Positions 1 to 64,000 of a stretch of 64,000 nucleotides of DNA are shown one piece after another. The stretch spans positions 147,870,001-147,934,000 of the forward strand of contig OZ024740.1 in assembly GCA_964016885.1 (NCBI GenBank), in the 5' to 3' direction. The position numbers were made by a program, and so were the translations under genes. The DNA is from Eledone cirrhosa (lineage: Eukaryota). A model generated the notes under the pieces. That model was not told the origin of the DNA. It did not search any database and saw only the letters and a list, made by a program, of their open reading frames with translations. How positions within the stretch are numbered: the stretch's first letter is position 1; the number at the start of each line of letters is the position of its first letter.

Positions 1-647
1 AGCCAGAGGTAAGTACAGACAAAAAAAATGAGAAATGGCATTTGTACTATGAGGCATTTGCTAGACTAATAGATAGGTAGAAGTTCAGAATAAATGTTAT
101 TTTTTAGTTGTCTGAAGAGGGTTTCAGTGGAGCTGTGTCAAGCTGCTAAGATGAAATGCTAACAAAAGGAACTGATTATTAACTAGAATACTTTGCAGAA
201 AATGGGAAAAGAATCACACTAATGTTCTTTCAGGCATAAGACATAGATGTTTATGCGAAATAAGCGAAAAAGTATAAATCGAAACTTTCATCCAAATATC
301 TCATGTTTCTCTGCATGGTTTGTCACTTAAATTAGGGACTCCATGTTAGTTAATAGCTTGGTCTACAATACTGGCATGGTGTTAGCTAATATGCTTTCCT
401 TTACTTTGAAGATAAGTCTTACATAGCTATCTTTTCACCTGGAATATATATACCCCAGTGCCAAATTTCCAACTTGTCCACAAATTGCTTAGCAGCTTGA
501 AAATTAACCCAGCTCCTTCATTCCAACCTCCACATTAATGCTATATTCATTTCTAAATAGTTAATGTTTGGTATCTACTTAGTCTTTTAATATCTATGGA
601 GTGTGAAACAAACAAAAAAGCAATATTGATTAGACTATATATATATA

Positions 648-934
648 TAGTTTATTTTAATTCATACACATGTGCAACCTTAGGTTTTGGGGTCTAGTTA
701 TGGCTACCACTGAATAGTGGAGTAGCTGTTCTAAAAGTGGCTTCTCTTGTCAGGTGCAATTGAACCTAATGAAGGAGGTCAGTTTTAGAATGGCTATACA
801 GTGGTAGCCATAACTGGACCCTGAAACTTGTGGTCATGCATACGTGTTATGAGTATGAACTCTAATATAAACTAAATAAGCTCTCGTACTAGATTGAGTA
901 TCTTTTTCCTTCGCCTTATTTCTACGGACACCCT
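648..934. mobile_element. Fold-back MITE with a CAGGGTG terminus
   Basis: 648-748 pairs imperfectly with 772-872 (e.g. AGTTATGGCTACCACTG / CAGTGGTAGCCATAACT). Ends ...CGGACACCCTG. A second copy of the right arm lies at about 44855-45040. Confidence 0.7.
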
Positions 935-935
935 G

Positions 936-978
<43 letters not shown>

Positions 979-3974
979 GCATAAACACAATCAGAAGATT
1001 ACATTTCTGAATCCTAGTTTTTGTTCAATCAACATTTAAGTTGACTATATACAGTGGATTGAGAAGAAAAATGTTTTGCACACACAAATAAAGAATATAT
1101 CAGACTCTACTCATTTTAACTGAAGGTTGTATTGAGTATTGCACCACAAAATAAATGCAGACACACATACAGGTTTCGTGGCTTGAGATATTAAGTATTA
1201 AAAGAAAGTTTGTTAAAAGCTTAAGCATATTTTGTGAAAGACCTAGTTAAAAAGGTACAATCTCTCAGTATATCCTTTCGTTAAAATGAAGGTTAAGATA
1301 ATGTAAATATTACAATAAAATGGAAGATGAATACTCAATTTGTCAATTAGAGTAAAAAAATATTCTAATTTCTATATTTGTTGAATAAAAACAAAAAAAA
1401 TTATTATCAGTTATATAGTTAATTTCTGGCTAAAGCAAACTCTTTTTTTTTTTTTGCATCAGGCAGCAAAACAATATTACAAATAAATGCAAAAACATAT
1501 CTGCAATGTGTGCAAAAACAGAACCAAGCATCAAATACTTAATACAATCCAAAAACCACATTTGATAAAATAATAGCTATTAAAAAATAGGATAAACCTT
1601 GAAAGATTTTCACACAAATTTAACATCAAATTATTTTCCAGCATATTTTTTAAAACAATACACCAAAGGGAACATATGCAAAACAGTCTTCATTGACTAG
1701 GGTTACAATGCTGACCAAGTTAATGTTTTCTGACTACATGTTGAAGGGCAATTGGCTTGTACCATCATTAGTGCTGAACTGCATCTAAAGCAAAGATACT
1801 TAACTTTAAGCAAGTGCCATATATGGGGAAATTTCACCAGTAGAAGTTAATGAAGCTTTGAACAATTAACAATTGTTTTGTTAACTTACAATGCTGAGTC
1901 CAAATTCTTATATGGGACTGAGCCATAGCAGGACTAATCACACCACAGCCTTGTTCCAATCCTACCACTACCAAATTGGACTTCATATTATAATGATAGG
2001 CTAGCTCCAAAACCTTTATTCCTTTCTACTTCTTAAAATATATTTTGTCATCTATTTGGATTTTTTTAAACTAATTGGATGCTACTAGTTTTTAGTAAAA
2101 TATCCTTTGTATTTTCTAGTGACTAAATAATGTTTGTTCTAGTTAATAATTTCTTTATCATATTACAAAATATATTTAACACATTGTGCATACCGTTAGT
2201 ACATTCTGTTTATCTGTACCAAATGTAGCATATATTTTATTTGCTGTATATATCTGTATCAATTGTTGCCTAACCTTTATTATGCTTTTATACATGTGTG
2301 TGTATAAATGTATGTATTGTATACTTCACTTTGAGGCAAGATAGTTGTATGGTATTTAGTAAACCTTTGCCAGCACTGTATAGAAAGTAATTTATCAGTG
2401 ATGCAAACCTGGTATGATTTCCATTTAAAGTTGTTGTTACTATCTGTTAATAGTCTTGAGAAAAGCATAACACTAATTTCCACATCTCTGCATACATGCT
2501 ACTCTATATAACAATTTGAAACCACCCTAATGTATCTTATCTGAGATGCTTACAATGGAATTATAGTAAGCTGTCTTTAACTGGATATGTTTTGAACTAG
2601 AAAAAAGTAAATCAAGCCTCAAGGCAACAATGTTTTGTGTATTTACACAAAAAAAAAAAAAATTTTACAATGTGGACATTTTTCTTTGTGACAAAAATAT
2701 ATGCACCAGAAATTCTTGAGAGTAAGTAAACCTAACAAGTCTAAGACAATTTGTTTATCCTGAGGCAGTCACACATTTACAAACTCTTTTCAGTCTTGAA
2801 GATTCAGCATGGCTAACAAAGAATTAATGCATATATTTTGAATAAATTATTTATGCATTGAAATATCTGTTGTGCATTGATTGAACAGCATATGCATCAT
2901 AATCGAAGTCAAGATGTAGAGGGAATGTGGAGTTACAACAGAGCCTAAATGTGGGCTGTTTAAGAAGGAAGTTTCTATGATACACTAGGTTAGTGAATGG
3001 TTATCTTAAAAAAAATAAAACAAAATAAAATAAAATAAATAAAACAAATCCAAAACAGCTAGTAAGTTGACAAATGCTGATGTTTATTTACAAGTTATGT
3101 AGCCTGTCAAGAAATATTAGAAAATATTTAAACTGGAACTGGTATAGTTTTTATAAACATAAAAGTAATCCAACTTCAAAACAAAGTTTAGTCAATCCAC
3201 ATTGTATCTGCGACACACACACACACACTAAATCATGCACAAACATTTTATTTTCTTAGATGTAGCTATACACACAAAACTTGCAGTAAAGGTTTAAACT
3301 GATACTCAGAATAATTAACACACTGTACCTTAATACATACATACTTGTAGCCATACATATATGCGTGTGTGTGTGTGTATATATATAGGATTTTTGTACA
3401 CATATGCATAATCTCAACTAAGGTGACATATACATTTATTTAAAATTGGGTTTAATCAATAATATCCATAAACCATATGGAATGTGAAAAATTGCATTGT
3501 CAATAATGAACAAATATGAAATCAAAGAATAAAAATGTTATATGCTTCTGTATGAATTTTTAAAAACAAAATTCTTTGTTTGCCACCTGTATGCTAATAT
3601 ATATATATGTATATATTCTCACCCCCCCCCCAAAAAAAAAACCACCACAGGCATAGAAGCATACATACTAACATTTACTGAGGATCCATATATTGTTAAG
3701 AAAACAGTGTCACAGTCAAGAGCATGTTTAGATACTGAGGTGCCAAATACAAACATCAAATTCATTGTACTGATATCTAATATATATTTGTAATATATTA
3801 GGAGTTGACAATTCAATTTATCAAGAATCTGAAGAAGTAATTATGGCTCTCGATATGTGTAAATGAAATACTAAATCATAGCACAGTTGTCTCCAAGTCT
3901 TAATAATTTTCATTATATATATTCTATGAATTTTATATATTAAATATATAATCACACACACACATACTTACATT

Positions 3975-4009
<35 letters not shown>

Positions 4010-4476
4010 GTATGCATATATGTACATATATATATATATATATACACACATTAACACTGAAGGAGCCAGCGATGCACTAATTCATATATTATGTACTACA
4101 CAAATACACATTATATATATATATATATATTGTATATGTATTGTAGTTAACAGAAAATATATCAGCAGGGTCAAATGGAGGAAATTTAGTGTACATCCTG
4201 TGTATCAGTATATTAGCAAATTTTTTGGGGCAATTTTACTTCAGAGGCAGACATCATACTTCGCAAATAAAAATTATTTATCTATATATTTTATTCTTGA
4301 CGTTTATCGTAAGATTGGGGTTTCCATAATAAATGACTGATGGAAAAATAAAATTGCCTAGTAAAGGTTGATGAATACAGGACAAGTTGAATTTCAAGTT
4401 CAAATATGGTAGAGCTTTTACATAGTGATTTTTGGTGTGCACTGCAACGTTCACATGAGTTTAAAAAATATAACTA

Positions 4477-4514
<38 letters not shown>

Positions 4515-4568
4515 AGGAAGGAAGGGAATAATAAGGAGGTTAAAATGAGGGGAATATAACAAAGTAAC

Positions 4569-4601
<33 letters not shown>

Positions 4602-5219
4602 GTTTATACAGAAATAAATACAAGTAAGATATCTCCTATGTCCATAACATGATTATATATATATGGTTAATATTTTTTTTATTCTTTCTTGTGATGTTGG
4701 GTGTGTTCTCTGAAATTTCAAGGTAAGATTGTGTGTTATATTGATGAAGTCGAGTTTCTTTCATTCACAGTTTGCTAAGAATGCAAACTGTTAGTTGTGA
4801 AATAGTTATTTGTCGAGAGGGGTAGTTTAAAAAAAATATATGAAAAATATGAAAGAAAAAAATTGCTGCAAAAAAAAAAAAATTAAATAAAATAATGTTC
4901 TGAAGGAAGTTGACAGAAAAATTGGAAATGTTTTATACAACATTGGAAACAAAAATAACATGAATTTTTCAGAATGATGTCCATAATTTCAACTGTTGTA
5001 TTAGACTGTCAACAGATGTATCTTTATAATCCTCTCAAGATATTGTAAGGAAAAGAAAGAAAGAAAGAAAGAAGAAAGCAAAATAAATGTCTTTGGTTCT
5101 GTTTCTTTGCTTTCTTTTTGTCTTTTCAAATTTTTGGTTTTCTTTCTTTATTTTTTCTTTAATAATTTTTTTTTAAATTGTTTTTTTTCTTTTATACAAA
5201 ATGTTGTTCTACTGGAGTT

Positions 5220-5483
5220 TTACATGAGTTCATCATCATCTTCATCCATTGATGGACTGACGGGATTTGATGACATCATGGGATCACCACTAACAGGTGA
5301 ACTGTCTTCATCCATAGCACTGCTACCGACAGAGGAGAAACCGTTATTGACTTGGTCCAAGAGCAAATCTGTATCAGATTTTCCACAAGGTGGTGTGAGA
5401 AGATCTGCAATGACTGCCAAGCTACTAGCATCATTAGGGAGACCTGTTGATATTCCATGAGACTTGCACAACATTTCCAAATG
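5220..5483 (-). CDS. MITF: MiT/TFE (MITF-like) last coding exon: end of leucine zipper and acidic/Ser-rich C-terminus
   Basis: Acceptor TTTTACAG|CAT at 5484/5483, phase 0. Encodes HLEMLCKSHG...DEDSSPVSGDPMMSSNPVSPSMDEDDDELM*, similar to MITF ELEMQARAHG and SPVGVTDPLLSSVSP. TAA at 5222-5220. Confidence 0.93.
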   Translation of the reverse strand, partial: HLEMLCKSHGISTGLPNDASSLAVIADLLTPPCGKSDTDLLLDQVNNGFSSVGSSAMDEDSSPVSGDPMMSSNPVSPSMDEDDDELM

Positions 5484-6010
5484 CTGTAAAAGAAAAGAAA
5501 AAATAATATAACAAATACAGAAAACCATCAGCAATGATATTCATACAAATAGTAGTTGTACTACTACTACTACTACTGTTGTTGTTGGACATAATAATGA
5601 TTTATTACATCAACATAAGACTATACATTTTATCAATCCCAGAGAGAAGAAAGATGAAGTTGACTCCAGTAAGATATGAACTCAGATTATAGAAAGACAA
5701 AACTAAATACTGTAAGACATTTAGTTATCCTTCTTGCCTTCCCATCATCTTTGCAATAAGAACATTTGCAGTCAAGTAGGTTTAAACACGGAAAGTTCTT
5801 CAAGTAACAAGCCTGGGTGTGATATTTTATAGAAGACCAGCAGTTTCACATGCATGCCGGTTACCTCTCTTCATGCCACTTACAGTGTCTATGGGAAAAG
5901 CAGAAGCTGATAGAACTTGGTAGCTTGAAATAAAGTGTCTGGCTAGCCAATCCACAAATCAAACTCAATGATCATGAACACAATACCTCAACCACTAGGC
6001 CACACAACTT

Positions 6011-6097
6011 TCATCATCATCATCATCATCACCATCACCATCACCATCACCATCACCATCACCATCACCACCATCACCATCACCATCATCATCATCA
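6011..6097. repeat. (CAT)n/(CACCAT)n microsatellite
   Basis: Direct reading. Confidence 0.95.
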
Positions 6098-7038
6098 ATA
6101 TAATGGTTTCTTATAAAGTCATTAATTTTGGTAGGAGAGAACCAATTATATCAACACTTTTATCTTATTGTCCTCAGTAAGTTAACCACAATAGGATTTG
6201 AACTATAACCAAATACCATGAGACATTTAGTCTGATACCCTAAGGATTCAGCTAATCCACTACCCTAATAATGATAATTCTTTTTAACATTGGCACAAGG
6301 CCAACAATTTGGTGGGATTAGAATGCAGGGCATAGAAATTTGTAATTAAATGCTGCAAAGCATTTTGTCCAACACTTTAAAATACTGCCTACCCAACATC
6401 CTTGCCCCCAAAATGATGATAATTGATTCTGACAGAGGCACAAGATCAATCATTTTGAGGGAGAGGGAAGTCAATTATATCAAACCTAATACTTGATTGG
6501 TACTTATTTTATTGACTCAAATAGAATGAAAGCCAAAGTTGACCTCAGTGGTATTTGAACTCTGAATATAACAAGTTGGAACAAATGTTTCAAAACATTT
6601 TGACTACCAACCAACTTCCAACTTATAAGTAGAAGTGATATAAATTATAAATAGAGTAATACAATACATAGGTTTTGGCAAGGTTAAGATAAACAATGAT
6701 GATGTTTTAGGTTCAATCACACTGCATAGAATTTGATACTCTATCATAGCCCACCCCAGAAAAACAAAACCTTTTCAGTGAATTTTGGTAAATTGAAACA
6801 GTATAGCCTGTCCTAGGAATCACTCTTGTTCTTGAGTGGTAGACTTAATCTGTTGCCTAGTTTAACACCATCACCTGGCCCTTGGGTGCCTTATCAGCCA
6901 CATTCTGTTGCAAGCATTGGAATTAAATTTCAATCTAAAGATAAATTTCTAACTTTCCCTCATCATTCTTAGAAGCCTTTCCTTCTCTGATTAGGCCATG
7001 TAAAAGATAAAAACAAAACATGGTAAATTTTAGCTTAC

Positions 7039-7186
7039 CTGTACTCTTAGCATAAGCTTTCTGTTGTTTGTCTCAGACAATCTATTTTTTTCTTCAAGGT
7101 TGTGCATTTTATCTTGATCTTTTCTAAGTTTTCTTATATAGTCCACGGAATTCTTTAAAATGGAACCTTTATTCTGTCGGGTGTCA
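7039..7186 (-). CDS. MITF: MiT/TFE exon: loop, helix 2 and leucine zipper
   Basis: TTTCTTTAG|T...GTACAG|GTAAGC, 148 nt. Encodes [49 protein letters not shown], compared with MITF [49 protein letters not shown]. Confidence 0.97.
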
Positions 7187-7844
7187 CTAAAGAAATAAAA
7201 TTATTAAATCAATAAATACAGAGCAGAAAAAATCTGGCATAATTATTTTTTCTTTATCTACCCCATTTTGAAAGATTTGCTTCTTGTGGATGCCCTCGTT
7301 TCTTTCTTGTCCTTTCCAAACCACTTATATGGCAATGAAAATTATATAATTTTCCATTGGAAGAATACATATACGCTTCAAACACCTCCAAAATAATCAC
7401 AAATACTTAATATATAATGATTTAGCCCAATGTCTGAACAATTATAAATTGATATCTCATTTTCTGGCAATGAAATGATCCAAACTGTATATTTGGCACA
7501 AATTAATACCATATCTCTTTGTGGTATGAAAATGTATGAGTGTTGTTTTAACTTACCATTTTCAGCCCAAATAATATTTTATGCAATTGCTTAATTCAAT
7601 GATGGAGCCAAAAGACCTAAGAATACTGCTGAGGTAGCTGACTAGTATTTGACACAAAGATAATGCCATAATATCCATTACTAAACCCATTACTCTAAGT
7701 TTACAACTAAGCCAAAGAGTATATAGAATCAAATGGCCAATAACAGTTTTTGTTACATGAAAGAAGTTTTCTGTTTAAATGAACAATTTCATGAATTTCT
7801 TTACTTTAACATTTGCCCATTAAATGCATTGAGAATTTACTTAC

Positions 7845-7920
7845 GGATCATTGTTCTTTGGTAGGAGTGTTCCAAGTTCCTTAATTCTGTCATTGATATT
7901 AAACCTTCGTCGCCGTTCAA
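7845..7920 (-). CDS. MITF: MiT/TFE exon: basic region and helix 1
   Basis: TTTTTTAG|TT...GATCC|GTAAGT, 76 nt. Encodes (I)[24 protein letters not shown](P), the diagnostic MiT bHLH sequence. Confidence 0.98.
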
Positions 7921-8099
7921 CTAAAAAAATCAAGGTCATAAATTTTTAAGTTAGTTTATCTATTGACGGAAGACTAATTTTGTAGAGGAGAAATAAAGTT
8001 GACAGAATTCATACTAATATAATATTGCTTTTAATCTATCAATCCTGGAGGAAGGCAGGGTAAATTCTATAAGGTGTAAATCATTTACATTGTTTTTCA

Positions 8100-8260
8100 T
8101 TGTGACACCTGCATGATCACTTTATAGGGTGGACTGGGTGCATGTTGAGGCATCACCAGCATGAACACTTTACAAGGTGGACTGGGTGCATTTTTGACGT
8201 GTCACTAGCATGACCGCTTTACAGGGTGGACTAGGTGTTTTTTATCATGTCACCAGTACA
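8100..8260. repeat. Tandem repeat of about 49 bp (3 copies plus a degenerate one)
   Basis: Recurring CATGA.C.CTTTA.AGGGTGGACTGGGTG...TCACCAG. Related units occur inside the SINE-like element at 10640-10780. Confidence 0.75.
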
Positions 8261-8562
8261 ATATATATGTGTGTATATCTATATATATATATGTGTTTGT
8301 GTATATGTCTATATATATATATGAGTGTGTGTGTTTATTTAAAACAACAAGAGGCCAGACTGGGAATATACCTTTAAAGTTTTAATGTTGCAAAAAACAC
8401 TAAGCTTTGGCCATTCAACTCCGTTCCTGCACTAGCCACTGGATTCAACATCAATGATGGTTGAGTTGCATAATGTAGAGTACTTTTTTTACTATTACGT
8501 CATGGTTTACTAACCGGAATGACAGTTCTAACCACTGGTAAACCACACAGCATAAATAGTAA

Positions 8563-9449
8563 CAGCGTGCGGACGACAGCTGTTCGCAATTTTCAACTGC
8601 TAATTTTATGCAAATTTTTTTTACTTCCGTTATCACTCTTGTCTTCATAAAAACAGTGACTATATTTCCATTATTTATTTTCAGAATAATTGATTATGAA
8701 TAATTTTGAACCTCCAAATTTGTAGAAGAGACACGGAGTTCTTCTTGGAATCCGCGCCGGGAGTACAAATAAGGAAATTTCAGACTTTCTCAGCGTCAGC
8801 AGGAGAATGGTGTCTCATTCAAAGACGTGCCCAGAGTCATGCAGACAAAGTTTCCAGCGACAACATTGGTCTTAGGTGTCGTCAGCAGTCAAGGTGACGT
8901 CATGCCACCTCACTTCTTCCCTGAGGGCCTGAAGCTGAACGCCGATGGCTACATCCGCGTTCTGAGCGAGGTAGTAAAGCCCTGGATTGACCAGGTAGCT
9001 GCAGGTAGGCCGTACGTGTGGCAGCAAGACTCAGCGCCCTGCCATACCAGCCGAAAGACCCAAGCCTGGCTGTCAGAGAACTTCGTCGACCACACTTCAC
9101 CTGACATCTGGCCTCCCAGATCGCCCGACTGCAACCCCCTTGACTTCTTTGTGTGGGGCGCAGTGGAAGGAGACACCAACAGATCTAGCTGCAATATGAA
9201 AGATGATCTGAAGGCCAGGATCACAAGTGCCTTTAGCGGCCTAAGTCGGGGGACAGTGACGAAGGCCTGTAGCCGGTTCCGAGGCCGCCTTGAGGCCATC
9301 ATCAAAGCCAATGGCGGGTTTATCGAGAGTGATCGAAAGAACAAGTCATGGAGACAAACTGACCCAAGTTTGATAAATATATCTTAAAAAGTAAAACTAG
9401 TGTTATTTTTTCCTAGACAGTAATCTTGCGAACAGATATCGTCCGCACC

Positions 9450-9452
<3 letters not shown>
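8563..9452 (+). mobile_element. Internally deleted Tc1/mariner-superfamily transposon, DD37D (maT) type
   Basis: 27-bp TIRs: CAGCGTGCGGACGACAGCTGTTCGCAA at 8563-8589 and the reverse complement of CAGGGTGCGGACGATATCTGTTCGCAA at 9426-9452 (3 mismatches). TA follows the right end. ORF 8827-9387 has QQDSAPCH...WPPRSPDCNPLD with 37 residues between the 2nd and 3rd Asp. The HTH and first Asp are missing. Confidence 0.92.
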
Positions 9453-9535
<83 letters not shown>

Positions 9536-10069
9536 ATGTTATATTCAATTTGTTGGAATGGGTAGGCAAGTAACCGGTGTAATACACTTCAAATCATCAA
9601 CATTTACTAGTGAAAAATCAAAAAGTTTAAGGTTGTCTTCGAGTTCATCATTATACAGAAATAAAGGCTTTCAGCATGGTAAAGAGGTATTTAAGGATTC
9701 TTCTGAGCAATGAATTACTCTCTCTGTGTTCTAATTCTTAAATATACTTCCTGAAGACAACTGAATAACAAAGTGTGTTTCATAGCCTGAGAACAGATCG
9801 AATTACAATATATAGAGAGTTGTATATGTATAGGTTACTATTAAATAGTTGTTAGATAGTTGCATGTCTGCTCAAACAGGGAAAGCCAGGATTATACAAG
9901 AGAGACAACTACATCTAGATTATATCCAAGACTACACTTCGACAATCTATATTATAGATATAGTATTATACTCCCAACCAGCCAATATACCACGATATAT
10001 TCATATTCATTATGACTAAAATAAAGAGTATAGATGACTAAACTATGAATGTAAATGGTATTGACTTAC

Positions 10070-10244
10070 TTAGATTGTGGTTATCCTTTTTCTGTCGGTC
10101 TTTTGCCCACTGTCTTGCCTCATCTTCATTGAGGAATTGTGGTGGATCAGCTGCCTTAATCCGAAAAGCATTTGGTACAGAGCTTATTGATTTATTATTG
10201 TCTGTATGTTGCTCATAGAGGTTCAAAACACTTGGTTGAGGAAG
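10070..10244 (-). CDS. MITF: MiT/TFE exon: pre-basic region and start of basic region
   Basis: TTTTCTATTCAAAG|CTT...CTAA|GTAAGT, 175 nt. Encodes LPQPSVLNLYEQHTDNNKSISSVPNAFRIKAADPPQFLNEDEARQWAKDRQKKDNHNL. The split codon A|TT joins to IERRRRF. Confidence 0.93.
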
Positions 10245-10422
10245 CTTTGAATAGAAAAGATAACAGATTATATAAATATATTGTGAATAAAGTTTATACT
10301 TTAAAATTGTATAATAGGTTCTCAATATCACAATTGTTACACTAATGTGCCATCACCTGGTTTATATATGTGTGTGTGTGCATGCTTGTGAGATTGTGTG
10401 TTCATAAATGTTCATAGATATA

Positions 10423-10502
10423 TAAACATTTACACATAACCTTCATATGATGATGATGATGATGATCATCATCATCATATGAAGGTTATGTGTAAATGTT
10501 TA
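10423..10502. repeat. Short perfect palindrome centred on (GAT)n/(ATC)n
   Basis: TAAACATTTACACATAACCTTCATATGATG...CATCATATGAAGGTTATGTGTAAATGTTTA. Confidence 0.9.
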
Positions 10503-10790
10503 ACATCTATCTTCCACGCTAGCATGGGTTAGACAGGAATTGTCCTACTTGAGGCAAGGTTGGTCGGGTGACCGTGTCTCGCTCGTATAGGACTGTTTGG
10601 CAGGTTCTCTACGGCTGGATGCCCTTCCTAACACCAACCGCGTTTACAGTGTGGAACTGGGAGGTTTTTATCGTGTTACCTACACGGCCACATTACAGCG
10701 TGGACTGTGTTTTTTTGTTGTGACACCTACCCAAACTCATTTATTTAGGACTGGATGTTGTGATACCAGCATAACTTTACAGAGAAAGGG
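10498..10790 (-). mobile_element. SINE-like element with an RTE-type 3' tail
   Basis: GTTTAAC.TC...TTCCACGCTAGCATGGGTT...GGCTGGATGCCCTTCCTAACACCAACC, shared with 46495-46650, 29258-29303 and, in reverse, 32620-32930. Confidence 0.7.
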
Positions 10791-11778
10791 TGGTGTTGGT
10801 GAGGTGGAGTAAGGGTAGTGGGATGGGGGTGTATATTTGGTTAAGAGGTGCCTACTGACTGTAAGTTTCGATCATGAATTTAATTTGATACATATTTTTG
10901 GGATAAGAATCATCTCAGAACATATGTATACACAATAGTGAGCAAATATTAACTGCCAATACTAGCATGGATTGAATGAGAGTATTTGGGCGCAGTATAT
11001 TGTATCTGGATGCTCTTCCTGACATCAGCCCTTGTTTTTTTATGTGAGTTATTGATCTTCACAAATTGCATGGCTGTACAATGATATTTATGTTTATGCA
11101 AGGCATAAATATACATTAACACATAGCCACACAGCTCTCTATCTCACTTAACTTTTGAAAATCATTTAAATGTGAAACTGGTAAAAGTTATTAATAAAAC
11201 TTCTTAAAGATTCAAATTCCATTTTCAACTTCTTTTTCCTACACACACATATATATAATTGAAAAACTTATATACCCTATCATCTATAGTGGTATTCTAA
11301 AATGAATGAACTAATTTACATATTATTAGCAGTCATATTGATAGTCTCATAGGTGATGCTGTCCACTTTTCCCATCTCTAGGGGCTTATATGTGCACTTG
11401 TTCAACTATTTTTTATAGTCAAAAACCTATGCCGAAGCAGCTTACTTTAAGCTAACACATATTCAAAAGTCATAATGTCCTCATTGCTTTGTGAAAATTG
11501 TGTGTGTGTATATATATATGTATTAAACAAACACATACATATAAATATATGCATAAAAATATGATGGCATATTTGTGTAAAGTAATTGATATTTATAAAC
11601 TTTCAGGCTAATTGTATATGTGTCTATTCACAACCTTAATACATGAACATTGTCTGAAATACATAGATATAGAATACATTTTGAGAAGCACATTAAAAAC
11701 ATTCATATTTCCATAATTATATATTAAAACAAGCAAAGCATTATCATTATTATATGAAAATAGTGACATGCAAAAAGC

Positions 11779-11835
<57 letters not shown>

Positions 11836-11836
11836 G

Positions 11837-11867
<31 letters not shown>

Positions 11868-12659
11868 TGAAAGAAAAAATGCAGGCAAATTTTTTACATC
11901 AGATTTTTTATTAAAGAAATATGTTATAGCCGTTAACTGTCTCTTTCTAGGGTCATTAGCCTTACATATTAAAACATTTGAAGCTAAGATGCTTCCAGAT
12001 ATCATTTACTGAAAACATACCATAAAATCCTTCAATAAATATAAAATACCCAATATGATAAATTAGTGAACTAAAATACACCTCAAAACCATCCTCCAAC
12101 CAAACACACACATATGCACACAATTATCACAATGTTCTTCCTTCTACAAGTATGTATATACATGTATCCTCCTCATTGTCTTCCTTGTACATCTGTTTTC
12201 CAAGCAGGTATGGGTTGGATGGATTTTAAAAACCTGAATCAGTTCTTATTTGGAGTTACTCTCTTCTTAGGTAAGTCAGACAACCACATCTTTTGCAGAC
12301 ATTTCACACTCACAGATACATGCAAAGACATATTTATGATGGAGGATCACCCAATCATGCAAGCTTGGGAAAACAGCTGTAAAAATGTTGATGGTGGTAG
12401 TGATGGAGATTAGGTTGCATAATATATATATATTCACATATATACATATATATACACACATACATACATATATATACACACATACATACATACATACATA
12501 CATACATACATACATACACACATACACACAAATATATATATATGGGTTCTTCATATAGTCTCTATACCCCACTCTCTCCCTCTCTTCAATGCCCTCTCAT
12601 CTATCAATCACCCTCTCTCATGTCAAGATGCCTCTCTCCCATCACTTTTCTCCATGTAA

Positions 12660-14000
12660 TGAAGGAAAGTATGACATCGAATCTCTCTTTATTCAAACCA
12701 TGCTCACATGTTGGTGTGTGTTGGTGGTAGTGCATGTGTGGTGATGTAAGAGTGGTCTGTTAGTATAATTTATTAGTTAATTAGTAGGGTTAGTAGGATT
12801 AAGTATGTATCATGGTCATGTTTCTGTAACTAATTAATTAGTGCGTTTTTTTGTATTTATGTGTGTTAGTGAGTGGGTGTGTTGGTGAAGTAGTAGTGTG
12901 AGAGTGGGTAGGAGGTGGGTGATGGGAAAGACTAAATGAAGAGGGATGAGGAGTGAAAGCTATTCCCATTCCAGATCTGGAGAGAAAAACTAGTCTGCTG
13001 CTCTCTTCTAAGACATAAAATTGTGGCCTCATCACTTGCTCCAGACCCCCAAACTCATGCCTGCACATAGTAGGGTTGTTGTTAGAGTGTCTGGATGAAC
13101 CAGAAATATTGGGCAACTGCAGACTTGTTGCTGAGCAAGAGTGGGACCTGGGGAAGTAGTTGGGGGAGGAAGGGAGTTGCAGACAAGGAGATTCCAGAGG
13201 TTGCATGTGCACTTAAAGGAGGAAAGGGATGGGAAGGGGAAGATGGTGAGGGGTCTGACTGGAGGCGGCAGAAGAGATGGAGGATCATCATCTTGAGGGG
13301 CAAAGTGGAGAGGTGACAGGTAAGGAGAAAAAAGGAGTCGGTTGATGAGGGTGCATGAGCGGTAGTATGGTTGACTTCACAGATACAGGTGAGGGCATCT
13401 TGGACCAGGGTGGAGGGTGGCGTAAACTCACTGAGTGAACAGTCTGGCCATGTAATGGGCCTGTGCCTCAAATTCAGGGACTCAACTGCATAGGTATAGA
13501 AATTGAGAGTAGCAGATGGAGAGTTTGGTATGAGTGGAGTGGGATGAGGTGAATTCCAGGTAGGATTGGGAATTGGTGGGTTTGAAGAAGGCAGAGGTGA
13601 TGGAGATGGAAATAGTGAAATCGATGGCAGGGTGGAAGGAACAGAGGAAAGAGAGAAAGAAGTCAAACTGTTCCCAGGTAAGTGAGGCAGTGTTGATACA
13701 GTTGTCAATAGAAAAGCAGACTGAACTGGGAAAAGAGTTAGAAAAAAATGAAGATTCTTATAGATGAAAGACAAAAACAAATCAAGAAAGTAGACAGAGA
13801 TAAAGAATAAAAAGGAGAATGGAAACAGAAAATAAGAGAATACAGAACTAAAAGTGAGTTTTGATAAGTTTTAGAGAGGGAGAGAGAGAGAGAGGGGGGA
13901 GAGAAAGTATACATAGTATATGATGGATGAGGAGAAGGAAATAGTGAAGGTCAGGCTGAAACAAAGAAGTTACTTAGTTTCTTCAAAGTCATCCAGTACA
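12660..14000 (-). mobile_element. Degraded retroelement fragment, possibly Penelope-like
   Basis: Purine-rich, GC-richer block with broken Pro/Ser-rich ORFs. NKSAVAQ resembles the PADKxxAVV motif that precedes PLE RTs. No catalytic motif seen. Confidence 0.35.
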
Positions 14001-14059
14001 TAGTTGATAGTTTACATTATATTTAACAAAGACAGGAAACAGAAGCAGAAATAGATATA

Positions 14060-14420
14060 TAGCTGACACTCTTCATTTGCACCAACACTATTGGGGGTTG
14101 TCATATTCTCAGCAAGACTCAAGCATCCACAATACCCTACATCAGAAAACAGTACAGCTCCCATGACTTTCAGAAACATTTTTCATGTTCAGAGTTGCTG
14201 AAGCATGGAACAAACTACCTGCATTAGTTGTTAGCTGTCGGGACACTGCATACTTCAAAACTTCCTGAAATTCACCAACACTACACCTGATATTCCCCCT
14301 CCATACACATGCACATATGTGTGTGTGTCATGTCTCATACACTATTCTCTTTCCTGGCATTTGTACATTATTGTATGTACTATAAATATACCTTTGATTA
14401 GTTGTAGTGCACCTGAGCAC
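14060..14420 (+). mobile_element. CR1/L2-clade LINE 3' end
   Basis: 14191-14265 translates RVAEAWNKLPALVVSCRDTAYFKTS, the typical RV..WN.LP..VV....FK ORF2 C-terminus. Terminal stem GTGCACCTGAGCAC. Confidence 0.7.
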
Positions 14421-14628
14421 TGTATACAATAATTTTCATTATTTTGTCAATCACTTTACAAAATGCATTGAGTGCATTTTATTGTAGCATCAACACTAGA
14501 GACATAGTTTTGGTAACTGAGAGGCTAGAGAGATCTCTCCACTCCATGAAGTCGTTGTTCTTTTAAAGCAAACATTACTGAGAGGTTAATTTGAAAGGAA
14601 TGATGACCATATATTTATATATACATAA

Positions 14629-14756
<128 letters not shown>

Positions 14757-16057
14757 GGGGTAGTAGAAATGAGAGGTTTCTGTACCTCTCTTCTGCACTT
14801 AGCATCATTTAGAATGTCACAAAGAATGGCTTGGTATAATATTTATTCAATTCTTATCTACATATCTATTTGTTTCTATGCACACATGCGCTGCAGGCAT
14901 GCAAACACACAAACTCTTTACCTCTCTCTATATAGATATATACAGCTATAAAACAATTGCTCTAACAATTTGTATATAACTTCACATTTGGTAGTGCATA
15001 TGAATGACAGATCAACATCATAAACCACATAAAAATACTTTGTAGATATTGTAAATACAATCCAAAATGTATAACTAGTATATATTCTAAATATTGCATT
15101 ATTGTATCATTGATTATTCTGCAGATATCAAATTCCCTTCAATAGTTTCTCTTCCAATCCAATTCCTAAAACAAACAACACTTCAAGTGCTTTTTTTATG
15201 ATCAGTAACTATGTTTTCATCCATGTTTTCATCTTAGCTAAATATCTCATTTGGAACAGCTTATCCAAATATCTTTTTTCTCCTTAGTTATACTCTACAC
15301 CATGTTAAAGTGGAGATATCAAACAAGTTACTTGTTAATTGACAATTTATGATACTGTAATGACTTTGGAATATCTGAAGTTTATATTATTGTTGATAAC
15401 TTTACAGTCATTAAGCTTTGATCTTGTTTTCTCCGAAGAACAGTATACAAGAGCAAAAACAAAATTAAATAAAGATTCATTGGTAAATATTTTCAAACCT
15501 AACAAAATTATTATTGAAGCATACAAGTTTTCAGGAAAAATCAAATATAGTTTTTTTTTTTTTTTGTTTTGGTACCAAAATACTATCTTTAATGACATAA
15601 AATAGTATTATGTTGTAATAAATCAATTACACGACAAAGTCACTGCTCATATTCAAATGTTGAGTAATTATTATCAACTGATTTTCATGACTTTCAATGT
15701 GTCCATTTTATGTAAGAAATTGTTGATATTTCAAACTATAAATTACTTTAGCTAGTTTTTAATGGAATGTTCAACCCATGCCAACATGAAAAAGTAGATG
15801 AAAAATGATGAATATCTATATCTATATATATATAATAAAGAAGGTGTGGTAAGATACCAGGTGGACCATAACGCACCAGAGTACTGAATACTAATGGTAG
15901 TAGAGTGGGTAATAAGGATTATATATATATATATAAAAATATATATATATATAAATGCCCGTAGAGCAAATATTTATTATAAGAACAGGTTAAAGTCTAA
16001 GCAAAGAATCGCTGCTTTCACTCTTAATGAGACCTTCTGAAGATCCCATTAAGAATG

Positions 16058-16091
<34 letters not shown>

Positions 16092-17022
16092 GGCAGTTAT
16101 TCTGAAGATATAAGATTACATCGACTCCATAAGCCATAGTGAAGGCAACCTATGTAGGAGAGTAGTCACTCTGAGCAAAATCTGATACTGTGCTAGTGGC
16201 ATGATAAAATGCATCAGTCTATGCTTTAAAATGGCTGATGATAAGAAAAGTATCCAGCCAGAAAAACTAAACAACCATGAATAGTAATCCAATTCTTGCA
16301 AGTACAGAAAGATGGACATGAAAGGAAGGGTCCTAAATAAGCTAACCTATTTTAAATATGCTTTCAAATCTAAGAGGCCATGCTTGTTTGGTTTATTGGC
16401 AAAGGAAAATGGCTGAAAATGATTATTGATGAAATGGATTTAGATATATTGTTTACAAATAAAATTAGAATGGTAATATTATGAAAACAGACATGAAGGA
16501 TTGAACAAACCAATATAAAAAGTTGTTGATTATTAGTAATGTGGTGATAATACACATGTAGTTGAAGGAAATACTGAAACAAGGGTGGTTGAGCCAAATA
16601 AAACATTACTCATAGAGCATAACAAGAAACCAAAAATAAGGAGAGAAAAGGGAACATTATTGAGAGGAATCATTTAATTGATGCCAATATAATAAGGGGA
16701 GACTGATATAAAAAAAGGAAAGGAGAGGGAGAGGATATAATAGTTTATAAAAGAAAGATTTCATTTACAAACATTCATAAAAAATTAGAAATTCTTAAAT
16801 CATAGAAAAAAAATTTACATGATACAGGTGCTAAAGAAAAAAAGAATAAAATATTAATACAGAAAAAAAAAGAAAAGTAAAAGAAACTCAAAACATATCC
16901 TTTCCAAAATGCAAGAAGAGAAGCGTTCTGATAGTCAGCATGTTAGTGTTGCTGGCTTGAATGGATTAAATGATGAATGTGTGTCTGTGTGATTATTCAT
17001 ACATATAGATAATCATACATCA

Positions 17023-17093
<71 letters not shown>

Positions 17094-19747
17094 TATAAAG
17101 ATCGATCGATCGATCGATCGATCGAGAAAGAGAGCGAGAGAGAGAAAGACTTATATGTATGTAGAGGCAAATGTAATGCAACTAGACAGAACTAATAATG
17201 ATTAAAAGTTAATGCCGTCATTACAGGATAGCAAACAATCAACTATTTGAAATATAGCTGAAGGGAGAGAGTTTAGATAGAATTAGCAGCAAGTTGAAAG
17301 AAATTTTACTTATCCTTTGAAACATGCAGGTAAGCCAAGCATGTCTGTAAGTTGAAATATCCAGCAAGATTAAGAGAAGTTAGATAGCATTGAATTTGTT
17401 ATGGAGGTTTGATGGGGAAGGAGAGTTAGCGATCTGATGCATTCAGTCCAAAATTCCCAATGATAAGAAGAGCAGTAGTCTTTATAAATATTGTAAATAT
17501 ATCTCTATATATATATATACACATGCATACCAAATGCTATAACTATGTATCATAAAATGTATAAAATATTATTCAGGTGGCACACTAAACAAGAAATATG
17601 TTTTATTCAGCAATTTAATAATAATATTCATTAAGCTGCAAAGTTACACAGTTAGTTACTTCAATTAAAGTATGTTAGTCACATTACTGTTGACCAAAAC
17701 AAAATCGGTGAAGTATACCCTGAGCACATGTGGACCCTGAGCATCAGCTGGAACTTGTGGACACTTTCTTTGAGGATATACACCTTGTGTTATTCTAATA
17801 TCTACAGTAATTATATGTTCACCTCCAAGAACACCTAAGTCATTAAACTGTTTGATACCAAATCCCTTTGTATGAAATGTAACCAACCATTTTAAAGGTT
17901 TCCTATTTGAATTAAAATCTTTCAACCTAATTTAATATAAGAACCTTGTGTTAAGTTATGTAACAAATACTATCTTAATAAATAAATAAATAATTTTAGT
18001 AAATCCCTCTGAAATATTTCCTTAATTGATTGAAATACTGTGTATTTTATTGTAAATTCAATAACAAAAGAGTTAAAACATCTACAACATTTTCTAATAT
18101 ATTTGAAAGACTTGATGCTATCCCTGTTGTAAGAATAACAACATTTTGAAGTAATCCACAATTTAAGCAATCTTTTCTTTTAATCCTTATTTTAAATGTA
18201 GTAATCAATATGAAGCTCATAAAAATAGTGTAGTCCATGTAATAACATTGGTTGTTATTACTTTTACAGGTTACATTATATGACCTGAAGAAAACTGTAG
18301 AGTTTCTTCCATATTTGCAATTACCTAGGATAAATTCTCTGCAGGGCTGGCCTTAGAAGTCCAAAAGGGTGTAACTTATATATTGCAATTTGTTGTTGTA
18401 TGTACTTGACGAGGTGGTAGTAGATTACTCTAGCAAGGAGCTATCTTAGGTGCTGAGCCCAATTCGGAGCAATTGATCTAATTGGCTTAAATCTTTCACA
18501 GCTTCACAGCAACAATCAGTAGCAAGACTTTGTATTATATGCCTGTGTCTGACTGTAATTCATGTTTATTAATACCAGTTGATTGTGCAGATATCCACAC
18601 AGATTTGTCTCTATCTATTATACTTTCAAGTAATTCATGAATTTTATTTGGGTAATTGAATTATCAGAAGAGAATAGAGCACTGGTATGGACTACAATAT
18701 AAAGTTATAACACCATGTAGGTGAAGTAATGATTTCTAAGTAGTTGTCAACCTAATATTAATATGCATATCAGTACGCCATCATGTGAGCTATATGCTAC
18801 ATCAATATAGCTAAGAGGTATTCAATTTCAGCAAAGCAGTGACCAAAATTAAACAAATTTAATGAGGATTTAACAAAACCTGACATTGCAGTAAGCACCT
18901 GTTTTATGTTGCTGAGTTTATTTCACGATATGAATATATATGATTGAAACAAATATTCTTTAGATAACCAAATTAAGCCTACATTAACTTCGGCAAATAG
19001 AGCAGTATCGATACAATATAGATGTGTGTCATTATCATTAAAGCTAGAATATATTTCATTAATTATTTCCAATAATTTTATTCCAGAGTAAACTGTCATA
19101 TTATTGAGGAGATTATAATATAACATTACTAACTTATAATAAATCAACTTTTTTCAAATTCTACAGCTTTCCTTACTTATAAGTATGTATGATTTATAAG
19201 TATAATGTATGATTTGAAATAGTGCTTACCTTTAGAATCATATTTTCCTAATATCATATTAAATAATCATATAATTATAATGGTATTTTCTAGAGAATTA
19301 CCAAGAGTGTTATTCATTTGAATAATATATTAAAGACACTGTTCTATATCATTGAGAGGAAAGTATTAGGGAGAGTTTAGAATGCGTGGCAGGAATGAAT
19401 AGTTAAATTAGAGGGAGCAATCCAAAAGATAATTTTTACCTTATTAAAAACTCTCGTGTCTGGCTGAGAGAATGCCTTGTTAAAATCAATGAAGTGTGCA
19501 TCCATATGTTCCCAATTGTTAATCACATGTGAAGGTCCCTTTAAATATATCAATATACTTGTATCTTAGGTGGATTGAGAAAGGAAGTTTATGAATTAGA
19601 GTTTTGTTTCCAGTTTAACACTTCTTGAAATTTGGCCAATATTTTTACATATATCGCAGTTTTGAATGAACATACTAAACAGTATGAACAATGCTGAAAT
19701 ATTTGAATCCAATTGAAATTTCTAGCAAACTTACAGTTTTCATATTT

Positions 19748-19940
19748 CAACCCTTTAGCATTTATATTACTCTATATTTACTATTATATTTTTACGGTAA
19801 AGGCTTTGTCTCACATAATATCGAATCTATGAGATTTTGATATTCATTTTGAGAACAATACCTTAACATCAGTATGATGATTTGAACAGAAAGAGGTGAG
19901 GGAATTCTGGCTGGATATGGCTGGTTTAAATGCTGGTTAA
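19748..19940. mobile_element. TTAA/CCCTTTAG-terminus MITE, family C
   Basis: AACCCTTTAG.ATTTA.ATTACTCTATATTTACTATT is repeated at 25159-25335. Confidence 0.6.
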
Positions 19941-20325
19941 ATCTTAAAAGCATTTTACATGATCAACTTTAAGTTGATGAAAAGATTGTTGTCCAATAAA
20001 TGATTTAAAATAGTATAAGGGAGTTATTAATGTTAATGGTTGTTGTTTACTATACATTACTATCTAGAGTAGAAGTTGTGTATCATTTATTTACCACATA
20101 CACATATAGACATATATGTATATGTACACACAGTAACATGTGTTAATAAAATCAGAAAAAATATGGAGACTAATCTTGATATTACAAATAAATGGTCACA
20201 TTATTTTTATAATAATAAGCCAGATTGCATGGTGTAGATATTTGGAAAGTTATGTATCTTGGTAAGTACTTGATACATGATCTCATAGTCTATGTGGTGA
20301 TAACTTTTACAGTTGAATGCCTACA

Positions 20326-20542
20326 TTAACTCTTAACATTCTGTAATGATTTAGCAGAAAATATCTAAATACAGTTTCGTTAATTTAAACGTTTACAGGG
20401 TCTTTACTAGTGGACAGATTGTTTAAAAATTTATAGTATAAAGGTGTTAATTTTCAATCTGATACAGTTCTAGTGCTATTTTCTACTTTTCAAGAATGTC
20501 TTGCTAATGTTGTTTCATGCAGGACAGGGTGCTAAGAGTTAA
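20326..20542. mobile_element. TTAA-flanked (piggyBac-type) MITE, family A
   Basis: TTAA-CTCTTA...TAAGAG-TTAA. Copies at 52066-52289 and about 54880-55080 share AATGATTTAGCAGAAAATATCTAAA. Confidence 0.7.
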
Positions 20543-21199
20543 CTTGTAGGTGAAATAAGTGACATAAAATATACTACAGAAATCCCGTTTCAGTAAAATT
20601 TCTAAAAAAATTAAACCAGAGATCAATGCCCTAACTAGTTAAATAAAAAAAACAACAAAAAATAAAAAACAAAAAAAACAAATAAACAAACAAAAAACAG
20701 TAAGAATTAATTCTAATGCAATTAGAATTACTAACTTCGTATTTAAGTGATAATGTATGTTGAATGTTTCTGTCAAGAGAAGGTTAGAGAAATTTGTTTC
20801 TGGCAAACTCTGGCTGATTACAGCTTGCTACAAGCAATACAGATCAGTCATTACCATATAATAGATGAAGCAACATCAACCTGGTCAAAATTGAAACAAC
20901 AAAAAAGACAATATATGAAAAAGAAAATACAAAAAATAAATCACTATCCCAGCATGTCTATTACTAAACAGAAAGAAAATATATTTATTATGCAAAAACA
21001 AATTGCAAACATGAATGTAAATTTATAACTTCCATAATAAGGTAATCTGTGTGGCTCTGTGGGGAGGGTATGTGTATATGATGGGGTGTATAGTAAATCT
21101 TGGTGAGCTGAGTTCACATCCTGGATTAAATATCAATAGAATAACCTCTTTTCATGGTTTTCATAACTACCTTTTTCTACTTGTTTGAAGTTAATAGAG

Positions 21200-21437
21200 T
21201 TAACACTTTTGATACTAATCTGCCTCAAATCACCTCTGGTTCTATGAAACAATGCCAACCATTTTATAGAGTTCCTATTTGAATTAAAATCTTAACATAA
21301 TTTGACATAAGGACCTTGTGTTAAATTATTTAACAAATATCATCTTAAAATGAAATAATTAATCATTTTAGTAAATACTTCATTAATTATTTCAAATACA
21401 GTATATTTCATCATAAATATGGTAATGAAAGAGTTAA
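21200..21437. mobile_element. TTAA-flanked MITE, family B
   Basis: TTAA ends. Shares TTCCTATTTGAATTAAAATCTT...TAAG.ACCTTGTGTTAA.TTAT.TAACAAATA with 17843-18076. A reverse copy lies near 53996-54222. Confidence 0.65.
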
Positions 21438-22582
21438 TCAGTTGCTGATGGATACCTCACATTAGGAAAAGTCAATTAGAAAATGCAATCAATTTGGAAT
21501 TTTCATGTTTGGTTGGATAATTTTGAAAATATAGATGTTTAAATGAATTGTAAATATCTATCAAGTTAATCAAAGAGTAGAGGCTAGTAGAAGCAATTTT
21601 AACGATCTGCCTGAGATTTAGCAGAGTTTTAACTCATGATATTTGGATAAAATATAGCTGAGATAAAAAAAAAGGTGATATTTGTGTAAAAGTGACGGTG
21701 TATTTATATTTCATATCTTTATACTTTCAACACCATCAAGCATTAATAATGTTAGAATAAAAGTCAGATACTGTGCCTACATAGAATTACAATTTCTAGG
21801 ATTTTTGGTAAGAGCTGAAGAGCATTTATGTTACTATGGTCTAATATTTTCGGCCAGTACAGAAATAAACACAAGAGAAAGTATCTCAGAATGAATGTAA
21901 TTTTTTTCTTCATTTAAGCAGTTAAAGTACTATTATCTAAGAAGTATTGGTATTTCTAACTATGTTGCGAAAATATCACGTTAGCTACATTACAAATTGG
22001 ATTGATGATATTGCAAGAATGTAGAAAAATATTTAATGTATAAGTAGAAATCAATATTAAATAAATAAATAACGTGATCTTTTACTCATACTAATCTTAG
22101 AAAACATAATTTCTTAAAAATAATTCTATTAAATGAGAAAGATTTCAAATAGATGAAATACTTAGAACTGGAAGGGGATGAATAAATAAAATATCAAAAG
22201 AAATTTATGATTTTATAAATATATATTTATGATTATATATAATCTCAATTCTGTATTTGAAATGTTATTACAAAAAACAAAAACAACAACATATTTTAGA
22301 GTATTTTTTTTTTCAATTCTGAAAGCTGATTTAATTATTTAGTTGTTCATTTTATATGAATTCCTAAAAGTGGAAAACAGTAAAGCACAGAAAAATAAGT
22401 AAAAAGATATAAAATCATGAATGAGGACATTAAAATGCAAGCAATTAACATGAATATAAATATAAATATCTACATGTACATACACACACACACATATACA
22501 TATATATATATATACATGCACACACACATATATATGTGTGTGTCTGTGTATGTGTGTATGTATAAGTGTGTGTGTGTCTGTG

Positions 22583-22617
<35 letters not shown>

Positions 22618-23592
22618 TTAGAGGGTGTAATTTATAATGTATAATTTTTTTAGTGATTTATTTTCTGTTATTTTTTGGTGGGAGAAGATAAATGCACAGC
22701 TATATATGAAACACTGGAATTTAACAGGATTTAAACTAAGTATCACAGAGAACAATTTATTATTTCCTTGTCGAAAGGTAGTTATTAGAAATCTTGCATA
22801 AAAGACTACTTTTATACATATTTGGAGGAAATATTCTCTGAACTAACTGACATATTGACCATAGTGTTTAATTTACTAACATTGCTGACATGTTTCTTCT
22901 CTCAAACACAAAGGTGGACATTCTCTATCATGATATCTAGCTTCATTATAACAACCAACTTGTTGTTATTGCATATTATGTTGATAAAATAGTTGATAAA
23001 ATAGGCACCTTCACCTACTAATCTACTTCATCCATAGAGATAGGTACACTGAGAAAAATGGAAAACACAAACAAAACATCAACCACAACAAAAGACACCA
23101 CCTTTCTCATTTCAACACTTTCCCTTTCCCCCTCACTTGAACAGTGCTGCAACATATTTAAAGTAGATTGCTATGCTGACAACCCAGAAGTGACGACAGG
23201 CATTAATTAAATACAATGTACTGTAGACAGCTAGGAATTTACCCGGGGAGGACCTTCTGTCCTCCATTGCATCTTTGTATATCTTGGCATTCACACATGC
23301 ACATACATATTATAAATATATATATATTAGATTATATATAAACACACACACACACACATACATACATATATATATATGTGTATAAGTAGATGATACACAG
23401 GGAAATACATTTATATGCATACACGCCTATATGCAGAGAAATACATTAAGTATAGAATTTATAATAGCTACAAAATTTATAATAGCTACAAAAAATTAAG
23501 ATAATGTTCAAAATCTCTTAGTTAATTTTTTAAGAATACTATTCATTATTGTAAGGCAACTCTAACAAAATAGCCATTTATTTGCTATAATA

Positions 23593-23772
23593 ATTGTTTC
23601 TACTTTAGGCACAAGGCCAGCAATTACCCAGTGCATTACTGGTACTTTATTTTATCGACCCCGTAAGGATGAAAGGCAAAGTCAACCTCGGCGGGATTTG
23701 AACTCAGATCATAAAGGGACGTAACTATGCTGGAAAGCATGGCGTCCGACCCTCTACCGATACTGCCAATCC
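23593..23772 (-). mobile_element. tRNA-derived SINE, family 1
   Basis: Reverse complement of the copy at 61361-61552, with high identity. Confidence 0.9.
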
Positions 23773-24016
23773 ATAATAATTAATACACAAACAAGAACAA
23801 ATTATATTGTTTGTGCACTGTGTGTATATATATATATATATGTGTGTATATATATGTATATATATACACACATATATATGTATATATATGTATATATATA
23901 TTATATGTATATATATATATACACACACACACACATATACATACATATATATATATATATATACACATATATATACATACATACATAGACACACACACAC
24001 ATATATATATATATAA

Positions 24017-24919
24017 TGAAGGAAATGTGGTAAGGAACCAAGTGGACTTGCTTTAATTTCTTGTATATCAGTATTTATTTTTTGGCGGGGCTGGGGGGTC
24101 GGGATTCTGAATTAATTTTCCGTATAAAATTTTTCATATACTTCGTACGAGCATTTATGTAGTTTGCACTAGAATTTTTGTATCGTAGCGGCACCTTTAG
24201 AGAAAGTATTAGTATTCATTTTTGGGATTCTGAATTATTATTTCGTATTAGTTTATTTTTTGCACTGGGTGGTTGCTGGCCTTGTGCCTAGGGTAGAAAC
24301 AATTATTTCGTATTAGTCGCAGGACTCTGAATTATTATTTTGTGTTAGTTTCTTTAGTATTTTGGCCCCTCACTTGTGGATCTGTCACCGTAAGATATAC
24401 TCGGTTGATTACTACTAACTCTTAAAATGGTCTCATTATAATTCCGTCCCACCTAGTAAACTTTTCTATAGTTTAGCAGTACCAGTGAGAGACTTGATGA
24501 CTGTCGTTAGGGAATAGTAACCAGAATTTGTTTTTTTTATACTCTTAACATTCTCGGTATTCTTCTATATATTTACCCCATATTATTTTACTTATTGTTT
24601 TGACTTCCTCCCCCTCCCCCTCCCTAGTATACTTGCTTGACCTCCTGCCCTGCTGTAGTTGGCACTATCTACGCACGACTGGGTTTCCTCCACCCCCTCT
24701 CCCTCTTTCTTCTACTGGCAGGTTCAGCTACCCCTTCCTTCCACAAATTGCCATGATAGAATTATGTGTCTCAACAACAAACTTTTGACCAATCCTTGTG
24801 ACAATCACTTTTACCATATATGGAAGCTCGGCTATTCATATACCAGGATAAAAATTTTCATTTAGTCCAGAATTAGCCGTCGAAACGGCTTGAGCTCAGC
24901 CGTCGGGGTCCTACTCATT

Positions 24920-24921
<2 letters not shown>
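24017..24921 (+). mobile_element. Unclassified ~0.9-kb CpG-containing insertion in (TA)n, ending in a hammerhead-like 3' half (Penelope-like terminus)
   Basis: Bounded by (TA)n on both sides. Ends GTCGAAACGGCT-TGAGCTC-AGCCGTC-GGGGTC. The same ~60 bp recurs at 46225-46285. Confidence 0.5.
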
Positions 24922-24975
<54 letters not shown>

Positions 24976-26570
24976 TATACACATATATATATATTCATAT
25001 ACACATATGTTTATATATGTGTACATATGTTTATATATACATATGTGAGTATACATATAAACATATATTTGAATACCTAATTTCTTTTAAGGCTATGCCC
25101 CAGCATAGTTGAAGTCTACCACCTTGAATGTGTTGGAGCCTATGTTTAACCGAGGCATTAACCCTTTAGTATTTACATTACTCTATATTTACTATTGTAT
25201 TTTCATGGTAAAGGCTTTATTTTACATAATATCTCACATAATATCAACTCTATGAGATTTTGATGTTTACTTTAACATCTCTATGAGTGGCCAGTTACAG
25301 CTGGTTTGCACAGAAAAATTGAGAGAATTCTGGCCAAGAATGTGAACAACAAGAAAGTTCATGAATGCAATGCATTTAACACCTTGATTTTACAACAAAC
25401 CAACAATCACATATTTAACAGTTGTTAAAACATATGTTATAAATAAAATTTATTGCTTAACAATTCCTAATCAGAGGTTTCTAACAATGGATGATTACTT
25501 GTATTTACTTCAGGAGTGTATCTTTCCTAGCCATATTTAAAGCATGATATAATCTTAGTGGTGCAAGTCAATGAAACTTGTTAATTTTGTTGTATTTCCA
25601 CTGGTTATAAAAGTAACTTGCACCTTTGTATGATAACTAATTTCAGCTAAGTAGTTTCATCCATTTATGCATCAATGATGAAACATAGACCATTGGTTCT
25701 ATTACCAACCTTACTGGTTGTGACTCCTACAACAAAATAAAAGTTTAAATTTGAACCAATGACAAGAAGTTACAAACAGCAAAACATTATTTGGAGTCCA
25801 TCCAAGGAAAATGCTATAATATTTCTATGGATTATCCGTTTTCTTAACTTTACAGATAGAACACTGATCAATTAACTACAGATTAAAGAGATTATTACAT
25901 CCTATCATTGGAACTGAGTATATGACCAATCTTTAAAATAAGCTACTCCAATCTAACCAACTGAGATACCATGCATGTGTACAATAGGAACACTATATCA
26001 AGTAATTTTTGGTTAACCTCCGTATACTACAGAAAGTCAAAGTTTTCAACGAATGCCATGACAGCAAAAGAGTTAATGTGATTTACTTTAAAAAACACAA
26101 CAATACACATCAATGAAGAATGACATAAATATTCCAATGCAGAGGCTTCCATAAACTGCTACACAAAAGTCTATGAAGTAAAATGGAAAACTAAAAATTA
26201 CATAACATTTCAATATCATTATTTTCAAACAACATACACATCATCTTATATAACATATAGCTATATAAACTGCTAGAAAACGTGTGAAGTAGAAAGAAAA
26301 AAATAGTAAGTTTGTAATTAACAGGTGTTGTCATTTTGATAAAAAGCTTGTAAGAGAAAAGGCAATTATTTGTGAGAAATGAAATTTGTTTCTGAAAAAA
26401 ACAAAAAAGGAAAATGTAAACTTGGAAATGAAATAGAGATATAAAAATACAAAGATAAAGAATTTATAATGGAATAAAAAATATTATGGATTCTTCAATA
26501 TCAAAACAAAGAGAATATAAAATATGATCATTAAATATTAAGCACACTTTAAGAAAGAATAGGTCCTTAC

Positions 26571-26675
26571 CGTTGATGTTAATTGTGTCAGAGTTGGCTC
26601 TATAAGATTCAAGTCATTATCTATGGTAGCATCAACAGATTCTAGACTGATTCCTTCCGGAAAAATATTGTCCAT
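26571..26675 (-). CDS. MITF: MiT/TFE exon: acidic activation-domain region
   Basis: TTTTAG|ATG...ACG|GTAAGG, 105 nt, phase 0-0. Encodes MDNIFPEGISLESVDATIDNDLNLIEPTLTQLTST, compared with MITF [32 protein letters not shown]. Too short to appear in the ORF track. Confidence 0.92.
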
Positions 26676-29600
26676 CTAAAATATATAAAGTAGAATAAAA
26701 TTAATAAATTAACAAAGAAATAAAAATGAGAAAGTAATTTTCTAGAAAATTGTGGATAATTTTCTCACTATTAGTTTTCTTATGCTTCCCTTTCAAAAAT
26801 AAAAAAAACAAATGCATTAATCTAACCAAAATATACAACTACAGTGAGCCATCAATGGAGCCTCTAAGTGGTCACTTGATCTTCAAGAAGTAACAGTCAA
26901 ATCTTCCTCAAATCACACTCTATTATCTTATAAAAGAAATTACATTAGATTTTACAGACTTAGATATACAGTCTGAAAATAAGGCAAGATGACCACAATT
27001 GGAATGCCTTTGATCACAGGTCTGCTTAATAAGGACTGACCTGAGGTTAAACAACATAATTATAGTATTATCTAAGACATTATTCATACATTCTATTATA
27101 TCTTATCAATTGTAATGAACACACGGTTTTCTATAACACCAAGAACTTTCATCCAAAAAAAGATTTTTGGTTCCTCTGTAATAGCTATTTGAAAGGAATA
27201 TGATAAGTTGTAGTGGAATAAGTAGATAATAATGTTACACTTAATGTTTCATTTGAAGAGTTGGTGATAATAGTTTGTGTAGATATTTGAGCAGGTTGAA
27301 GTATATTTCTCAACATTAAAATGTGAAAAGTGAAAGTTAGATAGGGAGACAATGAAACAATTACAAAGTGTGCTCATAAGTAGAGTGGCTAAAGATCAAG
27401 TGGCAACAGAGGAAATGGTAGAAGTGGCAAAGTGAAAACAGATCTGGAATATAGCAATGTCTGAAATTTGCTAAGAACTTAGAATTTGTTTATCATATAA
27501 AAACATTTATTTAAATACTGGTCAAAGGACAATACAATTAGTTAAATACTCTCTTGGAGGCTGATCAAAAGATGACAGCACCGTTAGTGGTGTGGAATTC
27601 CTTTATTTAAGTATTAAAGTCTAAGTTAAAATACTTATTTTTGTCAGCAGAGACATACAATTTTCTGGAATGGTTACTAAAAACTGTTAGTCCTAATATG
27701 TTTGTATTAATACAAAACTCTTTAAACTTGTGGTGTTTTAAAACGTTCATTCAAACTACTGAGCGGATTCTCCTGGAGCCTTCTTCCACAATAAAATAGA
27801 GTTAAAAAGCAAGTTTTTTTTGTTTCTTTTTTTTTGTAATATTTTAAGTTCAATTCTATTTTGAAGATTTTTTTTGTCACCCTTTGGACTTAAATTTCAA
27901 GGTGAAGCAGTTCATACATAAATAAAGCAGCCCAAATGAAACAATATTTGGATTCTGATTCAACAAAATACAAAAGATCCAACTGCCTATTGATGTCATT
28001 TTAATGCCACTATACTGCTCTTCTATTTCCAAAAGTTGATTAATTCATAGAATGAATCTCATGATCTGCAACTGAACTAACATTCATTGTCAAAGAATAG
28101 GCTATTTTCTATTAATGGCCATAAAAATATTTCACTAAATAACTATTTCTAAATTGTTGCAAACAGTCACACACACACACAGTAATATTTATGAAACCAA
28201 TGAACATATAAACAAACGAAAATATGAATGTAAGAAAATATTTCATCTATTAGCTTAGCTTCATATATCCATATATTTCTGCTATTAAATTATCAAAAAC
28301 TTGATCTATATATTACTTCCCATTGTATATATTTAATAAAGAATACCAAATATATATTTTACAGTTTTAGACTAACAATTTAGGTTCATCACATTCTTAA
28401 TGTCAATATTGTTTTAGATTTTACAGCTTCAAGTGTAAAGCTTTATTTGGGTTTTGTGATACAAGAAAATTATTGATTAATGGTTTTGTTATACCTGAGA
28501 TCCTTAATCTTTGGGGGATACTGATACAAATGTTCTAAATTAGAAGAATTTGTTTAGAATAAGTACTGTCCTTTTGGGTACAACTGGTTTAAAAGAAATA
28601 CTCCATCAGAATTTTTAGAAATGCCCCAGCCCACCAAAGAAAAAAAATAATGTATAATAAACAATGTTATTTATTTACCATATTGAAAGAAAATTTGTTA
28701 TTTGTTAATACCTTATTTATACTAATTCATTGAAAAGTAAATTTATTATATCAGAAATAATGTTCTTAATGGATGGACAATCTGAATAATGCAACATTTT
28801 TTTTTAATATTTAAGTTTCTTTGACCAAGTTTTAAGCTATTTAACAAATGCATATACATCAATCATAATTTCTACATCTACTAAGTAGTCCTTGATGACA
28901 TAAAATTTGCACTATCAGGCAACTAAGCCTGTTGATAGAAATACGATAGGTGAGATGCTATAAACATTTAAATCCTTTGTTAGTACTCATTTAATCAAAC
29001 CATATTTTTCAGTTTCTCAACTCTACAGATGGTAGATATATTGTGTGTAGATGAACAGTTTTATCCACCAATGAATATATACAATTGCTTGGGATATCAT
29101 ACATTATATAGCAAACTTGGATTGCCTCAAGGATTTTTTTCTTCAGATAATTTGGTTATGCTGAAGTATTAACATTATATTATCCCCATATTGGATATAT
29201 TTCCCTGTATATTAATGGCATACTATCAAATCTAAATTTTGGCAACATTTTGGTGCATCATTATCATCATCGTTTAACGTCCATTTTCCACGCTAGCATG
29301 GGTAGGTGCAAAACTATGCTTTAGAGAATAAATTCATTTCATATTGGAGTGTTTCTATATTGTTTAATTTGGATTTTGTGGCCTGGTGTTAAAGCAATTT
29401 TTTATGACATTCAACAACTAGAAAAGAGCTAATACAATTTTATCGATTTCCTGATAATTTGAAGGATGTTTTTTTTAATTATTTTATATAGTAAACTCTG
29501 AACCTTTGTACATTATAGGGATGATACTTGATAAAGAAATATTTGGTCACATATTTTTCAGTGCTAGTATGAATTTTATCACACTGACACTTACCTAGGG

Positions 29601-30866
29601 CCTCATATCCTCAGATTACTCTATGTGGATTACACAGGATCTACAATTATTATTAATGCTATTTCCTAATTTGTTCCATTAAACATGCAGAAATCTTGAG
29701 TACACACGCCAAACTTGGTCCACTTTTCCATAAATGCATGTGCACATGCTCATTTATGCACACAGATAAATAGACCTGGACAAATAAATTTGCACACTGA
29801 ATACAATATCTGCCGTCATCCTATTTTTATGACATTCAACAAATGCCTAATAAAACTCTTTCAATCTGGCAAGTTCTGTTAGACCTTATTTGTACACTCC
29901 TTTCCACCACTGGATTCAAAGATTTTAAGCAGATAAAAAATTGTAACTTCACTTCATCCTTAGAAGAAAAAAAGAGACAACAATAACAGCTCAACAGTCA
30001 TCCCATCCTCCTTCATAAAAAAATCTAATTAACAAACATTCAAATAAGCCTATCATTATGCAGAAAACAACTACTAATGCACAACAACAACAACAAAGAA
30101 ATAACTAATTATAGTACTCCTTAGAAGAAAATTAAATTCCACAGCTGAAATGAGATTAACATACTCAAGATGACAGTAGAGAAGTGTTAGAAGCTTAACA
30201 CATAATCTTAATCTGTGCCTTCAGCAAACAAGATGACTTCTAGAGGAGGAATGGATATACACATATACACGTGTACATATGTGTAAAAGCTGTTCTTTCA
30301 ATGTACAAGAACAACGATTGTTTGAAATTTTTACTCTAAATAATGCTGGAGTAGCAGTTGGTCTGCAATTGCTAGTCAGTATTGATGTGGAACTTTCTAA
30401 GTTGCTAATGCTAAGTTCCAGTTACAAGAATTACCCACAGACTTTACAGTGAGCAAAACAAGCTAAAAATAGACTTTACAGTGGTTGCTCAAACAGCTAA
30501 AAATAGGAGCCAAATTTCAATCAAATTTCTCTGTACCATTTTTAATAAGGAAAGGACACATTAGAAAAAGATGGGATGGTCACAACTGGAATGAATTTGA
30601 TCAAGCTTGATCACAGTAGACCTGGATTAAACAACAACAGCAGTGAACTATTCTTCTGATGTTTATGATACATTTAGTTGTAGATTCATTATCTATTACT
30701 CTAGCTTGGTGGAATGATGATTTCTTACAAGGACATAGAGCCTCAGATTTGTAGGAAAGGGACATAGTCAAGTGAAATGATTTCAGTAAATAGCTGATAG
30801 TAACTCAACTACTATTAAACAAAAAAGAAGAATCAACTACCTCATCTGTCACATTAATGAAATAAC

Positions 30867-31220
30867 ATGGAGGCACATGGCTTAGATGGAGGCACATGGC
30901 TTAGTGGTTAGAGCATTGGCCTTGCAATCGAAAGGTTGTAAGTTCAATTCTCAGACCGGGTGATGTGTTGTTTCCTTGAACAAGACACTTTATTTCACAT
31001 TGCTCCAGTTTACTCAGCTGTAGAAATGAGATGATAGGGACTGGGGTCCATATCATTCCACTGCAAAGTGGTCGTGGAGGTGCCATGGCAAAAAAGCACC
31101 CAGCACTCACTGTAAATGAAGTTGGTGTTAGGAGGGGCATCCAGCTGTAGAAATCAAGCCAGAATCAGTTCCCGTCCCACCCTTGCAAGCAGGGAAAAGT
31201 GGACGTAAAAATGAAATGAA
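30867..31220 (+). mobile_element. tRNA-derived CORE-like SINE, family 2, with an RTE-derived tail
   Basis: A box TGGCTTAGTGG, B box GTTCAATTC, CORE-like CCTTGAACAAGACACTT...CAGTTTACTCAGCTGTAGAAATG. The tail matches the RTE 3' end at 45450-45490. A 19-bp head duplication spans 30867-30904. Confidence 0.88.
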
Positions 31221-33727
31221 TATTTTGTGGTGACAACAAAATAGTGAAATGTGGGTTTGATCCATGGGCCAACTTTGATTCCATGTTGTAGCTATTTCAA
31301 TTTTCTTATTATTTTTATTGCACCCAAGAAAAGCACGAACAACACAATCTCATCCTCCTACTCAATAAATATATAGCAAAATACTTAAATAAAAATCAGT
31401 TGAAGAAATGCCTAACATATTTTCACTTAACAAACATTTACAATAGCCCCAGAACTTAACAACTGTATGTTAATTAAACAAAAAATTTCTTACAAGACAT
31501 TCTCATAAAACAAGAAACATTATTGCCTTGGAATACTGAAGTAATACCCTACTTTACAAGATTTCATTACATAAACTAATTCTTCACCCTTTTACCAACC
31601 ATTCTAATATGTTCCAATAATAAATATATTAATTCCCAGAACATTTATTAAAAAACAAACAAAATATAAAATATACTGATTATTTTTTCCTGCTCAGTGC
31701 AATATATTACATTTTTAACACAACAAACATATACAAATGTGTTAATAAAAGTATCTTGTTTATTATTTCTTAAGATTTTTTTTTAACTTGCTGTCTCCCT
31801 CCCCCTCCTACTCTATGAATCCTTATACAAAGTTCTCTTGTTTGATCTCTTGCTTTCAAAGTACTCTTAGCAAGAGAGTTGCTAGAATTAAACAAACATT
31901 TAAGAAACTTGTTGAAATTATAAAATAGATGAAATCGTTAAAATGCATTACTTAATGGAGTTGTGAAACGACAACTATATTATCAACAACACTTAAAATA
32001 TTTTAAACATCTAAACTTGATAAATATATTTTAGACTCATGAGAATTTCATCTAAACATAATATACTGATTAGCTACCTCAGCTTATAAATAGGGTTTGG
32101 ATTTTTGCCCATTTCTCAGACATAAAAGAGTGGGGTGGGTGGGGGAGGGGGCTTATAATCGAGTATATGTGATAATTATTAATGGATATCTATAAACTCA
32201 ATGTATAAAATATGGTCATTTTTTTTTTTTACTCCATATTTCATTCGTACAATTTGTACATATTTTATTGGAATTTTAATTTTGAGCATATGAATAAATA
32301 GCTTGGTCTGTTATATTTCAGCTAGTAAGTATCTTATGGAGGAATTCTCTAATCTCTTAAATTAAAAGATTGCAATACATATTCATTACTTTTCAATTTC
32401 TATACTTATTGAGGAAGAACTATAGTAGACCAGTTCAATATGATACTGGTTTAATTGTCAACATGTTGGTAGATTAGATTTTCTGTCTTATGGTTTGCTG
32501 TACTTGTCGCAAGAGTAGTTAAATCTGAATGGTTCAGATTATTTACTTATAAATGCATAGGTACCTTGGGAACTGCGCTATTGCTGGTGATTTACGCAAT
32601 AAATAACTCGATGCAGTCTGTAAAGTGGTTGGTGTTAGGAAGGATTTGCAGCCATAGAAAACTTGTCAAAGGGTTGAGAGCAATCTACAGCTGTGTCAAA
32701 GACATGACAGCATCTCTAATGTTGGTGTCATGAAGTATTGGATGTAATGCTGGTAGAGTGTAGTATTGTATCTAAGCAAGATATGGACAACTGGCCTATC
32801 TGAGCACTTGATAGTGCAAAATATATAAGCAAGATGCACGCGTCCAGACCACCTGAGGAGTCAGTAGTTCCACATGAGTACCAACCCATCCAACCCTTGC
32901 TAGCAGAGAAAGCAGACATTAAATGATGCTGTTGATAATTATGATGAGGATGAGTATTAATTTCACATCCCCTATTGGCAAAATTGGAAATAGATTGGCT
33001 TCCTTTTTTTCTTTGTCACTCACCTACATGGAGAAGTGACACATCATGTTATAATTGGTAAATGATGATAAACAATTGTTTTAAATTGTCCATAATGAAC
33101 TAAACAATTCGCATCACAGTTTCATATAAAAAAAAATTTTTTAAGCAGTTTCAGTCACTAGTTCAATGAAAACTTGTTCCTTTTACTAAATTCTACCAAA
33201 TCTCCTGATTATTTTCAAAATTAATTGTAAACACATAGACAGTGTATTTCATTAGAAATATAGTTACAAAAGGGCCCAATCTCTTCACAAGTGGTCATAG
33301 TGATTAAACTATTATTTGACTATTATTTCTGTTCCTTAGTCAAGCAAGTAAAGCTTAGTATGTCCTTTAAACCACAAAAGCAAACATACAAAATGATGTA
33401 TTAAAGACACCTTAGTATGAGATTACTATTGAAATTCAATCAAATTACTTTTTGTTTATTTCTTTTTCATTTCAGTCACCTTGATTGATAACTGATTTCT
33501 CTGTATTCACTTTTGTTTTCTTTTGTAATTCATAATATTTTCTCACGAATGGTTCAGGAACCAGACCTTATCCTTAGGGTTTCAATATGCTTGTCTCAAA
33601 GCTTAAGTCATGCAAGTCTAAGTTTATTCATAATATAAGTACTGAAGTTAACAATTTGAATTATGATCATAGAAATCTCATTCAAATAGAGAATGTAATA
33701 TAAATATAGAAATAAATGAAAACTTAC

Positions 33728-33988
33728 ATCTGTAGGAGCAGGATTTGCTACAGCTGGTAAAGGTAATGGACTCTCTGGGTTAGTCAATGGAGCACTGGCT
33801 GTATGGAGAACATCACTCTGATCAGTAATATTGGTACCCTGAAGTGCCACCATATTTGGCATGGACTGTGTATTTCCTGGAACACTTGTAGATCCAGATA
33901 CTTGCTTTTCATGTAAGAAGAGCTGAATTTGCTGGTTTTGCTTCTGTTGGATATGGTATTTAGTAGGGTGTTCAAGTTGAGTCTTGAC
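33728..33988 (-). CDS. MITF: MiT/TFE exon: N-terminal conserved LENPTKYH block and SAP..SP phosphosite region
   Basis: TTTTCAG|GTC...GAT|GTAAGT, 261 nt, phase 0-0. Encodes [26 protein letters not shown]...QSMPNM...SAPLTNPESPL...PTD, compared with MITF [26 protein letters not shown]. Confidence 0.95.
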
Positions 33989-34749
33989 CTGAAAATAGTT
34001 TTAAAAAATGAAAGAATTCATAAGATACTATCAATAGATAAATATTTCAAATTTTTATATATGGATTACAGTAGAGTCAGCAATAGCACTAAGGATTTAT
34101 TTATTTAGTATATATATATTAGTATATATATATATTCATTTATATTTATACTCGTAATTTTTCCTAAAGTGCTTAAAATTATTTGTGACTAATCCCGGTC
34201 TTTTTAAAAAAAAAAACGCGATAATATTGCTATTTTGCTGAACTCCTTACATTTTGTAGAGTTTTTTTGGAATGTTTTTGACTGCTGTTTCTTGTAAACA
34301 GACATTCGTCTCATTCTGACGTCACCAGTCATGTTTCTCCATGTGTGTTTATTTTCAAAATTCCGCACGAGGTGAACTAGCCTGCTTTTAAATTCCCTTT
34401 CTGGCATATTTTGGCAGTGGGACTTTTGGTTATCGTGTTGAGCTCTACTGAGGAACGATTCCAACCATGACTAATCCCACTGAAAAGTTTCGTGAAATAG
34501 TCTTTTTAAGACTATATAGAGCATTTGTAGTTTTTCCAAATTGAAGGATGAGTATTTAAACTTTATTTTATTCTATTGGTTTTTTCCCTGGATTTCACAA
34601 AATCTGTGGATAAAATCTGTCTTGATTTTTTTTTAATTGAGTTTGAATTATTTTCCCATATCTTACGTTAATTATTTTCCATTTTGACATTATAGTCACT
34701 TATATATTATGAAATACTTCTTGCTCACATTAATTTCTCTATTTTCATT

Positions 34750-34902
<153 letters not shown>

Positions 34903-35689
34903 GGAAAGGGTAAACAGAAATGTCAAAACAAACGACACAGTACATGGAAGAAATATACTAGTTTAATGCTTGAAATAGCTGGGAGTTAATGTTTCAGACA
35001 CAGAAGATAGAGTTAAAAATAGAAGATAAATAGAAAGTAAAGAGTGATAAGAAGAAGGAATGGGAAAAATAAGGAGAAAAAACACAAGTTCAGTTAGCCA
35101 TCTTATGGGTGCAAGGGGATAGGATATACATGTACATAGAAATTATAATTCAATTAACCAAAACAATTTAAAAGCAATTTCTAAGTATCAAAGACTATTT
35201 AAAATGTTAAGCTAACAATATGATAAAATAATAGTTGGAGCATTAGAGTCTCTCAGAAACCTGTTTTGGTTTTAACACAACAAATAAAATCATAGATGAA
35301 CACAATAGAAAAAACAACATTGATTAGAACTGTCAAATCTGAAGAGTATGTCACAGTTTATAATCAAGTAATATAGTGCTGTAGTAACAAGTATGATTGG
35401 CCTGCCAATTTATATCGAAAATGTAAATAATGAATAATTCTTCACTAATAATAATAATAATTGCATGTTTTTGTTTACTCTTTTTATACCAGATAGCATA
35501 TTAAAGAGAAATATTAAGTTTTCATCAAGAATAGCTTTGATTTAGAAATATACTTTACATGTACATACACACATATATATATATAACCAATGCTAGTGTG
35601 GAAGATAGACGTTAAATGATGATGATCATATATATATGTGCGTTGTTTACTTATCACAAACAAATGTTTATCTAATGCTTACAATAATA

Positions 35690-35900
35690 ATGATTTCTAC
35701 TATAAGCACAAGCCCAGCAATTTTGGGGGAGGGTAAAGTCAATTAAATCATCCTCAGTGCATGACTGGTACTTTATTTTATCGACCCCGTAAGGATGAAA
35801 AGCAAAGCTAACCCCAGTGGGATTTGAACACAGAAATTAAAGGGCTATAACTCTAAGCTGCAAAGCATGTTGTCCGACACACTACTGATACTGTCAATAT
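35690..35900 (-). mobile_element. tRNA-derived SINE, family 1
   Basis: ACTGGTACTTTATTTTATCGACCCCGTAAGGATGAAA core followed by GGGATTTGAAC. Confidence 0.85.
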
Positions 35901-36066
35901 AATAATATTAATATATACTGCCTTATGCATAAGCCTAAAAACACAATTCTTCAACTTAATTACTGCCTTGTATGTCTACCTTGCCTCACTTGCTTTATTC
36001 ATTGCTCGCCTATATTCAATATTTGATGTTCTTGATATGTGGTTTTTGTTAAATTAAATCTCTCTT

Positions 36067-36194
36067 AATAGCCCTGATGAGATGAAGGTGTTTTGTATAT
36101 TGTATAAATAATTGTTAATTAGATATATCTGATTGATTCGTTGTCTGCATACACATGTAAGTTTATCACCTGTATAGAAACAACTGTAGATATT
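36067..36194 (+). ncRNA. Degenerate hammerhead motif in a Penelope-like terminal remnant
   Basis: AATAGCC-CTGATGA (36074-36080), AGGTG/CACCT pairing, then GAAACAACTGTA-GATATT. Stems I and III carry mismatches. Confidence 0.4.
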
Positions 36195-36508
36195 ACAGAT
36201 GGATGTAATTTGAAAATCTTAGTTCTCTTCCTTTTAAATCATCATCATCATCGTTTTCCGACCTTGGTGCCAAGCGGTTTTGGCTTGTATGTTAATAATA
36301 ATAATAATATATATATATATATAATAATAAAGTATATATCCCTACACGCAAAAAGCGTCCAGGGATACATGTATTGTCCAACCATATGCCAATGTGGTTC
36401 AATGGCAGGTTAATAAATTAATGAGCCAGAACATATATAATCAAGGTTTAGCAAATAAGAAAAAGTTTCAAAATAAATTTCAAAAAATTCACTGTAGTCA
36501 CTATGGTT

Positions 36509-36595
36509 ACCTTTACCGAATCGGTTTCGAGTCTCAAAAATAAATGGACAGTCCTTGCGGCCTTCCATTGAAAAGATAAACTCTCGTCAGAAGGT
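36509..36595 (-). ncRNA. Type-I hammerhead ribozyme motif (left arm, sense to the MITF pre-mRNA)
   Basis: Exact reverse-complement copy of 36946-37032. Predicted cleavage after position 36514 on the minus strand. Confidence 0.85.
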
Positions 36596-36779
36596 TCTTT
36601 TCACTCGGAGAATATAAAATTCCCGAGTTCAAATTACGAAATGGCGCTATTCAAAATTGTTCCCGAGATGAGAATGAATGATGTGGAAGCAATTCTGTCC
36701 AGTGCCGTGTGTAAAGATAGAAGCAGAGGCAGGGAGGTCTCCTCTTGGTCGAGATAAAATTTGGTCGTTTTGACTGCTG

Positions 36780-36788
36780 CTATTTATA
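36780..36788 (-). promoter_or_regulatory. Putative TATA box in the inverted-repeat spacer
   Basis: Minus strand reads TATAAATAG and points toward the left-arm hammerhead. Motif only, in an AT-rich genome. Confidence 0.35.
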
Positions 36789-36945
36789 GTAGTAGTAGAC
36801 TGACCTCCCTGCCTCTGCTTCTATCTTTACACACGGCACTTGAAAGAATTGCTTCCACATCATTCATTCTCATCTCGGGAACAATTTTGAATAGCGCCAG
36901 TTCGTAATTTGAACTCGGGAATTTTATATTCTCCGAGTGAAAAGA

Positions 36946-37032
36946 ACCTTCTGACGAGAGTTTATCTTTTCAATGGAAGGCCGCAAGGACTGTCCATTTA
37001 TTTTTGAGACTCGAAACCGATTCGGTAAAGGT
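36946..37032 (+). ncRNA. Type-I hammerhead ribozyme motif (right arm)
   Basis: Stem I ACCTT/AAGGT; core CTGACGA (36951-36957); stem II GAGTTT/AGACTC with an internal AATGGA..CC-GCAA-GG..TCCATT hairpin; GAAA (37013-37016); stem III ACCG-ATT-CGGT; GUA cleavage triplet ending at 37027. Confidence 0.85.
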
Positions 37033-37419
37033 AACCATAGTGAGTACAGTGAATTTTTTGAAATTTATTTTGAAACTTTTTCTTATTTGCTAAACCTTGA
37101 TTATATATATATATATATATATAGTGTCAAGATTTTCCATAGACTAGATAAAGGAAACGTTGAGCATATTATTAAAATCAAATTTTTAACACACCAACAT
37201 ACTCACTAAGGTTTCAAACCCTACTCAATCATGGGTGTTAGTGTAACCTATGTTTGAGACAACTCCAAGATAACAGTAGAAAATATACAGTCTCTCAGAC
37301 CTATGCTAGAGTAAGTAGGTTTTGAAATCTTAGGTAGCATGCAGCTGTGTTGATAATTTATTTATAATAATATATATATATTATCATCATTATCATTTAA
37401 TGTCCATTTAATGTATGGG

Positions 37420-37610
37420 GAGTGGATTGGCAGTATCGGTAGAAGGTCGGACGCCATGCTTTGACGCATAGAGTTACGGCCCTTATCATTCTGAGTTCAA
37501 ATCCCGCCGAGGTTAACTTTACCTTTCATCCTTACGGGGTCGATAAAATAAAGTACCAGTAATGTACTGGGTATTTGCTGGCCTTGTGCCAAAAGTAGAA
37601 ACAATTATCA
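37420..37610 (+). mobile_element. tRNA-derived SINE, family 1
   Basis: A box TGGCAGTATCGG, B box GAGTTCAAATCC, core CCTTTCATCCTTACGGGGTCGATAAAATAAAGTACCAG. Confidence 0.9.
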
Positions 37611-38589
37611 TTTAATGTCCATTTTATATATATATACAGACACACACATAGAAATAAATATTTTAATATTTGTGAGTTTTTATGTGTCCATGTGCCATTA
37701 CGTACATATTACAACAAATGAAATCAAATACATAAAATAGAAATATTTTGAACAGTCAGTTTATTTATTACCCAACAATGAAAAAATGAGTGCTATAGAA
37801 GTCAGGGTAATAGTGGGGAGTATATTCTAGAACATACTGAGAGAAACAGATGAGTTGATATCTAAATTTAAAAAAAATAACACGTTAAAGGAAAAACACT
37901 TTTGAAGTCAGCTGATTTACCCTTGAACAATATAAGTGGCAATAAAAATTTATCATATAAAAATATTTTGAATGAAACTAGTAATTAAAGAGCCCTTTAA
38001 TGATTCAGTATTATAATCGTCATGCCTTAAAAGTGCAAATGTTACTTTGTGAGCATGTATGTGCTTAACATTTTCCCATAATCATTGAGGTAACAAAATA
38101 TTCAATAGGTAACAAAATTTGTGAGATTGAGATACTAGGTTACCCACACAAAAGCTAATAAATGCAAATATTCTTGCATCCACAGAGCTAAGCCAGTATT
38201 AAAAAATCCACATTACATGCTAAACTATTTTCCCTAACCTTATTTCCTAGAACGGCATCAACAAAATATCTCAACCTTGCTTCACAGAAAAGCAATCACA
38301 TAAAACTTACTCTTATTTACCAAAACTTACATCAAGAATAACATGGAAACACTATGGATACTGTTATTCATCAACAGACTGAACAATAATGGGGAAAAAA
38401 TGACAATAAATAAATAGGTTCTAATCCCAATTGATAGTTAAATAGTAAGGAGAGCAAAGGTTAACCTGGTCTGAAAATGCATACTCTAAAACATTATTTT
38501 TAAATATACAAATTTACAAATTCACACATATGCTTATATTGGCAAATGGGTAGTTATACAAATATACAATTATTGTTTCATTATATGTC

Positions 38590-38775
38590 GGTGGATTGGC
38601 AGTATCGGTAGAGGGTCGGACGCCATGCTTTCCAGCATAGTTACGTCCCTTTACGGTCTGAGTTCAAATCCCGTTGAGGTTGACTTTGCCTTTCATCCTT
38701 ACGGGGTCGATAAAATAAAGTACCAGTAATGTACTGAGTAATTGCTGGCCTTGTGCCAAAAGTAGAAACAACTAT
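38590..38775 (+). mobile_element. tRNA-derived SINE, family 1
   Basis: Same A/B boxes and core. Abuts the RTE remnant. Confidence 0.9.
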
Positions 38776-40625
38776 TAGGTGGTTAGGGGAGAAGCTAGGC
38801 AACAAGTGTACTTTGCAAGAAGGGAAGCAGAAGATAAAAAACTTAAGCATGTTCTGCAACACAAGGACCAAAGACCTGATGTGTTCAGGATTGTGAGACA
38901 ATGTGTCAAGGAAAATTGTGATATTGTTGGGGAGAAGTGTGTCCATGATGATAATGGAGTACTTGCCCTCACTGATACTGATAAGTAGGTAGCATGGAAG
39001 TGCGACTGTGAAAGACTACTAAATGAGGAGAATGAATGGGATGAAGATAGTTTGCCACAAGTTGACCCAACAGAGAGACCAGCTGTGCAAGTTAATAGTA
39101 GTAGTAAGGCAATCAAAGATATTAAGACAAGTAAGGGAGCTGGACCTTTAGGGATAGATGCTGAGATATTGAAAGCGTCTGGAACGGTGGGACACACGAT
39201 AGTGACCCATATAGTAAACCAAGTGATACAAAATGACTGGCGTAGCAGCATCATCGTCAACTGCTACAACGGCAAAGGTGTCCTAGACAGAGAAAACTAT
39301 AGAGGCATCAAGTTGATGGACCAGGTCATGGAGGTAAAAGATAGTTATACCACAAGTGATTAGGGAACGGGTTAACCTAGATGAAGTTCAGATTTGTGAC
39401 ATGCAAATGTACCACTGATGCCCTCTTCCTTGTGAACCAACTACAGGAGAAGAAAGTAAACCCGTCTACCTGGCCTTTGTTGATCTGGAGAAAGCTAGTG
39501 ACAGAGTCCCCCATGTCATAATCTGGTGGGCTCTAAGAGAACTAGGAGTAGATGAGTGGCTTGTGAAGGCTGTACAATCCATGAATAGATGAACAGTTAG
39601 CAAAGTTAGGATTAACAATGACAATAGTGAAGAATTTAGTGTGTAGGTAGGTATCTACCGGAGCTCTGTTCTTAGCACTCTCCTGTTTATTACTGTTGTG
39701 GCGGATATAACAGAGGAGTTTAAGACTGGCTGCCCATGGGAACTCCTATATGCAAATGATCTAACACTTATAACTGAATCCAAATCTAGAAGCATGGCAC
39801 AAAATCAAAGGATCTGAAAGTCCACTTGGCAAAGAATAAGGTCCTAGTAAGTAGAAGGGAAAACAAGGCCCTGATCCCCTCAGGGAAATTGCCTTACTCA
39901 GTGTGCAGGAAAGACTATGGGTACACAAGAAATGTAGTGGGACCGCATGTTGGTTACCTAAGAATTTAGGCTTTACATGTGGCCGTTGCAAAGGAGCAGT
40001 AAGCAGCAAACGGTCACAGGAAAAAAGCTTTACCAACTTCTTGGAGGATTCTATAGAAGCAGTAGACAGCTTCTGCTACCAGGGTGACCAAATCAACAGT
40101 GGAGGTGGGTGTTCCAAAAGTACAGTAGTAAGGGTAAGAACATGATGGAAAAGTTTAAGAGCTACAACTACTGCTAGCTACTTAAGGTTTTTCACTCAAA
40201 ACAAAGGTCAAATTGTATAATGCAAGTATACAAACAATGTTGGATGGTAACGAGACCTGGGTACTGTGAACAGAGGACCTGTGGAGATTGGAAAGAAATG
40301 AAGCTTGCATGCTTCAATGGATGTGCAATAGTAATATAAATGAATGGCAACGCATAAGTGAACTGAGAGAGAAACTGGGTATAAAAGGGATCAGATGCAG
40401 TTTGCAGGAGAGTAGATTGCATTGGTATGGGCATGTGAAGGATGACAGCTATATATAAAGATGACAGAACATTAAAAGTTGATGGAAGCTATGGAGTAGG
40501 AAGACCTAGGAAGACTTGGGATGAGGTGATTAAAGCTGACTTTGTACAATTGTACCTCTCAAAACACAGGACCGAGATTTTTAGTGTTATGCAGCAATAC
40601 AGAAGACATGCCTTCCCCAGTGCAC
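38776..40625 (+). mobile_element. RTE-clade LINE remnant (frameshifted RT with an internal Cys/His motif)
   Basis: Fragments KGAGPLGIDAEILK, NYRGIKLMD, LAFVDLEKA.DRVP, ELLYAND, WVHKKCSG..FTCGRC, VDSFCYQGD, RLHWYGHV and GRPRKTW, with many stops and frameshifts. Confidence 0.9.
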
Positions 40626-40628
40626 CAG

Positions 40629-41914
40629 TTAAAGCATACATCGATTTAAGGCTTTTAACATATCGGGCCTGATTTCATCTCCAACAGGCTTGCCACATTG
40701 AAGCTCTCTAACTGCTCTTGTGACCTCAGCTTCTGAGAGATTAGTTACTGTTCCCAGATGCACCTCGTGTACATCAGAAGATGCTGTTGTGATCTGGTTT
40801 AGGAGATCAGCAAAGTATTCTCTCCACCTCATGATGATACACTTTCTGAAGAAGAGAACCGCAGACACGTTCTTGATAGCAGGTGTGGAGGAGGACTTCT
40901 TATGACGTCAGCTGGTCTGGCAGAACACTTTATTTGCTGATCTGAAGTCAGATTCCAGCTTAACCCCAAAGTCCTCCCATAATCTTAATTTTGGATACCT
41001 TTACTGTCTCTGCTGCGATTCTTCGTGCCTGTTTGTACCACAAGTGCAAGAAGGAGGATTTATTTCCAAGCCAAGCTTTGTAAGCCTCCTTCTTTGCTCG
41101 GATGGCATCTTTGACCTCTTGATTGAACCAAGGGGTCCTCCTGCCATCCGGCACCACACCAAGCCTCATTCACCCACAACATTTAACAAATATTCACACT
41201 GTGGCAGGTATTCAAGAAATCGTGGGAGTATTGAAAGAAGTATATTCTGGTTTTGTTGACCTTGAAAAGGCATATGACTGCATTCGGGACATACTGTGTA
41301 AGGTTCTGCAGGAGTGTGGGATTGTTGGTCAGCGTTTGTTTCTATAGAAATGCCCAAGTATTTGTGTTTGGATAAATGGTGCTAAATCGAAACCATTCAA
41401 TGTGGGAGCCAGACTCCACTAAGCGTGTACTGACGCCTCTCCAGTTCATTATTTACATGAACAGGATTGACATGCACAGCAGGGTTGGAAATGGTATCAT
41501 GACTGGCGAGTGTAAAATCAGTCGGCTGGAATTTGCAGATGACATGGTGTTACTTAACTCAACAGAAGGTGATCCCTGACTGGCACTTGATAGGTTTGAT
41601 GTTGAGTGCTACATGGCTGGAATGAAAATCAGTGCTGCGAAAACTGAGATACTCATCTCAAAGAAGCTTGCGTAGTGCACTCTGCATGTGAATGAAGTTC
41701 CACTGAAGGAGGTAGAAAAGTTCAAGTATCTTAGAGCTGTGTTCACGAGTGATGGGTGACTCTGAGCCAACCCTCTGTGAAACGTGCCAGTACTCAATAA
41801 AAAAACTAACAGCATGTAAACGAATCTTTGTTGTTTTTCTTAATATATACACTCTGCCTGTACATCAAGTGCTCAGTTTGGTACCACCGACAGTAATTCT
41901 TTGAATTACATACA

Positions 41915-41971
<57 letters not shown>

Positions 41972-42392
41972 CATATGTATATAAGGAGGAGGTAGATATT
42001 CCATATGGTGTACACAATATGCTGAGAGACTGTGAAGTCTAAGAAGAAATGGAGCAAACACGCTCCACTAGATATGTTAGGTTAGTGTACATGAATGACA
42101 AAGCACAAATGAGCTGAAAGATAATTGGATGTAAGAGAAATCAGATGTACTGAGCAAGAGAGAAGACTGCATTGGTATGAGCTGGTAGGGGTATGTGAAG
42201 TGTATGGAAGATGGCATCTGCATCAACAAGTATGTGTTTGTCGCTATGGCTTAGCTTCATATTTGAAACTACTATTTAAGGATCAAGTGGAGTTGGCATC
42301 AGAAAGAAGATCAGGGAACAGAATATAGCCCCCAAAACCTCTCATCCAACCCATACTAACATGGAAAGGGGATGTAAAAACAACAATGATGA
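40629..42392. mobile_element. Second RTE-like LINE remnant with an inverted 5' part
   Basis: Minus strand 40629-41160: TPWFNQEVKDAIRAKK, EAEVTRAVREL..GK..DEIRPDMLKAL. Plus strand from about 41190: FVDLEKAYD, LEFADDMVL, VEKFKYL, RRLHWY, then an RTE-type tail. Confidence 0.8.
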
Positions 42393-42477
42393 GACTAATT
42401 ACATGCCTTGAGCACTTTTTCTCTCATTTCTACATGTAAGTCATATAAGTGCATGCATATATAATATATATATATAT

Positions 42478-42557
<80 letters not shown>

Positions 42558-42825
42558 CAGAGAGAGATACTTTATGAGATAGAAAAGAACATTTTTTTCA
42601 GACACATTAATACACACATTCATATATGAAACAATCTCCTACATGTATGATATTGTGTAACAAACACCTACACATTTGGATTATTATTTATGAGCTTCAT
42701 ACCTTTTATAATCTAAATGTAATGTAATATATCCAAACGAATGACACAAAATAAAAACATTTCTAAAGCAAATTGCTTTTATAAATTCACTTCATTAATT
42801 GTAATAATCAAATTGTAATAATCAA

Positions 42826-42946
42826 TGATCTGAGTTCAAATCCCGCCGAGGTTGACTTTGCCTTTCATCCTTACAGGGTCGATAAAATAAAGTACCAGTA
42901 ATGCACTGGATAATTGCTGGCCTTGTGGCTAAAGTAGAAACAATTA
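42826..42946 (+). mobile_element. 5'-truncated SINE, family 1
   Basis: B box to tail only, flanked by AATTGTAATAATCAA direct repeats (target-site-duplication-like). Confidence 0.85.
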
Positions 42947-43289
42947 ATTGTAATAATCAAAATTATTAGCATCTATATTCATGTTTACATTTATAACATA
43001 TTTACATATACTAATTGTTGACACAGATGTTGATAATTTAACAGTATAAAAAAAACTGCATACATCCTTACATATATACAAATACACACACGCACAAACT
43101 ATATATATATTGATTTCTACTTATTTCTAGAGTTTCATGTATTCAGTCCCTCAGATGGGAAAAATACTGAATTTAGCCTTTTCCTGTCTGAGGAGCTACA
43201 ACATAGATAAAGTGCTGTATGTGTCTCTTTAACTCTGTTGGATTGCACATGTGGGACATTTCTCATCACTCTTACCAGGTCTGCTATCA

Positions 43290-43850
43290 AGATATTGAGC
43301 TTAGTAATATCTGTGATAGCTTAGTTCTGATGGTTTGGGATAATGTGAATGGAGGATTTGGGCTTTATCGTTCCTAGTTTCCATCCAGAGTTCTGTGTCT
43401 AACATGAGTAATCTATGGTTGAGGTGCTTAGTGGGGTGGTCTACAGTTACTTTAATGCTCTGGTGGATGGAGCTAACTATTTGCTGAATGCTCTCCATGG
43501 TGCTAGCATCTAGTTCCGATTCATGGGTACTCTCTCATGGGGTATTTTAAACCACTATATTGATATCATCAACATAGCGAGAGTACATGGCTATGGTTAT
43601 GGAATTCTCAACTAAGCATTCCTTGTCACCATGAACAGAATGGTTACATCAACAGCAATGCTGATGCCAATGATAGCTTCCTGTTCTTAGTGTATATTTT
43701 ATTATTGAACTCAAACACATGGCCATTTAGGGTAGTTTTAATATTCACACCCACTGCATATGCAATCATTCTTTGACGTGCTTTTTGGAGGTCTGTATGG
43801 CACTGATCTATCTGCTCCATCTTCCCATTGGGGTCTTTTTGAGCAGTGAG
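43290..43850 (-). mobile_element. Penelope-like element reverse-transcriptase remnant
   Basis: Minus strand MYSRYVDDINI (about 43558-43590), followed by SIHQSIKVTVDHP...LMLDTELW...ILHSHYPKP, typical of the PLE RT palm/thumb. Confidence 0.75.
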
Positions 43851-44854
43851 GTGATGGTCTACTGGGGCAGAAAAAGCTTTCTATTGGTAATATTGGCAAC
43901 GTGACCATCCCCAAATATAACTATATTGGTTTCAACACACAATTTCACATCAAGAATTTTTCAGAACAAATACATAAACATATATATATATATATGCTTA
44001 ACTCTCCTCTTGTAAATCCATTTTATTCCAGTCAGTAATGAGAATGTATCAATGTTGAACTGACAAATAGCTAACTGGTTTAAACAAAAGACATTCCATT
44101 GAACTGGAAAAAACAACAGAAAACTATCTGGTGCATTATTTTCATGAAATAAAGAGCAACTCTTTTGGTATTTTTTAGTGACACACAGTTAGTGGATACA
44201 TGTAGCTTGCAATGCCAAAGATAGCAGCTTCTCCAATATCTTGATGATATAAATTACTATATATTTTCCCTTCTAGCATTGAGTCTCTCCAGAGAGTGTA
44301 GCATTTGCATAGGGATGATCTTCTTTGTGTAGAAACAGGGCTGGATTAATTCGTTTTGTGGACTAAGCATTTAAAAGATTATGGTGTACCCCATATATAA
44401 AGTCTGCAAATGAATTTTCTTTTTGTAATGACAAATGCATTTTAATAGAATGGTGCCCCTTTTCCTTTGATGCCCCAAGCATATTATTTTGCATACTATG
44501 AGGAAACCAAAATTAAGACTAACAATGTGTCTATGAGAGGAGTAACATAATTTCATATTCTCAGACTCCGTCGTGCTAGTCATCTGCACACAGTTAACAA
44601 TTTAGTGATATGAGCATGAAATCATCCATTATTACCTATGATTTCTAGCGCAAATTTTGATTGACTCTCACATATTATACATACACATCAATTCTAAGCA
44701 AATTGCAAGCATCCCTCTGTACATATAGTGATGTAATATTATAATCTACAAGATTATTGGGTAGTTACCCCGCTTCCCCTTTGTTTTTGACTGGGACACT
44801 TCACAAAATATGACAATTTTTTGTAAAGTAACGATTTTTTCCTTTAAAGTTGTT

Positions 44855-45040
44855 TTGCACCTGACAAGAGAAGCCAGTTTCAGAATAGCTTCTCCACTAT
44901 ACAGTGGTGGCCATAACTGTACCACAAAACCTAAGGCTGTGCATACATGTTAAGTGTATGCAATTTAATATAAACTAAATAATCTCTCTAGTATTAGATT
45001 GAGCATTGTTTTCCTTGGCATTTTATCTACAGATAACCTG
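44855..45040. mobile_element. Partial copy of the same fold-back MITE as 648-934
   Basis: Shares CTATACAGTGGTGGCCATAACTG...TAATATAAACTAAATAA...TAGATTGAG...ACCTG with 795-934. Confidence 0.65.
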
Positions 45041-45181
45041 CACACACACACACACACACACGTGTGTGTGTGTGTATATATACACACACGTCTAACCCAT
45101 GTTAACGTGGAAGAATGGACGTAAAATGGTGATGATGATGATGATGGCACACATATATACATATATATACATATACAACAC

Positions 45182-45507
45182 ATGGATGTGTTGAGAGAGA
45201 AGCCGTGTCTGAGAGGCATACATTTTAGTGTGCGGGAGAGGAGACTGCGATGGTATGGACATGTGATGCACATGGAGGATGACCGATGGGTGAAGAAGTG
45301 CCAAGAAATGCCAGTTGAAGGAAGACGTAGTAGAGGAAGACCACGAAAAACATGGGCGGAGGTGGTGAGAGCAGACCTCAGATCGCTGAAGCTCACGGTG
45401 GAGATGACGAAGGACCGTGACAAGTGGAGAGATGCTGTGCTGAATAAGACCCGTCCCACCCTTGCAAGCAGGGAAAAGCGGACGTAAAATGATGATGATG
45501 ATGATGA
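45182..45507 (+). mobile_element. Young 5'-truncated RTE LINE 3' end
   Basis: Open frame [35 protein letters not shown]...DRDKWR, followed by a (GAT)n tail. Confidence 0.9.
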
Positions 45508-46184
45508 TATATATATATACACACATATATATACATATATATATATATATACATACATAAATACATAAATATATACATACATATATACATAAATATATAC
45601 ATACATATATACATAAATATATACATACATATATACATAGATAAATACATATATACATAGATAAATACATATATACATAAATACATATATATATATATTT
45701 ACATAAATACATATATATACATATATATGCATACATATATACACATATATACATATATATGCATACATATATACACATATATATATATATGCATACATAT
45801 ATACACATATATGCATACATATATACACATATATGCATACATATATACAGGTATATGCATACATATATACACGTATATGCATACATATATACACGTATAT
45901 GCATACATATATACACATATATACATATATATGCATACATATATACACGTATATGCATACATATATACACGTATATGCATACATATATACATGTATATGC
46001 ATACATATATACACGTATATGCATACATATATACACATATATGCATACATATATACACATATATGCATACATATATACACGTATATGCATACATATATAC
46101 ACATATATGCATACATATATACACGTATATGCATACATATATACACGTATATGCATATATACATACACGTATATGCATATATAC

Positions 46185-46216
<32 letters not shown>

Positions 46217-46456
46217 TCATATATAAGTCCAGAATTAGCCGTCGAAACGGCTTGAGCTCAGCTGTCGGGGTCTTACTGGTTCCTATTCATATATATATAT
46301 ATATATATTCATACATATCTATATATATATACATATATATTATACATATATATATATTCATATATATATATATATATTCATACATATCTATATATATATA
46401 CATATATATTATACATATATATATATTCATATATATATATATATTCATATATATAT

Positions 46457-46488
<32 letters not shown>

Positions 46489-46490
46489 TC
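45508..46490. repeat. (TA)-derived micro/minisatellite, including about 20 copies of a 22-bp unit
   Basis: ATATGCATACATATATACAC(G/A)T repeated at about 45725-46180. It is the source of the long YICM ORFs. Confidence 0.92.
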
Positions 46491-46790
46491 ATATCATCAT
46501 CATCATCATCATCAACGTTTAACGTCCGTGTTCCACGCTTGCATGGGTTTGGACGGGGGTAGTCCCACTTGAGGCAAGAGTGATTGTCTTGCTCGCATAG
46601 GACTGTCTGGCAGGTTTTCTACAGTTGGATGCCCTTCCTAACACCAACCACATTTACATATATATATATACATATATATACATATATATACATATATATA
46701 CATACATATCTATATATATATATATACATATCTATATATATATACATATCTATATATATATACATATCTATATATATTATACAATATATT

Positions 46791-47131
46791 CATTCATTCA
46801 TTCATTTCATTTTACGTCCACATTTCCCTGCTTGCAAGGGTGGGACGGGAACTGATTCTGGCTTGATTTCTACAGCTGGATGCCCTTCCTAACACCAACC
46901 TCATTACAGTGAGTGCTGGGTGCTTTTTGCCGTGGCACCTCCACGACCACTCTGCAGTGGAATGATAAGGACCCCAGTCCCTATCATCTCATTTCTACAG
47001 CTGAGTAAACTGGAGCAATGTGAAATAAAGTGTCTTGCTCAAGGAAACAACACATCACCCGGTCTGACAATTGAACTCACAACCTTTCGATTGCAAGGCC
47101 AATGCTCTAACCACTAAGCCATGTGCCTCCA
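46791..47131 (-). mobile_element. CORE-like SINE, family 2
   Basis: Near-identical reverse complement of 30886-31220; the spurious ORFs 30901-31140 and 46920-47117 are almost the same. Confidence 0.9.
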
Positions 47132-47840
47132 TCATATATATATATACATATATATATACACATACACATATATATACATGTATATAAACATATACACATA
47201 TATACACGTATATATACATATATATATACACACACACACGCACAAATACACATATGAGCATATGCATAGATATAGCTGTTTTTGTTTTTTTAATGTACAC
47301 ACATCCTTTTAAATATCTAAGTGAACTTTGAATTCACAAAGATAAGTTCTTGATCTAATAACCAGCAATAATAAAAAAAAAAAAATTTATTTCAAAATTG
47401 ATGGCTTTTAATAAACATTACAGAGACTATATATTAAAAGTCCATTGTTTTTGTAGAGATAAAGAAAATATTCAGAGAGTGGTAATATAATTTTGACCAA
47501 AATTTCGATTGACATTTATTTAAGTGCAATGAAAACTCCCATAAAGGATAATTGTTTTGACTGATTATTTTGATCTAGTTCTTACAACTATTTCAATTTT
47601 GTTATGATAGCCAAACATATAACCAACCCATCTAAAGGGAATGGTTTTGTTTATTTTTAGCAGTGTTTTAGCTATTCTTAAACAATCAGGGTGCAGTAAC
47701 TGTATTGATGTAGAATTGAAATGGCTAAGCATTTAAGTTATTGAGCCAAAGGCATGTGAGTTGAGTTCATATATCATTTAGGAATTTTCTCTCTCTCTCT
47801 CTCTCCCTCACCATCTTCGTGTTATATGAGATAGAGAATT

Positions 47841-47955
47841 TATATATATATATATATATACACATTGTATGGCAAACAGCTTTTTTTTTTAGATATATAG
47901 TGATATATATATATATATATCACTATATGTCTAAAAAAAGCTGTTTGCCATACAA

Positions 47956-47985
<30 letters not shown>
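47841..47985. repeat. Palindrome centred on (TA)n
   Basis: CACATTGTATGGCAAACAGCTTTT..AGATATATAGTGATA / TATCACTATATGTCTAAAAAAAGCTGTTTGCCATACAATGTG. A third copy of the arm lies at 48516-48558. Confidence 0.9.
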
Positions 47986-48016
<31 letters not shown>

Positions 48017-48979
48017 GTTTATATATATATATATATATATATATAAATCAGGATTGAATCAGTTTGAAACTGGTTAGACCATTACTCAATAGAGTACTCG
48101 ATACTTGAGGTAGTAGAGTATTATATATATATTAGGCTGTCAATTGACAAAATCAGTAGAACATTTGATGTATTCGTTCTGACTCTCTGCAATCTAAGTT
48201 CAAACCCAAACACCGTCAATTTTGCCTCTCATCTTTTCAGATTTGATAAATAAAGTACCAATCCAATTCTCAGTTGATTCTTCTTTTATATATCTTTCAG
48301 ATATTTCAAATTATGGTGATAATTAGCTACAATAATCAAACTAGCCTTGCATACTATAAGGTCATAGTAACATGACCCAATATCATTCCAATCAGAAGAT
48401 GAGACTATCAATGTCTAGAAACGTGGTGAATTTGGGAACTATACTGTTCCAAACAAACTGCAGAGAATTCATATGAAAAAATCTTGATAAAAATGAAATT
48501 AGAGCATAGTCATGTTATCACTATATGTCTAAAGAAAAAGCTGTTTGCCATACAATGTAAGATTGTAGTACATATTTTCGAGTGAGTATCTTGCATTCAG
48601 AGATCACTTGTACCACCATCTCTTCTCTTTCACCAAATATTGTACATACTTATAGAATGTGTGGTACATAAGGATGGTGTCATTATCTATATTCTTTCAG
48701 ATATATTTCATTCTTATAGCATGATCCTTCATGGCTATGATTAAGCCCTCTGCTTGTATGTATCTCTCTCTCTTTCTCTCTTCAGACTTCTCTCCTTTAG
48801 TCGTTAGAATGATGTTCTTCAGTATTTGGGAAAAAAATTTACATATAAGCTTTTCTGTTCATATTTTTGCTTACTAGTTTTAAAGGCTTCACTTTTTTCC
48901 TTTCCATCACTAAGTATTACACCTCACTGTACTAGTATCAAGAGCACCTCTTCACTATATGCATCATTATTATTAGGTG

Positions 48980-49265
48980 GACTTTGCTTTTCATCCTTAC
49001 GGGGTCGATAAAATAAAGTACCAGTAATGTACTGGGTAATTGCTGACCTTGTGTCTAAAGTAGAAACAATTATTATTAGGTGGATTGGCAGTATCGGTAG
49101 AGGGTCGGACCCATGCTTTGACACATAGAGTTACAGCCCTTGCCATTCTGAGTTCAAATCCCGCCAAGGTTAACTTTGCCTTTCATCCTTACGGGGTTGA
49201 TAAAATAAAGTACCAGTAATGCACTGGGTAATTGCTGGCCTTGTGCCAAAAGTAGAAACAATTAT
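48980..49265 (+). mobile_element. Tandem SINE family 1 copies (truncated then full)
   Basis: Core plus tail at 48980-49075, then a full copy at 49078-49262. Confidence 0.88.
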
Positions 49266-49289
49266 TACTATGGTTCATTTTTGTAAATC

Positions 49290-49935
49290 TCAGACAGATC
49301 TTAAATAATATGGATATTTCAGTTAAACAAGACTTTCCTTAAAATCTTTGCTGTGTTAAGAAGTGCTGTCTTCTGCATGACCTGTAACCTTGCATCAATT
49401 CTGATTCTATTTACACAGTCTGAGAAATTGTCCGATATGCAACCCAATGCTCCAATCATCACTGGAATAACTAAAATCTTCTTCCTCCCTCACAACTTTC
49501 TAACCTCCTCCTTCAGTACCTCATACTTCTCCATCTTTTCATGCTCTTTATCCTTCACTCTACAATCTACTGTGACAGATATATCGATAATTTGGGCATC
49601 TTTTTTCTTCTTGTTTACAACTAAAATGTCTGGCCTTCTTGTCACAATTATTCTATTGCATTAAATGGTGAAGTCCCACAAAAGCTTAATTTCGTCATTC
49701 TCTAATACCCCATCTGGTCTTTATTCATACCATTCAGTTGCTCTAGCAAACCCACATTTCTCAGATATCAACCAATGGATATATCTGGCAACATTATCAT
49801 GTCGTCTTTTGTACTCTCACTATGCCAACGTAACACATTCGCTTACAATATGGCTGACTATTCCTTCTTTTGTTCCACACATTCTACATAATGGCAATTT
49901 TATCATTTTGTCTACATGGTGTTTTATTCATAATG
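49290..49935 (-). mobile_element. R4/Dong-like LINE 3' end (zinc knuckle plus restriction-like endonuclease)
   Basis: CRMC.....SHIVSEC, RHDNVARYIHW, KLLWDFTI, RRPDILVV..AQIIDISV, IGALG and QKTALLNTAKILRKV. Bounded by (TAA)n. Confidence 0.8.
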
Positions 49936-49994
49936 ATTTTATCGTAATGTCAACATTACTATTATTATTATTCCCATTATTATTTTATTGCGCA

Positions 49995-50290
49995 TCATTA
50001 CTGCTTACTGAGTACAGCCCTGTGCCTCTTGGGTATGAGCAGTGTAGTTTTTGCTGATGTTGTTTCTATTGTATTGATAGTACTTTTCAGAATATGTGTG
50101 CAGTGCCTAGTAGTGCTATATTTTGTATGCTGCATAATTTGTAAATCCTGGGGTTTTGGCAATGTATTTGTCTGTGTGTTTTTTATCATTCCTATTACTA
50201 TAGGTATTGTTTCTGTTTTCCTTTTCCATATTCGAGTTATTTTTATCTCTAGATGTTTATATTTGGAGAGTTTCTCTATTTCCTTGGAAG
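49995..50290 (-). mobile_element. Second R4/Dong-like 3' fragment
   Basis: TIPIVIGMIK...LGTAHI..KVL terminal motif, between (TAA)n tracts. Confidence 0.6.
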
Positions 50291-50309
50291 ATATATTGTT
50301 ATTATTATT

Positions 50310-50512
50310 AGTATCAGTAGAGAGTCGGACACCATGCTTTGCAGCATAGAGCTACAGTCCTTTACAATTTGAGTCCAAATCCTGCCGAGGTTAACTTTGC
50401 CTTTCATCCTTACGGAGTCGATAAAATAAAGCACCAGTAACATTTAATCGACTTTCTCCTCCTCCCAAATTACTGGCCTGGTGCCTATAGTATAATTCAT
50501 TATTATTATTAT
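50310..50512 (+). mobile_element. SINE family 1 copy
   Basis: GTATCAGTAGAGAGTCGGAC...GCCTTTCATCCTTACGGAGTCGATAAAAT, with an (ATT)n tail. Confidence 0.85.
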
Positions 50513-50829
50513 TAGGGAGAATTCATGGATGCTATTAGCAAAAATGTAGCACAAATGATTTCCAAAGACCTAGTTTTAAAAAAAAAAGCTACATATTTGA
50601 GCTCATTCTTAAATACAGAATACCTCTATTCAGCAAGATCAACTGAGTGGTTTGTATTCAATTTCTTCCTTATTCATGGGCTTATTTAAGAAAATGAATT
50701 GACTTAAGAGAGCCCAAGCTGCAATGAAGAGTCTCTTCTTTTAGCTCCTGATCCCTCTGCATAAGTACATCAAAACTAAAGTTTGTTATATAAAAGCTAA
50801 ATTAACAAAGATTATTTTTTAGCCTCAGG

Positions 50830-51510
50830 TAATCAATTCATAGTGTCTAGTAATCCAAAGGCTCTTAGTTCCTCCATTGAAAATACTGACATGTATTTTC
50901 TAAGCTTCAATGACACCAAACTACATTACTGTGGAATATCTACTTCAACACGTTTACCTCTACAGCCTCCTGCCTTCCATCACACAGCCCCAAGATACTG
51001 GAATTCCTCCACCTGTTTCAGTGGATCTCCACTGCACAGGCTTCCTTGAGAGGATGAGTGGCTCAGTCTTCACAACACTAATTTTCATTTGGCAGCAAAC
51101 TTATGGAGTCATGTCAGAGATCACCTTCTGGTGAGTTAGAATATTCCATGTCATCTGTAAATTTCAGCCAATTGATCCTACACCCACCAGTCTCCATACT
51201 ACTTCCAACTCAGCTGCACATGTCAATCCTGTCTATGAAGATATGAACAGGAGTCTGAAAACCACATTGAATGATTTTGACTTAGCACCAAACACAAATA
51301 GTAGGGCATTTGTATAGAGATATCAGCGCAACAAGAAGTTTTCAATCAATTCCCTACTCCTGCCGAACCTTAAACAACAGGTCCTGTGGAACATGATCAT
51401 ATGCCTTTTTGAAGTCTACAAAACAAGCATACGCCTCTTAGCAATTCTCTCATGATTTCTTAAAGATCTGGGCCAGCATGAATGTTTGGTTGGCAATAAT
51501 GTGTCCATAG
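50830..51510 (-). mobile_element. RTE-like RT remnant
   Basis: Minus strand ACFVDFKKAYD (about 51400-51430) and LKFTDDM (about 51147-51168). Confidence 0.75.
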
Positions 51511-51897
51511 CATTGCAAGACAATAAGGGAACCTCTATGCAATCGTTTGAACAGCTAGAATACATTATGATTGAAAAATATGAAATGGTGATGACTGCAA
51601 TAACAACAATAAAGTTTAACCACATGCTTAATTAAAACATATCAATATCTAATGTTATTTCACATAAGCACACTAAGAAAGAAGCTCTATTATAAAGATA
51701 CAATTTTCCCCATAATTCTAATAATTAAAAACAAATCAAAGCCACCTTCTTTACCAAATAATTAAACAAATAAACTCTCACAAATTTCTAAAACCTAATC
51801 AATAAGCAATCTGAAGTTTAGATGCAGAGAATGTGTTGCAGCACATGGCAAGCCAGATGAGAGAATTAACCCCTCAAATGAAATGTGTATGCATGCG

Positions 51898-51943
<46 letters not shown>

Positions 51944-53082
51944 TTCATGTTTGTTTATGTGTGTGTGTATGTTTGTATGTGTATCATTAGTACTTTTTCT
52001 GCCATCACCCACTATTTATTAAAGAAACAATACTACTAATGCTTGTTTTTTTTAGTATTATTCCTTTAACCTTTAAGATCATGCAATGATTTAGCAGAAA
52101 ATATCTAAAAACGGGTTTGTTAATTCAAATGTTTATAATATCGTTATTAATGGACAGATTATTGTGAAAATTTGCAGTGTTAAAGTAAAAACATAAGGTT
52201 TTAATGTGATTCAGTCATAATGCTGTTGGGTAGTTTTCAAGAAGTTTTTGCTAATGCTGTTACATGTGGTACAGGACTTTAAGAGTTAATATATAATGGG
52301 AGATTTCAAAAAAAATACACAGCCAGAAAAAATGTTTTTGGGTATCCAGTTACATCCCTTTATATCCCGAGTTCAGATTTTACTAGAACTAACTTGGTCT
52401 TTTATCTTTCCGAGATCTATAAGTAATACAAATTTCATCAACTATACCCTCTCCATAAAATATATGATCTATGGAAAACTCATATTTTTAACATAAAAAA
52501 TTTTATTTGCTTCATTATTAATGTCCATTATATAATTATACATGCATATACATATGGATATTACTAGCATAATTATGAACCCATATTGTCCTTGATATAC
52601 AGATATTTACTTAGTTGGTCCACCTATGTATGCATATATTTTATACACCACGCTGGATTAGTAAGGATAAACTCCACTTACTAACAGGTGAATATTATTT
52701 TTTAAAAATACTTTCTAAGAAACTCTCTATTGCTTGTCTTAATTTATTAAGAAGTTCAATATTGTTTCTTGATTCTAGAAACTGCAGTCGGGGAACAGAT
52801 GTAAGTGAAGCTTGTATTAGTTAGCTTTACTAGTACTCTACCCGTCAGTGACTTTGCATAAGTTATTCTATATTTATATGCTTCTCCGATTTAAATACAT
52901 TTTAGCTATCTTTTCATTGAGATGTTCAGTATGTTGGTGACAAACTTCTGTGAGATATATATATATGTGTGAATATATATATATATATAACGATATAAAG
53001 ATATTAGTGTTGCTATTGTTATATATTGGGCTCTACACATGAACGTTTACAAATAAACATTATTGTGATGTATACACACACA

Positions 53083-53113
<31 letters not shown>

Positions 53114-55877
53114 AGCTGATCTTTCAGACTTTTACAAAGCGCTAAGAAGATGAGGTTAATATAAAGAATGATTGCTCATGTGCAAGATGCTATAAAAAAG
53201 CTTATAAAATAGGGTGAAATCCCTTAAAGACTGAAGTTTCAATACTTTAGTTAATTAATCCATGATGTGACCAGATGTACTTATATACAAATGTTCAAAA
53301 GCAGTGCCTCTTATTGCTCATATGTATTTATGCATTACTCTCTCTTTCTTTCTCTCTCTCTCTGTATGTGTGTGTGGTCTACATCCAAAAGTCATTTGCC
53401 ACTCATCTGTCTGATGGTCCAAGTGTACATCTTCACAACATTATTATTATTAGTCAGTTGTGAGATAGTAGAGGTATTCCATTCATGACAATTGTTTCTT
53501 TAGTTTAACAAGAAAATCTCCAGTTGAATCAAATGCATTACTCTAAACTATGGAACATGCATCTTATTCAAGTGTTGTTTCCTATTAATACTCTTTATGC
53601 ATGCATGCATCTATGTGTGTGTATGTGTGTGTGTGTATGTAATGATGTATGCATGTAAACACACGTGTATGTTTCTTTGTGTGGTTGTATATAAATATAT
53701 GCATTATCAAACATTATCATCATCTTGATTTAATATCTGTTTCTTCCAAAATAAACATGTAATGGCTAAATATAGAACAACAGATCTCACAGCACTTTAA
53801 ATTACAGTAAAAAGATATATATGATGAAAAAATGTAACATTACAATTTAATTTAGATTAAAAACAAAATTTATTTAGGAAACTGTTTCACCTAAAATTTT
53901 GTTTTTTATTTATTTGATCTTAGTTATATATTTGTTTGAATGTGTTAAGCATTGTGATGACATTGTGTCTGAATTTAGCTTATTTTACAGTCTTTTTAAC
54001 CCATTCCTTACCATATTTCTTATGAAATCCACTATATTTCAACTAATTTATGAAGAATTTGGATGGATTTACTCAACATTAATTATTTTATCATTAAAAT
54101 GGTATCTGTAGCATAAAAAAATTATGCTGGCAGATTTTAATTTAGATAGGAAGATTTTAAAATGGGTGGGCTAATATCATAGAAGCAGAGGCAGTTTTGG
54201 CCAGGTTGGCTTCAATATAGCTTAATTTTTTTTTTCAAACATTTCAGAAATCTGTTGCTTTATTAGGTTTCCCTATGGATCTCCACTAGATATGAATACA
54301 AGTAAATAAATGACTCCTGGATCATATGCAACACATTGAAAGTCAATGCTTAGCTTCTATTTTATAGTATGAAACAGAGGGGAGGTACATCTCTCTCTAG
54401 AATGGTTGCCAGTCCATCACAAGTAATAATATACTTCAATGATTTGATACATATTCTAGAAAATCTAGGTAAACTGAGGCAGTATAGCACTAAGAAACAC
54501 AATAAGAATTAAGAGTATTATAACAAACCTTCTGATTAGCATGCTTGTGTTTGAAACAGCTTGACAAAAGTTCTTACATAAAATCATGTTGGAAGTTTTT
54601 TTAGATAAATATAAACACTTTAAAACACACAGCAATATATAGGGGCAGTTTCAAGCAGTTTGATATCAAAAGGGTTAATGCCTTATCTACTTGACCATCT
54701 GACATATAAAATCTCACCTATCTTCTTGAAAAGAGGACACTTTGAATAATGTAACCAGATATATATGGTACCAAGGAGAATGATAGGATGAATGGATAAA
54801 ATGCTTTTCCAAATATTCAAAGAAGAAAATTCTTAAGATATAAATATGTATCTCTTACACCTACTGAGATTTGATGCTAATTCTTAACATCCAGCATTTA
54901 TTTAGTAGAAAATATCTAAAACTTGATTTATTAATTCAAATGTTTATACCATCTTTACTAGTAGACTTGTGATTTTGAACATTTCCAGTAAACTAAAGAC
55001 TTGAATTTTTAATGTGATGCTGTCATAGTTCTGTTTTGTACTTTTCAAGAATGTATTGCTAATGAGATACATGGCATTAAAAGTGAAATTAAACTGAAAC
55101 AGTTCTTAAAGACCAGAGAAATTTGGAAACTAACAAGTTTATTTCCATGTAAATTGTCCATTAAAGATAATAATTCATATAAATTATTCTTATATTTCCT
55201 ATTCAGTGTTTCTATACTTTTGGTAATGTTTATTTGAAAAATCTATAATTAATCAAGATTTTGCTTATATGGTAACATAACAAATCTGGGTCCCATTTTG
55301 TCTAGATCATATACAATGTACTGCTAATTCCATAAAATAACTAGTTTATGTGTGTTACTATCCCACTATGCATTTTCTGAAAACTTCAAAATAACAAATA
55401 AAGAAATTTTATAGAATTATATCCACTATTCAATTATACTAATATTCTTTTAAATTCAACCTTATTCAATTACTTCTTCTAAAACAGTTTAAACCCATAC
55501 ATGCTTTAGAAATAGACATGTTCTCTGGGTGGAACATTTGGAATTTTACTCTGAAGTTTAAAGGTACTTCAAAATTAAGAGAAAATTTACCAGTATTCTG
55601 AGTTCTATATAAAGTAACTAAGAATGTAATGATTGACAGCATCTATTATTTCTGTATTCTAACTAACTGTGATACATGAGGTATGATTATTTAGATTTTA
55701 AATAAAACTTAAGTAAACCAAAGAAAATCATTAATCTACGTATTATACACATTAATGAAAAAAAGCGTAATAAAATCAACAACACCAAGTTGATGTCAAT
55801 ATATTTTCATGAAAATATTCAAGACAAAAAATGCAAAAAAAGAGAAACAAATCATAAGAAAATACAAGAACACCTAC

Positions 55878-56031
55878 GAAAGGCTCAGTGGTCCAAGTTG
55901 CATATTGGCAACTAGGATAGCAGGCATATTGGTTAGAATCACATGAGTAAGGCCAGTTGTGGTGGCACCCTGGTTGGTTATAGTAGTAGTTGTAACCATA
56001 GTCATGAGTACTATGGTTCACCATCATACCA
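55878..56031 (-). CDS. Candidate alternative first or cassette exon of the MITF-like gene (Tyr/Cys/His/Asn-rich peptide)
   Basis: GC-richer island with a pyrimidine tract and AAG acceptor at 56032, ATGATG at 56027 and a phase-0 donor TTC|GTAGGT at 55877, in frame with exon 33728-33988. Encodes MMVNHSTHDYGYNYYYNQPGCHHNWPYSCDSNQYACYPSCQYATWTTEPF. No homology recognised. Confidence 0.45.
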
Positions 56032-56633
56032 CTTGAGGGAAGAGTGTGAGGGTAAGAAATGGTAAAATATAATATCCTCTTGTAGAAAATGGTAACAAAT
56101 TATATCCTTATGCTTATTTATCACATATATTTTGAGTATCTAGTTCAGGAAGACGTAGAGGCAATGTATAAATTTGAGTATATACAAAAGGAATTAAAAC
56201 AAACTTTTAAGTAAATGTTTAAGTTCCAATCTTAAAATTGATTTGTTGCTACTTTTTTTGTGCTCCTGTTGTTTAGATTATTTTCTTTGCTTTTTATTTT
56301 GGTAATCAGTGTTTTAATGGGGACAGATATTTATCCCATAAAATTTCCTGGTATTGAAAGACTGATGTTCATAAAATAAAGTGTTCTTTCAAAAGAGAAT
56401 ACAACAACAGTTTGTGTAAACAACTTGTAGCGTTCATTTTGGAAACTTCCAGAAAATGGAAGATTACCATTGGATGTAATGAATCTTTCCATGAGCTTTT
56501 TTTCATCCAGATATTTATGTGTCAAATCACGAACTGGTCATTTTGTAATTAGTTGTAATTCCAAATATTTTTTTAAATCCCTAAAGTCTTCATTGGTGGT
56601 TTGGGACAAAATACTATACATCCACATGCATAT

Positions 56634-56669
<36 letters not shown>

Positions 56670-56897
56670 CACTAAACCTTTAACAAATGATCAAAATTTA
56701 GAAGTCCTTAAATAAAACGTGTTTCTAGTGCAATTTATGTAGTGTGTGTATTATAACTACAGTATAGTTCTCTTTTTGTTGTTCTGGAAACTACTGTTGT
56801 TAAGTTATTGTTCTCCTAGTTATTTACACAAGCTAGTCTCATTTTATTCTGACTCAAAGTTTTTTGTTATCGTTCTTTTCATTTATATATTTATTTA

Positions 56898-56934
<37 letters not shown>

Positions 56935-58899
56935 GCGTATATGAGACAGTAAAATTTTAATATGAACATATAGCCTTTTACATGATATTAAGATAATGAC
57001 TAGATTTAAGCTAATCTAGGAGTGGGCAGGGCAAAAAATAAGGCTGACAGACTGGAATAAGCAATAATAATGTGCTGTTTGCTGAAGCTATTGTGTTCAA
57101 ACAGCTTAGGTGTGGGGTTAATTATACCAATTGAAAAGAATTCAGTAAAACCTGGAAGGACATAAATGTGAAAATCTCTTGATTAAAGCCAGAGATATGA
57201 CTGAATGGGTGGAGTTAAATCAAATGGGAGGAGCTGTTAAAATAGAAGTGGGCAAGAAAGAAGTCAGAAGTTCATGGTGAAAAGAAAACTAGTGAAGATG
57301 ACTATGAAAATAGAGCTTGTAGCATGGATACTGTTGAATTTGACAGTAGAGGTAGTTTTTTAGTAACTTTTATTCTACTTTTTGTTAATATCTTTTTATA
57401 TTTCATAAAGCTGTGTTTTAAAGAGAAAGCTGTTCATCCACTTGTTCACTTCGTTTGCATAAATTAATGAACCAAACATTTTCAACTCACTAACAATATC
57501 CTGATAAAGTGGATAGGATTGGTAGAATCATTATAGCATCAGACACGTTGCTTGGTAGTATTTGCCCAGACTCTATGTTTTGAGTTCAAATCCCATTGAA
57601 GTCAGCTTTGCTCTTCATCCTTCTGGTACCAATAAAATAACATACCAGTCCTGTACTGGGCTCAATTTAATCAACTAGTCCCTCTTTACAAATTTATGCT
57701 TAAGTTAAAAATCAATTATATTCACCATCACATTGATGATTGTGGTGGTGCAATTATTGGTTCTGTTCTATAATGGTTGTAATTCTAATGATAAGAATAG
57801 TAAAAATCATAATAATCACATCCTACTGGTATAGTATGGATTTATAAAAATCTACATGGTTTGTCACAGTCATTTAAAAATATGGAGCCTCAGATAGGTA
57901 GCCTTTAAACTGGTATTAAAAAATCACATACCATACAAAATTCAAGAAAACACATGACATGAAGTTCAAGACATAAGTCATAGCACAATTTCACACCATG
58001 AAGTGCAGAAAACATGAAATATTACAGTTAGTTCAAATCATAAAATATATTACAATATTACAAAGTTGCAGACCTACCCCATGAGGATTCAATATGTGCA
58101 AAGCATGAAACAATATAAGTTCAGGATATAAAATATCATATAAGATACATAACAAAACTCTATATACACTTTACATGACACAAGATATGGAAAATTAAAG
58201 AATGTTTAAGATAATCAAGACCAGAAGATACATTCTCTAAGACTTGAAAAGGAAAACATTTCAAAAAATTAAAAAAAGATAAGACCTATTATGTATGTTT
58301 GTATGGTCCCAAAACTCCCGATAGACTCATAAGGGCACTGTATTGACATACAGTATTTCTTGGGCATTTTAAGTTTGGCAGAACCCATTCCTCTCCCGAC
58401 CTGAGTACAGCAGATTTCTTCCAGAGAAAGATAGAAAGTGAGAGAGAGGAAATGAGAAAGAGATATAGAGGAAGAATCAACCCCAGTACTAGACTGGTAC
58501 TTTTTTTTTATTGACCTCAAAAGGATGAAAGGCAAAGTTGACCGTGGCAGGATTTGAACTCAGAGAGCCAGAACGACTACCATAAAGCATTCTATCTGAC
58601 GTTCTGATGACTCTGCCAATTTTCTTACCTTAAAACAGAACATTTCATGCTTTGCTAGAAACAAGTTACATCACACAGGGAATCAAACATGATTATAATG
58701 ATATCTAAATGGCTAATGTTGGTAATCTCTCAATAATAGAAACAATAAACTAAATTAAGAATATACATCATACTATATCCAAATATGCTAACCTACTACT
58801 CAAAGCAATAGAAAATTCAAGATATAAAATATGACTTCAAATTGTTTTAAAATATAGGTACCTCTTTTTTTATTCTTTTGTTTTTTATTTCATCAGTTT

Positions 58900-59780
58900 G
58901 GAGGAAAGGGGCTGCTTCAATGACATTTGAAGCATCATTGAAATCAATGAGATCAATGTAATTAATATTCCACTTGAACATTTTTATATTGATAGCTTTT
59001 TCAGGAAGATTATTCCAGAGGGACAACATTCTGAGGAGGAAGGATTGGGCATAGTGGTTAATGTTGAGTTTGAGGTAATGGACACAGTATGAATAAGAAG
59101 AAGAGAAAAAATAGGAGGTGGCATGAGACCAGCTAGTTTTGAGGCACAGAGGCCACTGTAGCAACAATAGAAAAAAGCATGTTTGTGTACCAGAAATTAG
59201 AATGTGTTGGTGAGCAACTTTATGCCAACTAGTCAAGTAGCCTTTCCTTGGGTGTTCTCACTGTATCTGTAGCACAATATCAGATGTCCAGCATTGTTGA
59301 GGGTTAGTAGAGGTAGGCTAAAATATTTTCTATCCCTGAAAAAGAAGGCCATCCTTTGTGCAGTTTTTACTATGTTCAGGATTTCAAGATGTCTGACTGG
59401 AAAGATCACCACTGAGTCTAGCAGATTAGCATAGTAAGGCTTAGCATTTGTACTGACTTTGAGATTTCTGGTTGTGTAGTATTCATATTTTGGGGATGGA
59501 TGCAATTTTGTTTTCTTATTATGTGTAGCAATTGTGTCTTTATGCTCTTCTATGAGATATTTTTAGATGTTTTCATCGAGCAAAATGTTAGCAAGACATA
59601 AAGGATAGCATCATCTGTATAGAAGTGGGTGTTGGAGGTATATGGCAAATGTCATTGATGCATAAAAGAAAGTGTAGGTGAACAAAAACTGACCTAAAGA
59701 CACCAGATTTGATAGAGTGTAGGTAAAATAGCTCTATTACCACACACTACAATGGTGCAATTTGACAAGCCATTAATCAA
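58900..59780 (-). mobile_element. Degraded CR1/L2-clade LINE 3' portion
   Basis: SGV..SV....FLLCIND, YTDDAIL and FLLRMLSLWNNLPE...FK. Confidence 0.65.
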
Positions 59781-61360
59781 AGAGATGATAGATTGATGGA
59801 GTCCATAAGAAGTAGCAATTCCTTGATAAAGAAGTAAAATATTATGATGAAGAGTAAAAATATCAGAGCTTGTTCATATAGTTCAATTTCAGTTACACAA
59901 ATCCTATTATATATTTTTTTACATATCCACATATAAGATAGCTCAAGACGGGTTTGGTTAAATTGAGTGCATATACCAGAAAGGCAATAAAGAAAGGAAG
60001 TTAATGGTTTCTGATTTAGGCACAAGGCCAACAATTTTTGGGGAAGGGAAAGTCATTTAAATCGACCAGTGTGTTACTGGTATTTATTTTATACTTTATT
60101 TTTATAAAGATGAAAGGCAAAGCTAACCTCGGTGGGATTTGAACACAGAACATAAAGTGCCATAACTCTAATACTGTCAATTAAATAATGATGCTATTCT
60201 AAATGAATGCTGTACATTTAAATTCATATTTACTTCATCCAAAGCAAAAGGATGGTATGTCTTCTAGGTAATAAACTTAAATTTAGTGGTAACTAATATC
60301 TAACCATATCAGTATGTAAACAAATTTATGGGTCAAAACATTGTATATCAGAATATATCAGTTGGTCAGTTACTAAATTCTCAGGCAGTATTGCAAGATT
60401 CAATTTCAAGTAATTTCATATGGAGTGTGATAAACTAATTGTTATATTTAAATGGGTTAGTCTTCTTAATAAGACATAATTAAAACAGCCCATAAACAGC
60501 CCCTTGAATAATGTGTAATCAGAAACATTATAATGTAGTCTTCTCTCATTATTGAAAATGATGCAGTAACAAGAAAATTAAAAGATGTTATTAAGAATAT
60601 GTTTGGTTATAAAGATTTGACAAACATCACAGAGAAAAGATATTTCAAGGGTTATTGATACTAAAATTGAATCCATTTTTTTTTCTTAAGTGCAGGCAAT
60701 TAATTGTGGTATTCATATTTTCTAGTAATCATTCATAGCAACTGAGTGTAAGACCCATGATCAATTTGTGTCATTCTACCTTAGATAGAGAATAACTACC
60801 AGGACTTCATTCAATAAATAGTTTACTGAAATAGATCAACATCCTGTCCAAAGAGGTATTTAACATATGCATAATACTTCTGAAGATTGAGAGAATCACT
60901 CACACTGTGAACCTTTGTAGAAGGATTAACAAGTATCAAGCATTGAAAGGAATGTGCATTGCAGTATCCTAGTCTGTTATGCTAAAAATTTGCTGTTTAA
61001 TGCATATGAGAAATATTACTAACTCTTTTATTGTCAGCAGTACCACTAATGTGATGAATGGCAGAATCAATACAGAGGTTGAAAAAATGTCACAATAATT
61101 AGTTATGTCTCTTTATATTTCTCTGTTCAAATCCCTTCAATGTTAACTTTGCTTCTCATCCTTCTGGAGTCAATAAATTGATTATATCAATGCAAGTTAA
61201 CTACTGGGATTAATATGTGTAGCCTTGAGCCTATGATAAAAATTGGGATAATTCTGTAAATCTCAGATTATTTTACTGAAAATAAGTTTCAAAGAGTATA
61301 TGCACTTCCTAATTTAAATATCTGTCTTCACCATCATTATTATTATTGGAAAATAATAAG

Positions 61361-61552
61361 GGCGGTGGATTGGCAGTATCGGTAGAGGGTCGGACGCCAT
61401 GCTTTCCAGCATAGTTACGTCCCTTTACGATCTGAGTTCAAATCCTGCCGAGGTTGACTTTGCCTTTCATCCTTACGGGGTCGATAAAATAAAGTACCAG
61501 TAATGAACTGGGTATTTGCTGGCCTTGTGCCTAAAGTAGAAACAATTATTAT
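61361..61552 (+). mobile_element. tRNA-derived SINE, family 1 (reference full-length copy)
   Basis: GGCGGTGGATTGGCAGTATCGGTAG...GAGTTCAAATCC...GCCTTTCATCCTTACGGGGTCGATAAAATAAAGTACCAG...(ATT)n, flanked by ATTATTATTATTGGAAAATA direct repeats. Older copies lie near 5620-5730, 6280-6600, 48150-48270, 57513-57720, 58480-58625, 60015-60180 and 61060-61240. Confidence 0.92.
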
Positions 61553-61812
61553 TATTGGAAAATAGTTAACTAAGATTAAGTTGAACAGAGAAATAAGCAA
61601 AATCAGCAAATGTAATCTGTTGTAGTTTTGTTTTATTAGCTATGATATATAATTTATTAGCTATGCTCTATGATTTATTAGCTATGCTATAAGTAATATC
61701 AAACAGAGATTGTAATCTAGAGAAATTCAGACATACAAACCCAAATAAAAACACAACACACAATCCAATAATTTGATACGTATATGTGCATAAGAGAAAG
61801 AAAGAGAAGGGA

Positions 61813-61847
<35 letters not shown>

Positions 61848-62324
61848 CATATGTTAATAAACCGGCATTTATATATGTAGAAAATAGTAATTAGCAAAAA
61901 CAATATAATTAACCAAGGGCAATAACCCAAAAGCAACTTTTTTCAGTTTAGAGAAGGAATGAAGATGCTAGATGGCTAACCACATGTTCGTAAACTGAAA
62001 GTGCAAAAGCCACTGTATTGTGTCACTTGAGTAGGGCACACAACTCTGTTTGCTCCAGTTTCAGTTGACAACAAATTGATTCCACTTCTATTCTATATAT
62101 CAATATAACAACTGCAAAAGCAGTATGTTATATAAAAGTGTAAATTAGGAAATTTGAAAAAAAATAAAGCATAAAAGGATTTTATTAAAAAGAATTGATA
62201 AACAATAGATATTGGAAATACTTTTTAAACTGTGACTATTTATGCTTTTTAAAAATAGACCATATGTAATATATTCATATGTGCATGGCCTACCTGTACT
62301 GTTTGTGTATGAGTATGTATGTAC

Positions 62325-62360
<36 letters not shown>

Positions 62361-62700
62361 CATATGTAATGAAACACTCATAGTCAGAACTGATAGAGAT
62401 CCAACAACAATATTTTGTATAGTTGTGTACATGTCACACCTTCATTTTGCATATATACTTGACTTAGTATGTGTATGTATTGAGATTTTACATGTTCAAT
62501 AGATAAGTTGCATTGCGATTTTCACTTATTTTTGTTGAAAAAGCTGCACCTTACACATGAGTATACACTATACACATAAACACACGTACATGGTGTGTGT
62601 GTGTGCATTTCAGTTTATGTGACAATCGGTATCTATCAATATGATTTTAAGTTAACAGTTGATAAGGTCGATGACCTGATGTATCAGCAGATGTTGATCT

Positions 62701-62767
<67 letters not shown>

Positions 62768-64000
62768 TTGCACGCACGTGTGTATGTGTGTGTGTTTGTG
62801 TTTGAACACAAGAGACTAATTTGTTAAGGTGCTAACACTAACTGACATTTATACTGATAAGTAATGAAGAACTAATGTTCCACAAAAGCAAGTCCCAGAC
62901 TCTGTAAACCATTAATATTAAAACAAGAACAATTACACTAACTTAACTACTTAAGTAAACATAACATAATCATTTATATGTAGACAACTTCAAAACAAGA
63001 AATATACTATTTTACTTACTGTTCAAATGTTACTGTGAAATAAGTTTCAAAAACCCTTGCTCATAAAAAATTAAAATTACATACATTTCTATCTAAATAA
63101 TTGAATAAAATACTTTTTGTAAAACAAAAAAATTGCAAATAGAAATTGTACAAATTCACAAAACAGGCCACACACATACGTGCATGTCTTTATACATACA
63201 CACATTTATACACATACACACACATTTATATATTGTTGATGAGACACCCACATGTCAACTATTTAACTTTTTAAAAGCCATTTTTTCTATATCTCTCCAA
63301 GGGAAGGGGACGTTATGACAAGTGTATGTAAAGTTTTTTGTCAATGTACAAATATGAAAACTTAGTTTCTATTAAAAAAAAATTCCATGAATATTCTCTC
63401 TATTGTCACTCAACACTGAAGAACAATACAATCTCTCATCAACTAATTGCTTACCGTTTCTCTCTGTGAAGTGTTTGCTTGATTTGTAGAATTGACTTCA
63501 TATAGCAGCAATAACATACTGTTAGGGCACAACAATATTTTGATTTTTACTTCTTTTACAGTTTTCTTTTCAGTATGTTTTCTTACCCAAGTCAATAATA
63601 ATTTCACTGTCAATAAATAATCAATTGTGCAAGACACAGAATAATTAATACATTCCTATTTTTGTCTTTTTCTTTTCTTTACTCATCCCATAATGAAAAT
63701 ATCAGGCTGGTTCCATTTAAAAAAAAACGAAAAAAAAAAACAAACTATATATAGAAGAAACCATTACAATTCTCACATAGTCTATTTACTTGGAAATGAT
63801 GTGTAAAATATAATAATTTCAGCAAACAATTGACTGTGATATAAAACTAGAAAGTATTCTGTCCAAAGGTACATTTTTCACAAAAACAAATAGGTTTGCC
63901 AAACCCACCCACCCAACTTACTCATAACTTAATTTCTCACTTTCTATCTCTTTCTTGTATGTGTGTGCGTGCAATGTATGATGTGTGTACATATATATAC

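Follow-up and report, generated by a model that had tools for sequence, protein, structure and literature searches.

Why does an intron of a Mitf gene in Eledone cirrhosa carry a near-perfect palindrome with one hammerhead ribozyme motif on each strand, and does this arrangement do anything for its host? The palindrome is the longest inverted repeat of the window (the whole stretch of DNA that was analysed, 64,000 nucleotides), and the initial annotation, made from the letters alone, saw in it a ribozyme switch kept locked by its own duplex. Our analysis makes it highly probable that the element is a head-to-head pair of retrozymes belonging to a ~485-nt hammerhead repeat, likely put in at a TA run by a Penelope-like enzyme, and that it is probably a neutral passenger. 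The features discussed are collected in Table 1.

Table 1. Features of the palindromic element and its surroundings (positions of the window)
Feature	Positions	Strand	Remarks
Mitf exon downstream of the element	33731..33988	-	PF15951 model 61-135; 3' boundary approximate
Mitf intron, part in the window	33989..64000	-	continues to window-equivalent 72999
TAA/TA run, left end	36293..36322		likely target microsatellite; element boundary approximate
Tail, 117 nt	36316..36432	-	family sequence following the arm; continuous with the arm in tandem copies; on the left arm only
Left arm, 5'-truncated inverted copy (unit 63-369)	36433..36739	-	sense in Mitf pre-mRNA
Type I hammerhead motif	36509..36595	-	predicted cleavage after 36514; core intact
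Loop, 62 nt, unit 1-62 of the direct copy	36740..36801	+	comparison with family copies
Right arm, direct copy (unit 63-369)	36802..37108	+	ends at the first fixed 3' end of the family
Type I hammerhead motif	36946..37032	+	5-bp stem I, CUGACGA, 55-nt stem II, GAAA, 4-bp near-palindromic stem III, GUA; predicted cleavage after 37027
(TA)n run, right end	37102..37123		likely target microsatellite
Copies of the ~190-nt repeat	23587-23773, 35750-35899, 37422-37610, 38589-38777, 42761-42949, 48887-49267, 61363-61552	both	repeat comparison

The two arms, 307 nt each and 99% complementary, stand 62 nt apart and are mismatched at four positions (36841/36700, 36844/36697, 36900/36641, and 37044/36497), so that repeat search and alignment bear out the two 307-bp arms with about four mismatches that had first been noticed. 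The element as a whole reaches 117 nt further to the left than that description allowed, from ~36316 to 37108, and is bounded by TA runs. Likewise, what had been called a spacer belongs to the direct copy, of which it forms the 5' part. The element is made up of a direct copy (body 1-369) and an inverted copy (body 63-369 followed by the tail), with the inversion junction at 36739/36740. Both ends run into TA repeats, within which a target-site duplication is not readable.

Each arm presents, in this order, ACCUU, CUGACGA, stem II, GAAA, stem III, GUA, and AAGGU, which gives one complete type I motif per strand with the expected core (CUGANGA, GAAA, and UH round three helices, open at helix I). 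A hammerhead descriptor run on the window returned these two motifs only, while 20 shuffled windows gave one hit. Folding and an Rfam search were among the checks proposed in the initial annotation. The unconstrained minimum-energy fold of the 87-nt plus-strand motif is indeed the hammerhead (-20.6 kcal/mol), with a 5-bp stem I, a 6-bp proximal stem II, a distal hairpin, and a 4-bp stem III; motif and predicted fold together uphold a complete type I hammerhead in each arm, and the cut positions proposed for the two strands agree with the motif prediction. The Rfam search of the window returned no family at gathering score and no hammerhead family among the 12 weak matches at E<=10, probably due to the long stem II (55 nt), and the ribozyme call therefore rests on motif and fold. 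The miRNA matches that Rfam gave in the window were rejected as effects of the hairpin.

In the alignment of 24 distinct copies 96% of the hammerhead cells are paired, and the distal stem II shows one U-A to C-G change common to 8 of the 24, which counts as one event; that the 3' half does not vary carries no weight, as the search pattern had fixed it. For the near-palindromic stem III, pairing between two molecules is computed at -14.3 versus -2.0 within one. The larger segment 36935-37045 folds into a non-hammerhead structure (z -0.8). We also noticed that GAAAAGA just upstream of stem I (36939-36946, plus strand) is complementary to UCUUUUC in the stem II internal loop (36964-36971); pairing of the two may represent a tertiary contact or else a fold that competes with the hammerhead.

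The motif resembles the Penelope-like hammerheads described in PMC4209133 in being of type I, with a short helix I, a long helix II, G10.1-C11.1, and a small palindromic helix III. It departs from them in having no unpaired base before helix II, a much longer helix II, and a helix III of 4 bp with a 3-nt loop, which is predicted to make a monomer fold possible.

The location within a MITF intron was confirmed by homology. Minus-strand exons at ~73000-73227 (window-equivalent) and immediately downstream of the intron (Table 1) match consecutive parts of the PF15951 model, 1-61 and 61-135, respectively, so the element lies inside an intron of 39,011 nt (33989-72999), 2,327 nt from its 3' splice site. 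Two further exons of the host gene match HLH. By these matches the host is a MiT/TFE-family gene on the minus strand, and the label Mitf is used here for family membership only. On the left arm, which is sense to Mitf, AG/GTAACC, a sequence like a 5' splice site, is seen 3 nt past the cut site (36510, minus strand), and the tail contains a pyrimidine-rich, acceptor-like AG (~36345, minus strand) that lies outside the hairpin; an intron of the element itself or cryptic splice sites are both possible. The ~190-nt short repeat is very abundant and occurs in both orientations in the Mitf introns, where it could add double-stranded RNA, and the window also contains a 210-nt inverted pair (30885-31094 and 46924-47133). 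Other frames in these introns, at 8773-9384 (plus strand), 38779-41576, and 49322-49660 (minus strand), are what we take to be decayed transposase-like and LINE reverse-transcriptase-like sequences.

The element belongs to a dispersed family. Searching the genome with one arm gave 2450 first-look candidates, 40 of which were scored, and the best 41 places for the arm query are 98-100% identical to it. An exact 29-nt pattern from the 3' half of the ribozyme has 534 matches genome-wide (0 for the reversed control), which is a lower bound on copy number. When the fetched loci were mapped, the repeating unit was found to be ~485 nt, consisting of the 369-nt body (loop and arm) and the 117-nt tail, which leads back into the body in tandems; no coding ORF occurs in the unit in the copies examined.

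Layout was sampled in 100 of the 534 matches, the first ones along contig 1 (to 402.7 Mb), which fall into 82 loci, each conditioned on one exact motif match. Opposite-strand pairs in these loci are divergent in nine cases and convergent in none, and same-strand spacing is 471-487 nt in eight of nine cases. Family sequence is present on both strands at 31 of the 82 loci, a whole hammerhead on each strand at 11 (with both cores intact at 8), and two complete motifs on one strand, by the strict pattern, at 4; tandem arrays are short, with up to about 3 units seen. The 3' ends were examined in 108 loci, that is, the same 82 and 26 picked for a full-length arm. Here 150 of 167 tract 3' ends fall at two fixed points 117 nt apart, 102 at unit 360-369 (the end of the body) and 48 at 478-486 (the end of the tail). 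Among the 45 head-to-head pairs, the tail occurs on just one arm in 40 cases (on both in 0, on neither in 1, unclear in 4), as it is in the Mitf intron. Truncation at the 5' side is common, the copies being 5'-truncated partial tandems, often joined head-to-head at junction points that vary from locus to locus. The 5' ends show no clear excess at the ribozyme cut site (8/111, p=0.03 against 20-350; 8/67, p=0.11 against 200-350).

The family combines the features of two known classes. With non-LTR retrozymes it shares short tandem units that are non-coding, dispersed in many copies, and each equipped with one type I hammerhead; with Penelope-like insertions it shares partial tandems with an adjacent inverted, 5'-truncated copy, a tail at one end, and two fixed 3' ends. 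This supports the Penelope-like or retrozyme identity that had been suggested for the locus. From the 5' truncation, the fixed 3' ends, and one copy with A-to-G hypermutation on the sense strand, described below, we infer that the family is mobile through RNA.

Could the palindrome be an assembly fold-back artefact, or a snap-back duplication of DNA in the cell? Among the 24 of 84 pieces listed for read runs X1-X3, no contig spans the junction, which leaves some room for this reading. However, the two arms carry different family-wide variants, which argues against a fold-back in assembler or cell alike: the right arm reads T and A at body positions 102 and 105, as do 24 of 112 copies, where the left arm reads G and C, as do 80 of 112. 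The arms differ from each other at 4 of 296 positions and from copies elsewhere at 3-6. The one-armed tail and the differing junction points speak in the same direction. In addition, in X1 (a run that may be the source sample), subtraction leaves depths of about 8 (36497), 8 (36641), and 5 (36791) for the rare letters of this copy, similar to the 6-7 of the unique flanks. We consider an artefact very improbable, the question being settled by sequence arguments and not by reads.

Arm differences of this kind are usual in the family. Over 153 loci, the mean difference at polymorphic sites is 0.14 between inverted partners, 0.10 between tandem neighbours, and 0.37 between random pairs, and at least one polymorphic site separates the partners in 26 of 32 inverted and 36 of 42 tandem pairs (some loci give several pairs). 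Such differences are consistent with templates that were either related RNAs or unlike units within a single multimeric RNA. Since tandem units within a locus usually differ, a linear multimer fits better than repeated copying of one circle. The palindromic copy is ~1.0-1.7% from its nearest relatives, and is therefore young.

Non-coding tandem units with type I hammerheads are known as non-LTR retrozymes, with units of 170-400 nt according to Cervera and de la Pena (2020, PMC7229834) and of 51-972 bp according to Li, Clavereau and Pollet (2026, 10.64898/2026.07.22.740005), who argue that retrozymes derive from Penelope-like elements; the metazoan ones are proposed in both sources as non-autonomous Penelope-like derivatives. 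Like these, the present family is poor in GC, has a non-coding unit a few hundred bases long with a single type I hammerhead, and occurs in tandem as well as dispersed copies. It is unlike them in its short arrays and long stem II, and its 485-nt unit is above the 2020 range but within that of 2026. The main texts of the two papers leave the inverted layout undiscussed, the word "inverted" occurring 0 times in PMC7229834 and once, in a reference, in 10.64898/2026.07.22.740005.

That layout is described for Penelope-like elements. In the Naiad clade, according to Craig et al. (2021, PMC8557442), insertions lie in (TA)n targets and are 5'-truncated, with partial tandems and an inverted copy next to them; their tail of 30-40 bp is often confined to one end. 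Arkhipova et al. (2013, PMC3846280) report an inverted pseudo-LTR, with just one of the two carrying the tail, and head-to-head as the usual layout, and Frangieh et al. (2024, PMC11167929) report cleavage and extension on both strands with two start sites bounding the tail. Dual hammerhead motifs ~100-700 bp apart on opposite strands were reported in 2014 (Cervera and De la Pena 2014, PMC4209133), and the two motifs here, also on opposite strands, are 503 bp apart. As far as these accounts go, the family shares with EN-bearing Penelope-like insertions the 5' truncation, partial tandems, head-to-head inverted copy, one-end tail, two start sites, and AT-rich or (TA)n targets, and differs from them in that the copies examined hold no reverse transcriptase or GIY-YIG coding and the tail is 117 nt versus the published 30-40. 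The geometry is a common by-product of insertion, both within the family and in PMC8557442, PMC3846280, and PMC4209133. What is new is the family member, while its layout was already known; a literature search for octopus and hammerhead ribozyme returned no title describing this ~485-nt family.

No reading frame for a reverse transcriptase or GIY-YIG endonuclease, as an autonomous EN+ element would carry, was found in or attached to the copies examined. A comparison of 108 loci revealed no shared coding flank at single-strand copies, no partner was found in 32 further loci chosen for unusual unit junctions (two exclusion patterns), and six nearby Penelope-like ends have no real similarity to the family. 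The Penelope-like ORFs nearby belong to other families. Beside ten of the sampled copies (L016, L040, L070, L074, L104, L107, L062, L139, L010, and L063) there are several other Penelope-like families, often in the same TA runs, with GIY-YIG domains preceded by an upstream cysteine motif and with reverse-transcriptase fragments. At least five other hammerhead types also lie beside these copies, often again in the same TA runs, as counted with a descriptor that left out the ~485-nt family on purpose.

We propose that an autonomous Penelope-like element would supply the enzyme and nick both strands at (TA)n. Each of the two fixed start sites would prime one cDNA, the template being either a multimeric RNA whose units are not alike or a pair of related RNAs, and the two 5'-truncated cDNAs would then be joined 5' to 5'. 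That the palindrome is long at this locus would simply mean that each cDNA was extended through most of a unit.

The layout is predicted to matter for the RNA that carries it. As first pointed out, the antisense arm is made before the ribozyme arm in either read-through. The minus-strand read-through folds at -582 kcal/mol, with the hammerhead helices at probabilities of 1e-94 to 1e-17, and the proposed masking of the ribozyme by the 307-bp duplex is thus borne out as a prediction. In the Mitf pre-mRNA the arms would pair as the second one is made, the ribozyme would not fold, and the hairpin, which may be an ADAR substrate, would leave with the intron. This masking follows from geometry alone, and any head-to-head pair has it. 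The single arm, in its own context and without the antisense arm, is also predicted to misfold, with a stem I probability of about 0.001.

From the masking, the initial annotation went on to a protective and regulatory switch, in which the ribozyme is held locked by the duplex until ADAR editing, helicases, or a transcription start in the loop allow regulated cleavage of the Mitf pre-mRNA. The geometry allows this, the core of the sense ribozyme is intact, and family RNA can likely be hyper-edited, but the models make unlocking look unpromising. Editing was simulated by turning 33% or 60% of adenosines into G or a non-pairing letter, a crude model that considers equilibrium only. Stem I formed in 0 of 48 folds of the edited hairpin, 63-100% of the ribozyme was still paired to the other arm, and all five core adenosines were spared in 27% (33% editing) or 3.5% (60% editing) of 5000 draws, which speaks against unmasking by hyper-editing. 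A minus-strand transcript that starts in the loop is predicted to have stem I with a probability of 0.0004, which likewise speaks against unmasking by a start there. The copy is young with no sign of conservation, and the twin layout is frequent in the family. Taken with the layout being an ordinary by-product of insertion, in the family as in the literature, these results leave the switch extremely improbable, more so even than an artefact.

One family copy suggests what editing may do in practice. L134:1051-1940 (G000:C21, about 33,108,865-33,109,754) is a copy of 1.9 units, and 87 of its 121 differences from a close relative, L184, are A-to-G on the sense strand. The changed sites avoid a 5' G neighbour (5/87 versus 49/141, p=1.4e-7), an avoidance that is typical of ADAR. 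About two thirds of the changes are shared by its two units, and it is the only A-to-G hypermutated copy among the 131 loci screened, with a best match elsewhere that is 87% identical. Judged from this pattern of changes, L134 is likely a hyper-edited RNA that was copied into DNA, and the family RNA likely meets ADAR; such a copy points to an RNA intermediate. Both GAAA boxes of L134 are changed, so the editing outcome that is seen is a damaged ribozyme. Among the titles returned by a literature search for edited retroelement copies in genomic DNA there was none, which is not proof of absence.

The same Mitf intron holds a second, unrelated Penelope-like palindrome, also head-to-head, at L115:6029-6617 (window-equivalent 70029-70617). 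Its arms of ~291 nt, 283 of them identical, are 6 nt apart; it includes a C-terminal piece of a GIY-YIG domain, resembling the same part of the full domains present at other loci, and outside the outer end of each arm there is a minimal hammerhead. Run over 124 kb of the gene, the descriptor found four hammerheads, all of them twins in the two palindromes. The presence of a second, unrelated twin palindrome in the intron indicates that the layout is generic.

It could also reflect selection, if head-to-head copies persisted in introns more than unmasked sense copies by hiding their own ribozyme. All four hammerheads over the gene being twins, versus 11 of 82 loci in this family and 2 of the 8 seen in the second, would fit such a filter, as would the predicted masking and the depletion of retrozymes in Xenopus introns reported in 10.64898/2026.07.22.740005. 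However, just one of these palindromes was found independently of the original observation, and with twins at 2 of 8 loci of the second family a single independent twin is unremarkable. Misfolding is in any case predicted for the single arm, and metazoan Penelope-like hammerheads are reported to be of low activity (PMC4209133) or, in the case described in PMC11167929, to cleave only with protein. According to work cited in PMC2995048, splicing in mammalian cells still took place when introns were cut by a slow hammerhead, which lessens the need for protection. We therefore find a filter of this kind unlikely. Similarly doubtful is the wider proposal that head-to-head insertion is a built-in silencer, such that the introns of active genes keep palindromes and lose unmasked sense copies, with this Mitf intron as an example and its hairpin heavily edited.

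Were the filter to hold genome-wide, it would explain how animals tolerate hundreds of intronic self-cleaving motifs. For the head-to-head retrozyme insertion that we favour, the different variants in the two arms point to two halves that come from different RNA units. The family as a whole supports the published proposal that Penelope-like enzymes move retrozymes, as its non-coding copies carry the full signature of Penelope-like insertion.

Follow-up and report, generated by a model that had tools for sequence, protein, structure and literature searches.

A conserved candidate first exon in the Mitf/TFE gene of Eledone cirrhosa, with a layout resembling that of vertebrate MITF-M

Introduction

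In human MITF, exon 1M is spliced straight to exon 2, and other isoforms reach exon 2 via exon 1B1b (accessible text of PMC7470386 and PMC6672050). According to the available portions of two TFEB studies, TFEB's first 30 residues are required for Rag binding and suffice for it, and when they are missing, S211 phosphorylation and 14-3-3 binding drop and the protein is constantly nuclear (PMC3575543); residues 2-18 are placed in the Rag clamp, with a second contact formed by residues 76-84 (PMC9931586). TFE3 carries a beta-TrCP-type degron at S47 (PMC12852735, in part). For MITF itself, the accessible part of one source reports no direct in vivo evidence that the N-termini give tissue-specific activities (PMC6672050).

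Invertebrates have a single MiT/TFE gene, on which cell-type programmes depend as well as starvation-driven lysosome control; an isoform lacking the Rag helix illustrates how the two roles could be combined in one gene. The accessible text of two reviews that compare MiT/TFE between organisms does not refer to an invertebrate isoform of this kind (PMC9363479, PMC7815692), and no paper on a cephalopod Mitf isoform was found in a search of largely open-access literature. The subject here is a 64,000-nt stretch of the Eledone cirrhosa genome (contig OZ024740.1, positions 147,870,001 to 147,934,000; hereafter the window), in which a first-pass annotation made from the letters alone had proposed a novel N-terminal exon as a possible invertebrate analogue of MITF-M.

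Organization of the Mitf/TFE locus

Mapping of the protein P0001, which contains the PF15951 N-terminal domain and a bHLH-zipper and matches the TFEB and MITF chains, revealed one MiT/TFE locus with nine coding exons in exon-by-exon correspondence, listed here in window numbering, continued beyond the window for exons 1 and 2:

117220-117102: exon 1, from the P0001 mapping; ends in phase 2
73201-73000: Rag-type exon 2, 202 nt; reads NRTNLKLQLMKQQ; phase 2 to 0
33728-33988, minus strand: common exon 3 (VKTQLEHP), aligning to VQSYLENPT of TFEB and VQTHLENPT of MITF
26571-26675, minus strand: common exon 4, 105 nt, from the P0001 mapping
19440-19538, minus strand: exon 5, included or skipped in the annotated Octopus isoforms X1 and X2
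10070-10244, minus strand: exon 6, start of the basic region, with S-S-V-P aligned to an S/N-S-C-P stretch
7845-7920, minus strand: exon 7, basic region and helix 1, from the P0001 mapping
7039-7186, minus strand: exon 8, helix 2 and zipper, from the P0001 mapping
5220-5483, minus strand: exon 9, coding part to the stop, from the P0001 mapping

The VKTQLEHP exon shares 99% identity with annotated Octopus MITF proteins, and the S-S-V-P of exon 6 aligns to the S/N-S-C-P of TFEB and MITF, in the region of the 14-3-3 site. The R-x-x-L-K-x-x-L-M segment falls wholly within exon 2; the first TFEB Rag-contact segment matches this exon and the second (residues 76-84) matches exon 3. Rag binding by cephalopod exon 2 is putative, judged from these alignments, and the genome holds two Rag-family loci. 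Exon 2 lies 9 kb past the window end, beyond position 64000, where the first-pass annotation had suggested that a Rag-binding exon be sought after finding none between the candidate and the VKTQLEHP exon, and both points were borne out; the pattern it had used (SR..L.QQLMR) would miss the exon even inside the window, because the exon has a different reading, as listed above. Since exon 2 runs from phase 2 to 0, skipping it produces a frameshift.

Exon 1 encodes DSGIDD, which we take to be a beta-TrCP-type degron. First exons from molluscs, insects, corals, and fish likewise contain DSGI or ESGI/V, and the DSGI-type motif of exon 1 is likely an ancient degron. A third first exon, of the TVIVVTK..LLRSLL type and common to many molluscs and Lingula (P0017, P0110, P0043, P0225, P0023), had no match in the window or the 120 kb upstream; when 170 distinct N-termini were searched against the same region, exons 1 and 2 only were recovered. 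Of all the exons, the in-frame cassette exon 5 is conserved least (11/34 versus P0007). An RRSS serine cluster present in TFEB, MITF, TFE3, and Lingula is missing from the C-terminus (window 5220-5300), as it is from the aligned snail and clam rows. The Acanthosepion pharaonis MITF model (P0015) starts within exon 3, at a Met, and has probably been truncated.

Sequence features of the candidate exon

The candidate exon falls within intron 2 (39 kb), with the Rag exon 17 kb upstream of it and exon 3 21.9 kb downstream, and comprises the following features:

56028-56498, minus strand: likely 5' untranslated part of the candidate exon, from contigs extending past 56031
56032-56033, minus strand: AG proposed as acceptor; phase-compatible with exon 1, with no sign of use
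56022-56027, minus strand: tandem ATG; the nearest stop lies 26 codons upstream, with no in-frame start in between
55878-56027, minus strand: coding part, 50 codons for a Tyr-rich N-terminal peptide, from frame, contigs, and conservation
55872-55877, minus strand: phase-0 donor GTAGGT, where the contigs of runs X7, X14, X16, and X18 depart from the window
33989-55877, minus strand: intron removed in the alternative transcript, 21,889 nt, from junction letters in runs X7, X16, and X18

The 154-nt segment (56031-55878, minus strand) has a GC content of 44% versus ∼28% in its surroundings and is directly preceded by an AG at 56033-56032. A tandem ATG ATG at 56027-56022 opens its 50-codon frame, the second ATG having A at -3 and G at +4, and the frame ends at a GTAGGT donor of phase 0, from which it would continue in register into the VKTQLEHP exon (33988), 21,889 nt away. 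The GC-richer segment, tandem ATG, open frame, and donor are thus all present as first described, as is the frame with the exon 21.9 kb downstream. The 50-aa peptide contains 9 Tyr, 4 Cys, and 4 His and no Lys or Arg; it had no match in Pfam and only one weak match (0.77), which was disregarded, in the ESM Atlas.

On sequence alone, the candidate is only suggestive, and as evidence weak: outside one AT-rich tandem array, the same intron holds two other ATG-to-donor frames of at least 50 codons. These non-repeat frames of similar size, which also end at donor-like intronic sites, would favor a chance frame or a repeat-derived intronic segment, but that reading has a negligible probability given that the candidate is single copy, spliced in three organisms, and conserved as protein; the junction contigs described below refute it. 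The candidate is raised above chance by its conservation and by the splice junction that contigs of other organisms contain. A match to a repeat family had been named as a possible refutation, and both DNA and protein searches of the 3.0-Gb genome gave one match, the exon itself, with no tandem repeat found at the exon; in the absence of further genomic copies, a repeat or transposon fragment was rejected.

Repeats occur elsewhere in the window. An AT-rich tandem array of ∼1 kb with a 22-nt period (45507-46493) yields long spurious open frames, and a 40-nt element (54640-54680) was matched by dozens of unrelated contigs in four runs (X7, X14, X17, X18) and is a dispersed repeat common to these organisms. 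Two weak translated matches, at 8854-9018 (plus strand) and 51387-51428 (minus strand), resemble remnants of a Tc1/mariner transposase and a LINE reverse transcriptase, respectively.

Splice junction in transcriptome-type contigs

The run search covered 24 runs, 18 of which were guessed to be RNA (five coded organisms, 10 studies; none on record as RNA); five of these 18 (X7, X14, X16, X17, X18) and one of the other six (X22) were compared. The 18 come from organisms other than the window's own and are without tissue labels. In all five transcriptome-type runs, one contig covered the candidate coding part at 91-94% identity with no gaps, at low contig depths (4.8-13.7), whereas X22, intended as a DNA control, gave only five short pieces of <90% identity and no real cover.

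The junction evidence consists of loose contig ends, the candidate exon and exon 3 being too distant for one alignment. In X7, X16, and X18 (organisms B, D, and E), exon 3 letters follow the donor in frame: the post-donor letters agreed with the start of exon 3 (33957/9-33986) at 26/28, 27/30, and 28/30 positions, respectively, versus at most 21 at the next best place in the window and 5-6 in the window's own intron. The junction from 55878 to 33988, which the first-pass annotation had proposed as a check, is therefore present in contigs of three other organisms. The X14 contig departs at the same donor and continues for 28 further letters; the X17 contig stops near the end of the candidate exon and contains no junction. 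In X18, 366 letters of contig follow the donor, a number equal to exons 3 and 4 together; beyond the first 30 letters the agreement is one of length, and the end of these two exons coincides with the fork at which exon 5 is included or skipped. The X7 and X14 contigs end 30 letters past the donor and those of X16 and X18 continue; the 30-letter endings fit a 31-letter-word graph in which a second path enters exon 3, and there is a weak hint that the alternative isoform is dominant in certain libraries, whereas in others it occurs alongside the canonical form.

Coding constraint and conservation

Within the candidate frame, seven of the 11 listed differences were silent, versus an expectation of 17-22% (p 0.0007-0.004); none makes a stop and there are no gaps. 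The listed differences omit those near alignment ends, and sites common to related organisms were counted once. A HMMER search of 1.84 billion representatives with the candidate peptide returned four matches, one of them real (P0270); the other three are repeat proteins and were rejected as compositional noise. A word-indexed protein search for the peptide among longer proteins gave no candidate. P0270 is a read-through frame of a distant relative, equal in length to the candidate, with MM at its start and 39/50 identical residues, and V-R follows EPF, as expected from a donor read through. Its flanks share only 1/26 and 2/30 residues with those of the candidate. The conservation sought by the first-pass annotation was thus found, both in P0270 and in the gapless alignments of the five runs.

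All 12 aromatic residues are kept in P0270, versus 27/38 other residues (p 0.03), and three of the eight Cys/His residues have changed. A Cys/His metal finger was rejected on these changes and on the lack of a Pfam match. The Tyr-, Cys-, and His-rich composition noted at first is present; judged from this comparison (3/8 Cys/His changes versus 0/12 for the aromatics), the aromatic pattern matters more than the Cys/His richness. The 78% identity resembles the values for exons 1-3 (82, 76, and 74%) when Octopus is compared with the cuttlefish-like P0007, which suggests, at the level of sequence, that the candidate exon predates the octopus-cuttlefish split.

A conserved segment could instead be a poison exon, in which the Rag exon joins the AG and a stop after six codons leads to decay, or a conserved non-coding RNA. 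The phase-0 frame from the AG does stop at codon 7, and there are many upstream ATGs; the silent-site excess and lack of gaps in the MM frame, the 39/50 identity, which breaks off abruptly at MM and at the donor, and the finding that no contig among the runs compared joins exon 2 to the candidate make both versions highly improbable. We regard the segment as almost certainly a real, conserved coding exon.

First exon or internal exon

The contigs of X7, X14, X17, and X18 cross the AG at 56032-56033 unbroken into upstream DNA, extending past 56031 to 56043 in X7, X17, and X18 and to 56094 in X14. Further along in the X17 contig, and in the expected order, comes 56378-56498, a block that is conserved and single copy in the genome. 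In X7, the junction and 312 letters upstream stand in one contig, and the first 30 of these letters agree with the window's upstream DNA at 22/30 positions; the 30 upstream letters of X18 agree with the window at only 12/30, yet resemble those of X7. These loose letters of X7 and X18 match neither exon 1 nor exon 2, and among the four contigs passing the AG none joins any upstream exon to the candidate. An AG does exist where a plausible acceptor had been claimed, but four runs' contigs pass through it into upstream DNA, and for this reason the candidate is probably a first exon, although contigs cannot show a transcription start.

That exon 1 joins the AG at 56032, making the candidate an internal exon mutually exclusive with the Rag exon, has some points in its favor. 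Exon 1 ends in phase 2, and the Rag exon (202 nt) and the candidate counted from the AG (154 nt) both run from phase 2 to 0, so the join would be in frame, at odds of one in three by chance; a pyrimidine tract precedes the AG, and the alignments of relatives extend 11 nt beyond it. The product would retain the degron-like motif and be without the Rag helix. This arrangement is decidedly unlikely in view of the unbroken passage of the four contigs and the loose letters of X7 and X18, which are from neither exon 1 nor exon 2; in addition, a phase-2 acceptor needs an AGN codon, and P0270 has none within 18 residues of MM.

For the preferred first exon, a putative promoter of its own in intron 2 is likely; a start within the intron is the simplest way to drop the Rag exon, because skipping that exon shifts the frame. 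The 593 nt upstream contain nine ATGs, and scans for CRE and E-box motifs near the exon were not above chance.

Predicted properties of the isoform

The best explanation, which we consider probable, is a conserved Mitf/TFE first exon with its own promoter, giving an isoform that escapes Rag-mTORC1 retention and is mostly nuclear. Transcription would start upstream of ∼56500, or at scattered sites nearer the ATG, and translation at the tandem ATG, yielding a protein of ∼425 aa with exon 5 or 392 aa without it. The isoform would lack the N-terminal helix clamped by Rag GTPases, mTORC1 would not phosphorylate its retained 14-3-3 site, and the DSGIDD degron-like motif of exon 1 would also be missing. 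With both controls lost, its activity would follow the promoter, which would then set its level, as for MITF-M. The 50 residues are likely a disordered, aromatic-rich activation or partner-binding segment and not a metal finger.

Escape from mTORC1 is likely by analogy. The candidate peptide shows no likeness to the Rag-binding helix, and the isoform keeps the S-S-V-P stretch aligned with the 14-3-3 site; as a point against escape, the second Rag contact of TFEB is retained by the common exon and hence present in the alternative isoform. The first exon could also be real and act mainly as a tissue promoter with a new activation segment, with little escape from control and a location still governed by nutrients or other kinases. 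Consistent with this, the peptide constraint (78% versus 74-82% for exons 1-3) exceeds what a start codon needs, the isoform retains its 14-3-3-type site along with an S-P export-type stretch, and MITF-M itself is exported after ERK and GSK3 phosphorylation (PMC6672050, in its accessible part); yet TFEB becomes constitutively nuclear on helix loss or a point change alone (PMC3575543 and PMC9931586, available text), and we regard such limited escape as rather unlikely.

The isoform would probably act in a single cell type that constantly needs lysosome-related organelles. Pigment cells are favored because Mitf regulates tyrosinase in abalone mantle (PMC13544226, in part), an assignment that is possible but tentative, the alternatives being a phagocyte or another type; MiT/TFE is described as a conserved phagocyte regulator across bilaterians (accessible text of PMC13186322). 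Since squid chromatophore pigments are ommochromes (PMC11682086, in part), the ink gland or eye is as plausible as the chromatophores. The candidate exon can be sequenced, probed, or knocked out separately, with the housekeeping form intact, so that cephalopod pigment-cell specification becomes directly testable.

Comparison with known systems

The candidate peptide was absent from the 14 cephalopod-type proteins examined, which include all but one member of the main cluster, and none of the Octopus or Argonauta annotations examined describes the exon. Of the 93 cluster members with the common-exon motif, 11 were without the Rag pattern; 10 of these were internal starts or fragments, and one was Lingula anatina RefSeq isoform X7 (XP_023933076.1, P0213), a predicted model in which a private N-terminus sits directly on VKTRLENPT with no Rag segment. 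Like the candidate, the private peptide of this isoform is Tyr-rich (10/36) and contains Cys, although the two peptides align no better than shuffles (p 0.31; E 0.24). Aromatic-rich alternative first segments also occur in Lingula isoform X3 and in oyster and scallop Mitf models, where Tyr makes up 9-26% of the private N-termini versus 3-6% in DSG-type exon 1; unlike the candidate, these segments join the Rag exon and so keep Rag control, and none aligned significantly to the candidate or above shuffles. Private N-termini rich in Tyr are thus found repeatedly among Mitf models of brachiopods and bivalves (P0213, P0216, P0131, P0145, P0030, P0268, P0018).

Among vertebrate forms, TFE3-S resembles the candidate in that an internal promoter removes the N-terminal phosphodegron, but it keeps the Rag-binding domain, is cytosolic when fed, and adds no new peptide (PMC12852735, accessible text). 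Zebrafish Mitfa and TFEC are M-type or without a TFEB-like N-terminus, and are separate paralogous genes rather than an isoform of a single gene.

Vertebrate MITF-M is a close likeness: its private coding exon also follows the Rag-binding exon (1B1b) and joins the VQTHLENP-type exon with nothing in between. The candidate lies between the Rag and common exons, has its own start codon and a frame in which constraint begins at MM, lacks the Rag helix, and is spliced directly and in frame to the common exon in other organisms (X7, X16, X18) rather than the window's own. The analogy first proposed thus stands as to a conserved in-frame exon at the place of exon 1M without a Rag segment, and falls short as to the acceptor. 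The private peptide is 50 aa in the candidate versus 11 aa in MITF-M, and there is one MiT gene in the window's animal versus four in vertebrates. The HMMER search gave no sequence link between the candidate and MITF-M, the compared proteins including no MITF-M sequence. By analogy of layout, the candidate would work like MITF-M; it is not classed as MITF-M proper.

In cephalopod Mitf as in human MITF, the Rag exon cannot be skipped in frame, so the shared position of the candidate and exon 1M may reflect constraint. Convergence rather than descent is favored with modest confidence, and old inheritance stays an alternative because the Lingula X7 model has the same layout. That coleoids evolved their own MITF-M, in which a second promoter and an aromatic-rich exon give an always-on pigment-cell regulator (chromatophores, ink gland, eye), is a speculative extension that we find doubtful; if true, cephalopod pigment-cell fate could be approached through this exon in an isoform-specific way, and, taken together with Lingula X7, a downstream start that drops the Rag exon would be a repeated solution across animals. 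The candidate bears in this way on whether the MITF-M design is a vertebrate invention.
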